The notes under the pieces: model-generated | Told to the model about the DNA's origin: nothing | Databases searched by the model: none | The model's input: only the letters and a program-made list of their open reading frames with translations | Translations under genes and position numbers: made by a program | Assembly (NCBI RefSeq): GCF_003918875.1 | Contig: NW_025766975.1 | Span: 930,684 to 994,683 of the forward strand | Origin: Haliotis rubra | Lineage: Eukaryota | Reading direction: 5' to 3' | Length of the DNA stretch: 64,000 nucleotides | Shown: piece after piece, positions 1 to 64,000 of the stretch | Layout of the letters: each line of letters starts with the position of its first letter | How positions within the stretch are numbered: the stretch's first letter is position 1

Positions 1-115
1 CGAAGATCCAGGTTCAAATCTCCACATGGGTACAATGTGTGAAGTCCATTTCTGATGTCTCCTGTCGTGATATTGCAGGAATATTTCTAAAAGCGGCGTA
101 AAACTATACTCACAC
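1..115 (+). mobile_element. SINE family A (tRNA-derived head + conserved tail + CTCA tail), 5' part cut by window start
   Basis: ggttcaaatctccacatgggtacaatgtgtgaag...gcaggaatatttctaaaagcggcgtaaaactatactcaca matches the family A consensus seen about 12 times in the window. Confidence 0.6.
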
Positions 116-3100
116 CACTGACGTGCATTTATCTCACACTGAATACATACATCTGTTGTTGGGAACCTCTATTTACACAGTGAGAATATACCACTTTACA
201 GTTGGTTTAATGACACATAACATTATTGATCTACATCGTTGTCCTATTGTCACTGTACCACACCCAAGGAAAGTTGTCGCCGACGAGGACGTTTTCAGTT
301 TCTCCACCATCTTGTGTAGAGAGCTTGCTTATGCTTGACAAATCACTAACAATTTTTTGACCGCAGGATATTTTTCAATGGCACTTGTCAAATTCGAATC
401 ATTATACCAAGGCAATTCATAAGGACGAAATGTCAGACAGAGCCAAATCAGAGAGTCCTAAAGAGATTAAAATTGTAGACTTCAGTGTGGCTTACGTCAT
501 TCATTCCACACTAATTAATCCCTGGAGTAGGCTCTCCAGGAACACCACCTTTCAGACGGTACATTTATATTCCAACAAAACCCGCTTTGAATTTAATTTG
601 TGTGTGTAATTCCTCAGTAAAGAAATAGAAAGGCATATCTGTTCTCTACAAATGGTCTGTACCTTAAATGTGTATTGTATTGAGTCCAAGAATCTATTAC
701 AGATCTCCCACAGGGCTCTATGTCTGGTTTCTATGCTAATTTAACTGGACCATGGCCAGAACATCTACTACTTTCGTTACGACTGGTTTTAACCGGATTA
801 CAGCAAATAGGAAAAATATTGAGTTCTACAAAACTGAAGGATTTTGAAAATACATTTGCCAATGAGAGAATTTTTTTTATCGAAGACAGGTGCCATGGCA
901 TACTAATGTTCTCATGATAGGGGAATATACAGGATGACACAATATACCGGGCATCGTTTTCTTATTATATTTAATGATTGCTTGTAGTTTGTAAATGCAC
1001 TATGTTAGGGAAACTATTCTCTCTAAAAGTATTGTTTTCTTTATGAAGCTGGACGGGGCTGAATAAAACCACTATCTTCAATATAACATCCGTGAGATAA
1101 ATTTGAGTTATGTGTTCGTAGTATCGAATTTCGCTGGATTTTGATATGGTCATATTTTCCAATTTTCTTGGATGAGAAGACAGGGGAATGATATTAGGGT
1201 AGCACCGTGGACAACCTCGACACCTCTTCACTGCCTGGCTGCGAGGTACCGTCAGAACGAGCGTCTCGCCTGACCCCTGAGCTCGGCTTCCGACATAATA
1301 GACAGCCGCCATTTATTCCCAAATCCCCAGAGACGCATACCCCATGTGTGAAAGCTCGATAATAATGATACAACTCTCCAATCAGTCGGTATAACGTCAT
1401 ATCTATTTCTGATAGATGGGAAGCGTTACTGTTAGATCCGCAGGTTTGGGGATTTTATTATGTGCGACGTTGACTGTGCCCAGGGACGTCCTGGCAGTCG
1501 GTGTTTACGAGGGGATGTGTATACGGCGTTGAGCCTCAACATCGTTGTCGTTATTATTCAATACGACGATGTATGAGGACATGGAATCTCACATGGGATG
1601 TGTCAATTGAATCATCTTGACATGCGTGTGTGATTGACATCATAGGGTGCCTTGATTCCTGATGTGTTATACAGCCTCGTTTAGCCAGACTGGTCTGTCT
1701 AGGTTAACCAAATTGTGGCCAAGAACCCGGATGATTTAGTCCCGCGCTGAATGTTCTTCCGGATTCGAGACGCCCGTGAAAGTTCTGATGAACACTTTTC
1801 TGATAATATTTCAAAATGAGAGTAACATTTTAGAAAATGTCCAAAAACATAGGATGCCATTATTTCTTTAAGGTACATCAACGACATGCTGGGACGTTTT
1901 ACAACGTCAGCGCGTTTGATACTTTGCATGAAATATCGACGTTCCAATTATAGTGTTCATTCTCAAACGGTTTAATTGTAAAGTCGTAAAGATCATATTT
2001 GGTCTTGTAATAAGAAGAGGATTTAGCAGAAAGTTAAAGCCAAGGTATCGCTGTCATAAATTTCCGTCCCAAATTACGAAAGTATTTAATGTTAAAGGAT
2101 CATTACTCGTTCGCTTCATTTCGCCATCAAACCTTAAGGTATCACCAGCTCAAAGAACTCCTTGAATGAATCAGATTCTCCATAGTCGTTTATTTTGCCC
2201 ATGTCGTATTTTATATCTTCTTTATCCCAGCGAATTCGGGCCTTTGGCCTATGAAGGTATTCACGACGTGAAACTAACCCAACGAAATACTCCACGTACA
2301 GTCACTGGGATCCTTTGTTTGAGATTGTCCGTTATTCATTGACCCAGGGTCTGTGAAGTTGAAACAAAATAGCTCATCCTAATGTCCACGACTTTACTGT
2401 TACGAGCCAGGGGCTCTGATTTGTCGAATTTACGACTATTTGATGATGAAATTTCTCGCCTGTGATTCTTATCCGACTCAAAAGCATTGGCACTTAAACC
2501 GTTCTCTTTGAGCTCGGGTGAAACCAGGAAGTAGCTTCAATGAGCTGTGTTTGCAACAATATGGAAAGCCCACTTACCGCACCACAATATAACGCTATCT
2601 GTTTGTCAAGGAATCATTTTGACTCGCAGTCTGTTTGTATAAGGGGGTTATTGCTCCATTCTACATTGTTCCTGAAATGGATTGTCAACGTTTCGGTGCC
2701 TTAAATACCGCCAAGTTTACATCCCTTCCAACATGAATCATTAATACCGTATTGTGAGAGCCAGATCTCATTTGAATACCAGAAATAATAAATTTGCCGG
2801 CAATGGCGACCAACTGTCAGGGCCGATCTCGCCGTAATTGCTCTTCATTTTTGGAAAGAGGAGCTCGCACCTGATACCGAAATGATTTTTGTTGATTAAA
2901 ATGAAAATCTCGCCGGTAGTAATGGGACAGTTAATTCTCACTTCATCAGCGGGGCAACACATTAGCCGGACGACTTGGTCGTACAGTTTCTCATCAAGTC
3001 GTCGACGGAGAGAGAAGACTGGGCTAGCTATTGCCAACAAACTCATCACTCCTGAAATCATCAAAGCTGTCACAACGCCTAGATTCATTTTGGTCCGGGC

Positions 3101-5567
3101 CAGTATGCCAGCTTTTTAGCTTCGTGATAAAAGACTCCCTTCAAATCTGTCTGATTATGCTATCCATTCACGGCCAGGGTGATGGGAGCGCTGGGCGAGA
3201 TAGGTCGCCGCTAGGGCTCTGTAGGGTGACACTTGTAAATAACATGTTGTGTACATGACTCACAACAACACAACCAAGCCACAACGGTAATACTACCATT
3301 AGTGTTGTTATAATGACAATTATTGAGGATTAGTATCATCATAGCCATTAGTTTTATGATCCTGTGTCAATGATTATGATGAGGTTGTTTGACTCCGTCA
3401 ACACAAACATCCCCAGCAAAAACGTTATCACAATCAACAGTGTTGGTGTAATTAGTCAGCATGCAATATAGTTGTCACGCTGTACAGTAAAGTGATCTAT
3501 CGCAAGGTAATTACCTTTTCAAGGAAAATATATGAACAAAAGGTTGGACATCATGAGAATGTGGGGGATATGTTTAAGAATCTGGGCACTCAACCTTCTC
3601 AAAAAACAATATCCGCCCAAAATATTCATGGTCCCTACTTTTTCATCAGTGAATATTGATACACGTATCATACCATCACGTGTACGTCCCATGAAGCGGT
3701 TTTAACACTTTTTGTGACAGACTATTTTAAAAAGAAACTCATTAGGGGAATTTCAAAGAACTGTTTTCGGAAACATTATTTTCAAAACATTTTGTCCAAA
3801 TATATAGAATAGATTAATACTACATGATTAAGGAAAATCAGTATAGAAGCCCCTCTCTGTGTTGTCCCCTTTCGTGTGAGATACGGCTTCTGTCAACACT
3901 GGGGGGAGATATGAATGTGTAGAATACTACGTAAACAAAACTAGACAGTTTCCTATAAATCCAGCGGCGATGATTGTCATTTCCAACGCGATCAGGGAAT
4001 ACAGGTTTTCCCCGTAATTGTTTTCTTTGAATTATCAAGCATTTGTTAATGACGAGAGTTAAAGTAACGAAAGATGCCGTATATCTTAACCGATACAATC
4101 TCTCCGGCAACCAACATGAAGAAACGGGCCATGCGTCTTCCCTTATATCGCGCTAAACACATCTGAAAGTCTGTCAGGGCATCAGGATGGGACAAGAAAA
4201 CAAATGTTTTCCTCTCCCTCGACACTGCAGCCAGTAACAGAGCTATTAATCTGCATCAGCAAGGTACGGGATGAGGTTGGCGTCTTAATTGCATCCCCCG
4301 ACTCATGTTGTTACGGCAGCAGGAACACATCCCGTTGAGAAAGCGTAGAGGCTCTAACAGTTATTAAGTCAAATCCTAGAAGAGACCAGGGTCACTTAGA
4401 GGGAGTTAATTGGTAATAATTGAAGCATCTAGAGAAACGAGGGTCTTGATACACTTTAGTACGGGTTTATCAGACAGTCAGGGTAACCTGTAATTACTGA
4501 TCTAGTTTTGGGTACAATTTGCCACAGTCTTTCATATTTAGAGCATATTAACACCCTGAAAGAAAATATAATATTCTATATCATACAATTTTGATGATTC
4601 TTGTCCAATGTGTTTTATGCTGAAATGAGAGATTCCTTGTTTCAGTATATGTCCGTATATCTTAAAGGAGAATTGTTGATGTGAAAGCATCTATTACTGA
4701 TGTTAGTATTTTTAAATTAATCATGAAAGGAAATATTTCTTAACAACTATACAATACCATTTCGACAATTCTATTTTTTTCTTTCGAAAACTCTCTTTCT
4801 TTTCTTCTAATGAATTATGGTAATGAAATGGGATCGCTCTTTCTTCTATAGTTAACGTGTCAATACAGTTGGTATCGTGTATTCATTGGAAGCAAATGAT
4901 GTATAATTTACAACTATAATGAAAACAAAAAGTAGGATTGGGGCTATAACTCACAAAAAGGTTGACACTCGAATTATCAATAATTAATTCAAGTCATACT
5001 AGAAGTTACCTCGGATCGTTCATTGTTAATGATTGAAAACATGAAAGGCGAGGTATGCATGTTCAAATTTCTAAAATATATGTTCATTTTAAGTATTCGA
5101 ACAACTGTCAATTATGCATGACTGGAATACCGATTATTGAACTATATCCATAGATTACATTCGTCCCTACGTTTGTATTATTTACTGTTCAGAAAACCAA
5201 ATTTTTTCTCTGGTTATATATAATTCTTGATTTTCATAAGTTCATCCTTTCGAGGGTTAAACTGATATTGATCTCGTCTTTTTGGATTTACATCAATAAG
5301 ACAATTACGTCAATTTCAGACCATACAGCTTGGAGTAACTATTATTGAACATATTATTGAGTAACATATCCGCAGACCTTGTTTATTAAAGATTTCTTTT
5401 TAAATATGTTTAGAATATAAATCATGAAACGATCTTCGACAAAGATTTATATTACCCGTAATAATTTTATTACGCACAGTGTGAACGCCATGACATCTTC
5501 CATAATAGAAATAAAAGACAACCAGATTGACGTAATACTTATTCGACATATTTTTTCACGTGTTTAG

Positions 5568-5898
<331 letters not shown>

Positions 5899-8800
5899 TA
5901 GAATTAGCCATCAGTTATGTTTTCATTGGTGGAAATGTTTATGTATCAATACAAACATACAGTCACCCTAAGCCGTGGTAAGTGGCATAGGGAATATTAT
6001 TAATATCAATAACACACATATTTGGCAGAAAATAATATATTTCAACAAACCTGTTTCTTTTGGTTTGGTAGAAATACATAGTCGATCATTACATGAAGAA
6101 ATGTCACAAACACATTTATTGTTCACTGAAATGATACATGAAATACACATAATATATATTACATTTACACACCAAGTCAGTATATCATAACCATATATAT
6201 ATTATATATCTTCAATAGCTTAATGCGAAATATGTTTCAATATCTACATTTATTCGTTCATTAAGACATTACAATGACATAAAGCCACACATATATTAAT
6301 TAAAACAATTAAATTATGTTTAATATTTTTGCAACTGTCTAAAGAACAATAACACACATGCGTAACTGTCTCGAGTGAATACTTTTAACCTTTTTAAAAA
6401 CTTCTCCAGGAAAAATGATCTTAGGCGCATACGTTAAGAACGGTTCACCAGTATATACACCACTTGGTTAAACCATCCATCTCGATCAATGCACCGAGCA
6501 AACAAATAAGCGTGTGATATTCCCATATTTCTCCAAACTGCAAATTAATATTCACGTAGAGTCCATCCCATGTAGCTACAATGCTGAATTCTACACATTA
6601 TTTATGCATGGACTAGCACGTGTATGAAAAGTCGTATAAATGCCAACATGAACACTCGCGTCAGTCGGTGCAATGGCTTAGAGGCAGACATATTTTCTTG
6701 CTCTCTCTTTTTATCAGGTTTTCCATTATCGATCGGTATAGCCTTCAATGATCAAAGCATAATGTCTTCACACTCGTTCTTGGAGGATATTTCTTGTGAA
6801 AGAAGGCGAGATTGTTCCGATAGCCTTGCTTGAGATCTGCAGATACACATTTAACGTATTAATTATACAGCGACAATGGTTGAAATAATTAAAACTGTCC
6901 ATTTGGAGCAGTCAGCAAATGCTTCACTTCAACCGTACTTGTAAAGGCTTGACAATGTTTTGGGTAATAAACAACGGACAGTTTTGTAAAATTCAAAGGA
7001 CATATAATCTCAATTGAATTTATTGCATATTGACAATGTGGGGTATACAACTAGGAATATATCTTTTTTCGCAAGTTGAATTGATCTGAACCTTTATCTT
7101 TGACAAAACAACAAATCAATTATTATTATTATATTTTTATTCATAAATAGACAAAGAAATTAAAGATAGGTATATTTTCAAGGTAGAAGCGGTATCAACG
7201 CTATATGATATACAAGAATATAATTATAGGTATATTATCAAGCACAAAAGCGGTATCAACTTTTGACCGTAATGTTTTGAGGACTGGTTGAAAGCACCGG
7301 TAACTTGAATGGTCATTTTAAGAAGAGAGATATGTCCCTGGTATGTCTGCTTGTCGCCTCGGATGCTTCCCAGTTTGTTTTGTGGACGGGATTTGATTTC
7401 CGGTTTACCAGTTCCTACTTCCGGCGAGTGTTGCGCGTATGTCCCGCCATTGTTCCCAACAAGAGCCACGTGTTGAGACACGGAAAAATATTCTTACCAG
7501 CACACCTGTCAAAATGTTTGCATTTTTGTTAAAATCGGTTGCAAAAAATACTCTTACTTTGTGGGAAATTTTACAAGATCAACATTGAAGCTTGTTTTTG
7601 ATTTATGCGATATCGTCACGAACTGTTGAAATAAGACCAAAATGTAAACAAGACGGAGACTGGTGCTCAGTCGGGATAAAGTGGCGCGTTCTCCAGACAG
7701 CTCGTTAACATTGTAGTGTTTAAATGGAATGCACAAGTATGTCTTCATATTTTCACATCAGACTTTTCTCCTGGGAAGGTGCAATCTGATAGCATTCAGT
7801 TACTTTAATTCTCTATCAGTAATCCCAGCTCACGGACCATCTCTCTCCCTTTACCAACATCAATTGTTTCTAACAGTAGCCCCCTTGGGATAAATTACTT
7901 AGCTTCCTCCGCCAATGCACAATGACATGTGCATAAATGAACCACGACTATACCGAAGGAGCCAGCGAAACGTCCATAATTAATGAATTTCACGTCAGAC
8001 AATATAAGGCGACAAATTGTTCTAGTCTAACAGTCATAGACGGGGTGTATGTATTGAAACAGATCCTGAGATGTTGGGCATCAAAGACCCTATCTTCTCT
8101 TAAAATTATTAATAAATGAAAGCTTCGATAGACGATCTCATAGTGAGCATCCTGTAAGCCTATTTACTGTTTCAGAGAGTGAAGAATTGGTAGTTTTCGT
8201 ACGTGTCTTAAGTGTGTACCTGCTGACATGCTACTATTTAAAGTAAACTGTTTTGGTAAGATAGTTTTTAATTCCACTATTTAAGGTATTTTAGGTATTT
8301 AACAATTTTAGGTCTTTCTAATTCCTAGTCATCATGAGTGAGAACCTATGTTTTATTGATGGTTTTCCTGATGTTATTCTTGTGACACAGGAAAAGACAA
8401 CACTGACTGTATGTTTCTCCGTTCAATTTTTTTCCTGCTGTCGAAACGCCAATGCAAATAAACAGTCGCTGTCAAAAACGCAACCGCTTCTAGAGTATTG
8501 ACAAGCCAATAAAACGGCCGTGCGTCAATTAGAGGTTTTGCGTTCTCTACAATTTGTCTCGATCATATACATGTCCAAATAAAGAGAAACGAACTCCGTA
8601 AACAAATATGCTAATATTAGGTGCAGGTTTCACTCTCAGGGAAATTCTCATTCATAATGATGACGTTGAACTAATCTTCCTCACGCCGACAGCGATGATG
8701 AAAGGCGTCCAGATCTCCCCCAAACCCTGGTGGCTTGTCGAATCGATAACAGTGTATTAGCTTGGCCATACTCGTATATGAACAGTTATTAACCTCTCAT

Positions 8801-10035
8801 AGATCCCCGACCACTTTTTCATCCAAGTCGCATGTCAAAGAGACAAGAGAAGAAAACAGCCAATCAGGAAGCGTCTCTTTAAACGAGTGATCCCGAAAAT
8901 TACCGATCACTTAAACGGCAATAGTCGGGAGCTGTCGTGATAGTGTGGAAATTTAGGAGAAGGACACACTCGCTGTTTCCGATCCTTCCTCTGTAGGAAC
9001 CTCCCCATTTCCTGACTGGGGCTTTGGTTTAACACCGGCAGAAGGGGGATATCGATCTTAAATACAGTCACCTCTTATTACATTGATAACTAAAAGCTGT
9101 CATTTTGTTTTCGTCATCCGCGAATATGGACTCAAATTTGGCTAGTGATCTCTGAGAGAACGCAGTCAAGCGAAACGCGAGCGCCCTTAAAACTATTAGC
9201 CAAAATTGGACGTCATGAACTCTTAGCTTCTTAATAAAACGGTTTTAACAGTAAATTCATATCAGGTAGGAACCAAACCGCAGACATTCACAGACTACAT
9301 AATTTTATACTCCCATAAACTATGCACCATTGTAAACCGCTATGCTGCATCGAACCGTACAGCGGGCTCCCGTGGATTAATTGTCAATTGACGGTATTGC
9401 GTGGATCCATCGTGAATGAACTTGACATATGCCAGCTTCGTCGCGCCATATTGCGTGTGTGCATTATTCATTTAAAGTGGTATCTCCTCATGAAATATTT
9501 ACCTCATGATATTGTTGCAAGCCAGAACTCTGGCTATTGTCGTTGCCAACACTTCTACCAAAGACACGCTTCATGGACCTCGTCAGTGAACACAAGCGGT
9601 TAGACAGTCAGTATTCCGAAGGGAAATGTCAAATCAAAATGGCTTCCGTACCAGTTCTGCAGCCGCGATGGCGGAACTATCCAGATTGAACGTGACACGC
9701 ATGACTGGAACAACATATGTCTAACACAGGATCTTTTGGCCAACAATATTACATATGGTACATGTAACATAGATAATATCACGAACGGCGGGGATTAAAG
9801 TAGAAATTACGTACTGAGTGTCAACACAAGTACAATTCCATAACTAACACCGTTCTCCTTTTCATGGTCATTGTGCGAACATCTCACGCTCATCATTAAT
9901 TAATATAACAATGCATAGCACGTCACGGTGCCGTGTTATCAGAAGGCTGATTTCAGGTTACATCGCTGCTTGTTTTGTTTTCTGGGAAATGACTCTTTAA
10001 GATTTTTTTATTGAATTTTATTTTTTTTCCCACAG

Positions 10036-10124
10036 CGTTAACAGAACCAACGATAGACTACGGGTTTCAACGCCTCATGAAATTGGTACCACGCCATCCT
10101 GGGGATCCAGAGCGACTTCCCAAA
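10036..10124 (+). CDS. coe: COE/EBF exon encoding HLH helix 1: (A)[29 protein letters not shown]
   Basis: Polypyrimidine tract then cccacag|CG acceptor (AG 10034-10035); donor AAA|gtaaga (GT 10125-10126). Joins the phase-1 end of the previous exon to give GCG=Ala. Near-identical to the recalled EBF motif [30 protein letters not shown]. Confidence 0.9.
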
Positions 10125-11020
10125 GTAAGACAAGTTTTCAGGATGATATCATTCTTAGTCACTGGTCTCCGTCAACTCGCTCCCGCTAACAATGATATGC
10201 ACCGCTACCTTTCGAGTGCCTTTGAACATAATTCAGAAAGTTACACCCAATCAATAATTGTCATAGCTTTGGATGAGAACATCTGTTAGCAGGTAGCCAC
10301 TAACCCGTTCTCTTTTATTGCTCTAATTATCGGCGGTGGAGTTTATAGTGTTGCATTCACCAGTTCCTCCACTGTCGTGATAATGGATTAGCTATTTTCG
10401 ATGTGCAGATTTTGGTTGTTGGCTTTTATTACGTTTAAAATCTTGTTTGGTGATATTTGATCGAACAGATAAATATTGTATTTTTTTTAATTTGGTACTC
10501 TGTGAACTTTATCAAATCTATTTCGGTCCTTTCTGTTGGAACTTAGGGGTGAATATGTGAGACATTGAGAGGAACTGCTAGATGTATGCATGTAAGGCGG
10601 ACTCGGGCTTTCTGAGAAAATAAGTTCTTAACATGAATTACAGTAAAATCAATTTCATATAAGAGAAACACTTTCAGGTTAAACTGACGCAAGAAAAAAC
10701 CCAAACCATGTTTCTCTTTTTATCATGGAAATAGTGTTGAGATGTTTGAAAACGTCTTTTCGACATAATGATAAAACTGATAATTCCATGTTTTACTATC
10801 ATATTACATTGTTCAAATAGTTGAAGTTTCTACAGTTTGAGAAAAGACCAATCCTAAATCGGTGTTCTTGTGTACTCTGAAATTTTATTTCTTTGTCAAA
10901 TTACAATATATCAAAGAAAAGCCTATCAACATAATCATCGTCCCTTTTCTATGATTCAGTGACGTGTCAATGTTTGTTATTTGGTGATCGTTGTTATATA
11001 TGTATTTTTTCTCTCTCCAG

Positions 11021-11213
11021 GAAATAATCTTAAAACGTGCCGCGGATCTAGCCGAGGCACTCTACAGTATGCCCCGTAACCCCAACCAGCTATCACTCCC
11101 AGCCCCCAGGTCCCCCGCCATGAACAACACATCCCCAATGTCCGGATTCAACACCTACCCTGGTCAGCTAGCGGTCAGCGTGGCCGATACAGTCACCGGT
11201 CAGTGGGAAGAAG
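11021..11213 (+). CDS. coe: COE/EBF exon encoding HLH helix 2 and linker: [64 protein letters not shown]
   Basis: Acceptor ctctctccag|GAA (AG 11019-11020); donor GAAG|gttggt (GT 11214-11215); phase 0 in, phase 1 out. Matches the recalled EBF motif [23 protein letters not shown] ... SGQLAVNVSEAS. Only ONE helix-2 copy follows ERLPK (vertebrate EBFs have two). Confidence 0.9.
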
Positions 11214-12028
11214 GTTGGTGACGCTCCAACCTTCTTAGTTACATCGCCTCTGAGTTGCCTCCCTTTGCTCTAACCAGAGTGGCCTCCCTTGGCTTCCTGA
11301 AATACTTGACTGTCTTTCTGAGTTGATAGACGTAGCGATGGATGTGTTGGAGCATTTTGAGAATATTTCATTACAATGCGTGCATGTGCCTTCTTACAAA
11401 TCATAAAAATATGTAAAAATGCAATCTGTAAATGACAGCTGTTTAGATGCATGGACAGTAATGGCTAGAATCTCCTGGGATAATGACTCAGTAAAGGTTC
11501 ATGCATGTTATGTACACATTTTATTGATAATAATGAACAACAGTATTTGCAAAGTGGATGTAGTCGACCTTTGTAGCTTCTGTGCTTCTTTGTAAAGCAT
11601 GTACTATTGTCATTTACACTTGTTTCTGTTATATATGGGGTACGAGTGGCCCGAACATCTAAAAGTGCCACAGTTTCTGTGCAGAGATGCCAGAAACCTG
11701 TGATCGTGGTTCGAATCCCGATTCGCTCCGATTGTGTTTCTAAGTTTGGTAGCACCATACCCATGCTCTTTGGTATCACCAAAGTGGTAAAACGTCTGAG
11801 ACAGATAAAGCTGACAAGCCGTGATGGAACTGGAATACTGTTCAAAACGACGTTAAACCCAACTCACCCAGTGGCATATCCATTGCATGTTCAGAAATGA
11901 ACTAAAGGCAACATAAAATTTCCGTTTTCATAATGCCACCTTTACTTATTTCAAGTTTGCTTAAATCTGATTAGAAGCTGATTGATGCTCTTTGGTCCTC
12001 TTCATTTTCAAAGAACTGTTTCTTCCAG

Positions 12029-12175
12029 GCTACAACAGAAGCCAGAGTTCCAGCGTATCGCCCCGTGGTTACGGGTCCAACGGATCCACGCCACACAGTA
12101 CAAACAGTGGAAGCTACGCAGGCACGCCGGGAATGAACGGGTATCACGGAAGTGCTGGTGCGCTAGGCAATATGG
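12029..12175 (+). CDS. coe: COE/EBF exon, Ser/Gly/Thr-rich transactivation region: GYNRSQSSSVSPRGYGSNGSTPHSTNSGSYAGTPGMNGYHGSAGALGNM(G)
   Basis: Acceptor tttcttccag|GC (AG 12027-12028); strong donor ATGG|gtaagt (GT 12176-12177); phase 1 in and phase 1 out. Matches the recalled EBF1 segment GFTRNSSSVSPHGY...SMNGYGSAAMSNLG. Confidence 0.85.
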
Positions 12176-13852
12176 GTAAGTTGTGACGTCACATACGCTT
12201 CCTCGTCATTGTCATTTCGTTGCTGCTGGCTTACTTCATATCCTTCAACCATTGTGGCACTGGTGTTTATTTATGATATTTTGCACTTTATTGCATGATC
12301 TGAAATACTTGATATCATGTTATTCATACGCAATACATCAATATACTAACATTCACGTTCTGACGTTTTTTTTCTGTAAAAATGAAAGGTAGTGTTTTTT
12401 TCCTGATCGTTTAGACTATAAGTTAATTTCAAATGAAAATTGTCAAACGACCAAATGACCTATCATAACAATTTTCAAGAATCGAAATACCGTTAATTGT
12501 TGTCATTGATGTTTCTGCCGACATTGATATACCATTACGTTAAAGCGCGTAGGGTAAATGCTGCTATATAACGGCACAATTTTTAGAGTAATTCCCATTT
12601 CTACCTGAAGAATTCAAAATCCACAACGATGAGACGGGACAATAATACTGCGACCATGCCACTGTTTACCTCTGCGCTTGTGGGAGTTGAGAACAGTTAT
12701 AATCAATGATCTCAACGCTACTTCGGAATAAACGTTAGACAGCCGTCAATCTCGGTTAAATTTGCCGTCATATTATGCATTGTGTTGGCTATAGGAATGA
12801 AGCCGGGGGTTTACTCTACTCTATATTCGCTACAGTGGAACAATACATCATTTGGAACCGATGGTATTTGTGGACACACAATATTTTGTAACAATAAGTG
12901 CAAAATTACCTTTAGTAGAAAATCAACACTACCGTAGTCGGCTCCGCTAATTGTTTTAGCCAAACAAATGCCGCATAATTCATAGGGAAGAAGCTTGATT
13001 TTGGTGAAGGGATTGGAGCTGGGATCCATTGTGTTGGGCCGGAGCGCCAGTTTCTCCGAGATCTCGCGGGACCCGCTTCTAATAGGTTGATCAACAACTT
13101 GTTAGCCTGGCTAAGGCGTCATGGGACCTCGTGATGAACAAATCATGCACACACCGTTTCAGACATTCCAATCTATAGTTCACTGATAATTCACAAGCAA
13201 ATAGACGTGGAATATGTGCAAGCTCCTCTCTGCGACCTCACTGAACATTTCGCGCACGTGGTTTGAACTCAATCGCATTTGGCGGGAAATCGATGGGCCG
13301 CCATCTTAAGCCCAACTTGAGTTCGTGTCGCTTGAAAGTACGTTAATCCTAACTCGTCTGCCCATAATCATATGTGACTCTCGGTAGCAAGCATAACGCG
13401 CACATGGCGCGAGGATAATGCGAAGATCAATTTACAATTGTAGCTCAATTTCCGCCCGAAACGGCCGGTTATTGGAGAATTAAACAGTGACTTTTACTAC
13501 GCTGTGTTTATTTCCGAAAAGGAAACACAACGTTGGCCGATAGCTGTAATATTTAGACTCTGCTTAACTGTAACAAAAGCTACGCCATTATGTCGCGGCA
13601 AACCCGTTACCAAGGGTACACAGCGGATGGAAGTGTTTGTTGCCGGATACAGAGCCGTTAATACGCGTTAAGGCAGTAAAACAATTCTTTATCCTTTATT
13701 GATGCCCTGCTGCGATAGCTGTACTAGTGCCTAATGACTCGAATCATCCATGCGTGAAACAAATCAATTCATCCATCCTAGATATCATACCCAATCTAAA
13801 TTAACAAACAGAATTCAGACAAGATCTGTTATTTTTTTTTGTTTCTCTTCAG

Positions 13853-13897
13853 GTTTAGATCATTTTCTCAGAGATGAAGCAGGAAGATTGGGAGCTG
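13853..13897 (+). CDS. coe: Candidate 45-nt cassette micro-exon of COE (GLDHFLRDEAGRLGA in phase 1)
   Basis: T-rich tract + ttctcttcag|GT acceptor (AG 13851-13852); donor GCTG|gtaaga (GT 13898-13899). Length 45 is a multiple of 3. Only the phase-1 frame is open, which is exactly the phase left by the upstream exon. No homology support. Confidence 0.45.
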
Positions 13898-14146
13898 GTA
13901 AGACTTTTTTATAATTTTTATTCGTGTATTTTTTGCATTTCTTCAGTCCGTTTTTATTTTGCTTTCTAATTTCATTTCTATCTGTCTCTCTTGTATTTCG
14001 GAAATGGTCTTTTCGTTTTTTAAATTTAAAGGTCAGTAGGTATTGACAGATATGTGTGACGACAATTGGGAAGGGGGTGGAGCAAGACGTCCATTCCTGG
14101 CCGTTTTCGGTTTGTTTATTTTTCTTTTTTGTTTTATGTTCTGCAG

Positions 14147-14355
14147 TTGCTACGTCTCACTCGCCTCCCCATCAGTTCTCCGCCCCCTCGGGCCTGTCAG
14201 GGACTTGTGCCCCCGGGATTTTCTCTTTCTCACCTGCCAATATGATCACGGCGGTCAAACAGAAAAGTGCCTTTGCACCTGTCGTTCGTGCGCCGAGCCC
14301 GCCCCCTCCCCTTCCCGGCATTCAGTGCGGCTGGGTTTCACATCCGCTTTTACAC
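14147..14355 (+). CDS. coe: COE/EBF C-terminal exon: (V)[69 protein letters not shown]; 3' boundary uncertain (donor CAC|gttagt at 14356, or read-through to TAA at 14377-14379)
   Basis: Acceptor ttatgttctgcag|TT (AG 14145-14146), in frame with the phase-1 upstream exons. Contains the recalled conserved EBF C-terminal motif [26 protein letters not shown]. An aataaa at 14575-14580 could serve a transcript ending here. Confidence 0.7.
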
Positions 14356-14667
14356 GTTAGTAGACATTGCTTAATATAAAGGTCCTTATTGGTAATGCAT
14401 TATTTCTGATGGCGTCCTACCTTGGTTTGACGACATATGAATGTAGTTTCATAGTATTAAATTCAGTAGATTGTATATGTTGTCTGCTTTTATTGCGCTT
14501 GCTTTGTCGTTGTTTCTTGTAAACTTTGATTTATACTTTTTTTTCTATAAATGTTTTTACTTCTTCAAATGTATTAATAAATGTAAATACAATGTATACA
14601 ATATTGTATCTGAGCGGATGAATAGTATTTTGAAAAGGAAAGTAAAGAGTTGTTTATTTCATTACAG

Positions 14668-14774
14668 GAATGAGCAGCATAGTAGCGTCGCCGTTTACGA
14701 GCGTCAACCCATTCGCTCTGCCCACGTGCAACTCACAATCATACAGCAGCTCCATCGTGTCTCCTGCAAAATGA
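14668..14774 (+). CDS. coe: Candidate terminal COE exon: (G)MSSIVASPFTSVNPFALPTCNSQSYSSSIVSPAK then stop TGA at 14772-14774, read in phase 1
   Basis: Acceptor tttcattacag|GA (AG 14666-14667). In phase 1 it gives an open Ser/Pro-rich tail resembling the recalled EBF C-terminus (..LQAISGMIVPPM). Joinable in frame from the exons ending at 12175 or 13897, but not from 14355 with the donors visible. Confidence 0.5.
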
Positions 14775-14981
14775 TTGGTTGGAATTCACAGTGTAGGTCC
14801 GGACTGAATACCTCAACATTACATGATTGGACGGAGTGTTAAACCGGAAGCGCAGTGTGCGTTGATTGAATTGGATGGTTTATGCACATTGTGGGCAAAG
14901 ACGATATCAGTGCTAACATAACACGAACAATTCGAGGAAAAATGACCATACGAAACAAGACACAGCGCTTCCTGCCCGGAG

Positions 14982-14987
14982 AATAAA
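14982..14987 (+). promoter_or_regulatory. Possible polyadenylation signal AATAAA ~210 nt downstream of the 14774 stop
   Basis: Canonical hexamer in the right position relative to the candidate terminal exon. Such hexamers are frequent in AT-rich DNA. Confidence 0.2.
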
Positions 14988-15212
14988 TTCTACTACACTC
15001 TAGGAAGTACGATACGTCGGGAACGATATCGGCTTCCATTCCTCCTCACAAACATGCCCATTAGGAAGGTGTCTGGGACGGGACATGAAAACTGCGCACG
15101 TGATCATAGAAGTGATCCTTGTTTAGTCTGAACGTGATCGTTCAGGATGTTTGCTCTAGCCTGAGTGTGTTTCTCTGTTTCACAGACTTCTTGTTTACTC
15201 GTGTCTTGCCAA

Positions 15213-15298
15213 GGGAGATAACTTGTCTCATGGGAGATAACTTTGTCTCAAGGGAGATAACTTTGTCTCATGGGAGATAACCCTGCCTCGTGGGAAAT
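15213..15298. repeat. Minisatellite, ~19-20 bp unit gggagataacttgtctca(t/a) x ~4.5
   Basis: Direct reading of the tandem copies. Confidence 0.8.
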
Positions 15299-16728
15299 AT
15301 ACCTGAGGGTAACCCTTTCTCATTGTAAATACTCATTTCCTAGTCCCAAAGCTCAGTGGACATTTTGCTCACCAAATGACATAAAACCCAAGAGATTATT
15401 TTTGTTGGTCTTTACGTTACCCTTCAGTCACGTGTCTTTGTTTCTGATTGTAATTGTTTTGCGACGTGTTCTGGCGTGATGTAGATTTATTTATTCGTAG
15501 CGAGTAAAACAAAACGGGACATTTGAGCACATATATATAATTGTACATATTACGATAAGTTCAGTATTCGAAAACAGTAATTTCACAAAATAGATTTGAC
15601 GCTACGAAACCCCCGAATAATTTATGGACAAAAATATGCATAATAAGGCAGCATTAATGCTCTCAAAGAGAGATCCACCAACGCTTACCCTACTCTCACG
15701 TTTCATATTGTTAACATAATACTTTATATATAATTCTTGCAAAAATAAATACTAACGAATAATTTATGGGTATCAATGTACCCTGCCCCGAAGTCCCATC
15801 TCAGGTGAAACCGAAGTGCTGGAGGCATGGATTCTGTATATTGAGTGTCAAGTCTTACGTGGTTATGTTACATCGTATCTTATTGCATTTTGATCTCATA
15901 ATAGAGTATCGCCTGTTCTTATGTACTTAATTGCATACTGTATACAATACTCAAAAAGTATTACAAGGGCTGTGGAAAGACACCTTATCGACGTAGGTTT
16001 TATTTTTGTACATTTTTAAAACATACCTCCTCACTTTAAGTTTATTCTCTGCGAATGAATTTCTCCTTTTCTCGGAATATCCACCGATATCTAGTCATTT
16101 TCTAGTCAATCTAGTTGATTTTGCCGGCAATATTTCTTTGACATTGGCGTCTGATTCGCCCGATAGTTTCGCATGGTTCTAGTCGCGACATGTCTGATCT
16201 AGTCCCGCCATGTCTATTCTAGTCCCGCCGTGTCTATTCTAGTCATTGCTGTTCAAATGATCTCTGCAACATCACAGTTTGACCATAGTATGGGTTCCGA
16301 TCTTTCCTTGCACAACGCACGTGGGATACTGTACTTATGTATTACAAAGCATACTCTATAATCTCGCGTGCGTTCTTTCATTTAACCAAATCATTCTGTC
16401 AAAGTACTATTTATTACTGAAAATATTGTTTTTATATTGAAAGTTTGATTATGATTAAAATGTTTTTCTTCCATATCTGTTTGATGTTATTCCTGGTGTT
16501 CTAGAAGTCTGCTTTACAAGTAAAGGTCACCTCCGTTGTTATATCATTTTACGTTTTATGTCAATTTGGCCAGATGTAGAAGCAAAATAGGTGCTTTAAA
16601 AATACAGAAGAAAGCACTTGAAAGTTGGATGAATAAATAAAAGAGATTTGAAATATACATAGTGTCAATCGAAAACTAAAGTATCCTTATTTTAGATTTG
16701 TACGACCTGAAAGACAGCCTCCTTCGTA

Positions 16729-16846
16729 CAATGGGGTAGTCTGTTTGCTTCGTGGTTAAAGTGTTTGCTCGATTCTTCACTGCCTTTATATTCCTGGAAT
16801 ATAGCTAAAAGCGGCATAAAAGTACACTCACTCACTTTGTAGAAAA
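16729..16846 (+). mobile_element. Degenerate SINE family A copy
   Basis: ggggtagtctgtttgcttcgtggttaaagtgtttgctcg...gctaaaagcggcataaaagtacactcactcac. Confidence 0.35.
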
Positions 16847-17106
16847 TTAAACACATAATCGAGCCTAAGAAGAATGTTTTGCAGTAGTTACTGCACAAGG
16901 TTTCTATCTTGCACACAGAAAACATTACTTGGTGAACTTCAAACACACTGACAAGATATCAAACCACAGTTATAATAAATACTGTACAAAACAATTAGGG
17001 ACAATGAATATTTTGGAATATTTTTGTTGTGAAGACATCATTTCATATCTATATCTCAACAAATGTTTATAATCCCTAACTGTATTCAACGTATGTCTGT
17101 TTAGAT

Positions 17107-18660
17107 ATGCATACAACAGTAAAGTAGCATACAATTACATACAGTTATACTAATGGCCATCGGTTGTCTACAGCGTTCACCATGTAACTGCTCGAGTCTA
17201 TACTACACACGTAGCGTGAATACAACAACCAGTAGAACTGCAATGATTGCCTGTATACAATGATACCACCACCGGTTGTACACCATATGAGAATTCTGGC
17301 TAATCCTTTAACGGCTTGTACGAACACAACCCACTGGACAGTACAACACCAAACATGACCCGCGTTTACAATGGTCAGGGGTTTACAATGATACCACCAC
17401 CGGTTGTACAGTATATGAGAATTCTGGCTGATCCTTTAACGGCTTGAACGAACACAACCCACTGGGCAGTACAACGCCAAAAATAACCCGCGTTTACAAT
17501 GGTCAGGGGTATACAATAATATCATCACTGGTTGTACAGTATAAAGAAATTCTGCCTATTCCTATAACGGCTGGTGCATATACAACCCACTGGACAGTAC
17601 AACGTGAAACATGACCCGCGTTTACTATGGCCAGGGGTATACAATAATACCACCAATGGTTGTACAGTATATGGGAATTCTGCCTACTCTTATAACGGCT
17701 TGTACGAACACAACCCACTGGACAGTACAACGTGAAACATGACCCGCGTTTACAATGGCCAGGGGTATACAATAATATCACTTCTGGTTGTACAGTATAA
17801 AGAAATTCTGCCTACTCCTATAACGGCTTGTGCATATACAACCTACTGGACAGTACAACGTGAAACATGACCCGCGTTTACAATGGCCAGGGGTATACAA
17901 TAATATCACTTCTGGTTGTACAGTATAAAGAAATTCTGCCTACTCCTATAACGGCTTGTGCATATACAACCTACTGGACAGTACAACGTGAAACATGACC
18001 CGCGTTTACAATGGCCAGGGGTATACAATAATATCACCACTGGTTGTACAGTATAAAGAAATTCTGCCTACTCCTATAACGGCTTGTGCATATACAACCC
18101 ACTGGACAGTACAACGTGAAACATGACCCGCGTTTACAATGGTCATTTGTATACAATAATATCACCACTGGGTGTACAGTATAAAGGAATTCTGCCTACT
18201 CCTATAACGGCTTGCACGAACACAACCCACTCGACAGTATAACGTCTAACATGACCCGCGTTTACAATGCTCAGGTGTATACAATAATACCACAACAGGT
18301 TGTTCAGTATATGGGAATTCTGCCTACTCCTATAAAGGCTCGTGCATATACAACCCACTCGACAGTACAACGTCTAAAATGACCTGCGTTTACAATGATC
18401 TGGTGTATATAATGCATACAATAGTAAAGTAGCATACAATTACATACAGTAATGCTAATCGCCATCGGTTGTCTACAGCGTTCCATGTAACTTCTCGAGT
18501 CTATACTACACACGTGGTGTGAATACAACAACCAGTAGAACTGCAATGATTGCCTGTATACAATAATACTACCTCCGGTTGTACAGTATATGAGACTTCT
18601 GGCAGATCCTTTAACGGCTTGTACGAACACAATGGTCAGGTGTATATAATAAAACTACCA
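17107..18660. repeat. Satellite with ~126-bp monomer (~9-10 copies, 17230-18400) embedded in a ~1.3-kb higher-order duplication (17107-17340 repeated at 18411-18640)
   Basis: Monomer gtatacaataataccaccactggttgtacagtataaagaaattctgcctactcctataacggcttgtgcatatacaacccactggacagtacaacgtgaaacatgacccgcgtttacaatggccagggg recurs with 85-100% identity. The flank atgcatacaacagtaaagtagcatacaattacatacag is present at both ends. Confidence 0.85.
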
Positions 18661-19066
18661 CCGGTTGTTTTTGGGATTCTGACAACTCGTGACAGGTGAA
18701 TACGCCACAGAATGTTTTTGTTTCAACACGTAATGATGTCTGCAAATGCGTTGTATTGGCGCATAAAATATGTAGCCATGGCAGACAGATTTACAGCAGT
18801 GACATGTATTCACAAAAATAATTGAAACTGCTGTTGCGATTAATTCGCTAAGACAAGCAATAAAGACCCCAACCCCTTTCCACATTCACAAGAAATCACA
18901 CGCGAGTCGATTTACGGTTCCGCTTATACCATGCACGTGTTGATGAATCACTATCAAATAGGGATCTTACAGTAAGTCGCGAAAAGGTAAGCGCATCCTG
19001 ACCCACTAATAAACACATAAACACATGCAAAGGCTAGACAATTTTAAAGTTCCATGTATCCTACAG

Positions 19067-19235
19067 GGGCGGTGGGGTAGCCTTGTGGTTAAAGCGTTCG
19101 CTCGTCACGCCGAAGACCCGGGTTCGATTCCCCACATGGGTACAATGTGTGAAGCCCATTTCCGGTGTCCCCCGCCGTAATATTGTTGGAATATTGCTAA
19201 AAGCGGCGTAAAACCATACTCAACCAGTCAGCCAC
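19067..19235 (+). mobile_element. SINE family A, full length, flanked by a perfect 16-bp TSD tccatgtatcctacag (19051-19066 and 19236-19251)
   Basis: Head ggggtagccttgtggttaaagcgttcgctcgtcacgccgaagacccgggttcgattcccc (tRNA-like D-arm and T-arm motifs). Tail ...gctaaaagcggcgtaaaaccatactca. Identical flanking direct repeats. Confidence 0.85.
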
Positions 19236-19437
19236 TCCATGTATCCTACAGTGAGGTGATTCTTTTACCTTATAAATCTGTGGTCACACTATACCCAGTC
19301 ATTTGATTACATTCGAATAACCCAACCAGAAGACGAATAAAGGCACGATAGTCTCAGTATAATGAAGGATAGAATCAATATTTCAAAATTTATTACAACC
19401 GAGTTTATCTTTGTGTTATTTGTGGCAATGATAGATC

Positions 19438-19592
19438 TTCATCACACACTGACACATAGCTCAAATATCAGCCTTCATCACACTGAAAAATCTAAAACCC
19501 ACCTTCATCACACACTGACACATAGCTCACATATCAGCCTTCATCACACTGAAAAATCTAAAACCCACCTTCATCACGCCTTGAGCCACATT
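19438..19592. repeat. Tandem repeat, ~57-bp unit x ~2.7 (catcacacactgacacatagctca...cttcatcacactgaaaaatctaaaacccacctt)
   Basis: Direct reading. Confidence 0.75.
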
Positions 19593-19984
19593 TGAAATAC
19601 GTGATTCAATGAAATATAATATTTATAATACACGCATACTCACCTTCGTCAGACACTGAAGTACTTATCAATTACCCGTCTAAGTTAACTAATTTGTCTT
19701 CATACTGTCTTCTAACAAGGTACTGAATACCCGCCTTAATTAAACCAGAACATGCAAATATTCGTCTCCATGACACACTGAACAGAATAAATATCACATT
19801 GAAACAATGCCATGATCAAACAGCCTGTAATTAGACTGAAATATTAATTAGATCCACCATATCTCAATATATATCAAATACTCGATCTGTGCATACGCCA
19901 TGAACACTGACATGAATACAACATGCTGACATGGTAATAAGTAAAATTAAAGGGCACAAGACGAATGAAGTCAAGACTGTTGTA

Positions 19985-20712
19985 ACTGCAGGGACATCCC
20001 TATATTACATCATTCAAACTGTTGTAACTGCAGGGACATGCCTATATTACATCATTCAAACTGTTGTAACTGCAGGGACATGCCTATATTACATCATTCA
20101 AACTGTTGTAACTGCAGGGACATGCCATCATTCAAACTGTTTAACATGCCTATGTAACTGCAGGGACATGCCTATATTACATCATTCAAACTGTTGTAAC
20201 TGCAGGGACATGCCTATATTACATCATTCAAACTGTTGTAACTGCAGGGACATGCCTATATTACATCATTCAAACTGTTGTAACTGCAGGGACATGCCTA
20301 TATTATATTACATTCATTCAAACTACAAACTGTTGTAACTGCAGGGACATGCCTATATTACATCATTCAAACTGTTGTAACTGCAGGGACATGCCTATAT
20401 TACATCATTCAAACTGTTGTAACTGCAGGGGCCTATATTACATCATTCAAACTGTTGTAACTGCAGGGACATGCCTATATTACATCATTCAAACTGTTGT
20501 AACTGCTGGGACATGCCTATATTACATCATTCAAACTGTTGTAACTGCAGGGACATGCCTATATTACATCATTCAAACTGTTGTAACTGCAGGGACATGC
20601 CTATATTACATCATTCAAACTGTTGTAACTGCAGGGACATGCCTATATTACATCATTCAAACTGTTGTAACTGCAGGGACATGCCTATATTACATCATTC
20701 AAACTGTTGTCT
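19985..20712. repeat. Minisatellite, 42-bp unit actgttgtaactgcagggacatgcctatattacatcattcaa x ~17 (contains a PstI site per unit)
   Basis: Near-perfect tandem copies. The unit length is divisible by 3, which explains the repetitive ORFs 19931-20768. Confidence 0.9.
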
Positions 20713-20774
20713 GCGATGAAAACTATGACAACCAAGACACTTTAGTTTGTGGTGCATGCACAACTTAAGGGGTT

Positions 20775-20925
20775 ATGGGCAGCCTAGTACTTAAAGCGTT
20801 CGCTCGTCACGCCGAAGACCCGGGTTTGACTCCCCACACAGGTACAATGTGTGAAGATCATTTCTGGTTTCCCCCGTCGTGATATTGCTGGAATATTGCT
20901 AAAATTAACCTCACTCACTAACTCA
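20775..20925 (+). mobile_element. SINE family A copy
   Basis: gcagcctagtacttaaagcgttcgctcgtcacgccgaagacccgggtttgactcc...ctcactcactaactcac. Confidence 0.75.
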
Positions 20926-21202
20926 CTGTACAGCTTAATATATACTGCTGTATGGATGGTGAAGCAAACATGTTATCATGATGGATGATGATAAACAACG
21001 GCAGAAATGGCGCCATCTTACATCACTGTGAAGCGCAAAGACAGGCATTTGGCCTACACTGAAACGAATAAGTCTCTCTGATAAAGGCGTTCGTGTTTTT
21101 GTGATGGTACCACACTGAAGCGAATACGTATGTCTGATGAAGGCAATCGTCTTGTTGTCTTCTTGCCAAGAAACAGTTCCCTTTGGGATTAAACGCAAAA
21201 TG

Positions 21203-21352
21203 GACTAATGGTTAAAGGGCTCGTCACGCTGAAGACCTGGGTTCGATTCCCCACATGGGCACAATGTGTGAAGCCCATTTCTGGTGTCCCCCGCCGTGAT
21301 GTTGCTGGATTATTGCTAAAAGCGGCGTAAAACCATATTCACTCATTCACTC
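21203..21352 (+). mobile_element. SINE family A copy (5' truncated)
   Basis: ggttaaagggctcgtcacgctgaagacctgggttcgattccccacatggg...aaagcggcgtaaaaccatattcactcattcac. Confidence 0.7.
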
Positions 21353-22288
21353 CAAGAAAAGGTGAGCGTATATAAAGGTTAGAGGTGTAGAATGCGTAAC
21401 ATAAGATGTTACAATGATAAAACGTTACATTATTGTGTATGCATTAAGAACTAAATTTAACATCTTGCTGTGCCGATGTTTGAAAATTGGTTCAGCATTT
21501 ACTTCATATGTCGTATCAGGTTCCAAATGATTTTTAAACTGATGAGCTAACAAATGGTCACTATACACCGAAAATATATCCTTATTTGAGGCAACAAAGT
21601 ACATTCGAGAATACCAGGGTGATTATATTCACGCCCTAAGAGTTACAAAACACCAAGGCCTTAAAAGATTCCTACTCTTATCATTATTTCAGCCTACGAA
21701 GAAACAACATTTCTGTGCAGCTTGAATATGTATCATGCCAGATATATCTATGTTTTATTAGCTGCTGATGCCAGTAAAAACCTTGTCGAGAAAAAGTATC
21801 AATACTGTTATATAACTGAAGTGTTTGCTGTATGAAGGACTGGGAAACAGTACGGACAGAACACAGAGAAAGTCGGTTTAGGAACAACATGGCTATCTTA
21901 CGATCTGTGATGTTTTATCGTCTTACGGGTTTTCCATCCTTCCTAAATGGATGAGTAGGATCACGTGACTCAAGTAGCACATTAATGTGAGCTGTTGTAA
22001 GGATATCAGTATATCTGATCTAGATGATAAATGAAGGTTGAATTACGGGCAGAATAACAGATGACGTCCGTTAAAGGCTTCCGTCGTATCAGCAACAGTA
22101 CATAAGTGTAGCAAGTTTAACTCAAGTCGTTAAATGTAACATACGTTGTCCTTTTGGATTACACTTTCTTATTAAAGTACAGGTTCTAGTAATTTGTGGG
22201 GTTGATGAACATTTAGGATTCGAATCGATACTCTCAGAGTGGGGGGACCTAATCGCCAGCACACAACACAAAATAACATGTTTATAGC

Positions 22289-22440
22289 GGGTGGGGGCGG
22301 TGGGGTGGGGTAGCCTAGTGGTTAAAGTTCGCTCGTCACGCCGAAGACCCGGGTTCGATTCCCCACATGGGTACAAGGTGTGAAGCCCATTTCTGGTGTC
22401 CCCCGCTGCGATTTTGCTGGAATATTGTTAAAAGCGGCGC
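22289..22440 (+). mobile_element. SINE family A copy forming the left half of an A+B composite
   Basis: ggtggggtggggtagcctagtggttaaagttcgctcgtcacgccgaagacccgggttcgattcccc...gctggaatattgttaaaagcggcg, joined directly to family B sequence at ~22441. Confidence 0.7.
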
Positions 22441-22625
22441 ACTCAGCTATATGGCGGCGGTCTGTAAATAATCGAGTCTGGACCAGACAATCCAGTGGTC
22501 AACAGCATGAGCATCGATCTACGCAACTGGGATACGATGACATGTAACAACCAAGTCAGCGAGCCTGACCACCCGATCCCGTTAGTCGCCTCATACGACA
22601 ACTCACTGTCTATCTTCACGGGTAC
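22441..22625 (-). mobile_element. SINE family B body (element sense = minus), right half of the A+B composite
   Basis: cactcagctatatggcggcggtctgtaaataatcgagtctggaccagacaatccagtggtcaacagcatgagcatcgatctacgcaactgggatacgatgacatg...cccgttagtcgcctcatacgacaac. Confidence 0.7.
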
Positions 22626-23311
22626 ATGTTTATAGACGTACATACATCTCCGAATGCACCACATACAACATACCTTTAAATGGTAATGTTGCATACAATA
22701 AACTGTAACTGCTATAGAATAGCATCATGGAAATATACACCAGGAACATACCTATTTATACTTACAAAAACGCAATCACTTCCGTGAGGATTCCGTATAA
22801 GAACATGCCCCAGTATTTGCTGATCAAACGAGGCGGGTCAGCTGGTCACATTCGATGACTTGGTTGATACCGTATCAACGCACCCCGATGGTGTTGATTG
22901 TTGCTCTTAATATCGATCACTGGATTGTCTGCTCCAGACTCGATTATTTACTTCTAGGATAATGTTGACTAAAATTAACTAAAAGCGACAAACCCCTTTC
23001 CACATCCATAAGAAATCTCTGCTAAAAGCAGAATCGATTGTACAATTGTGACTATATCATGTTTCTATTGAGTATGTATTTGTTTCAGCAGTATTACAGC
23101 TGTACGATGTTGTTTGTAATTATTTCGAGTCTGGACCGGACAATCCAGTGATTGTCACTGCGATACGATGACAGAGAATGTTATTACAGAATACCAGGTG
23201 TTCGCGAAAAGGTGGGCATATCCTGCCACATCGGTGGCACTTGTCATAAACATATGCAAAGTCTATTCAAATATTCACCCAAACTTCTTGAAAGCTTAAC
23301 TAAGTATGAAA

Positions 23312-23377
23312 CAACCAACCAACCAACCAACCAACAACAAACAAACAAACAAACAAACAAACAAACAAACAAACAAA
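23312..23377. repeat. Compound microsatellite (AACC)5(AAAC)11
   Basis: caaccaaccaaccaaccaacaacaaacaaacaaacaaac... Confidence 0.9.
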
Positions 23378-24029
23378 TCAAAATATATATACATGTACTT
23401 TACCACTTTTCACCGACATTTGAAACAATCAGTCACAGGGCGGTTTACGGCGACAACAGCACTGAACCAGTTATATAAATGCGTCTTCGTTCTTGCTCGT
23501 TATAAAAATCTCATCTGTTATGAGGTGTTAAACCATTTACAGTTCCAGATTCTGTCAGGTTATAAATCTTACATGCATAACATGCATTGATACACCCATC
23601 TAAATCACAATAACGAAATATTATGAAAACTATAAATTAAATAACGTGGCGTAAAAACGTGTTAGGGCAAATACCGAGGTGATGCGAAAAGAGTAGAATT
23701 CTAAACCATAGACTCCGAGTACTGATCTTGGAAGTGAATTCTGACAGACGGGGTACAGGTTTGGAACAACTATTTTGGATAAGGTTTAGTGATACGTGTG
23801 TGAACATAAGAATCTTATCTTCATTCAGATAGTTAATGGTGGAACCCATACCCATGCAACACAGCTAAAAGCATTAGGAAGAATATAGTTGATGCATTTA
23901 CCTGCTCACTGTTCTCATCAAAATAGAATATGTACAGATAAAATCTTTCACAAAATCCTCTTCTTGCATTTTTTAAATGTAATTTGATTTGCTGTGAGAA
24001 TCGTCTTTCCTCGGAAAGGATGCCCAACG

Positions 24030-24805
24030 TTTCAGTAGCGATAGAAACTTTGTCAATGTGAAAGTAATTTCAGTAGCGATAGAAACTTTGTTAGTGTGAA
24101 AGTGATTTTAGTGGCGATAGAAACTTTGTCAATATGAAAATTTCAGTAGCGATTAGAAAGTGTGAAAGCGATAGAAACTTTGTCAATATGAAAGTGATTT
24201 TAGTGGCGATAGAAACTGAAAGTAATTTCAGTGGCGATGGTCAATGTGAAAGTGATTTTAGTGGCGATAGAAACTGTGGCAATGTGTAAGTGATTGATTT
24301 TAGTGGCGATAGAAACTAGCGATAGAAACAATGTCAATATGAAAGTAATTTCAGTAGCGATAGAAACTTTGTCAATGTGAAAGTGATTTAGTGGCGATAG
24401 ATTAGTGGCGATAGAAACTTTGTCAATGTGAAAGTGAGTTTAGTGGCGATAGAAACTTTGTCAATGAAAGTGATTTTCATGATAAGTGATTTTAGTGGCG
24501 ATAGAAACTTTGTCAATATGAAAGTGATTTTAGTGGCGATAGAAACTGTGGCAAGATTTTATGGCGATAGAAAAAGTAAGTGGCGATAGAAACTTTTAGT
24601 GGCGATAGAAACTTTGTCAATGTGAAAGTAATTTTAGTGGCGACAAAATCTGTGGCAATGCGAAAGTAATTGTAGTGGCGATAGAAACTTTGTCAATGTG
24701 AAAGTAATTTTAATGAAGATGGAAACTTTGTCAATGTGAAAGTGATTTTCGTGGCGATAGAAACTGTGGCAATGCGAAAGTAATTTTAGTGGCGATAGTG
24801 AATGA
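24030..24805. repeat. Minisatellite, ~38-bp unit tagtggcgatagaaactttgtcaatgtgaaagtgattt x ~20 with indel variants
   Basis: Direct reading. Confidence 0.9.
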
Positions 24806-27800
24806 GTGAGTTTAGTTTTTCACCGCACTCAGCAGTTTGACGGAGGCGTTAGAAACTCTTGTAAACATATTTTTGGAAATTGTCAGTTGAAACAAATGAT
24901 TCACTTTTAGTGAAAATGTCAAGTGCCGTCGTAGCCGGATTTATATAGGGAGTGAAGAGCTGCGAAGAATGGTCCTGTACTAGAGTTATCCGCCCTTCCA
25001 TCCATAAACATGTCCGGTTCAATCGTCCCGAAACATTCTGACGGGATCGATTTTGAGATCTAATCGACTTGCGGATATTTATTTCAAGACAACTTCAAAA
25101 CGTCATTGGATTCAAGACCAGAGATGTGCTCTTCAAGCCTTTCTTAACATTTTGTAACATTAAGTCTTGGGCATGTTTCTTGTTGCTAATGCCACTCCTT
25201 GCTTCCACTGAACTCTTTTCTAATAATAAACCTTGATTGTGTTGAAATGTAAATTATTGGTTTTTCCTTGATCTTGTTTGGTAAAATAACGATTCCATGT
25301 TTTAGTTCTGTGCCAGCCGATTTCAAGGTTAAACTTTTGGAAATCACCATGTTGCATTATGAGTATAAAATGACGTATAAAAGAAACTACATACCGGATG
25401 CTTATATTCTAAACAATGTAAATATTTAACCAAAAAATGAAAGTGATTTTCAAGTCACAGACATTGTGTCCGTGTTGACAAAACTCTTATATAGCATCCA
25501 GTTGCGACGTTGGAAGCGCATCACGTACCTCGTCAAAGGTAGACTATTCAGTTCATGTTGACTGGTTTCTGACATGTCCCGAAATGGGCCCGGATGCCGA
25601 CGCACACAGTCGTCTGATGATGCTGTGACCCAACGCTGTTGATGTTGATGACGTCACTGTGGACATCTGGTTACGCAAGTGATGGTCATCTTGCGGGCGG
25701 TTCCTGGACTGTCAGATGTCCTGGTTGGCGCATCTCCTTAGTGTGGTTCTGAACGTCCAAACGTCCAGGCAATATGCTGTTCGAAACTCCCATCGCTCTG
25801 CAGCTGCTACTCTTGATATTTTGATGATAGGCTTTAACACGTGTACCGCTTACACTCTCATTACTGTATACTGTTGTTGCATATCGTGCACGTGCAAGTT
25901 AACAAAATTGTGGTTTTCATGTCATCCCATGAACAACACTGTGAAGGATATCTGTGGTATTTTGACAACATGTACACAATATTTATGACTAATAAGCCAC
26001 AAACAAAGCATATTTCTAAATATTTAAGCTGGTTTCTCCTCTTTAAAGACCAGTGGTATACTTATTTATACGTCAGTATAATGACGCGTATATTGGTTCT
26101 CTAAGGGCAATAAGTTGACAATTCATTTGTTGATGTTTTGTTGTTGTTTTTACCTTGGTCCTCGGAGTGAATAGGTAACACCTTAACTACAGCTCTACCC
26201 CATCGAACAATACACAGTGAGAAGATTAATGATACTGGTTCTACTAAGAAAATTAATGACTTGATGAGAATGATGAGAATCCATGGCAACAATCCTGACC
26301 ACGTCCTTTATTATAAATTCAATGAAAACCGTGTATTTCACACTAATACTTTCATTTTCATACTAATGAGATTTACAAGATTCAGAAAAAGTTTGCTTTT
26401 ATGTCACGAAATTTTATGCGTGCATTATGCCATGTGCCAAGTTGTCCGATTCTTCATTGTTTTCAGTGGCTTAGGTTTGGTACCTCAAATCTGTTGACTG
26501 TCATTTATACACGTCCCCGGGTCGAACATCAAGTCGCATCACTGTCCAGTAACCGTAGCACCTTCCCCGGCCGGCGGTCGGTACATCTCGGCACGTCTCG
26601 GCCCACTTCGGCACAGTTCGGCCTGATGGCGCTCATAACGGTTTCAGTAGGAACTTTCTTGTCCATACATTCTGTTCACTGTTTTATCGCATACTTTCAT
26701 CATGTATTGTTTTAAAATAAGCTTTGCCATGTGTTTCAGGCATTGCAAGACCATTCCGGGTCGTACAACTACTGGGTAGTTAGGTTAAAACTAGGTTTTG
26801 CCTGTAAGTGTTTAGAAAGCAATGTCGATCTTCTATTGCTTTACCTCTGGACATATTGCCTCGGGTGATATATTTCAACCCCTTATTTCTAGTAATCCTG
26901 GAATAACCAATGTCCACGGGATTGCTTAGTTTTAGTCAGGTACCTCCTGAGGTTAGTGAGGTTACTCCCTTGGTCAAGAACCTGTATGTTCTGCAAGTCT
27001 ATTTCCTTTTCAAGCAAAGTCGACTTTGCTCTGTAAGACTAGGTAAATATTTAGGTCTGTTCGCCTGATCATAACAATCCAGGAGACATATTGTAGGGAT
27101 AGGACAATGCCCATTTCTCCCTTACTTACCATGTCAGGGTAACTCGCCCTATAGAGCGCTGAGTTAGTTAACGTCCAGGCGATTGGTCACAGTTATGCAT
27201 AGTCATGCTGTCTTGTCAGAGAGTGTTTTTTTGCTAATAGCAGTTATGCCATTTCTTAGCTGATCAGGTTGTATATTTGCTCATGGTTTGTTGACCAGCG
27301 ATCGTTTGCCAGCTTTAACCGAGGCCTTGATCGTTTGTCCTTAGTTATAATGATAAAACGGTGACCTTTTACCACGTAGTTCATTGACGACCTGATCTCA
27401 GGAACAGGAAAATACCGGAATTTGCTACTAGAAACACTGACCTCCTGACACTCTTGCTAAAATGGAAGGACACTCTAGCTAAAATGGAAGGCTACATTGG
27501 TTGGGAGTCTACACAATGTCCGGAAAGGTCTTGTTGGGACGACTGGGCAGCGCTCATCGCGAGTCTATTCGCTGTCGGGGCTGCGTGTAACGGGTGCAAG
27601 GGTTGCGAGCTGATGACAATTCTAAACAACATAACCGACCCAGAATCACCCGCACCCGTTTGCTGCGAATATTTTAAACTGAAAAGTACAAACGAAAGAA
27701 ACACATATATTGACAAGAACCAGGTTCCTCACAAACAAAGGCGTTGGAAATAGACAATAGCTCGTCCGAAGTGCGAGACCTCGTCAAACTTTTCACAAAT

Positions 27801-28249
27801 AAACAACCAACGTCATTATTTCATCAATATCACATTTCAAATGTTCACCACAGTTGTCTTTTCAACATCCCCGACCAAAAACAGCACTACATAATACATG
27901 GTGAAAACACAAAAGAAGGAATTATATTCCATTTTGCCTCGATGAAATATCGCCATTACCTGGTCCCAACCTCATATATCTTACTTAGACAACCAGATAG
28001 ACACTGAAAGCTAGGCTGACGAAGATCGTGCATCAGATAATGTCCTTCATTATGCATGAGCATATAGCGGGGCCCTGCTTTGAGATCAGCCTCCATGGTT
28101 ATGTAGTAGGAGATGGTGGGAAGCCAGTGACCCGTTGCTGATGCAGCAACAAAAGAACCAGCTTCGCGTGTCACTTCGCCAGTAGGTTTGATTAGAGCTA
28201 TTTCAAGCTCCGTTGTGAAACTGGCCTATAAACCCTATTTTGTGTAATC

Positions 28250-28393
28250 AGCAAACCTACTTCTGCATGAATTCAAATATATCATTTATTAAGCAATATT
28301 AGACAAAGATTTGGTCTTTCAGCAAACGTACTTCTGCAGGAATCCAAATACTTCATTTTTTATTAAGCAATATTAGACAAAGGTTTGGTCTTT
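28250..28393. repeat. Direct duplication, ~70 bp x 2 (cagcaaacctacttctgca.gaattcaaata..catttattaagcaatattagacaaagatttggtctttc)
   Basis: Direct reading. Confidence 0.7.
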
Positions 28394-28839
28394 GTTGAAG
28401 GGAATCATCCTAATTTTGCAATCAACTTTTTCCCACCCCAAGAGTGTTTTGATCCACGTAAAGATTCTTCTGTAATGACATAGGTTTGGGGTGTCATTAT
28501 GATCTGGCTGTAAGTGACATCTGACTTCTTCCATCTCAGGTAACGTCGTCGATACTTTATACTACTAAATATTTGATAAGGATATTATACGACTCCTGGA
28601 AGGGGAGAGATTTGACTAGGTTTCTGTAGTGTCAAATTTCATTTGAAGTAATAATAAATAATTGTACACATTCGATCTACGCAACATCACAGTAGCTATT
28701 GCCTGATATAAACATCGGTGGTTGTCGTTAATACAATAAATGCGAAGGAGTTTTTGTTTTTGCATATAGATACTCTTCTCTCTGAACAACACTACCAAGT
28801 CTTGGTACAGATATTATGCTCACATTTCTCCGACTGTCG

Positions 28840-28842
<3 letters not shown>

Positions 28843-28870
<28 letters not shown>

Positions 28871-28886
28871 GAGGGGGGGGGGGGGG
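28843..28886. repeat. (GT)14 microsatellite followed by a (G)14 homopolymer
   Basis: gtgtgtgtgtgtgtgtgtgtgtgtgtgtggagggggggggggggg. Confidence 0.95.
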
Positions 28887-28925
28887 TTGTACACTACACG
28901 CCAAAAAAACCGTCACCCGCCTTCC

Positions 28926-29141
28926 TTAATGACGGAGGTACCTATCTTCAACTGGCGTTGTGATGCGTGGACGTCCACTTCTTGGTCTGTCTACGGTGAC
29001 TCCAGTCTGTCTGAAGCCCTGACTAAGTTTTATAACCGTGATACGGTGGCATCCGAGGGCGTTGGCAACAGCATTGTATGTCGACCCCATCTGCACCACC
29101 CCAATGGGTCTTTCTCTGACTTCAGCTGTTAATCGTGGCAT
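28926..29141 (-). pseudogene. Tc1/mariner-family transposase N-terminal (HTH) fragment: MPRLTAEVRERPIGVVQMGSTYNAVANALGCHRITVIKLSQGFRQTGVTVDRPRSGRPRITTPVEDRYLRH then stop
   Basis: Matches the characteristic Tc1-like N-terminal pattern MPRLS.E.R...G......A.....ST..RL...F..TG...DRPRSGRPR.TT...DRY. The ORF ends right after DRYLRH and abuts the (GT)n/(G)n tract at 28843-28886. No DDE catalytic domain follows. Confidence 0.55.
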
Positions 29142-29820
29142 ATTTCTCGTACTTGTGTATATCATCTTTTCTAGGCTCTCTTCATACCCTATAGAATCAT
29201 TCTTCATGTGAAATGGATGCAAATACTGCTTGAATGTTGCTGCGTTTTGGCGATTGATATTGCTATGTGTAAACGGAAAATGGAAAAATGTTACTTTGCA
29301 AGCAACAATGTTAACAAAGACCATTGTAGAAGTTCCTAAACATGTTTTTCACAATATCAAAGACACGTTTTACTTGTTTTCACTAATGCAAATCAGCAGA
29401 AAATGTTTTAAAAGGCTGAAATCATAGGAATGATTATTTTACAATTTTACACACTCTACAACAGTTGTTTCTTGTTTTAATAGTTGAAAAATGGTTATTT
29501 TAAATGGTTTATGTTTGTCCCAAAGCGGAATTTTAGTTCAACCTTTCTTTTGGACATCTAAATTGCTGTTATTGGTTTATTTCGGAATGGACGAAAATAG
29601 GACAATTTAATTCTTCTGAAAAAGATGCATTTCACCTAAATATGAATGCATTTGAGAATTTATTTTCGTGATTTGCATAAAGCTGTGTTGTTAAGCTTTA
29701 TTGTAAACTAATACCTTCTACCATATCTGTAATAGTTTTTAAGTAATTTATAAAGGTAGGGGGGTAACGTTTCTTTTGGCGTCTAGTGTATATAAATGCT
29801 TAATTTTGTTCATTATAAAG

Positions 29821-30070
29821 TGACCCGTGAAGGTCCGGGTTAGAATATTGATCTTCAGTAACCCACGCTTGTCGTAAGAGACGACTAATAAGATCAGGTG
29901 GTCAGGCTCGCTGACTTGGTTGACACATGTCATCGGTTCCCAATTGCGCAGATCGATGCTCATGCTGTTGATCACTGGGTTGTCTGGTCCAGACTCGATT
30001 ATTTACAGACCTCCGCCATATAGCTGGAATATTGCTGAGTGCGGCGTAAAACTAAACTCACTCACTCACT
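29821..30070 (+). mobile_element. SINE family B, full length with (CTCA)n tail; TSD cattat(a/g)aag (29811-29820 and 30071-30080)
   Basis: Head tgacccgtgaaggtccgggttagaat. Body ...gcgactaataagatcaggtggtcaggctcgctgacttggttgacacatgtcatcgg...gatcactgggttgtctggtccagactcgattatttacagacc. Tail gctggaatattgctgagtgcggcgtaaaactaaactcactcactcactc. Confidence 0.8.
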
Positions 30071-30096
30071 CATTATGAAGTGTTTTAACATGCGAG

Positions 30097-30246
30097 GGCG
30101 GTGGGTTAGCCTTGTGGTAAAAGCGTTCTCTCGTCACGCCGAAGGCCAGGGTTCGTTGTTTGAAGCCCATTTTTGGTGTCCCCCGCCGTGATATTGCTGG
30201 AATATTGCTAAAAGCGGCGTAAAACCCAAAATCACTCACTCACTCT
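30097..30246 (+). mobile_element. SINE family A copy (internal deletion); TSD ttaacatgcg (30085-30094 and 30246-30255 approx)
   Basis: ggcggtgggttagccttgtggtaaaagcgttctctcgtcacgccgaaggccagggttcg...gctaaaagcggcgtaaaacccaaaatcactcactcactc. Confidence 0.7.
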
Positions 30247-30400
30247 TAACATGCGTCTGGATCCAAAATACGCTATTCGATCGAAAAACATCGACAAGGA
30301 CTGATCCACATCTGGACAATAATCCGTATCAAATATTGACACGTATGTAACCTCTCTTAGTCGGAATGACCGAATTGTAACAACAGACTCGTTTGTTAGA

Positions 30401-30556
30401 GTGAGTGAGTCGGGTTTACGCTGCTTTTAGCAATACTTCAGCAATAAAACGGCGGGGGACACCAGAAGTGGTCTAATCACATTGTACCCAAGTGTTGAAT
30501 CGAACCTGGGCCTTCGACGTGATGAGCGTACGCTTTAACCACTAGGCTTCCCCACC
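30401..30556 (-). mobile_element. SINE family A copy in reverse orientation
   Basis: gtgagtgagtcgggtttacgctgcttttagcaatacttcagcaataaaacggcgggggacacc...gaatcgaacctgggccttcgacgtgatgagcgtacgctttaaccactaggcttcccc is the reverse complement of the family A consensus. Confidence 0.7.
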
Positions 30557-33399
30557 TTCCAATTCCTAGACGAGTTGCCGCTATATACTCCAACCTCACG
30601 GTCTCCATCCGAAGCTGACAAGCAGTGAACACCATCGTTATATATGATATACACTGACACTCGAGGTTTTCTATGAGGTATTTTATTTTTCTCAAAGGAG
30701 CGGGTTTTATTCTCTAATGGGGAATGGTTAACCCATCGAGAGTGATGCTCTTGCTATCGCCCATTGGTCCCACTGCGTAGACTCGAAATTACCAGTCGAT
30801 AAATACCGGAAAAAACTTTACTGATACGTAAAACGTCATTAAGCAACCCATTCAATACTTTCGACAAAGAAGGTGCAAATTACGTAGTATTTTTGTCATT
30901 AGCCTACATTTGTTCAAATGTATACTCATCTAAATGTATCATGTTTCATATTAAGCTCACATGTCTGCGTCATTATTTATTCATCTCCAAATGATTTGAA
31001 ATCTGCTCATACAAATCTACTTCCAGCAGCCATCATTACATTTACCAGAAAGGCAGTGAGATTTGCTTCCGTTCTACACAGTAAACACGCCAAATGCTTG
31101 TGTTCAGGAAACCACATCAGTGTTTGTCGACACCCAGTTAGCCTAACAATACCCGTATCCCGACAAGCCTGGCCTACCCTCCGGCTCCATTGTTGTTGAA
31201 AAAAATGATGAATGTGCTCGACCAGAAAATTGCAGAGGTCATGGTATGAGGGCAGAGTTCACACCGTCCACAGCAGAGCTGGGCAAGACTTAATAGACTG
31301 CAAATGAACTCTCATGGCCAACAATGGCCCTGGCATTACCTCGACAGACCGTCGATGACGGCCCATACTGCGACTTGATTCCTGGAGTCGCAGAGAACCA
31401 TTAAAATGGCCGGACCTGTCTACTTGATTGATGTATCATTGAGGGAACCCTCTGTTGGTTGTGACAGGCTATGTACGAGCCTCAGTCAGGGCTTGCATCA
31501 AGGCTCCCGTGCATACTGTTTCATTAGGGCTTTCAACTTGTACGGTATAGCGATGTACAAATTCTCAGTCAAATTACCAGATCTCGGTACGGATTCAGGT
31601 TAGGCCAATGTAGTATTAGTATCTGGTACAATTGGAACTCAAATTGAATCTGATATTTTACATGATGTTTCACTGAATCGTCGTGTCAGGTCAAAATGTA
31701 TCCATCAATGGATTTACATACAGTGGCATATCCTTATTAGGGCCATGTATGTAGATGACGTCAATCCTGCCCCAAATCTAGTGCTAGATGGAGATATTTA
31801 AGATATGGAGCCTGAAATACCCATGATTGCCAGGGGCATGTTTACCTCCATGTTGATTTCAATTATACGAACAAACCTGGCTCAGGTGACTGGTTTCGGA
31901 AAAACAAAAATCAAATAAAGGTGACGTAGATTTCACGCCGGTTGTTGGTCAGGCAAATTTGAAATTTAAAACCAGGAATGACAAATGATCATTAAGGAAC
32001 GTTTTTTCTGGGTTAATCTCTTTGTTTCCTTGGCTTTGACACAGTTCAAATGGGATATGTTTTAGATTATCGGGATTCCATGAACAGCTGGACTAGTGAT
32101 AATGAACCTTGTCCTGACGAAAACACGTGCTGTCTTGATAGTTTTCAAAATGTTATTTTACGCCGCAGTCTGTGATATATCTGCTATAATACAACTGCTT
32201 GCAATTGCTTCATATACATTTACAGAGTCTGATTACTGTCTTAATATTTAAAAGCTTATTCGCATATTCATTTAGAGTATATATTGGATAAAAGGGCACC
32301 TTTTTCAACCGAGATGTAAACAAAATAGTATTAGGTTTCTGACAAAACAATAAGGTTTTTATGTCAGTTACGTAAATAATAAGTATGTCTGTCATTATTG
32401 TGGTCTCATTTGGTGTACCACATACGGAAAAATGTATAGGGTCTGTTCCCTACTGTTCTGAAACTGTCATGAATGTGCCATCGCAGGCGTATGCATCAGA
32501 GACGTCAAAATCAACCATGTCTCTAGGGTTATTATGAACTCTTGTTTATGCCCCTGAACGATATAAATACACTTTAGAAGCTTCAGACAAAAAGAATGTT
32601 CTTCACCGTTTTGTTTTGTTTTGTTTGGGTCAGTTACGCTGGAAGTTGATAGCATGAGCGACAGGACGTCATCATCATAGACGCATTGTGACAGTGCAGT
32701 CATGGACATCTTTGAGACCGACATGCTGTTCTGAGAACCTTTTCTTTCCCGAAAATTCACTTTATTTTCATTTGAACACATACCGATGACACGTCAAAAG
32801 AATGGCATAGATGGGATTGATTGACAAAGAAGATAAGACGCGGTGTTAGCAAGTGATTCTGAGTTATTCGGCCGAGTTTTGTGTCTTGGACAAAACATAC
32901 GTCAATCATACGTCAACAGTAATAACAACGTATGAATTAATCACGAATTAAAACAAGCCACAACATATTTTCTACTGCGCAATTCTGAGATGGATGAATA
33001 ATTTTTCAGGACCAATGCTAATTTGATGGGTAATTTAACGGGTAATTTTAGTTCAAGAAATAACGTCAAACTTTATGGAAGTTCATATGCTTGATGGACA
33101 TTTAGAAGTTGGAAGGTAACATAACAACGTATGGTACAGATATACAACTTCTTTAATATTTACAACACGACTTTTCTGAGCAAATTCTTGCCCCTTCATC
33201 AGATGAGTGATGAAGGGGCAAGCATTAGCCCAGAAACGCCCTGTTGTAACTATTAAAGAAGTTATAAATCCATACCATACGTTGTGATATAAGAATATGT
33301 CCCCAGCAAACGAAGCTGGTGGTGAGAGGTGATCTCGTGAATCGGTGGGTAACATTGATGTCATTGTACCACGAAGATGCAGAATCTGCTTCACCGTTT

Positions 33400-33580
33400 C
33401 AGTCACCGGATTGTCTGATCCTGACTCGATCATGTTTTTTTTATTTATTGTCAGCAATATTCCATCTTTATGGCGGCACTGTGTCTTATTTTATTCTGGC
33501 TTTGTGGACCAGACAATCCAGTGAGCAACAACACGAACATCGATCTACGCAGTTGGGTTACAATAACGTACATGCCGCGA
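33400..33580. mobile_element. Two short family B fragments in inverted orientation flanking a T-run
   Basis: ccggattgtctgatcctgactcgatcatg (B sense) followed by tcagcaatattccatctttatggcggc...tggaccagacaatccagtgagcaac...atcgatctacgcagttggg (B antisense). Confidence 0.4.
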
Positions 33581-36074
33581 TCATATCGCTATAATATTAC
33601 CTAGTACGGCGTCAAACAAAACACCCAAACAAAACAGCTGGGATCTTGGTAATTATAAAACAGGTTAGCTAAAGGCTACAACAAGGTCCATCCTCTCTGA
33701 AATCAAGGTCTTCGTGTTTCTATACAAAATTCATCAATGACCAAGCTCATCTAAGAAGTATTATATCTCGAGTAGTGATCAGTTTTGGGCACCAGCGACC
33801 ATACAATCGATGGTTTATCATACGTGCCGCCCCCAGATACATTTCATGGGGCTGTAATGTGTCCAGCTATGGATTATTTACGCAGTCTGGTCATTTTCCT
33901 AAATATTGAAACATTTATTCGCACATTCATTTATAGCAATCTTCGGGGATATATCTCATTGAATAATAGGGCATCCTATTCTATCGAGGTTTATAGAAAA
34001 TACCATGGTAGTTCTTTGACGAACCGTAGTTTCTTTGAAGTGAGTTACGTGATATGTATGTCTGAAGATATTATGGTCTCACATCTGAACAGGATTCGGG
34101 GTGAAATATATAGGTAAATATTTAGGCTGTACTCTTTACTGTTCTAACATCATGAATGTGCTCCTGCAGTCCAATGCATCAGACTTAAAATGAATGGTTT
34201 CAAAATAGACAAAGTCTCCAGGTTTATTAATAACGCTTGTTTGTGCCCAAACGGTTTAAATACAGTTTAAAAGGTTCAGACAAAGGGGATATTCTTTAAC
34301 GTTTTCAAATATTTCCTGCCACTGAAAATACAATTCCTTTATTGTTGACATAAGCGCGTGCTGAATTTTGCCGAAAAGGCAAAAGTTTAAGTGTCTCACA
34401 ATATTCTTTGAAATACGCCAGCCACATCGACTCCTCTCAGAACTGAATATTCGTGGTCTCGGCGGCATAGGAGTATGGCCAGCTTCGTGGGTGTGTGTTG
34501 TGTCAGATCGGAATCTACACATGTTGGAACATGTCCCGTCCCTATGCGGCACAATTAAATATGTCCCTATGCCCTTCTAAGTACACAAATATAATAGCGC
34601 CCAAATCGGCCAAAGCTGTCTGGAAAGAGACAATGTAATTGCAAGACAATAAGATGTGGCACACATGAGTGCGCATGACCGTGGGGACCAGTTCGTGTTT
34701 TTGTTACTCTCTGCGACATGTGCGCCAAATCAAGCGACGACATGCCATCTGTCCACGAACTGTCCTCGGGAAGCCCGTGCAGCACGGCTAAATCTGTCCA
34801 CGACCATTTCGTGAGCTGATCGTTTGAAGTCCTAATTAAAGAAACATTTTAGTTGATTTGGGCTAAACCTTCTTCCTGTGTCATGATCTCGTATCTCCTT
34901 TTGATCGTTTATGTCCATTTTGGACGAAAAACTGTATGCCCCACCTACTTACGACGGGCGAGCTGACAGAGGCACGCGACGTGCAGAAGGACAGACGGGG
35001 CGACCGGGCGGGAACAGCCCAAACATCGATAATTTTATTGTAATGGCAGAGAGGACGGGAAATCTGAGATGGAGGCTTTTCAGCTTTTATCGCCGGTAAT
35101 AATCGTGAGAAGTTCCGTTCTCTACTTGCTCCATTGTTTCCCGTTGGTGTTCAATGTAATATGGCGTTATTTTCTTTTCACCGTTTCGCTCCTTGTGAAT
35201 AATTGTCGACGGCCGAGCGCGGTAGGGGGTGGTACCTCAAGGCGAAGGTGTTATGTGGCATTCGGTCCTGATGTTAAAGTCATCTTCAGACTCCTCTCAG
35301 CTCCACGGGAACTCTTTCATATTGACAACATTAGTTTACGATGTGCTATTTCATGCATAAAGTACAAAGTATCACGTGACTTGAAACGAAGCTAGTGAGT
35401 GTTTTAACTGGCAGGACGGAAGGGCTGATGCTTTAATCTTACTACGTCGTCAGAATATGAAATCTCATATTTGATGCCGAACGGTAGGACAATTAACGCA
35501 TATTTTATGTTCAACTTTTACATGTGCTTCTTGAAATTTCTTAGGCCTCCGTGATAGCTTGAGAAAAAAACCAAGTTGCCAGAGCTTTGATATCGAATCT
35601 GATAGCGAAGATAAACACTTCTATATGTGGGAGGATCTCTGATAATCATATTAACACGTTTGAAGAAATTAGATTAGCTGCAGAAGCATCACAAGAAGTA
35701 CTGAAAATGAGCGTGTATGTTTAAAATATATCCGATCTATTCCTATCTTCTGTGGATGATGTTCACTTCCTTCACGAAGGCTTCGAATCAAGTTTGTTGC
35801 TAGGAAACACATCAGATAGGATGGAAATGGAGGAACGCCCGTTACCCGCCTCTCCAAATACACAATTCAGCATGAAAAGAGGTTCTAGATTTGAGTGAAG
35901 TCTAATTGTGAACGTGTTACATTATGAAGCAGCGCCTCGTGGTAGCGGACAGAGCAGCAGAAAGATGACGGTCGGGGTTCGATCCTGTCAGCGTCATACC
36001 AAAAGACGTGAAATGATGTTACTTTTCGTTACCCTGCCTGACGATCAACATTACTGGGATATTATTGTTTTGTT

Positions 36075-36306
36075 GTTTTACGCCACACTCAGCAATATTC
36101 CAGCTACATGACGGCGGTCTGTAAATAATCGAGTCTGGACCAGACAATCCAGTGACCAACAACATGAGCATCGATCTAAGCAACTGAGATACGATGACAT
36201 GTGTCAACCAAGTCAGCGAGCCTGACTACCCGATCCCGTTAGTCGCCTTTTACGACAAGCATTTGGTTACTAAAGATCAATATTCTAACCCGGACCATCA
36301 CGGGTA
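36075..36306 (-). mobile_element. SINE family B copy (antisense), first of a tandem pair
   Basis: gttttacgccacactcagcaatattccagctacatgacggcggtctgtaaataatcgagtctggaccagacaatccagtgaccaac...ccggaccatcacgggtac. Confidence 0.75.
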
Positions 36307-36335
36307 CATTACAGGGTAAGAAAGACTGAGTATAT

Positions 36336-36576
36336 GAGTGAGTTTAGTTTCACGCCACACTCAGCAATATTCCAGCTATATGGCGGCGGTCTGTAAATAA
36401 TCGAGTTTGGTTCAGACAATCCAGTGACCAACAGCATGAACATAAACCTATTCAATTGGGAACCGATGACATGTGTCAACCACGTCAGCGAGCCTGACCA
36501 CCCGATCCCGTTAGTCGCCTCTCACGACAAGCATGGGTTACTGAAGATCAATTCTAACCCGGATCTTCACGGGTCG
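36336..36576 (-). mobile_element. SINE family B copy (antisense), second of the tandem pair, with GAGTGAGT head (= revcomp of CTCA tail)
   Basis: gagtgagtttagtttcacgccacactcagcaatattccagctatatggcggcggtctgtaaataatcgagtttgg...cccggatcttcacgggtcg. Confidence 0.75.
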
Positions 36577-36624
36577 TAATAAAGAGTAGTCTGGTCGGAG
36601 TCGGTTTACTGTATTTGAGTGGAA

Positions 36625-36760
36625 GTCCGTCATTGCAGCTTGGTGACCTAGATTGCAACAACAATACCACCAATAACAATAACACCACCACCATCAAGAC
36701 CACAAACAAAATAGATAACAAAAAACCCACAAAACAACTACAACAAAACAACCATCTGTC
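36625..36760. repeat. A/C-rich low-complexity tract (CAA/CCA-rich)
   Basis: caacaacaataccaccaataacaataacaccaccaccatcaagaccacaaacaaaatagataacaaaaaacccacaaaacaactacaacaaaacaacc. Confidence 0.7.
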
Positions 36761-37319
36761 CAGATTTATACAAGCAACCGCACACTAACGTGCATGAACG
36801 TCGTTTTATCATCTTGACCGCCACGTTAAACCTCCTTTTATCTCGCCTTACCTCGCCCTACCAAAAAGTTGGATATACTAAATAGTGTGATACCTCGATC
36901 ATTTTGCGGCCGATGACACTTTAACACATATATATTTCATTGAAAACATATCACGGGATTAATTAATCCAGAAGTGCGTTTCTCTGGACAGTTTCACTGG
37001 GAATGGACCCGATTAATTTCTTTGTGTATGCTACTTAAAGAATAACAAGCTACGGGGCAATATAGATTGTCTGACCAAAGCGATTGAATGGGAAAGTCCC
37101 GACATTTTGCAGAGGTACCCAAAACACTGATGCCCCATCATAATTAGAAGATAAAGCTACTCTGTTTTCAATTTTGCGGTCCTTTATCGTTGATTTAAGA
37201 CCGCTAAATGTAATTGAAAAACCGAACGCGTTAGCGTGAGCTCTCAGCCAATCAGAATCGAGTATCGCACCATGTGCTAGAATTCGTAATTCTGTGTTGA
37301 GGCAGCCCCTTGTTGACGC

Positions 37320-37450
37320 ATTCTTCTGTGTCTCCGAAGGCCGATTTGATTCCCCCCAAATGGGTGAAACGCTTATGTGGTGTCTGCAGCATTGCTGTAA
37401 TATTTATAAAAGCGGCGTAAAACCACACTCACTCTCTCACATACTCACAC
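37320..37450 (+). mobile_element. Diverged/truncated SINE family A copy
   Basis: ccgatttgattccccccaaatgggtgaaacgcttatgtggtgtctgcagcattgctgtaatatttataaaagcggcgtaaaaccacactcactctctcac. Confidence 0.45.
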
Positions 37451-37484
37451 AGTTATTCTGATTTTGTTTGTTTGATGTTTAACA

Positions 37485-37660
37485 GCGCATTCCAGCTATA
37501 TGGTGGCAGTCTATAAATAATTGAGTCTGGATCAGACAACCCAGTGATGAACATCATGAGCATCGATCTACACAACCGGGATACGAATACATGTGTCAAC
37601 CGAGTCAACGAAGGCTGACCACCTGGTCACGTTGGTCGGCTCTTACGACAAGCATTCGTT
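37485..37660 (-). mobile_element. Truncated family B copy (antisense), left arm of a head-to-head pair
   Basis: cattccagctatatggtggcagtctataaataattgagtctggatcagacaacccagtgatgaac...ggctcttacgacaagcat, truncated at the conserved catgcttgtcg position. Confidence 0.55.
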
Positions 37661-37812
37661 GGTCGTAAGAGGAGACTAACAGGATCGGGTAGTATGGCTT
37701 CCTCACCTGGTCGTATTCCAATTACGTTGATCATGCTCATGATGTCAGTCACCGGATTGTCTGGTCCAAATTATATTGTTTTTACAGACCGCTGTTATAT
37801 AGCTGGAATTGT
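37661..37812 (+). mobile_element. Truncated family B copy (sense), right arm of the head-to-head pair
   Basis: tcgttggtcgtaagaggagactaacaggatcgggtagtatgg...caccggattgtctggtccaaattatattgtttttacagaccgctgttatatagctggaatt. Confidence 0.55.
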
Positions 37813-38034
37813 GTGGGTAGTCGATGCCTGAGTTTATGATTACATTATTGTAGAGTTTCCGAGTTCACGATGCCACTTATATACATTTCCATGTGTTCGT
37901 TATGACAGTATTGACGTAGTTTATGGCGTCTTATTTCTGCCCTCTTTTTAATGTATACCAGTCTCTGGTAGCAATAATAGTAATAAACAAACGTTTGATG
38001 TATTACTGACCCTGGCAGTGTATTCACTTTGTTA

Positions 38035-39700
38035 TGTATCATCTCTCCTATTGTTATGCATCTCCAACCTTGTGTTATCTCTCCAGTCCAACCCTGTCAT
38101 TGTTTGCCTGATTGTTATGTATATCTCTCCTTATTGTTATCTCCTATTGTTATGTATTATCTCTGCCTGTATTATCTCTCCTATTGTTATGTATTATCTC
38201 TCCTATTGTTATGTATTATCTCTCCTCCTATTGTTATGTATTATCTCTCCTATTGTTATGTATCATCTCTCCTATTGTTATGTATCATATCTCTCCTATT
38301 GTTATTGTATGTATCATCTCCCTATTGTTATGTATTATCTCTCCTATTGTTATGTATCATCTCCTATTGTTATGTATCATCTCTCCTATTGTTATGTATC
38401 ATCTCTCTCTCCTATTGTTATGTATCTCCTATTGTTATTGTTATCTCTCCTATTGTTATGTATCATCTCTCCTATTGTTATGTATCATCTCTCCTATTGT
38501 TATGTATCATCTCTCCTATTGTTTGTATCATCTATCTCTCCTATTGTTATGTATTATTATCTCCTATTGTTATGTATCATCTCTCCCTGTATTGTTATGT
38601 ATCATCTCCTATTGTTATGTATCATCTCTCCTATTATGTATCATCTTATGTATGTATCTCTCCTATTGTTATGTATCATCTCTCCTATTGTTATGTATCA
38701 TCTCTCCTATTGTTATGTATCATCTCTCCTATTGTTATGTATCATCTCTCCTATTGTTATGTATTATCTCTCCTATTGTTATGTATCATCTCTCCTATTG
38801 TTATGTATTATCTCTCCTATTGTTATGTATTATCTCTCCTATTGTTATGTATCATCTCTCCTATTGTTATGTTATCTCTTATTATCATCTCTCCTATTGT
38901 TATGTATCATCTCTCCTATTGTTATTGTTATGTATCTCTCCTATTGTTATGTATCATCTCTCCTATTGTTATGTATTATCTCTATTGTTTGTTATGTATC
39001 ATCTCTATTGTTATGTATCATCTCTCCCTATTATTGTTATGTATGTATCTCTCCTATTATTATGTATCATCTCTCCTATTGTATCATCTCTCCTATTGTT
39101 ATGTATTGTCTCTCCTATTGTTATGTATTATCTCTCCTATTGTTATGTATCATCTCTCCTATTGTTATGTATATTCTTATTGTTATCTCCTCCTATTGTT
39201 ATGTATCATCTCTCCTATTGTTATGTATCATCTCCTATTGTTATGTATCATCTCTCCCTATTGTTATGTATCATCTCTCCTATTGTTATGTATCATCTCC
39301 TATTGTTATGTATCATCTCTCCTATTGTTATGTATCATCTCTCCTATTGTTATGTATCATCTCTCCTATTGTTATGTATTATCTCTCCTAGTTTCTTATG
39401 TATTATCTCCCCTAGTGTTATGTATTCTTTCCCTAGTATTGTGTTTCCCCTCCCCCTTAATGTTGTGTATTTTATGTATTATTTCCCTAATGTTGTGCGT
39501 TCTTCCCTTAGTGTTATGTATTCTTCCCTTAGTGTTATGTATTCTCCCCTTATGGTATGCATTCTAAGCATTTTTCACATACCGTTATGCATTCTTCCCA
39601 TAGTGTATGTATTCTGAGTATTTCCCTCTAGTGTTATGTATGTTCCCCCTAGTGTTGTGTACTCTTTCCCTAGTGTTGTGTATTCTTCCCCTAGTGCTAG
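38035..39700. repeat. Giant minisatellite array 1: 22-bp unit cctattgttatgtatcatctct x ~65, decaying into a cccctagtgttatgtattctt variant at the 3' end
   Basis: Tandem copies read directly. The unit has no stop codon in any forward frame, producing the 450-510 aa artefact ORFs 38018-39617. Confidence 0.95.
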
Positions 39701-40028
39701 AAGGTAGGACAAAAACCCACCCAGACAAAATCCCAGCCTGACAAAATCCCATAGGATTAAATGTCTGCACACTGCGGACAAATCCCAACAGTGTGACAAA
39801 TGAAATACGATTTATTTTGAAATATATAATTTCATTTTTCCTCATAAATAAGCAGTATTGACCATAAGCACATAAGCACATAAGCACTAATAACATAAAA
39901 ATAACGTCATCGACTGGCAAGAATGCTAGTCCATCAAGCCTTTCAACAAAATGTGTTCTGACAATTACAGACTAGACAGGCCAAGCTCCTGTATTTTGCG
40001 CCAGGTGGCCTGTGTCAAATGAAAGAAA

Positions 40029-40297
40029 GACCCGTGAAGATCCGGGATAGAATAGGTCTTTAGCAACCCATGCTTGCCACAAAAGGCGACTATGCTTGTC
40101 GTGAGAGACGACTAACGGGATCGGGTGGTCAGGCTCGCTGACTTGGTTGACACATGTCAATCGGTCCCAATTGCGCAGATCGATGCTCATGCTGTTGATC
40201 ACTGGATTGTCTGAACCAGACTCGATTATTTACAGACTGCCGCCATATAGCTGGAATATTGCTGAGTGCGACGTAATACTAGACTCACTCACTCACT
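40029..40297 (+). mobile_element. SINE family B, full length, perfect 13-bp TSD caaatgaaagaaa (40016-40028 and 40298-40310); sits in the spacer between two giant minisatellite arrays
   Basis: gacccgtgaagatccgggatagaat...gactaacgggatcgggtggtcaggctcgctgacttggttgacacatgtcaatcgg...gatcactggattgtctgaaccagactcgattatttacagactgccgccatatagctggaatattgctgagtgcgacgtaatactagactcactcactcactc. Confidence 0.8.
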
Positions 40298-40671
40298 CAA
40301 ATGAAAGAAACAACCTTGAGTGGTCACTTGCTCTCCAAAGACATAACAGGGTACATTTGCGTCTGCTCCAAATCAGTAACAACAACAGTGGGAATCGGCA
40401 CTGAACCAAGATCATCATATCTATCAGAAACAGCTCTAAGCATTTCTTCACACAAATATGCCTGATAATCAAAACATGCTAATCAGCTTATCTCACTGGC
40501 CTCTGTCACGAAGACATGATAATTTACTTATCTCACTGGGTTCTTGGTGAAAAAGGGTAGCAATAACATATTAAAATGGGATTTTGTCTTATGTTGGCCA
40601 TTTTGGTGTGGGATTTTGTCCAGAGAAATTTTGTTCAATGGGATTTTGTCTGGGTGGGATTTTGTCTGTCC

Positions 40672-43600
40672 CCCCAGTGCTATATATCCTTCCCCTAGTG
40701 TTATGTATTTTCCCCTTGTGTTATGCACTCTTCCTCTATTGCTATATATTCTTCCCCTAGTATTATGTATTTTCTCCCTTATGTTATATATGCTTCCCCA
40801 GTGCTATATATTTTCCCCCTAGTGTTGTTTATTTACTCTGTTGTGTTATGTTCTCTTCCCCTAGTGCTATATATTCTTCCCCTAGTGTTGTTTATTTACT
40901 CTGTTGTGTTATGTACTCTTCCCCTAGTGCTATATATTCTTCCCCTAGTGTTGTTCATTTACTCTGTTGTGTTATGTACTCTTCCCCTAGTGCTATATAT
41001 TCTTCCCCTAGTGTTGTTTATAGTTGTTTATTTACTCTGTTGTGTTATTTCTCTTCCCCTTTTGCTATATATTCTTCCCCTAGTGTTGTTCATTTACTCT
41101 GTTGTGTTATGTACTCTTCCCCTATTGCTATATATATATATTCTTCCCCTAGTGTTGTTTATTTACTCTGTTGTGTGATGTACTCTTCCCCTAGTGCTAT
41201 ATATTCTTCCCCTAGTGTTGTTCATTTACTCTGTTGTGTGATGTACTCTTCCCCTAGTGCTATATACTCTTCCCCCATTGCTATGTATTCTTCCCCTAGT
41301 GTTGTTTATTTACTCTGTTGTGTGATGTACTCTTCCCCTAGTGCTATATATATATTCTTCCCCTAGTGTTGTTCATTTACTCTGTTGTGTGATGTACTCT
41401 TCCCCTATTGCTATATACTCTTCCCCCATTGCTATGTATTCTTCCCCTAGTGTTGTTTATTTACTCTGTTGTGTGATGTACTCTTCCCCTAGTGCTATAT
41501 ACTCTTCCCCTAGTGTTGTATATTTACTCTGTTGTGTGATGTACTCTTCCCCTATTGCTATATACTCTTCCCCCATTGCTATGTATTCTTCCCCTAGTGT
41601 TGTTTATTTACTCTGTTGTGTGATGTACTCTTCCCCTATTGCTATATACTCTTCCCCCATTGCTATGTATTCTTCCCCTAGTGTTGTTTATTTACTCTGT
41701 TGTGTGATGTACTCTTCCCCTATTGCTATATACTCTTCCCTCATTGCTATGTATTCTTCCCCTAGTGTTGTATATTTACTCTGTTGTGTGATGTACTCTT
41801 CCCCTATTGCTATATACTCTTCCCCATTGCTATGTATTCTTCCCCTAGTGTTGTTTATTTACTCTGTTGTGTGATGTACTCTTCCCCTATTGCTATATAC
41901 TCTTCCCCATTGCTATGTATTCTTCCCCTAGTGTTGTATATTTACTCTGTTGTGTGATGTACTCTTCCCCTATTGCTATATATTCTTCCCCTAGTGTTGT
42001 ATATTAACTCTGTTGTGTGATGTACTCTTCCCCTAGTGCTATATACTCTTCCCCCATTGCTATGTATTCTTCCCCTAGTGTTGTTTATTTACTCTGTTGT
42101 GTTATGTACTCTTCCCCTATTGCTATATATTCTTCCCCTAGTGTTGTATATTTACTCTGTTGTGTGACTGTACTCTTCCCCTAGTACTATATATTCTTCC
42201 CCTAGTGTTGTTCATTTACTCTGTTGTGTGATGTACTCTTCCCCTAGTGCTATATATATATTCTTCCCCTAGTGTTGTTTATTTACTCTGTTGTGTGATG
42301 TACTCTGTTGTGTGATGTACTCTCTTCCCCTATTGCTATATACTCTTTCCCCATTGCTCTTCCCCTAGTGCTATATATTCTTCCCCTAGTGTTGTTTATT
42401 TATTTCTGTTGTGTGATGTACTCTTCCCCTATTGCTATATATTCTTCCCCTAGTGTTGTTTATTTACTCTGTTGTGTGATGTCTTCTCATTTCCCCTAGT
42501 GCCCCATATATATATTCTTCCCCTAGTGTTGTTTATTTACTCTGTTGTGTGATGTACTCTTCCCCTAGTGCTATATATTCTTCCCCTAGTGTTGTTTATT
42601 TACTCTGTTGTGTGATGTACTCTTCCCCCATTGCTATATATTCTTCCCCTAGTGTTGTTTATTTACTCTGTTGTGTGATGTACTCTTCCCCTATTGCTAT
42701 ATACTCTTTCCCCATTGCTATGTATTCTTCCCCTAGTGTTGTTTATTTACTCTGTTGTGTGATGTACTCTTCCCCTATTGCTATATATTCTTTCCCCCTA
42801 GTGTGATGTTATATATATTAACCCTAGTGTTGTGTGATGTACTCTTCCCCTAGTTGCTATGTACTCTTCCCCATTGCTATGTATTCTTCCCCTAGTGTTG
42901 TTTATTTACTCTGTTGTGTGACTGTACTCTTCCCCTAGTACTATATATTCTTCCCCTAGTGTTGTTTATTTACTCTGTTGTGTGATGTACTCTTCCCCTA
43001 GTGCTATATATATATTCTTCCCCTAGTGTTGTTCATTTACTCTGTTGTGTGATGTACTCTTCCCCTATTGCTATATACTCTTCCCCCATTGCTATGTATT
43101 CTTCCCCTAGTGTTGTTTATTTACTCTGTTGTGTGATGATGCTATTACTCTTCCCTAGTGCTATATATTCTTCTCCTAGTGTTGTTCATTTTCTTTCCCC
43201 TCTGTTGTGTGATGTACTCTTCCCCTATTGCTATATATTCTTCCCTAGTGTTGTATATTTACTCTGTTATTCTTTATGCCTTTCTGTTATGCATTTCTTT
43301 CCCTAGTGTATGCATTGTATCCTCAGTGTTGTGTATTCTTCCCCTGGTGATATGCGTTCTTAGATAAGGTGTGTTGTATTCATACTCTTTCCCCTAGAGC
43401 TATATATTCTTCCCCTAGTGCATTGTTATATATTCTTCCCTAGTGCTATATATTCTTCCCCTAGTGTGTTAGTGTCGTGTATTTTCTGCTTGTGTTATGT
43501 ACTCTTCCCCTAGTGCTATATATTCTTCGCCTTGTTTTATGTATTTTCTCCCTTGTGTTATGCATTTCTTTCTCTAGCGTTATGCATTGTACCCTCAGTG

Positions 43601-43975
43601 TTGTGTATTCTTCCCCTGGTGATATGCGTTCTTAGATAAGGTGTGTTGTATTCGTCCCCTAGAGCTATATATTCTTCCCCTAGTGCTATATATTCTTCCC
43701 CTAGTGCAATATATTCTTCCCCTAGTGTTGTGTATTTTCTGCTTGTGTTATGTACTCTTCCCCTAGTGCTATATATTCTTCGCCTTGTTTTATGTATTTT
43801 CTCCCTTGTGTTATGCATTTCTTTCTCTAGCGTTATGCATTGTACCCTAAGTGTTGTGTATTCTTCCCCTGGTGCTCTGCATTCGTAAATAAGGTGTGTT
43901 GTATTCTTCCCCTAGTGCTATATAGTCCTTCTGTTCTTCTGTAATGTATTCATTGCCAAGTGTTGTGTACTCTTA
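40672..43975. repeat. Giant minisatellite array 2: ~63-bp compound unit (tcttcccctagtgctatatat + tcttcccctagtgttgtttatttac + tctgttgtgtgatgtac) x ~45, with a ~260-bp higher-order variant duplicated at 43290-43820
   Basis: Direct reading. Shares the cccctagtg(c/t)tat motif with array 1, in the same orientation. Confidence 0.95.
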
Positions 43976-44746
43976 CAGTCATGTTCATTATGCTCTTATA
44001 CTGTAATCCCTTGGGATGAAGATGACAGATATAGCCTTCCGTTAAATTCATGAATGCATATTTTACTGTCCTTCATGGTTCAATTGATAGCATATCATGC
44101 AGTCCCCATGGTTCACTGTGACATTACAGTACATTCCCTTGACACATGATGACATTCGTATATTGTTATCAGTAGCTTTCTGTACGGCAACTAATAATGT
44201 CATAGCAGCGTAGAACATGTAGAATGTTAACCAATATCAATTTCAAACGTCGTGTTTTAAAGGGAATGTTACATAATACGTTATCGCTAAGAGCGTTCAT
44301 AGTGAACAATATCCTTGATATGTAAAGTCATAATTACCCCCAAGGGAACTTGAACAAATAGCATTATTGCCTGTATGGTTATAACGAGGTCATTATCTCG
44401 ACGGACTGTTATATATAACGTCAAAATAACCAATGGAATTGTTATATAATATCATTATTACCTTCAAAGTGATATGAATTACACAGTACCGTTTACAGAG
44501 TGGTCAAATGGAGCATATATTATATTTGGGATTACAGTGTTTCAGTCAAGTAAAGATTCTTGTACCCTTTGGGTTGAATATCATTATTTTCTGAACGGCG
44601 GTTGCTACCGGTAGAGAATCATGCTTACCCTCTTGGCGAACACCTGTAGTCACCGCTGATTTTCAGTGATAATTTTCACAGCTGTTTTAAATTTGATTCT
44701 GGTTATAGTCAGTGTTAGTCTCCCTTCAGACTTCGATGTATGTTCT

Positions 44747-44873
44747 CACGCCGAAGACCCGGGTTCGAATCCCCACATGGGTACAATGTGTGAAGCCCAT
44801 TTCTGGTGTCCCCCGCCGTGATGTTGCTGGAATATTGCTAAAAGCGGCGTAAAACCAAACTCAGTCAGTCAGT
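44747..44873 (+). mobile_element. 5'-truncated SINE family A with perfect 13-bp TSD cgatgtatgttct (44734-44746 and 44874-44886)
   Basis: cacgccgaagacccgggttcgaatccccacatgggtacaatgtgtgaagcccatttctggtgtcccccgccgtgatgttgctggaatattgctaaaagcggcgtaaaaccaaactcagtcagtcagt. Confidence 0.8.
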
Positions 44874-46094
44874 CGATGTATGTTCTGGCAGAACCCCAGA
44901 CTAACGCTCTGAATGCATAATATTTTTAAAGAAACAGATTATTCCATTTACATGTATATTGAAACGGAGCCCCAGTGACTTTGGAGATTTCAGACCCCGA
45001 GGAAATCTAGACTAGCTTCATTTAGGGCTTTGGAATTGCAGAAAGGGCTGAGCGGAGGAAACATGATGCGGTTCAGAGACTGTGAGACAAGCGAACCCCC
45101 GATCCGGAGTTAGGGATTGGTCCTCAATACCCTCTGCTTCTCAAAGCGTCGATTAATGTGGATTGGATGGTCAGGTTGACCTTGTTCATTTTGTGTATGA
45201 TTATACCGTGCCGGTGGAGAAAGGTTGCTCTTAATGTGGTTTGTCTGGACCACGCTCGTCATTCTCATTGTTCGAAAAGATTGTGACTGCCGAGTAAAAT
45301 AACATTGCAATATATGTGTGTGTACATCTTACGAGTCGCGTTCTCCTTCATCGGAGTATGATCCAAATTCACCATCCAATGTCGGGCTTAACTGGGTATC
45401 TCTTATACCTACAATGTGACAGACCATATCAAAATATAGTCCATTTGTAGAAACTGAAAATGTTGAGTCACCAAACAAATTGCCTGATTTATTCCATGTT
45501 TATATGTTATTAGGATTGGCACGCGTTACACTATCAGATGACTGGTTTAGCCGCATTGAACTTCTGTAACGTTATTAACCTTACTTATATACAAACCGAA
45601 GCAAATATAGACTATTAATCACTAACGCGTTTATTGGTTGCTTGTTGTTTGATGCAGTAGTCACAGATAGTCCAGTTGCATGACATCAGTCTGCGAACAA
45701 TCGTGATATCATAGTTTACTCTGACCTATTTTTGTCACCCAGAAACCGACGGGTGCCCTATTTTGTTATTGTGTTTCACTTACTATAATTCAATCATCTA
45801 TATAACAATGCAATACATCAATAACAAGTTTAGAGGGAATGAGTTCCTCAAACAACGTGTAAGTCCCATTTCATTCAAGGGATGGTGTAAATGCAGCTAG
45901 GGTCCATTCAGGTAGCAAAAGCACTGTAAGTCCCCATGGACCCTAGAATGGTGATCTACCTTTAGTTGTTGACGATCTATAGCCCGTTTTTATGTTTTAT
46001 CGTGTATAAAAAAACTTTGTAATCTAAATCTGTGATTGATCATCTCGTTGTTTTTACTGTCCTTCGTTGGCAGGTTTTTATAATTCAACTCATG

Positions 46095-46158
46095 ACTTCT
46101 TGTCATGATATGGCTGAAATATTGCCGATGTGACTTTAGATATTACCTCACTCACTCA
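46095..46158 (+). mobile_element. Fragment with a third head variant (family C) sharing the common SINE tail module
   Basis: tcatgatatggctgaaatattgccgatgtgactttagatattacctcactcactcactc. Same architecture (atat-gctg-aaatattgc...ctcactcactc) as the family A/B tails. Confidence 0.3.
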
Positions 46159-47169
46159 CTCTTCAAACAATGCGTATATTTGCAGTAAGTGTCAGTATTT
46201 ATTATAAATAGACCGATTTGTTCAGCAGATTATTCAGTTATGCACAAATTATTACCTAAACAGATTGAGTTGTTTAGTTACCACACCTATTTACTATTTC
46301 TTCTGTTAATACCCCAAATGATTAACTTGTTCATTTATTAAATAAATACATTGAACAGTTCAGTTACTACACAAACTGACTTAATTGTGGGTTAATACAC
46401 GAACTGAATAAATTTTCAGTTTATACATGAATATACAGAAAATTTAAGATATTACACAAACTGGCCTAATGTGTTGGTGATTTGCCAGACTCACTGAATT
46501 TCGACATTGTAACACAAACACCAACAGCCTGAAAGGAGCTGGGCGTTAGCGCTTCCAAATACTTCGCCATCCTTCTTGCACTGTAAAACAATTAACCATG
46601 CTCTATTTGTAGACTCGCTCTCTTACAATTGTTACTCCTTTCAAACTTGTCATTTTACGGTAAATTAAAACTTGGCAAAACGCATACAGAAATAAAGGGT
46701 AGTAATATATCTTAAAAAACGAAGACATACGTTTTTATGTGTTCCGCCTTAGCGACAGAATTTGAAGACAAGGAATTGACACCTGCTCGGAACTGTCACA
46801 TACATGCAACCAAAAGATCTGTTTTTTACATTTAAAAAAATAAGAACTTAATAGTTTTAGAAAGTTTTCAGGCAATGCCATAGCGATGAATTTTGAAGGG
46901 TGTAATATATTACAGGATATTAGTTTTTGTTCGCGGTGGTTATCTAAACATTACGTCGGGGTAGGCCATTTGTCAAGGGAATATATAAGAACCCTTTCAT
47001 GTGTCATGGAACGTAACGCGTTGTAAATGACATGTGTACTTTGTAGACGTTAATGGTTTGTTATGGGTCGAGAGTGAGTGAATATTGTTTGACGCCGCAC
47101 CAGGAATATGTGCTATTCGCTGCTAGATTGGACTAAATAATACCCCATAGTCTCTCTCACAGACCCCGA

Positions 47170-47414
47170 GACCCGTGAAGGTCCGGGTAAGAATATTGGC
47201 CTTCAGTAACCCATGCTTGTCGTAAGAGGCGACTAACGGGATCGGGTGGTCAGGCTCGCTGGCTTGGTTGACACATGTCATCAATTCCCAGTTGCTTAGA
47301 TCGATGCTCATGCTGTTGATTACTTGATTGTCTGGTTCAGACTCGATTATTTACAGATCGCCACCATATAGCTGGAATATTGCTGAGTGCGGCGTAAAAT
47401 TAGACTCACTCACT
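47170..47414 (+). mobile_element. SINE family B, full length; TSD acagaccccga (47158-47169 and 47415-47426 approx)
   Basis: gacccgtgaaggtccgggtaagaatattggccttcagtaacccatgcttgtcgtaagaggcgactaacgggatcgggtggtcaggctcgctggcttggttgacacatgtcatc...gctggaatattgctgagtgcggcgtaaaattagactcactcactca. Confidence 0.8.
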
Positions 47415-47799
47415 CACAGACCCCGAACCACATTGTTTCTTCTGCCAGCCCATTTTGAAGTGTATACGCTTCATAAAGCAAGTATAGATTTAGGCTACAT
47501 ATTCCACATCACGTGGGCTACTTTTCAGTTTAAATAGAGTTATATGTTTCTTTCAGAATTATATATTTTCAGAGACTAAGCCTTAGTTTTTACATAACCA
47601 ATAGTGGTTTTCAAATCTGTTCTGACTTGTATAGTGGGAAGGTTTATAGGTCCTTGAATCAAATGCAAACAAAAGTACAGCAGTCTAGGCTGTGGTCTTT
47701 TATGCCTCGAAGAAAAGCGATAAATCCCTTTCCATAAGGAATGAATAGGTTACCGGTAGGACGAGATGGTAACGTTACTGTTTACCTTCAAACACCTAA

Positions 47800-47970
47800 G
47801 GGAGCGGTGGGGTAGCTTAGTGGTTAAAGCGTTTGCTCTTCACGCTGAAGACCCGGGTTCGATTCCCCACATGACTGCAATGTGTGAAGCTCATTTCTGG
47901 TCTTCCCCGCCGTAATGTTTGCTGGAATATTGCTAAAAGCGGCGTAAAACCATACTCACTCACTCACTCT
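47800..47970 (+). mobile_element. SINE family A, full length, TSD aacacctaa (47791-47799 and 47971-47979)
   Basis: gggagcggtggggtagcttagtggttaaagcgtttgctcttcacgctgaagacccgggttcgattccccacatgactgcaatgtgtgaagctcatttctgg...gctaaaagcggcgtaaaaccatactcactcactcactc. Confidence 0.85.
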
Positions 47971-50751
47971 AACACCTAAACAGCTTGATGTGTTTACTTC
48001 CCATGGAGCTGAGAAATAAATCATGCACACTGTTTCTTTGACCGGGATAATAATGTAGCGAAATAGACAGACAGACAGTTTTATTTCAGTATATAAGGCC
48101 ATTGCCCATTTTACAGAATAATATTACATTTTATTTGATGCGGGTAAAACCAGTAACAATCATACATTATTGCCTTTGAAAGCTATGGAACCATTTTTGC
48201 ACAATGTACAGGCATAATATATCCTTCTAAAGAAAAAGTAGCAATACTTATCAAAACATCATCCTTAGATGACGCAAGTCTAACAAAACTATCCTTACAC
48301 GGGTTACCAATATATAGGTATGGTGGAAAACATTCTATCTTATGCATCTTTTAAACATTGACAATTAAATGGTATTCCTCTTCAACTACTAGTATAGCAA
48401 TATAAACAGAGTCTATTACAGTACAGTGTATTATGCCTCCCTGTTACAGTTGGCGGTTGGAAGCTATTATATCTGGACTAGCTTAAAACATGTTTATAAT
48501 ACTGTAGAATATATCTAAGGAAATATATCTTTCAATTTGCACAAGTGTCAAAGAAGAATTCAATATGAGTGGAATTTGCCACCTTATATATGGACAGAAA
48601 TCAATTCCTGTAATTCCTCAATTATTTTGATAAATGCTTTTTTGCTGAATCCTAATCATCTAATATTTCAGAAGACGTTCAAATATAACAATGTATGCAA
48701 TTAATGTCATGTAATGTTTAAACAATCGTAGAAATAAAATCTATATTGCATATGCGTACCAATTCATGCATAAAAAACCGATCTCTGCACTTGACTTTAA
48801 TCTGTGATGCATTAGGTCCGGTAAAGAAAACTGATATATCTACATTCTTTCAAAAGGGTAGAATATATGCTTTCAACTAAGACCGTTGTGTGGTTTGTCA
48901 ACACTGTATCTTTACAAACGTTTGAAAACCTATTTCCAGACCGCACATTTCTTCACTTCTCTTCAATAAATTAAAATAAAATAAATAAAAATAAATGTTG
49001 GCTATTTGCTGTAGCATAGTATCAAATTTTCACAAAACTTTAAAACACACTCAGAGTAATAAGTACCAGGTCATCCACATTAAAACGTAATTACTTCTTA
49101 AACCTAATTATGACGATAGGAACTGTATTGACATACAGACAGATCTGTCTTCCACACGTGTTCACTCGAAACGAAATTGAATCATAGCACCCATAAAGAA
49201 CGAAAAAAGGTATTAATAAGTTCAAATATATTAAGTATAGTATTCATAAATCCTATGGGAATCAATATACTTTTTCAGCCAGTACAGGTAAAGAAATAAC
49301 TTTAAAAATACATTTTAAGATTCAAATGTACTTCAGATTACAAGTGTTAATGAATCCAGTCTTCAACGTGCCGATACGAATGAAGAAATAGATGTTAGCT
49401 GAGTAGTTTTACAGTGTTGGGAAAGATCATCTAGAACGATTCATATGTACAGATGAAGTAAGAAATACACAAATTGGGTAATATATATGAACGCTATGAA
49501 CTGATGTCAATGTTTTTTGTAATAAAGAGATTTCAAGCACTTATGACAGTCTCAAGGGTCAGCTAGCTACGCACCTTCCGAACTCACTGAGATTGGTTAC
49601 TCATTTGTCTCTTTTTGTGAAAATGTACTATTTCCGTTTTAGCTAATCTCATACCAGCACGTGACAGGTTTTGCATATATTTTTTCTGAATCCTTGAAAT
49701 ACCTGCACTTAGTGTGTATATGAATATAAGAATCTTAGTACAACGTAGTCGCTTAATAGAGGTTAGAACTCCTGCAATATCTATTTATTAACTTGAATTT
49801 TGTCTGTGACATACAAGGTGCGGTCAAGAAAACTAATATATCTACATTCTTACAGAAGGGAAGAATGCTTTTAACTAAAACCAATGTGTGTTCATGTTAA
49901 ATATTGACAACGCAACTGGCAGTTAATTCAACACTGCATCCCTACAAACGTTTAAAAGCCTATTTCCAGACCAAATAGTCCCAAACGTTCTTTTCATATT
50001 TTGTCAAACTTTACTCTGCCGAGCTACACGGGTTATGAATCTAAACCCTAAGAAAATACGCGCTTGGAACCTCACAGAGCCACACTCATGTTTTATGTGT
50101 TTTCGCTCTGAATATCATCGATGTTTCACGCAATTTAATGGCCTTTCCACCGATTCCTCATTTTAGTAAAAACCTCCTAAAGTAACGATTACTCTCGAAG
50201 CGTGGTAGTCGAGAGTGTTAAACCCATAACCCGGGATAATTCTTTCCGCGTCAAATTTGATGTCATATTCAAAGCCGTACCACCTCAGGCAGCCTTTCTT
50301 TCATTTTCTCCTTACTTTCACAAGAAATATATTCCGCATGATGTATTAGGTGGGAGTGCTTGTATGGGTTATTCCTCAAAGAACCATTTGACGTTCTTGT
50401 ACACAAAATGTCAAAATATTTCTGATGTTTATCGGATATGTAAGTTAACTCCCCGTAGGAATTTAATGATTTGGGGGACTTTTTACTACCTGCTTCATTT
50501 GTTTTTTAACACACATGAATTTTAAATAACAACAAATTCGAGTATTAAGTTTATAGGATAATACATAAAGAATCTTACTATATCTGAAAATGAAAAAGTC
50601 GTACTCTTTAAGTTGCATTCCGCTGGGATGCAGAAAAAAGAATTATCCTCGGTATATTATTGTCGTTAGGACAGGATAAAGGGGATCAGGTGGTAGGGTT
50701 ATCTTATTTTGGGGATTGAGTGTCAACGTTCTCAAATGGGGTGTTGTTCAT

Positions 50752-50866
50752 AATCTCAATCACTGGTTTGTAAGATTTGTTCACATTTTGAGTTTGGTCT
50801 CGTCTCGCCTCTTACAGCAAGCATGGGTTGCTGAAGACCAATTCTAACTCGGATCTTCAGGGGTCG
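50752..50866 (-). mobile_element. Partial family B copy (3' body, antisense)
   Basis: cactggtttgtaagatttg...cgcctcttacagcaagcatgggttgctgaagaccaattctaactcggatcttcaggggtcgac. Confidence 0.4.
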
Positions 50867-51487
50867 ACTTGTCTACAGACCGATCAGATCTAGTTAAAAC
50901 ATTGTTGACTGTTATGTCATGCGGAAATAAACACCAGTTTCGCCATTTTCTAAAGAACACATGAGTATTTGGTAGAATAGATTTTAAAATTTGTTGCATT
51001 AATTGTTATAATACAATGACAGTCTTTAGAAATGACAGGACATTCATTTGAATTCAAATTGTAAATCTATCAACTTATTTGGAAAAACAGTGACTTTATG
51101 GAAAATGGGCGTAACGTTTTGCGCTTTTTGGATTTAACAAGATGATGCATGAAAATATGGAAAAAGCATGATCATATTCACTTTTATCTTTTGCTTATCG
51201 ATGTATTCATTGCTACAACATCGTGAGTGGTAAGGTCAGCCAAAAATATTAATGTCAGATTCACAAAATACACACACACGCGCACGCACGAACACACACA
51301 CATAACATGGTATCCGTCACTTAGTTCACATTAGAAACGTACTTTTCTGCATAGTGATATGGAAGAACTGGTTATTTTTCATTGATATGTACGTGTAGAC
51401 TTATATCTGTGAGAATCTTTGTTTTTTCAATGTCCATTGCTGACAGGTGTTTGGTTTGAAATGTATTATTAGTGTATAACTTGTTTT

Positions 51488-51548
51488 AGTCACGATATGG
51501 TTGAAATATTGCCGATGTGATTGTAAAAATTAACTCACTCACTCGTCA
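51488..51548 (+). mobile_element. Second family C tail fragment
   Basis: tcacgatatggttgaaatattgccgatgtgattgtaaaaattaactcactcactcgtc, near-identical to 46095-46158. Confidence 0.3.
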
Positions 51549-52888
51549 GTATGTAACACACTATGATGGACTTATAACGGAACTCGTGAGCTGTTTCTGT
51601 CGGGACATTCATTTAATTCCTTGAAAACAAGCATAAAACCGAGACACGTGTGGAATCAATAACATCGCAAGCCTCCGGACTATTTTCAGATTTCGTACCT
51701 GGTCATAGATTCCCGTCAAACTCATACATCGTTACGGCGAATACCTTCAAAGGAACTATCTTCGAATTCTATTCAAAGTAACGCTCTCGCCTTAAATCTC
51801 GGGACAAAAAACACGCTTCTCACATTTAATATCGGTGTAAACTTGTAGGTTTTTATGCCTTTGTTTGTCATTTTCTTGTAAAACCAGATAACTTCGTTTT
51901 CTTTTTCGCAACATGATGTTAGTTTATGTTAAAGTGCTTGTCGCTTTCGTTTGTTCGCCGTCAGCAAAGCCCGGTTAAGCTTTTAGTATCCCCCATCTAA
52001 AAAGAGGGAGCGAAATCCAGACACGGACCCCGACCGCTTTCCATTCTAACGACACGCTATAACGTCTTACTCTTCACTGATGGCGGTCCAAGAGCCATGA
52101 AAAACCTGTAGCTCTCATTAGAGCCAAATGTTTGCGTTATTGGAAATAAGTTCCGCTCCTGCGGGTAAGGTTCGTTGGAGAAGCAGGTGAATTTATGCCC
52201 CAGTGATAAACATGTTGGAAGGCTATCAACGTGATGAAATTTGCCATAATTGACGGCCATCAATTTGTTCAACGCCATGTTGAAGCTTGTAACAGGGCAG
52301 GTTTTGTCATTACCGAGTAATCTCCCCTTGAACGATAATGCAGATGGCGCTCGCGAAATGGATGGCGACAGTTGTGATGTTGTTTCATAAATCTTGAGAA
52401 TGCTTACCGCATCACTCGCCGCGAAATGAGCATTTAATACGAGATTTCAAACTTTTAACGGTCTTTCATTTGGTTTTTATTTGAGATTTTTGCGTTTCTT
52501 CATCAGGGAGGTTATGAGCTATCATCCAAGAATCCCACTATGAATTTGAAACGCGCTGAGTCGATGTTTCATTAGAAGTTAAAACTGCCTTGTATTTTAT
52601 GAAGTCATATTTTCACAAGGTCGTTTTGTAGTCTGCGAATATGTCTGATGTAATGAACCCGTGTCTCGTTACAAGGAAGAGCCGATGTGTGTGTTTTCCT
52701 AAATATCCATGGCCAATCAAGTATGACGTGAAATTGACAAAAAACTGTAATGCCCTAAAAAAGGTGACATTATACAGAAGACTGTGTGTATCTCATGGAG
52801 AAAATTGCGAGAAAAGAGACAATGTGACGTAAAATTGAAAACGTAATAAAGCGACTTATAACCGTATTAAATGATAATAATTGGGAAA

Positions 52889-52890
<2 letters not shown>

Positions 52891-52984
<94 letters not shown>
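52891..52984. repeat. (GA)47 microsatellite followed by T9 G8
   Basis: gagagagaga... uninterrupted. Confidence 0.95.
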
Positions 52985-52987
<3 letters not shown>

Positions 52988-53049
52988 GTCGACGTTTTTT
53001 TTTGGGGGGGGAGTTCTATTCAATGGAAATCGATATATCTCTACACAGC

Positions 53050-53195
53050 CCATAGTTGCCGGGATCGGGAGGTAAGGCTCATTAACTTGATGAAAACATG
53101 TCATCGTATCCCAATTGTATACATGGGTGCCCATGCTATTGATCACTGGATTGTCTGGCCCAGACTTGATTATTGATGAGTGCGGCGTTAAACAA
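53050..53195 (+). mobile_element. Diverged family B copy immediately downstream of the (GA)47 microsatellite
   Basis: ccgggatcgggaggtaaggctcattaacttgatgaaaacatgtcatcgtatcccaattgtatacatgggtgcccatgctattgatcactggattgtctggcccagacttgattattgatgagtgcggcgttaaac. Confidence 0.4.
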
Positions 53196-56100
53196 CAACC
53201 AAACTAATCAATCTTTAATGGCAATTGTTTTAGTTGGCATCAATATTCCCTTTACATCGGATAGGAATCAGCATCCCGTAGTCATACAGAAAATATCTGA
53301 GTTCTAGTCTCATATGGTGTGAAGATCACCTTGTTGAAGTATGATGAAAGTGCAAGTGGCGTAAAATGAGATTCACTCACTCACGCAAATGACCCATGCC
53401 AACCCTTCAGCCCCACCCCACTTCCTAACATACACACACTATTATTCGACATACGTAAGATCACTACAGTTCATAAGCGAGAGTTGAATAGCGTCATTAA
53501 ACAGCAAAAGAACATTACCGGAATATGGGAGTTCGTTAATACAATAAATCAATGTCAAGATGTTGCCTAATTATGCCTTAGAGATATATTTAAGCGGATG
53601 ATAAAACAACTGCAAGATAAATGTAAATACATTTGTCGTGTTGAATTTAAGCCCCATTGTACATATGCTCATAGTGTGTGGAAGCATTGGGAATAAAACG
53701 GTCTTTTGGGGGTCGTTTATTTCTGCTTAAAACACTCTCGCTTTATTCCTGCCCGTCGTCCGTGACTTGTCACACTTTACCGGGTCATAATTGCCACGGG
53801 ACAGGGAAACAGTCGACTGGCATCAAGAGCCCTCCATCCCGTTATCTTAGACAATATAATGCTCGCGCACCTTTGTCTCCGACTTCCTGTGACACGCTCC
53901 AACATCCGGGACTTCTAGGTCCTTAAGACAAACAGCATTAGGCAATGAGAGGCAATTGAGCGACTCAACGACCCCTGTTACGATGATCTAATTTAGTCCT
54001 GTGCCCGAGTAGCTAAACTGCCATTCAGGACCGATCCGCATCCTAGCGCTCTGCCATATTGAGAGAGGTGCTGGGTGATAGCGAGCCAAACACAGGCCGA
54101 ATTGGATCACATTAGCTTCGTCCAGCGTTCAATTGCCTGGAAAGGGAAGGAAATTGGTTAACCCAGCTTTCAGTTTCTTCTTTAAAGCAATTGTAGCCAC
54201 GAGTAGCCATTACATCGGTCATGTGCATGGAATCAGCACGTGCGCACGTGCATCATGCACGCGCCCTGCACGGGGATCCGCTCGCCTGGTGCGCCCAAAC
54301 ACGTGACCTGAATTGAGGGGAGAATTTAATGAATAAAAAAGTCATCTATGCCTCCTGTTCGTATCTGGTTGGTCAAACATCCTGATGGTCACTCTATGCT
54401 AATGTCCAGCGCAACGTGTCCTGCAGACGTCATGCCAAATTCGATTGGGTCAGCCATATTACTCTGTCAATCCAACATTTGTTTATGATGAGTAATGATA
54501 GATGGAAGAGCGATACGAGCGAAAAGGTCAATTTGATAGCAATCTGTCGTATGGGAAAAGGTCGCGGAGCTTTATAGGTGAGCCTAATAGAAGAACGATT
54601 CCGGACAAAAGAAGGCAATTAGTACCTTCCTAGGACATATGTACGTGTGTATGTGACGCTGTATGATCATGCGCACACATCAGCATGGCCACTGTGTTTG
54701 TTGTCAAAGTCACCCTACCCACACGTGTATTGGTGGACAAGTCACTGGGCAGGTACTTGTCAGGCTGTTAGTTCTTTGGAGTTTTCACACAGTAAACAAT
54801 GTGAAATGTTGATACAACATAAATCAGCTTACATACAGTATTTCCCCTATTAAATGCCCAGACGTATATATTTTTGAGATGTTAAATCGCAAAGACAATG
54901 ATCGGGAGATGTCCGTGAATAATAGCAATCGAGCGTTTAACTGAAACCGGGCGTTTGATCGAGACCTGGAATTTAACTAGAGAAAATACGGTAGGTAGTG
55001 TTTTCGCCATAACGAAAATTCAAGTATCTCTTTCAAAAGAAGTAACAACGCTCTGAATAACAACCATATGTTTAATATCATAACTTAAATTGCTTTATTT
55101 CTCAAGATGGAAAGTGGAAAGAGGATAATCGCCTCCCTCTTCAGAGATTTACGTTTAGGGAGCCCTGTGGAAGGATACTCCGAGAGTCGTGTAGACACGC
55201 ACTGCAGCAAAGAGAAAATTGCATTTTGAGTTATTGACTTTTCTTCTATGTGCTCTTTGCAAATATTGCCATCGATATTTAATAACAGTTAAAAAACGCC
55301 CTTTCATTCTATTTGGTTTTTGGCACGTCGATACCAGGTCATATCGTTTTATGATCGCAAAACACTGAAAGAGTGCGGACTAGGTTTGCATTCCTGCGGT
55401 ATTTCAATGTCAAGGTCACGTTTGCGTAAGGTCAAAGGCAATCATTAGAATTGAAGTTTCATTACCTTGAATGTTGATGAATGTTCGAAAGCTAGTGTTA
55501 ATCTTCTGTGTCAGCTAAGACATAAAACTTTCAACTCAATATTCCAATGAAGCTTACTGATGGTCCGTCAATATGAACTAAAGTCTCCAACTGTAAATAT
55601 GTTCCAGTAGCAGACCTGGGATTAACGGTTAGCTGGAAGTTGATTAAACATCAATAAGGCAACTGATAGCACATGAAAATATCCAAATATTATTTCATTT
55701 CACAATTATGACTCTTCAAAAGCGGTTTTAAATCATGAAATAATCAATGGTAATTGCTCTTGGCTAGCTTAATGGCGGTCTTATCTTCTCATCCACTTCT
55801 CGCGAGATTTGAATCGAGGTTACGTTGCAATGAAGGGATGTCGTCACGGACGTGCACGGGATTTATGGGGCGGGGGCTGACATGGGGGGTATCACTGTGC
55901 CTGACGAGGACGAGGGGTCAGTACAGGAATCTCATAAAGTAAGCTGAGTCACATAGGGGAGAGGAGAGAAAGATGGCGGTGTTCCAACTGAAAACTCCTT
56001 TATTCAGGGCCTTGGTGACCTTGAAATGCCAAATGCTAAATTAAGCTCTCCGTCACTTAACGAAATTTAGGATAGTGAGTTGAACTGGACTTTGTGACTG

Positions 56101-56365
56101 CAACTGTCAGTAACGCCATTTACAGGTATCTCAAACAATGAGATTCACATTGTCTTTGAAATTGTACTCGTGTTTTCGAGCTATGCGCGAACACAGTGTT
56201 ACCACTAGACGTGTAAGCTGTACCATTTTTATACCAGATTAGTGTTTGGGGACACATATAGTCTTTGTATAGATGAACATCACACGAACTGTCAGGTCAT
56301 GAGAGATCTAAGCTAACTATTAAATACCTGAATGTGCAGAATAATTTATCAGAGGGTAACCTTGA

Positions 56366-56506
56366 TAGGGGTGGTACGATAGCGATGTGGGTTAAGCGTT
56401 CACTCGTCATGCCGAAGACCCAAGTTCGATTCCCCACACGGGGACAATGTGTGAATCCCATTTTATTGGGTCAGCATGATCCTTGTTCACAGCACCAATC
56501 ACCAGG
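56366..56506 (+). mobile_element. Family A-like tRNA-derived head with a divergent 3' region, left half of a second A+B composite
   Basis: ggggtggtacgatagcgatgtgggttaagcgttcactcgtcatgccgaagacccaagttcgattccccacacggggacaatgtgtgaatcccatttt then divergent sequence. Confidence 0.5.
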
Positions 56507-56724
56507 TGAGTGAGTGAGTGGGTGAGTATAGTGAGCGGTCATTAAATAATCGAGTCTGGATCAGACAATCCAGTGATCAACAGCACGAGCATCGATCTAC
56601 GCATTTGGGGTATGATGACATGTGTCAACCAAGCCAGCGAGTCTGACCACCCGATCCCGTTAGTCACCTATTAGGAGAAGCATGGGTTGCTGAAGATCAA
56701 TTCTAACCCGGATCTTCATGGGTC
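56507..56724 (-). mobile_element. Family B copy (antisense), right half of the second A+B composite
   Basis: gtgagtgagtgagtgggtgagtatagtgagcggtcattaaataatcgagtctggatcagacaatccagtgatcaacagcacgagcatcgatctacgcatttgggg...cccgttagtcacc...catgggttgctgaagatcaattctaacccggatcttcatgggtc. Confidence 0.65.
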
Positions 56725-56931
56725 TGGTCGAGACAGGATCATGTGCAAGTCTACGTCAATAGATGGAATGTTGATGAGCATGGTGTGACACCCAAACATT
56801 TATGCTTGCCATTACGTGTTCTGTGTACGTTCTTGGGGTACCGACAGACGTGGCATACTGTGGCATCATTACTGTATTATACGGTTTTGTATTCAAGGAT
56901 TAAATCCTAGGTAAGGGGAAATCATCACAAA

Positions 56932-57064
56932 ATATACTCATGCCAATAATGGTTGTCACCCCCCCCCCCACCCCAACCCCACACATACCTCACACCCCCA
57001 CCCGACACCCCCTCTCCAATTAAAAAATTGAAGGGGGTGACAACCATTATTGGCATGAGTATAT
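56932..57064. mobile_element. TA-flanked hairpin (MITE-like) element: perfect ~32-bp terminal inverted repeats atatactcatgccaataatggttgtcaccccc around a ~70-bp C-rich loop
   Basis: Left arm 56932-56963 is the exact reverse complement of right arm 57033-57064. The loop is cccccaccccaaccccacacatacctcacacccccacccgacaccccctctccaattaaaaaattgaa. Outer boundaries fall in at/ta dinucleotides, consistent with TA target sites. Confidence 0.5.
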
Positions 57065-58101
57065 ATAGGAACATGAACATACACTGTTGCGTTATACCAC
57101 CCACCTGACATCCTCTCCAACCCTATCTGAATCACGTTTTGTGTTATTTTTACAAGATCGAAGTTTCGCCAGGCGTTCCTTTAAGACAGGTGTTGGTTCT
57201 TTCTCTGAAACAGTTGATCTGAAGCATATTGAAGGGATCACAGTACTGTATATGTTATCACTATTACCTGGGAAAACATGGCCACTGAACGAACCCATCA
57301 ACTTCGCATAGTTGCCCCTCTTAGGCACGTCATCATCACCAGATATATCCTGCTTATGATCCTTGATGTTTCAACAGTACAGTACACGTTGGTTTCACCA
57401 GAATGGTAAATGCCAATGACGTGCATCACTCTCGTCTTTGCCAAATCCAAGTCACATTACTTTTCATATTTGCTTTGAATTCAACTCACTCACCCTGAAC
57501 GGCGTGGGAATCAAAACGACGTGTTACTGTATTTGTTGTTATACTTCGCCTTCACGTAATATTTCAGGACAATGAGAAGTCTCTGTTGTGACTATTTGTG
57601 GAATGTGACTGTGAACTAGCACTACATGACTCACCACAGCAAAGCCAAGGAACAGATACTTTTATTTATTTGCACAGAGCCCAGTCTCAATAATATCATC
57701 ATGGACAACCGCTGGTCAAGCGGTCCTTTCACAATATTTATCCCCGTGAGAAGGTCCGCGGATTGCAAGCCCAAACAGACTAGTTATGAAACTGGACGCC
57801 GGCATGAAGCGTCGAGAGAACGCACCTGCAGAACCAGTCCCGAGGCTAGGGGTGTTGAAGAGCGAGCCGGCTTTCATTTAGGGTCATTTAAAGAGGAGTT
57901 TGTTAAATTGAGTTACCGTTTTCGGATATTTTGGTCATCGCCACCAGATGACCTCCGGCTGTGGTTTTGCCACAATCTTTGTTGTGTCAGGTTTTAGAAG
58001 GACGTCTTAAATAGTTGCTAATGGTGGAGAGACAACTACCCGATATGGGTTGATATTTGAAACAGACTTAATTGAAATACTTTGCATATGTCATTCCCTC
58101 T

Positions 58102-58310
58102 GACGTCATTGATGAATGCCATTGTATCCCAGTTGCATGGATCGATGTTCATGATGTCAATAACCGATTGTTTAGGCGATAATCGATTATTTACCGACCT
58201 CTGTCATAGAGCCTAATCATTGGTGAGTGTGGTATATTTAACACCGCACGAATGAACGAACGAGTGAACGAACGAACGAGCGAGAGAACGAACGAACGAA
58301 CGCACAAACC
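58102..58310 (+). mobile_element. Highly diverged family B-like copy with a (GAACGAAC)n tail in place of (CTCA)n
   Basis: cattgtatcccagttgcatggatcgatgttcatgatgtcaataaccgattgtttaggcgataatcgattatttaccgacc...ggtgagtgtggtatatttaacaccgcacgaatgaacgaacgagtgaacgaacgaacgag. Confidence 0.35.
58251..58310. repeat. (GAACGAAC)n-like microsatellite
   Basis: gaacgaacgagtgaacgaacgaacgagcgagagaacgaacgaacgaacgcac. Confidence 0.8.
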
Positions 58311-59589
58311 ACGTCTGTGGCACTGTCGAACCATCATCCCAACAACTATTGGTGATTCCAAATCGCAAAGGCTTTGAAAGGAGTCTTAAACGATTGAAGT
58401 TTCCGATGAGTATTTTTATATAGTTCTTTGTCCAATTTTAACCGACTTTAAATTCTTTCTAAAACGCTGGTTCAAACACTAACCGCACTCGCATTTCAGT
58501 GAGTGAGTATAATTCACGCCGCCTTTAGAACTACAACAGCACCATCTAGGCGGGAGGGACCACAAAAGGATTAGTTTTTTAACGAGAAGGCCGTAAGAGC
58601 AATTGCACATGCTTGTATCATGTAACTGCCTGGACTACCTACCTAAATCAGAATCTGACAAGGAAGTATATCAGAACACTGACGTGATACTGACGATTCT
58701 ACAGCCCACAGCCTTATAAAAATGAATGAGAACATTTCGGTTCGGCACTTTCACTTTTTCTCCACCCGTTTGCACCATATATTGTCACGTGACCATGTAT
58801 ATTCCCCAGGGTATATCTGTCCCACAGATGTTATCGCGTGTTAAAGATAAGACACCGAGGTCTAATTTCAACTCTTCCAATTTGCGCAGAAAAAGCGAGG
58901 TATCAAAGTTTCCTCCCGGGAAATAAAACATAATTCCTCTTCCGACGATGCATTTACCGGACTTTAAATGTACAAGCCGGCTCTGTTTTAAGCGTTATGT
59001 AAGATGCTTATCTGTTTTTGGTTGGCCTTCTTATGACAATTAAGCCGAATTCCTCTACCCTGTAACATAATTGTTCAGAGGTTTACCAGATGAAAGCTGT
59101 GGCGCTGGTCTGGTAATATGGATAAAATGCACTAGCTCAAAGAGTTTTCATTTTCCTTAATGTAAACACAGTTCACGATGAGATAAGATGTATGAAAATG
59201 CACGGTTCGACAGACACGCGGCGTTTGCCGATTCGCGAGTTCATAGCCAATCAGAATGTGAAATATTGCTTAGAGGGGTCTCCATGGGTGGTAGACAGGT
59301 TTCGCAATAAACACCATTTTTTGTCACGTTCTCGAGATATCGTCATATTTGTGGAGATAAAACGCGGAAGGGGAGAGGCTGCGCGTATGGTTATTGTAAC
59401 AGTAAATTCTCAGATCATACGGGTACTGTACGCGCCCTGTGGAGGAAACTTGCATGCTGGAACAAATTCTCACTGCGAATCTGTATTTACGCACCGTAAG
59501 TGCTTACTGAACACAACGGTTGTGTTGCCACGGCCACGGCCACGCCTAGCGTTATCATTATAATGTTCAAGTACATTGTTGGTGCTATT

Positions 59590-59790
59590 ATTTCCATTTA
59601 ACAGCAGTTGGTAGAGGAACAGAAGCAGTAGTATTGGTAGTAGTATGTGCAGTAGTAATAGTAGTGGTGGTTGTTGTAGTAGTAGCAGTTGTAGTAGTAG
59701 TAGAAGTAGTAGTAGTAGAAGTAGTGGCATGTGCAGCAGCAGCAGTAGTAGTAGTAGTAGTAGTAGTTCTGGCGTGGTGAGGCATATCGT
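59590..59790. repeat. Imperfect (AGT)n / (GTA)n trinucleotide tract
   Basis: agtagtagtagaagtagtagtagtagaagtagtggc... Explains the poly-Thr / poly-Leu artefact ORFs. Confidence 0.85.
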
Positions 59791-59934
59791 TATCAAATAA
59801 CGTTTAAGTACATTCTTATTGTTTGTTATTATTTCCAGTTAACAACAAGAGCAGTTGTAGCAGACATAACTGGAGCAGTCGTGGTGTCTGTTATGTTGCG
59901 TGGTGTCTGTTGTGCTGAGGTAGCAGGAGTAGTA

Positions 59935-61790
59935 GTAGTATTATAAAAAGTAGTAGTGGCAGAGGAGTATGTGACCACTAGTAGTGGCAGTGGTAGCAGT
60001 AGTATGTGACCACTAGTAGTGGCAGGGGTAGCAGTAGTATGTGACCACTAGTAGTGGCAGAGTTAGCAGTAGTATGTGACCACTAGTAGTGGCAGAGGTA
60101 GCAGTAGTATGTGACCACTAGTAGTAGCAGAGTTAGCAGTGTATGTGACCACCAGTAGTGGCACTAGCAGTAGTGGCAGCAGTAGTATGTGAGCAGTAGG
60201 CAGAGGTAGCAGTAGTATGTGACCACCTAGTAGTGGCAGCAGGGTAGCAGTAGTATGTGACCACTAGTATTGGCAGAGTTAGCAGTAGTATGTGACCACC
60301 AGTAGTGGCAGTAGCAGTGGCATAGCAGTGACCACATTGGCAGAGTAGCAGTAGTATGTTAGCAGTGGCAGGGGTAGCAGTAGTATGTGACCACTAGTAG
60401 TGGCAGTATGTGGTAGCAGTAGTATGTGACCACTAGTAGTGGCAGCAGTATATGTGCAGTGGCAGAGGTATGTGACCACCAGTAGTGGCAGAGATAGCAG
60501 TAGTATGTGCTAGTAGTGGCAGTAGCAGTAGTATGTGACCACTAGTAGTGGCAGAGATAGCAGTAGTATGTAGACAGAGTAGCAGTAGTGACCACTAGTA
60601 GTGGCAGAGGTAGCAGTAGTATGTGACCACTAGTAGTGGCAGAGGTAGCAGTAGTATGTGACCACTAGTAGTGGCAGAGATAGCAGTAGTATGTGACCAC
60701 TAGTAGTGGCAGAGTTAGCAGTAGTATGTGACCACTAGTAGTGGCAGAGGTAGCAGTAGTATGTGACCACTAGTAGTGGCAGAGACCACTAGTAGCAGTA
60801 GTATGTGACCACTAGTAGAGGCAGAGATAGCAGTATATGTGACCACTAGTAGTGGCAGAGGTAGCAGTAGTATGTGACCACCAGTAGTGGCAGAGGTAGC
60901 AGTAGTATGTGACCACTAGTAGTGGCAGAGGTAGCAGTGGCAGAGATAGCAGTAGTATGTGACCACTAGTAGTGATAGCAGTAGTATGTGACCACTAGTA
61001 GTGGCAGAGAGATAGCAGTAGCATGTGACCACTAGTAGTGGCAGCAGTATGTGACCACTAGTAGTGGCAGAGATAGCAGTATGTGACCACTAGTGGCAGA
61101 GTGTAGTATGTGCAGAGATAGCAGTAGTATGTGACCACTAGTAGTGGCAGAGTTAGCAGTAGTATGTGACCACTAGTAGTGGCAGAGGTAGCAGTAGTAT
61201 GTGACCACTAGTAGTGGCAGAGGTAGCAGTAGCATGTGACCACTAGTAGTGGCAGAGTTAGCAGTAGTATGTGACCACTAGTAGTGGCAGAGGTAGCAGT
61301 AGCAGTAGTCATGTGACCACCTAGTAGTGGCAGAGGTAGCAGTAGTATGTGACCAGCAGTAGTGGCAGTGGCAGAGGTAGCAGTAGCATGTGACCACTAG
61401 TAGTGGCAGAGGTGGCAGATGTGACCACCTAGTAGTGGCAGAGGTAGTAGTATGTGTGTGACCAGTGGCAGAGGTAGCAGTAGTATGTGACCACTAGTAG
61501 TGGCAGAGGTAGTATGTGACCACTAGTAGTGGCAGAGGTAGCAGTAGTATGTGACCACTAGTAGTGGCAGAGGTAGCAGTAGTATGTGACCACTAGTAGT
61601 GGCAGAGGTAGCAGTAGTATGTGACCACTAGTAGTGGCAGAGGTAGCAGTAGTATGTGACCACTAGTAGTGGCAGAGGTAGCAGTAGTATGTGACCACTA
61701 GTAGTGGCAGAGGTAGCAGTAGTATGTGACCACTAGTAGTGGCAGAGGTAGCAGTAGTATGTGACCACTAGTAGTGGCAGACGTAAACGA
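59935..61790. repeat. Minisatellite, 35-bp unit gtagcagtagtatgtgaccactagtagtggcagag x ~53 (SpeI site per unit)
   Basis: Period 35 verified between 61566 and 61601. Many near-perfect copies. Confidence 0.95.
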
Positions 61791-61919
61791 AGTATGGGTG
61801 GGAAACCTTAGTAATAGAGGTAGTAGTATTGTGGTAGTAGATCTGACACATTAATATTGTTATGTTCAAATATATCACTATTATTATTGTTATTATTTAC
61901 GGCTAGCACTAGGAATCGT

Positions 61920-62027
61920 AGTAGCAATAGCAAATCAGTTGTAGTGGTAGTAGTAGATGTAGAAGTTGTAGCACAAAACCACAGAGGCAACAACAGTATT
62001 AGCAGAAGAGAAGTATTAGTACAGGAC

Positions 62028-62071
<44 letters not shown>

Positions 62072-62120
62072 CATTAGTAGTGGTTGTGGTAGTAGCAGTA
62101 GTAGTAGTAGTAGTAGCAGT

Positions 62121-62152
<32 letters not shown>

Positions 62153-62290
62153 TAGTAGTAGCATTAGTAGTGGTGGTGGTAGTAGCAGTAGTAGTAGTAG
62201 TAGTAGTAGTAGCAGTAGCTAGCAGCAGCAGCAGTAGCAGAAGCAACAGCAGCAGTAGTAGTAGTAGTAGTAGTAGTAGCAGCAGTAGTT
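61920..62290. repeat. Imperfect (AGT)n/(AGC)n trinucleotide array
   Basis: agtagtagtagtagtagcagtagcagcagcagcagc... Source of the poly-Ser, poly-Leu and poly-Val/Thr artefact ORFs 61808-62354. Confidence 0.9.
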
Positions 62291-62942
62291 TTGGTGTAAT
62301 AGTAGTCATAATTATATTGAATTTGTAATCCGTTTCAATCACAGAAGGCAACATTACTATTCATATCATTGTAATTGGCAAAGCTTATGTTTTGGAAAGG
62401 TTGAGACTTATGGCATGAACGTTGTGATACCATCCGTAGTCTTGTTATTGAAAGACTGGCTGAAGATTTGGACACATTGTGATGAACGCCATGGCCAAAG
62501 CGAAGATTTTTCACCCAACTTTAAATCACCAGAACATGGTATTGCCAGCACGTCTGAGAGATGACCATGGCACTACCATCCTAACATGACAGGCCATTCC
62601 ATCTCGTAGTGTTAAATGCTTCTATCGTGCATAATAGGCACTTTCCGGCTGCTGAGATAACAGTTTCTCCAAAGAAAATTCATCTTCGAGAATAGATACG
62701 TCTTGCAAAATGTAGTCGTTTCATTGGAACCGCACTCGTTTCTTCTTCCTAAGGTGATATACGTTTCGATTTACGATTATGATTTCCGGCGTGTATGTTT
62801 CTCACGTACGTATTTGCGTATATTTGTCAGTAGCATGCGTCCAATCTTCTTATACGTATCTACTGCACTTTGAGTGCCACAAGCTGCATAAGGGTCCTTT
62901 GTTGCGCGTGTGGTAATATGATGTTTGTTTGTTGTTTAAAGG

Positions 62943-63034
62943 CGCACTCAGCAATATTCGAGCTATATGTAAATAATCGAGTCTGTCCAGACAATACAGT
63001 GATCAACATCAAGAGTATCGATCTACGCAACAGC
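62943..63034 (-). mobile_element. Partial family B copy (5' part, antisense)
   Basis: gcgcactcagcaatattcgagctatatgtaaataatcgagtctgtccagacaatacagtgatcaacatcaagagtatcgatctacgcaacagcg. Confidence 0.4.
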
Positions 63035-63059
63035 GTTTTTTATGCTGTAACATCATTGT

Positions 63060-63600
63060 TGTTTCAGAAATGTGCGTCTCTTCTGCTGTAACATGCAATG
63101 TTGTTTAAGAAATGTGCGTTTCTTATGCTGTAACATGCAATGTTGTTTCAGTAATGTGCCTTTCTTCAGCAATGTGCTTTCTTCTGCTGTAACATGCATT
63201 GTTGTTTCTACAGAAATGTGCGTCTCTTACGTAGTGACATGTATTGAGGGATCAGTAATGTGCTTTCTTCAGTAATGTGCTTTCTTCAGTAATGTGCTTT
63301 CTTCAGTAATGTGCTTTCTTCAGAGATGTGCTTTCTTACATTATTGTTTCATTAATGTTCGTTACTTGTGCGGTAATATGCGTTACTTGTGCGTTACTTG
63401 TGCAGTAATATGCGTTACGTGTGCGGTAATATGCGTTATTTGTGCGGTAATATGCGTTACTTGTGCGTTACTTGTGCAGTAATATGCGTTACTTGTGCGG
63501 TAATATGCGTTACTTGTGCGGTAATATGCGTTACTTGTGCGGTAATATGCGTTACTTGTGCGTTACTTGTGCAGTAATATGCGTTACTTGTGCAGTAATA
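63060..63600. repeat. Three adjacent short tandem families: ~50-bp unit (aatgtgcgtctcttctgctgtaacatgcaatgttgtttcag) x4, 17-bp unit (cagtaatgtgctttctt) x5, ~21-bp unit (ggtaatatgcgttacttgtgc) x ~10
   Basis: Direct reading. Confidence 0.85.
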
Positions 63601-63768
63601 TGCATTCCCTACGCGTGTACATATACTTTGCTTTTGCGGTAATATCTATTTCTTTCACAAATACGTTTCCCATGTCTGTTGCGTGTATAGTTATACATAT
63701 TGTATTTAGAGTCCTTATGCAGTGTATATTATAGTATCTGCAGTGTGTATAGTCGTTCCGGTAATGTA

Positions 63769-64000
63769 GAGACCTGTGAAGATCCAGGTTAGAATTGGTC
63801 TCCAGCAACATGTGCTTGTCATAAGAGGCGACTAATGGGACCGAGTGGTCAAGCTTGCAGACTTGGTTGACACATGTCATCGTATACCAATTGCATAGAT
63901 CGATGCTCATGCTGTTGATCACTGGATTGTCTGGTCCAGACTCGATTATTTACAGCCGACGCCATATAGCTGGTATATTGCTGATTGTTGCGTTAAACAA
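63769..64000 (+). mobile_element. Family B copy (sense) running to the window end
   Basis: gacctgtgaagatccaggttagaattggtctccagcaacatgtgcttgtcataagaggcgactaatgggaccgagtggtcaagcttgcagacttggttgacacatgtcatcg...gatcactggattgtctggtccagactcgattatttacagccgacgccatatagctggtatattgctgattg. Confidence 0.7.

Follow-up and report, generated by a model that had tools for sequence, protein, structure and literature searches.

Inclusion or skipping of a single 209-nt exon probably gives the COE/EBF/Collier transcription-factor gene of Haliotis rubra one of two conserved protein tails. The stretch of DNA that we analysed (the window, 64,000 nt of contig NW_025766975.1) contains a region that, judged by sequence similarity, is the 3′ end of a mollusc COE gene, in which the Tyr/Ser-rich exon D is followed by a 45-nt micro-exon, exon E and exon F (Table 1). 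With exon E skipped, a phase-1 donor at 12175 or 13897 would be joined to exon F, and the protein would end in ...GNM, optionally G-LDHFLRDEAGRLGA, and then G-MSSIVASPFTSVNPFALPTCNSQSYSSSIVSPAK. With exon E included, exon F would be entered in phase 0, where GAA TGA encodes Glu and a stop, and the remainder of exon F would become 3′ untranslated region. Regulated use or skipping of exon E, which has a weak GTTAGT donor, would in this way toggle the frame of a shared last exon. The micro-exon would be frame-neutral and could be combined with either tail. Because the stop of the E-type mRNA would lie within the last exon, this mRNA is not expected to trigger exon-junction-dependent decay. Both routes are presumably used in Haliotis rubra, and the two tails may differ in function.

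The gene was recognized with tblastn, using a human EBF1 sequence as query, which located a chain of plus-strand COE exons at about 5.5, 10.0, 11.0, 12.0 and 14.2 kb of the window. The spliced product matched the Pfam family COE1_HLH over the whole profile (PF16423; E = 9.5e-31). In a search against a database of 5.8 billion proteins, the best matches were the gastropod COE proteins of Elysia crispata (86% identity), Bradybaena (84%) and Candidula (84%), and none was identical to the product of the window. From the exon that encodes the end of the IPT region onwards, identity to mollusc COE proteins was 84–87% once one frameshifting G had been removed. This G belongs to a run of six at 5618-5623, where the conserved frame requires five; the tblastn match of the exon breaks into two frames at 5620-5621, and deletion of one G from the run brings the conserved peptide PPRHIPGVVEVTL back in frame. 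As the remaining gene is intact, the assembly most likely has this homopolymer one base too long.

A single helix-2 exon lies between 10124 and 12029, which is the non-vertebrate (invertebrate) type; single versus duplicated helix 2 separates non-vertebrate from vertebrate genes (Daburon et al. 2008, PMC2394523). This exon, which starts at 11021, offers two phase-1 donors 15 nt apart (ACCG/GTCAGT after 11198 and GAAG/GTTGGT after 11213), and the junctions 11198/11199 and 11213/11214 form a possible alternative 5′ splice-site pair. Use of the distal donor adds QWEE, which is present in most mollusc COE proteins and absent from the Aplysia model. Exons for the COE DNA-binding domain (zinc knuckle) were not found in the window by tblastn with human EBF1, and presumably lie upstream of window position 1.

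Exon D shows the GY...SY...NGY pattern, matching the Tyr-rich region of EBF1. In mouse EBF1, this disordered region (residues about 420–520, including Y470, Y481, Y491 and Y515) is involved in BRG1 recruitment and condensates, and the disordered, Tyr-dependent C-terminal domain recruits BRG1 and opens chromatin (PMC10903943). Either tail would come after the Tyr-rich disordered region within the COE C-terminal domain. The switch would hence alter what follows the BRG1-recruiting region, and the isoforms could differ in partners or activity.

Table 1 Features at the 3′ end of the COE gene in the window, and exon E in orthologous loci
Feature	Locus	Positions	Strand	Length (nt)	Entry phase	Exit phase	Remarks
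COE exon, end of IPT/TIG region	Window	5569-5695	+			1	tblastn and splice sites
COE exon, helix 1 and linker	Window	10036-10124	+			0	tblastn, splice sites and Pfam COE1_HLH
COE exon, single helix 2 and start of C-terminal domain	Window	11021-11213 (or to 11198)	+			1	
Exon D, Tyr/Ser-rich	Window	12029-12175	+	147	1	1	GYNRSQSSSVSPRGYGSNGSTPHS...NGYHGSAGALGNM
Micro-exon, candidate cassette	Window	13853-13897	+	45	1	1	Reads (G)LDHFLRDEAGRLGA
Exon E	Window	14147-14355	+	209	1	0	Conserved block and GWVSHPLLH tail
Exon E donor GTTAGTA	Window	14356-14362	+				T at +3; weaker than neighbouring donors
AATAAA	Window	14576-14581	+				Inside the 312-nt E–F intron
Exon F, terminal coding exon	Window	14668-14774	+		1		Starts GAATGAG; phase 1 reads (G)MSSIVASPFTSVNPFALPTCNSQSYSSSIVSPAK, stop TGA 14772-14774
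Exon E	Aplysia (L001)	9045-9332		288		1	
Exon E	Logan species (L002)			221		0	
Exon E	Littorina (L004)			182		0	
Exon E	Tubulanus (L005)			227		0	
Exon E	Bivalve (L007)					0	

We compared this gene end with orthologous loci of Aplysia (L001), the Logan species (L002), Elysia marginata (L003), Littorina (L004), the nemertean Tubulanus (L005), Bradybaena (L006) and a bivalve (L007). An initial annotation of the window had the exon that ends at 12175 leave phase 1, and this is correct: its 147 nt leave one base, G, at the donor TGG/GTAAGT. The same annotation read 13853-13897, 14147-14355 and 14668-14774 as phase-1 COE exons, and, taken together, gastropod, bivalve and nemertean orthologues match all three. 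In tblastn on the orthologous loci, the peptides of exon E, the micro-exon and exon F returned E values of 1e-5 to 1e-19, about 1e-6 to 1e-7, and 1e-13 to 1e-17, respectively. It is because of this homology, and not because of open frames, that we accept the exons as real. Exon E is open throughout in two frames (ORFs 14043-14360 and 14056-14379), of which only one has homologues; 35 codons stay open by chance about once in five times, and open frames alone are therefore not beyond chance.

Exon E follows the acceptor ...ttctgcag, reads V-ATSHSPP...GWVSHPLLH in phase 1 and exits at CAC/GTTAGT. Five other genomes have an orthologue of it upstream of exon F, after exon D or the micro-exon, and a search with the contiguous exon E translation retrieved further ones. 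All 13 exon E peptides that we aligned share K-x-x-SAFAPV, and nearly all of them have the tryptophan of the tail, the insect TGWHHLAVQ ends included; of a block of 25 residues defined in vertebrates, 23 are kept in the window. Sequence lengths vary, and those of the window, the Logan species, Littorina and Tubulanus (209, 221, 182 and 227 nt) all equal 2 modulo 3. In all five phase-0 genomes (these four and bivalve L007), a GW.H.... tail directly precedes the donor GTTAGTA. The donor is identical to the base in six genomes, the sixth being Aplysia, in which exon E is strongly diverged and has the tail GWMAPALNP. Other Logan ORFs run from the exon E tail into an in-frame 'VS' (GTNAGY), the mark of phase 0.

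Listing all GT and GC dinucleotides within 14147-14400, we obtained a score of 3.7 for the exon E donor at 14356 compared with 7–12 for the donors of neighbouring exons. The phase-1 GTs of the region, at 14207, 14267, 14288 and 14360, scored -2.5 to 1.8. The initial annotation saw no donor in 14147-14361 that leaves phase 1; this holds for plausible donors, but not for these four weak GTs.

Exon E was not found in Bradybaena (L006, 36836-37264), where only about 380 nt separate the micro-exon from exon F, or in Elysia marginata (L003, 9512-11042). It appears to have been lost, or to have become unrecognizable, in these two heterobranchs. The E tail would therefore be dispensable there.

The start of exon F serves both frames. 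Entered in phase 1 from 12175 or 13897, the exon yields G-MSSIVASPF...SPAK and a stop; entered in phase 0, it yields Glu (GAA, 14668-14670) and a stop (TGA, 14671-14673). The initial annotation had ruled out an in-frame join between 14355 and 14668-14774. Splicing of the two out of frame is possible, however, and would give Glu and the stop. GAATGAG opens exon F in the window, the Logan species, Littorina, Tubulanus and bivalve L007, and in all five species with a Met-Ser start the Ser codon is AGY, never TCN. In Aplysia, exon F (at 10607) starts with GAATGGG, which replaces Ser by Gly and removes the phase-0 stop. Aplysia exon E ends in phase 1 with a T, and at the junction T plus GA is again a stop. 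The phase change of the Aplysia exon may compensate for the lost phase-0 stop.

An E tail could also be made without exon F. Exon E would then be a composite terminal exon, with the 14356 donor read through and the transcript polyadenylated after the AATAAA at 14576; we regard this as unlikely. The stop at 14377-14379 on which the initial annotation based such an end is correctly placed, and the AATAAA is present too, at 14576-14581 rather than at 14575. At least one AATAAA occurs in each of the five orthologous E–F introns examined. However, the motif is frequent in these AT-rich introns, and at a density of 0.75 per kb on the plus strand one copy per 312-nt intron is unremarkable. A terminal exon would have no need of the GTTAGTA that six species keep to the base. 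In a comparison of the window, the Logan species, Littorina, Tubulanus and Aplysia, intron read-through would add 1–66 unconserved residues, whereas the E-to-F splice adds 0–1 residue, its product stopping within one codon. Bivalve isoforms, moreover, end in ...NE and carry no read-through residues; by analogy with five other genomes, their final Glu would be encoded by the GAA that opens the shared last exon. We therefore favour the E-to-F splice, since its donor is invariant and it always meets a stop within one codon, over the read-through to 14377-14379 put forward in the initial annotation. The AATAAA at 14576-14581 could be an alternative polyadenylation signal, and intronic polyadenylation may provide a parallel route to E-type termination.

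A single in-frame chain that places both tails in one protein is far less probable. It would use the weak phase-1 donor at 14360 (TTA/GTAGAC) and read ...HPLLH-V-R-MSSIVASPF.... The GT at 14360-14361 does leave phase 1, A plus GA would supply an in-frame Arg, and this dinucleotide is the second GT of GTTAGTA in all six species. Against this, the site scores -2.5, well below 14356 and the donors of the other exons, the protostome proteins retrieved contain no ...VRMSS..., and the same site in Aplysia would yield a stop.

We give slightly less credence still to a one-base homopolymer error in 14190-14320, under which the real gene would be a linear D-(micro)-E-F chain with exons E and F in frame. 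The idea of such a hidden indel, raised in the initial annotation, is tempting because exon E is open in two frames and because an apparent one-base insertion does occur elsewhere in the assembly, in the G-run at 5618-5623 of a conserved exon. The second open frame of exon E would exit in phase 1, and in sea-urchin and vertebrate COE proteins the E block shares its frame with the F block. Yet the assembled frame opens exon E with VxxSHSPP and closes it with GW.H, as the orthologues do, and the GW.H tail with a phase-0 GTTAGTA is common to four other genomes, with several Logan ORFs in agreement. The alternative frame of exon E has no homologue, and two compensating errors would be required. 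The phase clash between exons E and F is best read as biology and not as sequencing error; a gene predictor that expects one linear frame would wrongly 'repair' exon E or lose an exon. Hardly credible, too, is the idea that exon E or the micro-exon survives here as a relic and has dropped out of splicing. Exon E is missing from Bradybaena and Elysia, or cannot be recognized there, and it has diverged strongly in Aplysia and Littorina; in the window, however, it keeps the 23 vertebrate-block residues, intact splice sites and the conserved tail. The length, frame and splice sites of the micro-exon are likewise preserved, with differences from other gastropods that are mostly synonymous.

Alternative inclusion of exon E agrees with what is recorded in relatives. 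A gene structure with two tails is ordinary and already annotated in related species, which bears out the proposal of alternative C-terminal isoforms in the initial annotation and answers its call for a comparison with the COE genes of related species: the tails are conserved across phyla, and automated RefSeq models assign both to a single gene, as alternative isoforms, in Mercenaria mercenaria (E-type, XP_053407173/175; F-type, XP_053407174) and in Mya arenaria (E-type, XP_052772859/860; F-type, XP_052772861). E-type proteins end in ...GLQAGWAHTFYNE and a stop in Mercenaria X1/X3 and Ruditapes X1/X3, and in ...GLQAGWTHTFYNE and a stop in Mya X1/X2. From the same genes as these E-type isoforms, Mercenaria X2 and Mya X3 end in the F-type ...GNMGMSGLVGSPF...K and a stop. 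As in the window, the bivalve isoforms continue after ...GNM with either KSAFAPV...GW.H....E or GMS..V.SPF..NPFAL..C......SP.K before the stop. Unlike the window, bivalve COE proteins show no LDHFLRDEA micro-exon, and the Mercenaria and Ruditapes isoforms lack one 10-residue part of exon E, a part that has diverged in Mya.

Beyond these genes, exon D is joined straight to exon F in proteins of Littorina, Mya, Dreissena, Tegillarca and the nemertean Tubulanus (...GNM/GV-GMS...K and a stop), and F-type ends occur in many protostome COE proteins. Insects and crustaceans have both ends, ...EKSAFAPV...TGWHHLAVQ and ...SPFATMNPFALPTCNSQSY...K, each followed by a stop. A donor that lies more proximally puts the E block in frame with the F block in sea urchins, vertebrates and one beetle model. 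Vertebrate EBF1–4 and sea-urchin COE resemble the window in having a homologous E block, an (A/G)MSG.V.PP motif and a phase-1 intron that precedes the last exon. By way of Logan read-through ORFs, the vertebrate end ...LQA(I/M)SG(M/L)(I/V)VPPM can be lined up with the beginning of exon F. By contrast with the window, the deuterostome equivalent of exon E exits in phase 1 and one protein carries both blocks. The single vertebrate tail (...KSAFAPVVR...SGMIVPPM) thus unites two blocks of which a lophotrochozoan protein has either one or the other.

The arrangement also recalls Drosophila collier/knot, whose COE proteins reportedly differ only at the C terminus through alternative 3′ splicing, as Crozatier et al. 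are said to have described in 1996. A literature search turned up no earlier account of 3′ isoforms of invertebrate COE genes. Daburon et al. (2008, PMC2394523) treat exon structure and helix-2 duplication, and report for the C-terminal domain only 'scattered blocks of similarity'.

Three further C-terminal models stand apart from this comparison. In a Nucella lapillus model (P0187), one frame leads from the micro-exon into a truncated exon E and, after 13 extra residues (GQLNIAKREGVIA), on into exon F; the model is either a real third isoform type or the product of a frame forced by the predictor, and as the frame may have been so forced we did not count the model as evidence. The cephalopod C terminus GTWPMYGF and the JGI-model end GWSHRYPTFTF were rejected because we read them as translation past the preceding donor into the intron.

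What the present comparison adds is modest, namely that the frame-switch layout is deeply conserved between Mollusca and Nemertea. A bolder reading, to which we lean less than halfway, is that the E–F layout is a very old maintained switch of Mollusca and Nemertea, perhaps of all protostomes, with selection holding the end of the E-type protein right after the GW.H tail. The parts of such a switch would be the asymmetrical exon E, the invariant weak GTTAGTA donor and the TGA hidden in the Met-Ser sequence ATGAGY. Maintenance is suggested because the Ser codon is AGY in five of five species and because the Aplysia stop has been rebuilt as T/GA. If this is true, the two tails would represent two COE activities, and deuterostomes would have lost this arrangement or fused both blocks instead.

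The micro-exon has canonical splice sites (acceptor ...ctcttcag, donor CTG/GTAAGA). Its length of 45 nt and its AG/GT flanks are identical in five gastropods (the window, Aplysia, Elysia, Littorina and Bradybaena). In nine of ten species pairs the differing bases lie mostly in synonymous codons (for the window and Aplysia, 13 in synonymous codon pairs and 4 in non-synonymous ones); the introns beside the micro-exon are unalignable, with identity equal to background. Protein models of Aplysia, Elysia, Bradybaena, Candidula and Nucella include the micro-exon. The RefSeq model of Littorina skips it, and the exon is intact in that genome (L004:53146-53190). Inclusion and skipping are thus recorded in different species only, and no one species shows both.

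In proteins of Elysia, Aplysia and Bradybaena, exon D, the micro-exon and exon F follow one another (...GNM-GLDHFLRDEASRIGA-GM(S/G)GIVGSPF...PAK and a stop). Gastropod models in which the 45-nt micro-exon leads straight into exon F (Aplysia californica XP_035825982, Elysia spp., Bradybaena similaris and Candidula unifasciata) are 84–86% identical to the window over the conserved part, and unlike these gastropods the window has a far better conserved exon E. The micro-exon was not found in the Tubulanus locus (L005) or in the locus of the Logan species (L002). In Tubulanus, reading past the annotated end of exon D (L005, 41559-41597) gives ...GATSDFLHGAAS and then GTAAGT. The peptide GATSDFLHGAAS is faintly like LDHFLRDEA, which could be a hint of how the micro-exon originated, or chance.

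Several minor observations concern the surroundings of the switch and the rest of the window. The exon F acceptor of Littorina (L004, about 57688-57695) is a tandem cag/cag (NAGNAG), which would permit a 3-nt variant. Rfam gave no match in window positions 11000-17000, and no meaningful minus-strand ORF lies in 13500-14838; the sole minus-strand ORF of the scanned range (66 aa, 14839-15039) is downstream of exon F. Long 'ORFs' at 38.0-39.6 kb were rejected as genes, being repeat artefacts of tandem arrays. Arrays of this kind occupy 17253-18413, 19971-20710, 38168-39425, 40671-43874, 59966-61785 and 62028-62289, with units of 128 bp (×9), 42 bp (×17), 22 bp (×58), 21 bp (×149), 35 bp (×52) and (AGT)n. 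The arrays at 38-44 kb account for the strong strand skew there.

Follow-up and report, generated by a model that had tools for sequence, protein, structure and literature searches.

The sequence at 22288–22623 was a one-off, single-locus rearrangement of two ordinary retroposons and not a mobile composite. Alignment to the consensuses of two repeat families, A and B, and exact indexing of the window (the whole 64-kb stretch of DNA that was analysed) resolved it as a tRNA-derived family A SINE in sense orientation fused to an antisense family B retroposon, hereafter composite 1 (Table 1). A sense A copy running directly into antisense B had been predicted at 22289–22625 and proved real once the limits were corrected. 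The same architecture had been described as recurrent; the window instead held one rearranged SINE pair and two unrelated neighbours. The oddity of composite 1 lies in its outward 5′ ends, in both tails being cut at the same point of a potential stem-loop, and in its single perfect TSD. We tentatively favour an origin by two insertions into the same 12-bp target, with later deletion of the centre of the resulting quasi-palindrome.

Table 1. Features of composite 1 and of the two other A-sense/B-antisense pairs in the window.
Feature	Position	Strand	Remarks
Composite 1, left 12-bp TSD copy, ACATGTTTATAG	22276–22287		exact direct repeat abutting composite 1
Composite 1, 7 extra bases (cgggtgg) at A 5′ junction	22288–22294	+	alignment to A consensus begins at 22295
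Composite 1, family A, consensus 1–142	22295–22439	+	95% identity to A consensus
Composite 1, junction CG	22438–22439		common to A end (gcggCG) and antisense B start (CGcactcag); consensus alignment, exact indexing
Composite 1, family B body, consensus ~216 down to 48	22440–22601	-	97% identity over 158 bp
Composite 1, 10-nt filler (ctcactgtct)	22602–22611		replaces B consensus 14–47 (34-nt deletion); consensus alignment, exact indexing
Composite 1, B 5′ terminus, reverse complement of consensus 2–13 (atcttcacgggt)	22612–22623	-	abuts right TSD; 12/12 match to other B 5′ ends
Composite 1, right 12-bp TSD copy, ACATGTTTATAG	22624–22635		exact direct repeat abutting composite 1
Composite 2, A fragment, consensus 1–95	56369–56463	+	83% identity; old copy
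Composite 2, spacer of 42 unassignable bases	56464–56505		no other copy in the window
Composite 2, antisense B with own (gtga)n tail and full 5′ end	56506–56724	-	91% identity; 3′ module deleted
Third A-sense/B-antisense pair	37298–37660		both tails present

Parent families and anatomy of composite 1

The window had a G+C content of ~40%, was dense in short interspersed repeats and has the look of eukaryotic, probably invertebrate, DNA. Self-comparison recovered ~11 copies or fragments of A and ~18 of B, both of which are genuine multi-copy repeats. Family A, of ~150 bp plus an (ACTC)n tail, is a tRNA-derived SINE, being short, dispersed and multi-copy, with a simple-repeat 3′ tail and variable TSDs of 9–16 bp. 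The head of one copy (47806–47877) scored 33.8 bits on the Rfam tRNA model, for which the gathering score is 29, and the consensus carries TAGCCTAGTGG and GGTTCGATTCC, which read as A-box-like and B-box-like motifs. ARAGORN called no tRNA gene, and composite 1, its A head included, had no match in Rfam; both results are as expected of degenerate SINE heads. Family B, of ~231 bp plus its tail, has the properties of a retroposon, namely a defined 5′ end, a LINE-like 3′ tail, TSDs and many copies. All full-length B copies begin GACCCGTG, directly after TSDs of 10–14 bp. A full B copy had no Rfam match at E ≤ 1, and a B-box-like GGTTAGAAT was the only pol III-like signal in its head, which, by analogy with the LP-SINEs of PMC4758252, could derive from a LINE.

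Both families share a 3′ module, consisting of gctggaatattgct, then aaaa in A or gagt in B, then gcggcgtaaaac, and followed by (actc)n; some B copies end in a (caaa)n-type tail instead. Because of this module, the tails and the TSDs of 9–16 bp, A and B appear to be LINE-dependent retroposons with one common 3′ recognition module. Single-sequence folds of both families closed the module into a 6-bp stem, CGCCG(U/C)/GCGGCG, which was paired in 88.5% of cells over 16 copies from four families, compared with 21–56% in slid registers. Covariation in this stem was not above column shuffles for the same 16 copies, and RNAalifold picked a different 4-bp stem, also without covariation. The shared stem is best described as a conserved, predicted structure rather than a proven one. 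Two further SINE-like families (11640–11870 and 16730–16840), with tRNA-like or short heads, carry diverged versions of the module at their 3′ ends (ctggaatactgttcaaaacgacgttaaaccc; cctggaatatagctaaaagcggcataaaag and cactcactcact), and at least four families seem to share one LINE-type tail. Tails common to different heads and bodies have been described for "jigsaw" SINE families of molluscs. Stringent LINE/SINE pairs such as UnaL2/UnaSINE1 (cited in PMC4758252) share a 3′ stem-loop and terminal tandem repeats, and stem-loop recognition in such pairs is noted in PMC5135761. The likeness here lies in the related module and short tandem repeat that terminate A, B and at least two more of the window's SINE-like families; the difference is that the 64-kb window held no partner LINE and the stem no covariation, recognition by an RT being assumed. 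SINE strings gave no match in a full-text literature search.

Composite 1 reads, from left to right, ACATGTTTATAG, cgggtgg, A 1–142, antisense B ~216–48, the 10-nt filler, B 13–2 and ACATGTTTATAG. Both halves keep their true 5′ ends, facing outward, and lack everything 3′ of the stem. In the A half the 5′ end and the A- and B-box-like motifs are intact, and a 5-nt stutter (ggtgg) follows the extra bases at its head; in normal A copies GGGCGGTGGGGTAGCC starts directly after the TSD, with no extra bases. The A half ends ...gctggaatattgttaaaagcggcg (...aaaagcggcg), without TAAAAC and (ACTC)n, and the join reads gcggCGcactcag. Beyond it the antisense B begins cactcagctatatggcggcggtctgtaaataatcgag..., and 22440–22623 is 97% identical to the consensus. 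Consensus alignment thereby bore out the predicted absence of a tail at the internal join. The B half lacks gcg, TAAAAC and the tail, and shows an 11-bp deletion (caatattccag) between 22446 and 22447, just inside the join and flanked by CAG/GCTG repeats. The break points of the two halves thus differ by no more than 3 nt within the shared module. The 6-nt palindromic overlap, gcggcg/cgccgc, that had been proposed for the join was not found: only 2 nt (CG) are common, because gcggcg is not self-complementary and only cgcactcag of the antisense B is present. Another parse of the join, with a 12-bp deletion in A plus a 6-nt "cactca" tail and B truncated at agc, requires the same number of events and is equally parsimonious; it was judged less likely because the chosen parse has a 9-nt B match and its 11-bp slip, flanked by GCTG/CAG, is explained naturally, and the choice leaves the conclusions unaffected.

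The exact 12-mer abutting both ends, ACATGTTTATAG, has no further occurrence on either strand of the 64 kb, against an expectation of 0.01, and its length lies inside the 9–16 bp range of normal A and B copies in the window. Estimated from base composition, the chance of an exact 12-mer abutting both ends within a couple of bases is ~2e-6. The statement that A continues into B without a TSD is therefore right for the internal join and wrong for the composite as a whole. The + strand of composite 1 ends in a reverse-complement B head and the - strand in a reverse-complement A head, and exact indexing found no TAAAAC or repeat tail at either end. The halves are similarly diverged (5.1% and 3.2%), and the junction 24-mer had no second copy in the window with up to 3 mismatches. 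Folded as a present-day hairpin, the junction region was no more stable than shuffles (z = -0.06). Because neither end carries the module and a TTTT at 22412, in the A half, precedes the join, composite 1 is unlikely to be mobile as a unit. No function is apparent for it; promoter-like boxes survive in the A half, and the TTTT would act as a stop upstream of the join.

Downstream of composite 1 lie two old B-like fragments, at 22835–22951 (+) and 23085–23152 (-), with 78–80% identity. They and its B part make up inverted repeats whose 77-nt arms are 78% complementary; the fragments are outside the TSD and not part of composite 1.

Other A/B neighbours in the window

The supposed second copy (56369–56724, composite 2) is an unrelated neighbouring pair. 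Its A part ends at consensus ~95–103 and is separated by the 42-base spacer from a B that keeps its tail and lacks the module, so that the architecture of composite 1, reported as seen twice, is not repeated here. Similarity of the spacer to the 3′ part of A was no better than for shuffles (P = 0.32), and a reading as diverged A sequence was rejected. The halves differ in age, as judged by their identities to consensus (Table 1). The proposed check for TSDs around the whole composite, which returned the 12-bp pair at composite 1, gave no TSD of at least 8 bp around composite 2, whether around its B or around the whole A/B pair.

In the third pair, an A-like copy with its tail (37298–37451) is followed by its right TSD, GTTATTCTG (37452–37460), the left TSD copy being GTAATTCTG at 37286–37294. 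The antisense B (37461–37660) starts directly after this TSD with its own (caaa)n-type tail. Because both tails are present, the third pair is two separate insertions. Three-way alignment of the pairs starting at 22288, 37298 and 56369 gave three different junctions. Tail-to-tail A/B neighbours were nevertheless commoner than under random placement, with three observed and 0.35 expected (P = 0.005); given adjacency the excess had P = 0.05, in a small sample examined post hoc.

Neighbouring SINEs with abutting TSDs were also seen. On the - strand at 36075–36575, the tail of B copy 2 is followed by TCTTTCTTAC, then by CC(C)TGTAATGT and the head of B copy 1. At 29822–30260 a B tail is followed by TCATTATGAAGT, gtt, TTAACATGCG and an A head, and at 37286–37470 an A tail and GTTATTCTG are followed directly by the antisense B tail. 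TSDs abutting within 0–3 nt suggest re-use of nick positions near existing SINEs, and guidance of nicks to existing tails is only suggested by these three small examples, read by eye.

Two other inverted structures lie near these pairs. Two 5′-truncated B copies, at 37489–37660 (-) and 37662–37809 (+), are joined head-to-head at consensus ~39/~50. Their origin as snap-back self-copies was rejected, with one shared derived substitution vs 17 and 23 private ones. A perfect 32-bp terminal inverted repeat (ATATACTCATGCCAATAATGGTTGTCACCCCC) surrounds a 69-bp C-rich spacer at 56932–57064, 200 bp downstream of composite 2, and this element looks like a MITE or foldback element.

Origin of composite 1

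Composite 1 makes a useful test case, because its architecture is not what standard accounts of inverted or chimeric insertion by LINEs produce. Target-primed reverse transcription leaves the tail beside one TSD. A simple nested insertion was rejected, since the B head runs up to the right 12-mer with neither an A tail nor a B TSD in between. Twin priming, including its two-RNA version proposed for antisense 5S/tRNA-L1 chimeras, places the 5′ end of the inverted RNA at the internal junction (bioRxiv 10.1101/2025.02.02.635956). Products of twin priming and antisense small-RNA-LINE-1 chimeras resemble composite 1 in their two opposed segments, one LINE-type TSD and short microhomology (Ostertag & Kazazian 2001; bioRxiv 10.1101/2025.02.02.635956), but one of their segments keeps a 3′ tail next to the TSD, whereas composite 1 has its two 5′ ends on the outside and lacks both tails. 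U6/L1, Alu/L1 and Magnaporthe tripartite pseudogenes (PMC2104539) are likewise copies of different RNAs fused within one TSD, and such chimeric retrogenes are attributed to a LINE RT changing template. Template jumps give chimeras in the same orientation with a tail or poly(A) on the 3′ part (PMC2104539; bioRxiv 10.1101/2025.02.02.635956); composite 1 is inverted and tail-less. An RNA-to-RNA template jump would fit the single TSD but not the orientation or the absent tail.

In the explanation that we tentatively prefer, A would first have inserted in sense by target-primed reverse transcription, giving T-A-tail-T, where T is the 12-bp duplication. B would then have entered the right-hand T through the same pair of staggered nicks, but pointing the other way, to give T-A-tailA-T-tailB(rc)-B(rc)-T. 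This would have set the shared modules and tails against one another in a near-perfect inverted repeat around a 12-nt spacer, and the hairpin-prone centre (TAAAAC, tail, T, tail and GTTTTAC) would have been lost by slippage, or by repair of a break at the centre, between the CG dinucleotides that mark the foot of the perfect stem. Finally, an 11-bp slip between GCTG/CAG repeats would have removed one arm of a residual 12-bp inverted repeat. Observed directly are the layout of the parts, the one TSD pair, a junction at the base of the stem and the lack of recurrence; the order of events, the intermediate with three T copies and the mode of deletion are our inference.

Several observations are consistent with this two-insertion path. 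The complete, outward 5′ ends abut an exact repeat that is unique to the two sites and of TSD-range length, and both halves break at the same module position with a 2-nt microhomology. The break point coincides with the 3′ base of the potential stem CGCCG/CGGCG and with the place where inverted A and B modules begin to pair perfectly. The two ends of the deletion, separated by 3 nt in module coordinates, have CG in common and fall where the perfect stem begins in the reconstructed intermediate. As DNA this intermediate folds into a hairpin of -40.8 kcal/mol (z = -13), a value that illustrates the model and is not evidence for it, the sequence being a constructed one. Its perfect inner stem starts exactly at gcggcg, bounded by a 4-nt family-specific mismatch (aaaa/actc), and if the inner stem is excised from one CG dinucleotide to the other, the join of composite 1 results. 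Of the two arms of the inverted repeat left behind (gctggaatattg/caatattccagc), one is taken out by the 11-bp deletion. The over-representation of tail-to-tail A/B neighbours, the abutting TSDs of other SINEs, and the retention of both tails in the third pair, where the tail types differ and so are non-complementary, also agree with it. Closely spaced inverted Alu pairs and palindromes are prone to form hairpins and are stabilised by deletions at or around the symmetry centre (centre-break repair), with endpoints at short direct repeats. Composite 1 is similar in that its deletion endpoints lie at the base of a potential hairpin and at short direct repeats; it differs in its short arms (~40 bp), and for composite 1 the process is read from the endpoints only.

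Against the two-insertion path, no three-T intermediate was seen at the locus or at any other in the window, and exact re-use of both nicks would be a coincidence unless the endonuclease or ribonucleoprotein was guided to tails. The TSD sequences have no strong cleavage motif: all that recurred among the TSDs of the window was a loose ATG(T), towards the 5′ side in several of them. Conventionally, a single TSD pair around two retro-copied segments denotes one integration event, which the similar divergence of the halves would also fit, and the 10-nt filler in the B head is left unexplained.

Composite 1 may instead stem from one integration event in which the RT switched strands at the shared module, the leading alternative, which we rate as rather unlikely. 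The cDNA of one SINE would be complementary to the RNA of the other over the 3′ module and tail, and the polymerase, on meeting this heteroduplex, would turn at the gcggcg edge, past the 4-nt mismatch and with the help of the CG microhomology, and copy the other molecule to its 5′ end. In a variant, the two 3′ overhangs of a single staggered break would each capture a free cDNA, and microhomology would join the two. Both variants would make the two target junctions "5′-type" and incorporate no tail. Enclosure of both halves by one exact TSD pair, the 2-nt microhomology at the base of the shared potential stem-loop and the similar divergence all speak for such an event, in which the single TSD and the common break point need no coincidence. 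The extra and stuttered bases at the A 5′ junction are as at LINE-mediated 5′ junctions, and LINE RTs switch templates and make chimeric insertions inside one TSD (bioRxiv 10.1101/2025.02.02.635956; PMC2104539). However, no described pathway with outward 5′ ends was found in the literature, one half must be copied from cDNA and not from RNA, and neither RNA's tail is present, though presumably needed for priming by a stringent LINE partner. The window also held no second case among ~29 SINE copies or fragments. Composite 1 could, at the same low level of confidence, be a previously undescribed one-step outcome of LINE-mediated retrotransposition, in which a polymerase copying one SINE's cDNA makes a U-turn onto the RNA of a second, different SINE, annealed by way of the LINE-derived 3′ stem-loop and tail that they share, and so leaves an inverted, tail-less, heads-out chimera of two families within one TSD. 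If this were true and general, shared tails would offer SINE modules a way to be shuffled and inverted, as well as a signature of second-strand synthesis by the LINE RT. Template switching or recombination at the shared modules, as in the original prediction, survives in spirit for composite 1 only, through the common break point, and not as a recurrent event.

We consider it improbable that B was nested in A by an endonuclease-independent-like insertion, its RNA being reverse-transcribed from a break or nick at gcggcg^taaaac with the CG microhomology priming internally and the target deleted up to the right TSD of A. The 12-mer pair would then be the TSD of A, in keeping with the normal A 5′ junction in this account, the normal size of the TSD, and a B with neither a tail nor a TSD of its own. 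LINE-1 insertions described by Morrish et al. in 2002 are reportedly 3′-truncated and TSD-less, with target deletions, and count in its favour. The target deletion would, however, have to end within ~1 nt of the boundary between A tail and TSD, a coincidence of roughly 1 in 15 to 1 in 30, and the break would have to fall exactly at the module position where B is truncated; the 11-bp deletion is left unexplained. Still more improbable is an amplifying composite (dimeric) family of head-A/inverted-B units, with 22288–22623 and 56369–56724 as its copies. Sense A followed by antisense B three times in 64 kb, and a TSD on composite 1 like that of a mobilised unit, would suit it. Aligned to each other, however, the two composites have different junctions, which, within the window, tells against the distinct element family that had been suggested; no two of the three junctions agree base for base, the B tail is retained in composite 2 and in the third pair, and the halves of composite 2 differ in age and have no TSD. 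The junction 24-mer is unique in the window, the ends of composite 1 lack the module and tail found on every normal copy, and pol III would be stopped at the TTTT (22412), short of the join. Differing junctions had been named as a sign of coincidental adjacent insertions, together with a separate TSD for each half; the junctions do differ, but composite 1 is not a simple adjacent-insertion pair because its halves have no separate TSDs. An artefact of assembly or sequencing, with a chimeric join of two repeats, is scarcely credible. Repeats are often misassembled, and nothing specific points to it here; around a false join there would be no exact 12-bp duplication of unique flanks, and sense A and antisense B modules have no sequence overlap that an assembler could merge.

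Bivalve genomes offer the nearest parallels to the two-insertion path, in palindromic and single-TSD multi-SINE structures with truncated tails (PMC11481361). In bivalves, SINE units adjoin directly, in direct or inverted orientation and sometimes from different families, and "TSD1-(SINE)n-TSD1" arrays hold several units with truncated 3′ tails within a single TSD pair, the TSDs being 6–18 bp long and the tails microsatellite-like (Martelossi et al. 2024, Mob DNA 15:22, PMC11481361). Composite 1, with adjoining tail-truncated SINE units inside a single TSD pair, is similar. The single-TSD arrays dissected in that study were direct repeats of one family, and palindromic ones were counted, without analysis of their junctions (PMC11481361); unlike the dissected arrays, composite 1 joins two different families, inverted and with the 5′ ends outward. 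Composite 1 is an instance of known SINE clustering and rearrangement with an unusual heads-out, single-TSD architecture. Post-insertional hairpin deletion and RT strand switching, either of which shared LINE-derived tails may promote, both bear on the exchange of parts among modular ("jigsaw") SINE families. As a single instance, composite 1 is a lead rather than a result.

Database searches and other sequences in the window

A degenerate pattern of the junction had no match in metagenome contigs, a collection with almost no host DNA, which makes this absence weak evidence against a composite family. A generic B 31-mer, used as a control, matched one 1.2-kb metagenome contig (PEAW01034287.1), with no match in prokaryote genomes or in viral contigs. 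Over its length (1–1203) this contig holds a full antisense B with a (gtga)n tail, and an antisense A-head fragment at the contig end; it is host-like DNA inside a deposited metagenome or assembly.

The only protein-like ORF of the window, at 28926–29324 (-), matched the winged-HTH family HTH_29 weakly (E = 6e-4), short of the Pfam cut-off. Judged by eye, it is similar to the N-terminus of a Tc1/mariner-type transposase. The one relative in the databases, with 54% identity, was on a contig of GCA_002753775.1, from the same project as PEAW01034287.1. Large satellite and minisatellite arrays were located at 38168–39425, 40671–43924, 59966–61785, 17253–18413 and 19971–20710, with periods of 22, 21, 35/70/105, 128 and 42 bp. 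All the long "ORFs" of the window, and its strong skews in strand composition, are due to these arrays.

Follow-up and report, generated by a model that had tools for sequence, protein, structure and literature searches.

Two families of short retroposons, which we call A and B, lie interspersed in the window (the whole 64-kb stretch of DNA analysed here). Our main reading, to which we give a probability of about 0.8, is that they are separate non-autonomous families carrying different 5′ modules and the same 3′ module, with a single LINE lineage serving both. The two families, the borders of their copies, the target-site duplications next to these borders and the common 3′ module are directly visible, and a hairpin is predicted in the latter. 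This bears out what had been proposed from the letters of the DNA without database searches (hereafter the sequence-only reading), namely two families with one common tail and one tandem repeat: the only part in which the A and B consensi can be aligned with each other is the final 60 bp, where 52 of the 60 positions are identical, and about 24 such tails are found in the window. The coordinates of the copies and modules discussed here are collected in Table 1.

The tail core GCTGGAATATTGC occurs 16 times in the window, for an expected number of 0.13. A profile built on the tail gives 24 matches at E<1e-3 in the 64 kb, against one match at E<=1 in shuffled sequence. Runs of (ACTC)n with at least two units are found 17 times, where 1.4 would be expected, and nearly always stand directly after a tail of the GCGGCGTAAAA type. 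The module can be written as the pattern CGCCGY-N5-RGC-TGGAATATT-GCY-N4-GCGGCGTAAAAC-N3-(ACTC)n, or as CGCCGY...UGGAAUAUU...GCGGCGUAAAAC(ACUC)n in its RNA form.

The last ~45 nt of A and B RNAs are predicted to fold as a two-step hairpin, in which an outer stem of 6 bp, a small internal loop and an inner stem of 2-3 bp lead to an invariant 9-nt loop UGGAAUAUU (UGRAAUAUU); behind the hairpin stands an A-rich spacer, with UAAAAC and three variable bases, before (ACUC)n. This single architecture is the minimum-energy fold of the A and B tails and also of a third kind of tail, called C, which is known here from two fragments. The letters of the stems differ: A and B have CGCCGY/GCGGCG as outer stem where C has GUCAUG/UGUGAC, and the inner stem reads AGC/GCU in B and GGC/GCC in C. 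A conserved loop combined with differing stem letters in C is the pattern that would be expected of a selected RNA structure. When the tails are aligned with MAFFT, 81.7% of the cells are paired, versus 27-57% when the partners are slid. On the other hand, covariation in the tail alignment does not rise above the shuffle control, so that support for the hairpin comes from a few family-level compensatory differences, from the registration by hand of the two C fragments and from energy folds with modest z-scores (-1.0 to -2.6). We thus consider the structure as plausible rather than proven.

Table 1. Coordinates of the retroposon copies, their modules and other repeats in the 64-kb window
Feature	Positions	Strand	Remarks
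B(+), 5′ target-site duplication TCATTATAAAGTG	29810-29822	+	12/13 positions match 30070-30082
B(+), element	29822-30072	+	family B, full length (~250 bp); 94.8% identity to window consensus
B(+), head module GACCCGTGAAGRTCCGGGTTAGAAT...GGCGAC	29822-29887	+	nhmmer head profile E=1.7e-21
B(+), shared tail module	30010-30072	+	outer stem 30011-30016 / 30041-30046
B(+), tail loop TGGAATATT	30025-30033	+
B(+), (ACTC)n	30056-30072	+	tail order: hairpin, ACTAAA, (ACTC)n
B(+), 3′ target-site duplication TCATTATGAAGTG	30070-30082	+	overlaps repeat end
A(+), 5′ target-site duplication TTAACATGCG	30085-30094	+	identical to 30246-30255 (perfect 10 bp)
A(+), element	30095-30245	+	family A; 83% identity to consensus
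A(+), shared tail module	30183-30245	+	ends (ACTC)3 at 30234-30245
A(+), 3′ target-site duplication TTAACATGCG	30246-30255	+
A(-), element	30399-30556	-	family A; 86% identity to consensus; tail 30399-30459
Reference A copy	47804-47967	+	duplication AACACCTAA; head 47806-47877 is the window's only Rfam tRNA match
5′-truncated A copy	44746-44871	+	starts at consensus position 39; duplication CGATGTATGTTCT
Full-length B copy	47170-47417	+	duplication CAGACCCCGA
Full-length B copy	40029-40299	+	duplication AATGAAAGAAA; 22-bp duplication within head
Two B copies	36327-36575, 36071-36305	-	tandem orientation, 21 bp apart
B-type head alone	50804-50865	-	nhmmer head profile E=5.6e-21
B-like ends of GCGGCGTTAAAC(AACA)n type	36071-36119(-), 37489-37512(-), 53168-53196(+), 62934-62968(-), 63956-63998(+)
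Family C fragment	46098-46161	+	diverged tail: GUCAUG/UGUGAC, loop UGAAAUAUU, (ACTC)3
Second family C fragment	51489-51544	+	87.5% identity to 46102-46157 over 56 bp
Single tails, same stem and repeat, other loops	24804-24834(-), 47076-47108(-), 53355-53378(+), 58501-58555(-)
Tandem array	17253-18413		128 bp x 9
Tandem array	19971-20710		42 bp x 17
Tandem array	59966-61785		35 bp x 52
Tandem array	62028-62289		(AGT)n, 87 units

A cluster of 740 bp at 29822-30556 brings copies of both families together. It had been described in the sequence-only reading as B(+), A(+) and A(-) side by side; the three elements are indeed present in this order, and all the sequences quoted in that reading were found where it had placed them. 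Separate target-site duplications border B(+) and A(+), and the three adjoining elements are therefore independent insertions and not one composite unit. The final G of the 5′ duplication of B(+) is possibly the first base of the element itself. The duplication of A(+) begins three bases past the 3′ duplication of B(+) (30085 vs 30082). A(+) is made up of a tRNA-type head, a short body, from which 18 bp are deleted internally in this copy, and the tail. A(-) lies about 150 bp beyond A(+) and is an older member of family A; no clear target-site duplication was found in the flanks of 30399-30556.

Family A is a classical tRNA-derived SINE: its members are short, non-coding and dispersed, are bordered by variable duplications and are occasionally truncated at the 5′ end. 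The element measures ~165 bp, and about nine long copies, 83-96% identical to the consensus, were collected in the 64 kb by self-BLAST and by alignments including the flanks. The first 75 nt are tRNA-like, and both promoter boxes are legible in the consensus, TAGCCTAGTGG as A box and GGTTCGATTCC as B box, with a distance of about 33 nt between them. The head of the reference copy scores 33.8 bits against the Rfam tRNA model RF00005 (gathering score 29, E=0.0029), while ARAGORN predicts no tRNA gene in the window, as expected with a degenerate head. Target-site duplications abut four A copies in unrelated flanks, one of these copies being 5′-truncated; examples are 30085/30246, the duplication at 47804 and that of the truncated copy 44746. 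The latter copy (+) starts with CACGCCGAAGACCCGGG, near the position of the tRNA-like head that aligns with the B 5′ end GACCCGTGAAGATCCGGG. This proximity may be a coincidence or may reflect a preferred stop or start point.

Family B is longer (~250 bp) and consists of a head of 62-66 nt, a body of ~125 bp of its own and the shared tail. Seven copies begin at one and the same base, (G)ACCCGTGAAG, and their upstream flanks are unrelated. Copies are 86-97% identical to the consensus; 5′-truncated and older copies also exist, as well as much older B-like ones (e.g. 45093-45300). Duplications directly flank the copies 29822, 36305, 40029 and 47170 (n=4). The hexamer ACTAAA precedes (ACTC)n in copies 29822 and 36575, in the fragment 24803 and in L004, one of two short host-like contigs, L004 and L005, that were the only ones recovered in a metagenome scan. 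These two public contigs are unrelated and carry A-like and B-like copies. The variant of the head with a 22-bp internal duplication, present in copy 40029, is found again in L004.

These data leave next to no credence for the idea that A and B are merely 5′-truncation classes of one longer element, or that the tail became common to them through local gene conversion or by chance, for which the common 60 bp is the one argument. Truncation classes were named in the sequence-only reading as the scenario that could overturn it, and they are contradicted by the lengths of the elements, by the B body and by the unrelated flanks and the duplications at the 5′ ends of both families. B exceeds A in length and nothing in A corresponds to B positions ~65-190, which excludes truncation classes; the identical start base of the seven B copies in unrelated surroundings also speaks against them. 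Further arguments against this set of ideas are the family-specific letters of the tails (TGATATTGC...CTAAAAG in A, CATATAGC...CTGAGTG in B), which hold across dispersed copies as well as in L004 and L005, and the excess of the tail core over the chance expectation.

Not all B-like copies end in the same manner. One sub-lineage ends with GCGGCGTTAAAC followed by A-rich repeats of the (AACA)/(CAAA) type, which replace TAAAAC...(ACTC)n. In the pair of B copies at 36071-36575 (-), the downstream copy ends in such an (AACA)-type A-rich tail and not in (ACTC)n. With GCGGCGTTAAAC(AACA)n at the end of part of the B-like copies, the number of partners, or of tail variants, may exceed one. Isolated tails that keep the stem and the repeat but have other loops are also scattered over the window (Table 1); several lineages evidently use this kind of end.

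A further arrangement was observed at 22304-22601, where an A(+) and a B(-) copy are joined by their tails. The A tail halts at ...AAAAGCGGCG and is continued by the reverse complement of ...CCGCCGCCATATAGCTGAGTG of B. The two copies meet within the GCGGCG/CGCCGC stem sequence and neither has its terminal repeat, an arrangement suggestive of recombination or of template switching at the hairpin of the tails. B-like copies form a comparable inverted pair at 33340-33560.

The fragments assigned to C had been thought to display a third head joined to the same tail. No such head is visible: the two fragments share only ~56 bp. They retain the loop UGAAAUAUU and the hairpin architecture, and their tail is related to that of A and B but clearly diverged. 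They are possibly severely 5′-truncated copies, whose source may be the LINE itself.

The 5′ part of B deserves separate consideration. This head of 62-66 nt behaves as a separable module: it stands alone at 50804-50865 (-), where it adjoins unrelated non-coding DNA full of stop codons, with no ORF downstream and no clear duplication. This head-only copy could be the 5′ end of another element with the same head. Two copies of the B head, compared with Rfam at E<=10 (an 81-nt search), gave no match to any family, be it tRNA, 5S, 7SL, snRNA or a self-cleaving ribozyme, and no match for the B head appeared when the whole window was searched at E<=1.

Such a head raises the question of whether B is itself derived from a LINE. 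B could be an internally deleted LINE, SIDE-like, in which a LINE 5′ UTR has been fused to the 3′ UTR, or an LP-SINE that has captured a LINE 5′ end as promoter; A would then owe to this same LINE no more than its last ~45 bp. We hold this for a serious possibility, with odds somewhat below even. It is consistent with the failure of the head to match any small-RNA family, with its occurrence alone at 50804-50865 (-) and with ACTAAA directly before (ACTC)n in B, a hexamer also noted in PMC4758252, which further reports duplication-flanked elements with a LINE-like head of ~68-70 bp in Haliotis, Littorina, Ostrea and Saccostrea. The DNA past the head-only copy argues the other way, as it is devoid of an open reading frame.

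The B head also contains a 7-bp hairpin, GAAGAUC-CGGGUUAGAAU-GAUCUUC, whose loop carries a B-box-like motif, GGTTAGAAT, and which stays paired in copy 47170 in spite of changes on both sides. Positions 8-23 of B, GAAGATCCGGGTTAGA, match the T-arm/B-box region of A, GAAGACCCGGGTTCGA, at 14 of 16 positions; 0.3-0.9% of shuffles score as high (p~0.003-0.009), so that the match is weakly significant. The heads of A and B had been called unrelated. Their 5′ parts do differ, and the description has to be tempered for this short stretch, which may go back to a tRNA 3′ half or be a coincidence.

Along these lines, one could suppose that the B head is a decayed tRNA-derived head, starting from near the anticodon loop and with the B box kept, which would be distantly related to the A head and would serve pol III transcription or tRNA-like processing. 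The 14/16 match, the preserved pairing around the motif in copy 47170 and the absence of a TTTT run from both the A and B consensi would fit with such an origin. We find it unlikely nevertheless: the tRNA covariance model detects nothing in B heads at E<=10, the nhmmer profile of the B head gives E>=1.5 on A copies, which is not significant, B has no A box and the predicted fold of the head is no better than that of shuffles (z = -0.6 and -1.1).

A bolder proposal, which we regard as something of a long shot, links the B head to a ~70-nt 5′ module carried by Nimb/RTE LINEs and LP-SINEs and, according to PMC4758252, deeply conserved from insects to turtles. The B head would be the mollusc version of this module; its T-arm-like hairpin would then point to an origin from a tRNA 3′-half fragment, acting as a portable promoter or processing signal. 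If true, any RNA with a LINE tail would be convertible into a mobile element.

A self-cleaving ribozyme (HDV-like, hammerhead or twister) that would trim the element out of read-through RNA, like those at the 5′ termini of R2, RTE and L1Tc, was also considered for the B head and rejected as very improbable. It would account for a fixed 5′ end lacking a recognisable promoter, and the parallel with the L1Tc Pr77 promoter/ribozyme is drawn in PMC4758252. Against it, no Rfam ribozyme matches at E<=10, the order of the complementary segments, examined by hand, is incompatible with the P1-P2-P3-P1-P4-P2 topology of HDV, and the hammerhead core is absent. Moreover, the candidate P1 and pseudoknot pairings are not maintained, being broken without compensation in copies 56724 and 50866 and in L004, and the z-scores of the fold are unremarkable.

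Coming back to our main reading of two families with a common 3′ module, their propagation can be pictured as follows. Transcription of family A by RNA polymerase III would rely on its two internal promoter elements, the A box TAGCCTAGTGG and the B box GGTTCGATTCC. For B, this picture is at odds with the lack of an A box and with the position of the B-box-like motif, which is too near the 5′ end for a standard type-2 promoter. The reverse transcriptase of a ‘stringent-type’ LINE would bind the tail hairpin of A and B RNAs and prime on the nicked target, the short repeat permitting slippage or annealing, and the outcome of this priming would be target-site duplications of 9-13 bp as seen here. 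We infer that one LINE lineage provides this enzyme to both families. Such a common partner corresponds to the standard model of stringent 3′-end recognition, which very probably applies and fits everything seen: a pattern like that of A and B is expected when several parasitic elements borrow the copying machinery of one LINE.

Six-frame translation of the 64-kb window revealed no reverse-transcriptase motif. Beyond the window, a collection of bacterial and archaeal genomes gave 0 matches for the two patterns searched; in viral contigs, the tail pattern returned only three chance matches inside a phage gene and the head pattern one chance match, also in a phage gene. No LINE 3′ end like that of A and B emerged from the collections searched. 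A search of the literature with k-mer strings from tail and body returned nothing relevant. In one of the two host-like contigs, L005, the A-like copy at 1570-1654 is a mini-derivative reduced to its two ends: through an internal deletion, the tail follows directly on the first ~20 nt of the tRNA-like head.

The surroundings of these elements are rich in other repeats. The window is eukaryotic DNA with 39.8% G+C, many mini- and microsatellites and no genes of bacterial type. An ORF at 28926-29324 (-), followed by (GT)n at 28842-28870, looks by eye like the N-terminal helix-turn-helix part of a Tc1/mariner-type transposase; it had no relatives in the protein database searched, and exact-ORF look-ups came back empty as well. 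About 6 kb, at 38018-43924, are occupied by minisatellite arrays with units of 21-22 bp, TGTATCATCTCTCCTATTGTTA and CCCCTAGTGTTATATATTCTT, those of CCCCTAGTGTTATATATTCTT showing higher-order periods of 67-253 bp; the full-length B copy 40029-40299 is inserted between these arrays. Among the other tandem arrays (Table 1), that of 42-bp units sits between the A copies 19067 and 20777.

Counted together with their diverged relatives, A and B have left about 24 insertions with a tail in the 64 kb, and most (ACTC)n microsatellites of the window can be traced to them. They hence belong in any repeat library for this genome and are best avoided when markers are designed. The interest of these families is mainly one of annotation. 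They illustrate once more that SINEs evolve in a modular (‘jigsaw’) manner and that a retroposon with a non-tRNA head can have its tail in common with a tRNA SINE; greater interest would come with the LINE partner and with the function of the B head as promoter or processing signal.

Among known systems, B resembles most the LP-SINEs as far as their published description goes, which leaves the letters of the terminal repeat unstated. The likeness to published elements suggests that the genome is that of a mollusc, perhaps an abalone. In Matetovici et al. 2016 (PMC4758252), LP-SINEs from Littorina, Haliotis, Ostrea and Saccostrea are flanked by duplications and possess a head of ~68-70 bp homologous to the 5′ end of Nimb/RTE LINEs (Nimb-17_LMi, I-3_DR and RTE-9_CPB), and ACTAAA, a hexamer resembling a poly(A) signal, directly precedes the terminal repeats in members from Haliotis or Ostrea. 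Like them, B has variable duplications, a head of non-tRNA, non-5S, non-7SL and non-snRNA type (with the caveat of the 16-nt B-box-like stretch), a body of its own and short terminal tandem repeats preceded by the hexamer; no LINE partner is named for LP-SINEs there, nor is one for B. In Saccostrea, the same paper describes a non-tRNA-headed family that shares body and tail with two tRNA SINEs, whereas A and B have only the tail in common.

The tail itself may follow a more widespread anatomy. At the 3′ ends of stringent-type LINEs and SINEs, a stem-loop whose loop is conserved and whose stems vary with compensating changes precedes a short repeat (PMC3747384). In UnaL2, the L2-clade LINE paired with UnaSINE1, this repeat is TGTAA and is thought to allow slippage during priming (PMC3747384). 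With its predicted hairpin, the A/B tail would have the same arrangement of stem-loop and repeat, ACTC taking the place of TGTAA; the two sequences show no discernible relationship.

Finally, tails of 35-61 bp that derive from LINEs and are homologous to one another occur in different SINE families and superfamilies of molluscs (Nishihara et al. 2016, PMC4824008; bivalve survey in Mob DNA 2024, PMC11481361), a situation attributed to mobilization by the same LINE clade (CR1, CR1-Zenon, L2 or Nimb) together with template switching (PMC4824008, PMC11481361). As in these mosaic SINEs, a homologous tail is found in A and B on otherwise different elements. A and B are thus ordinary mosaic SINEs of a known kind, such as those documented in molluscs, and at most new members of it.
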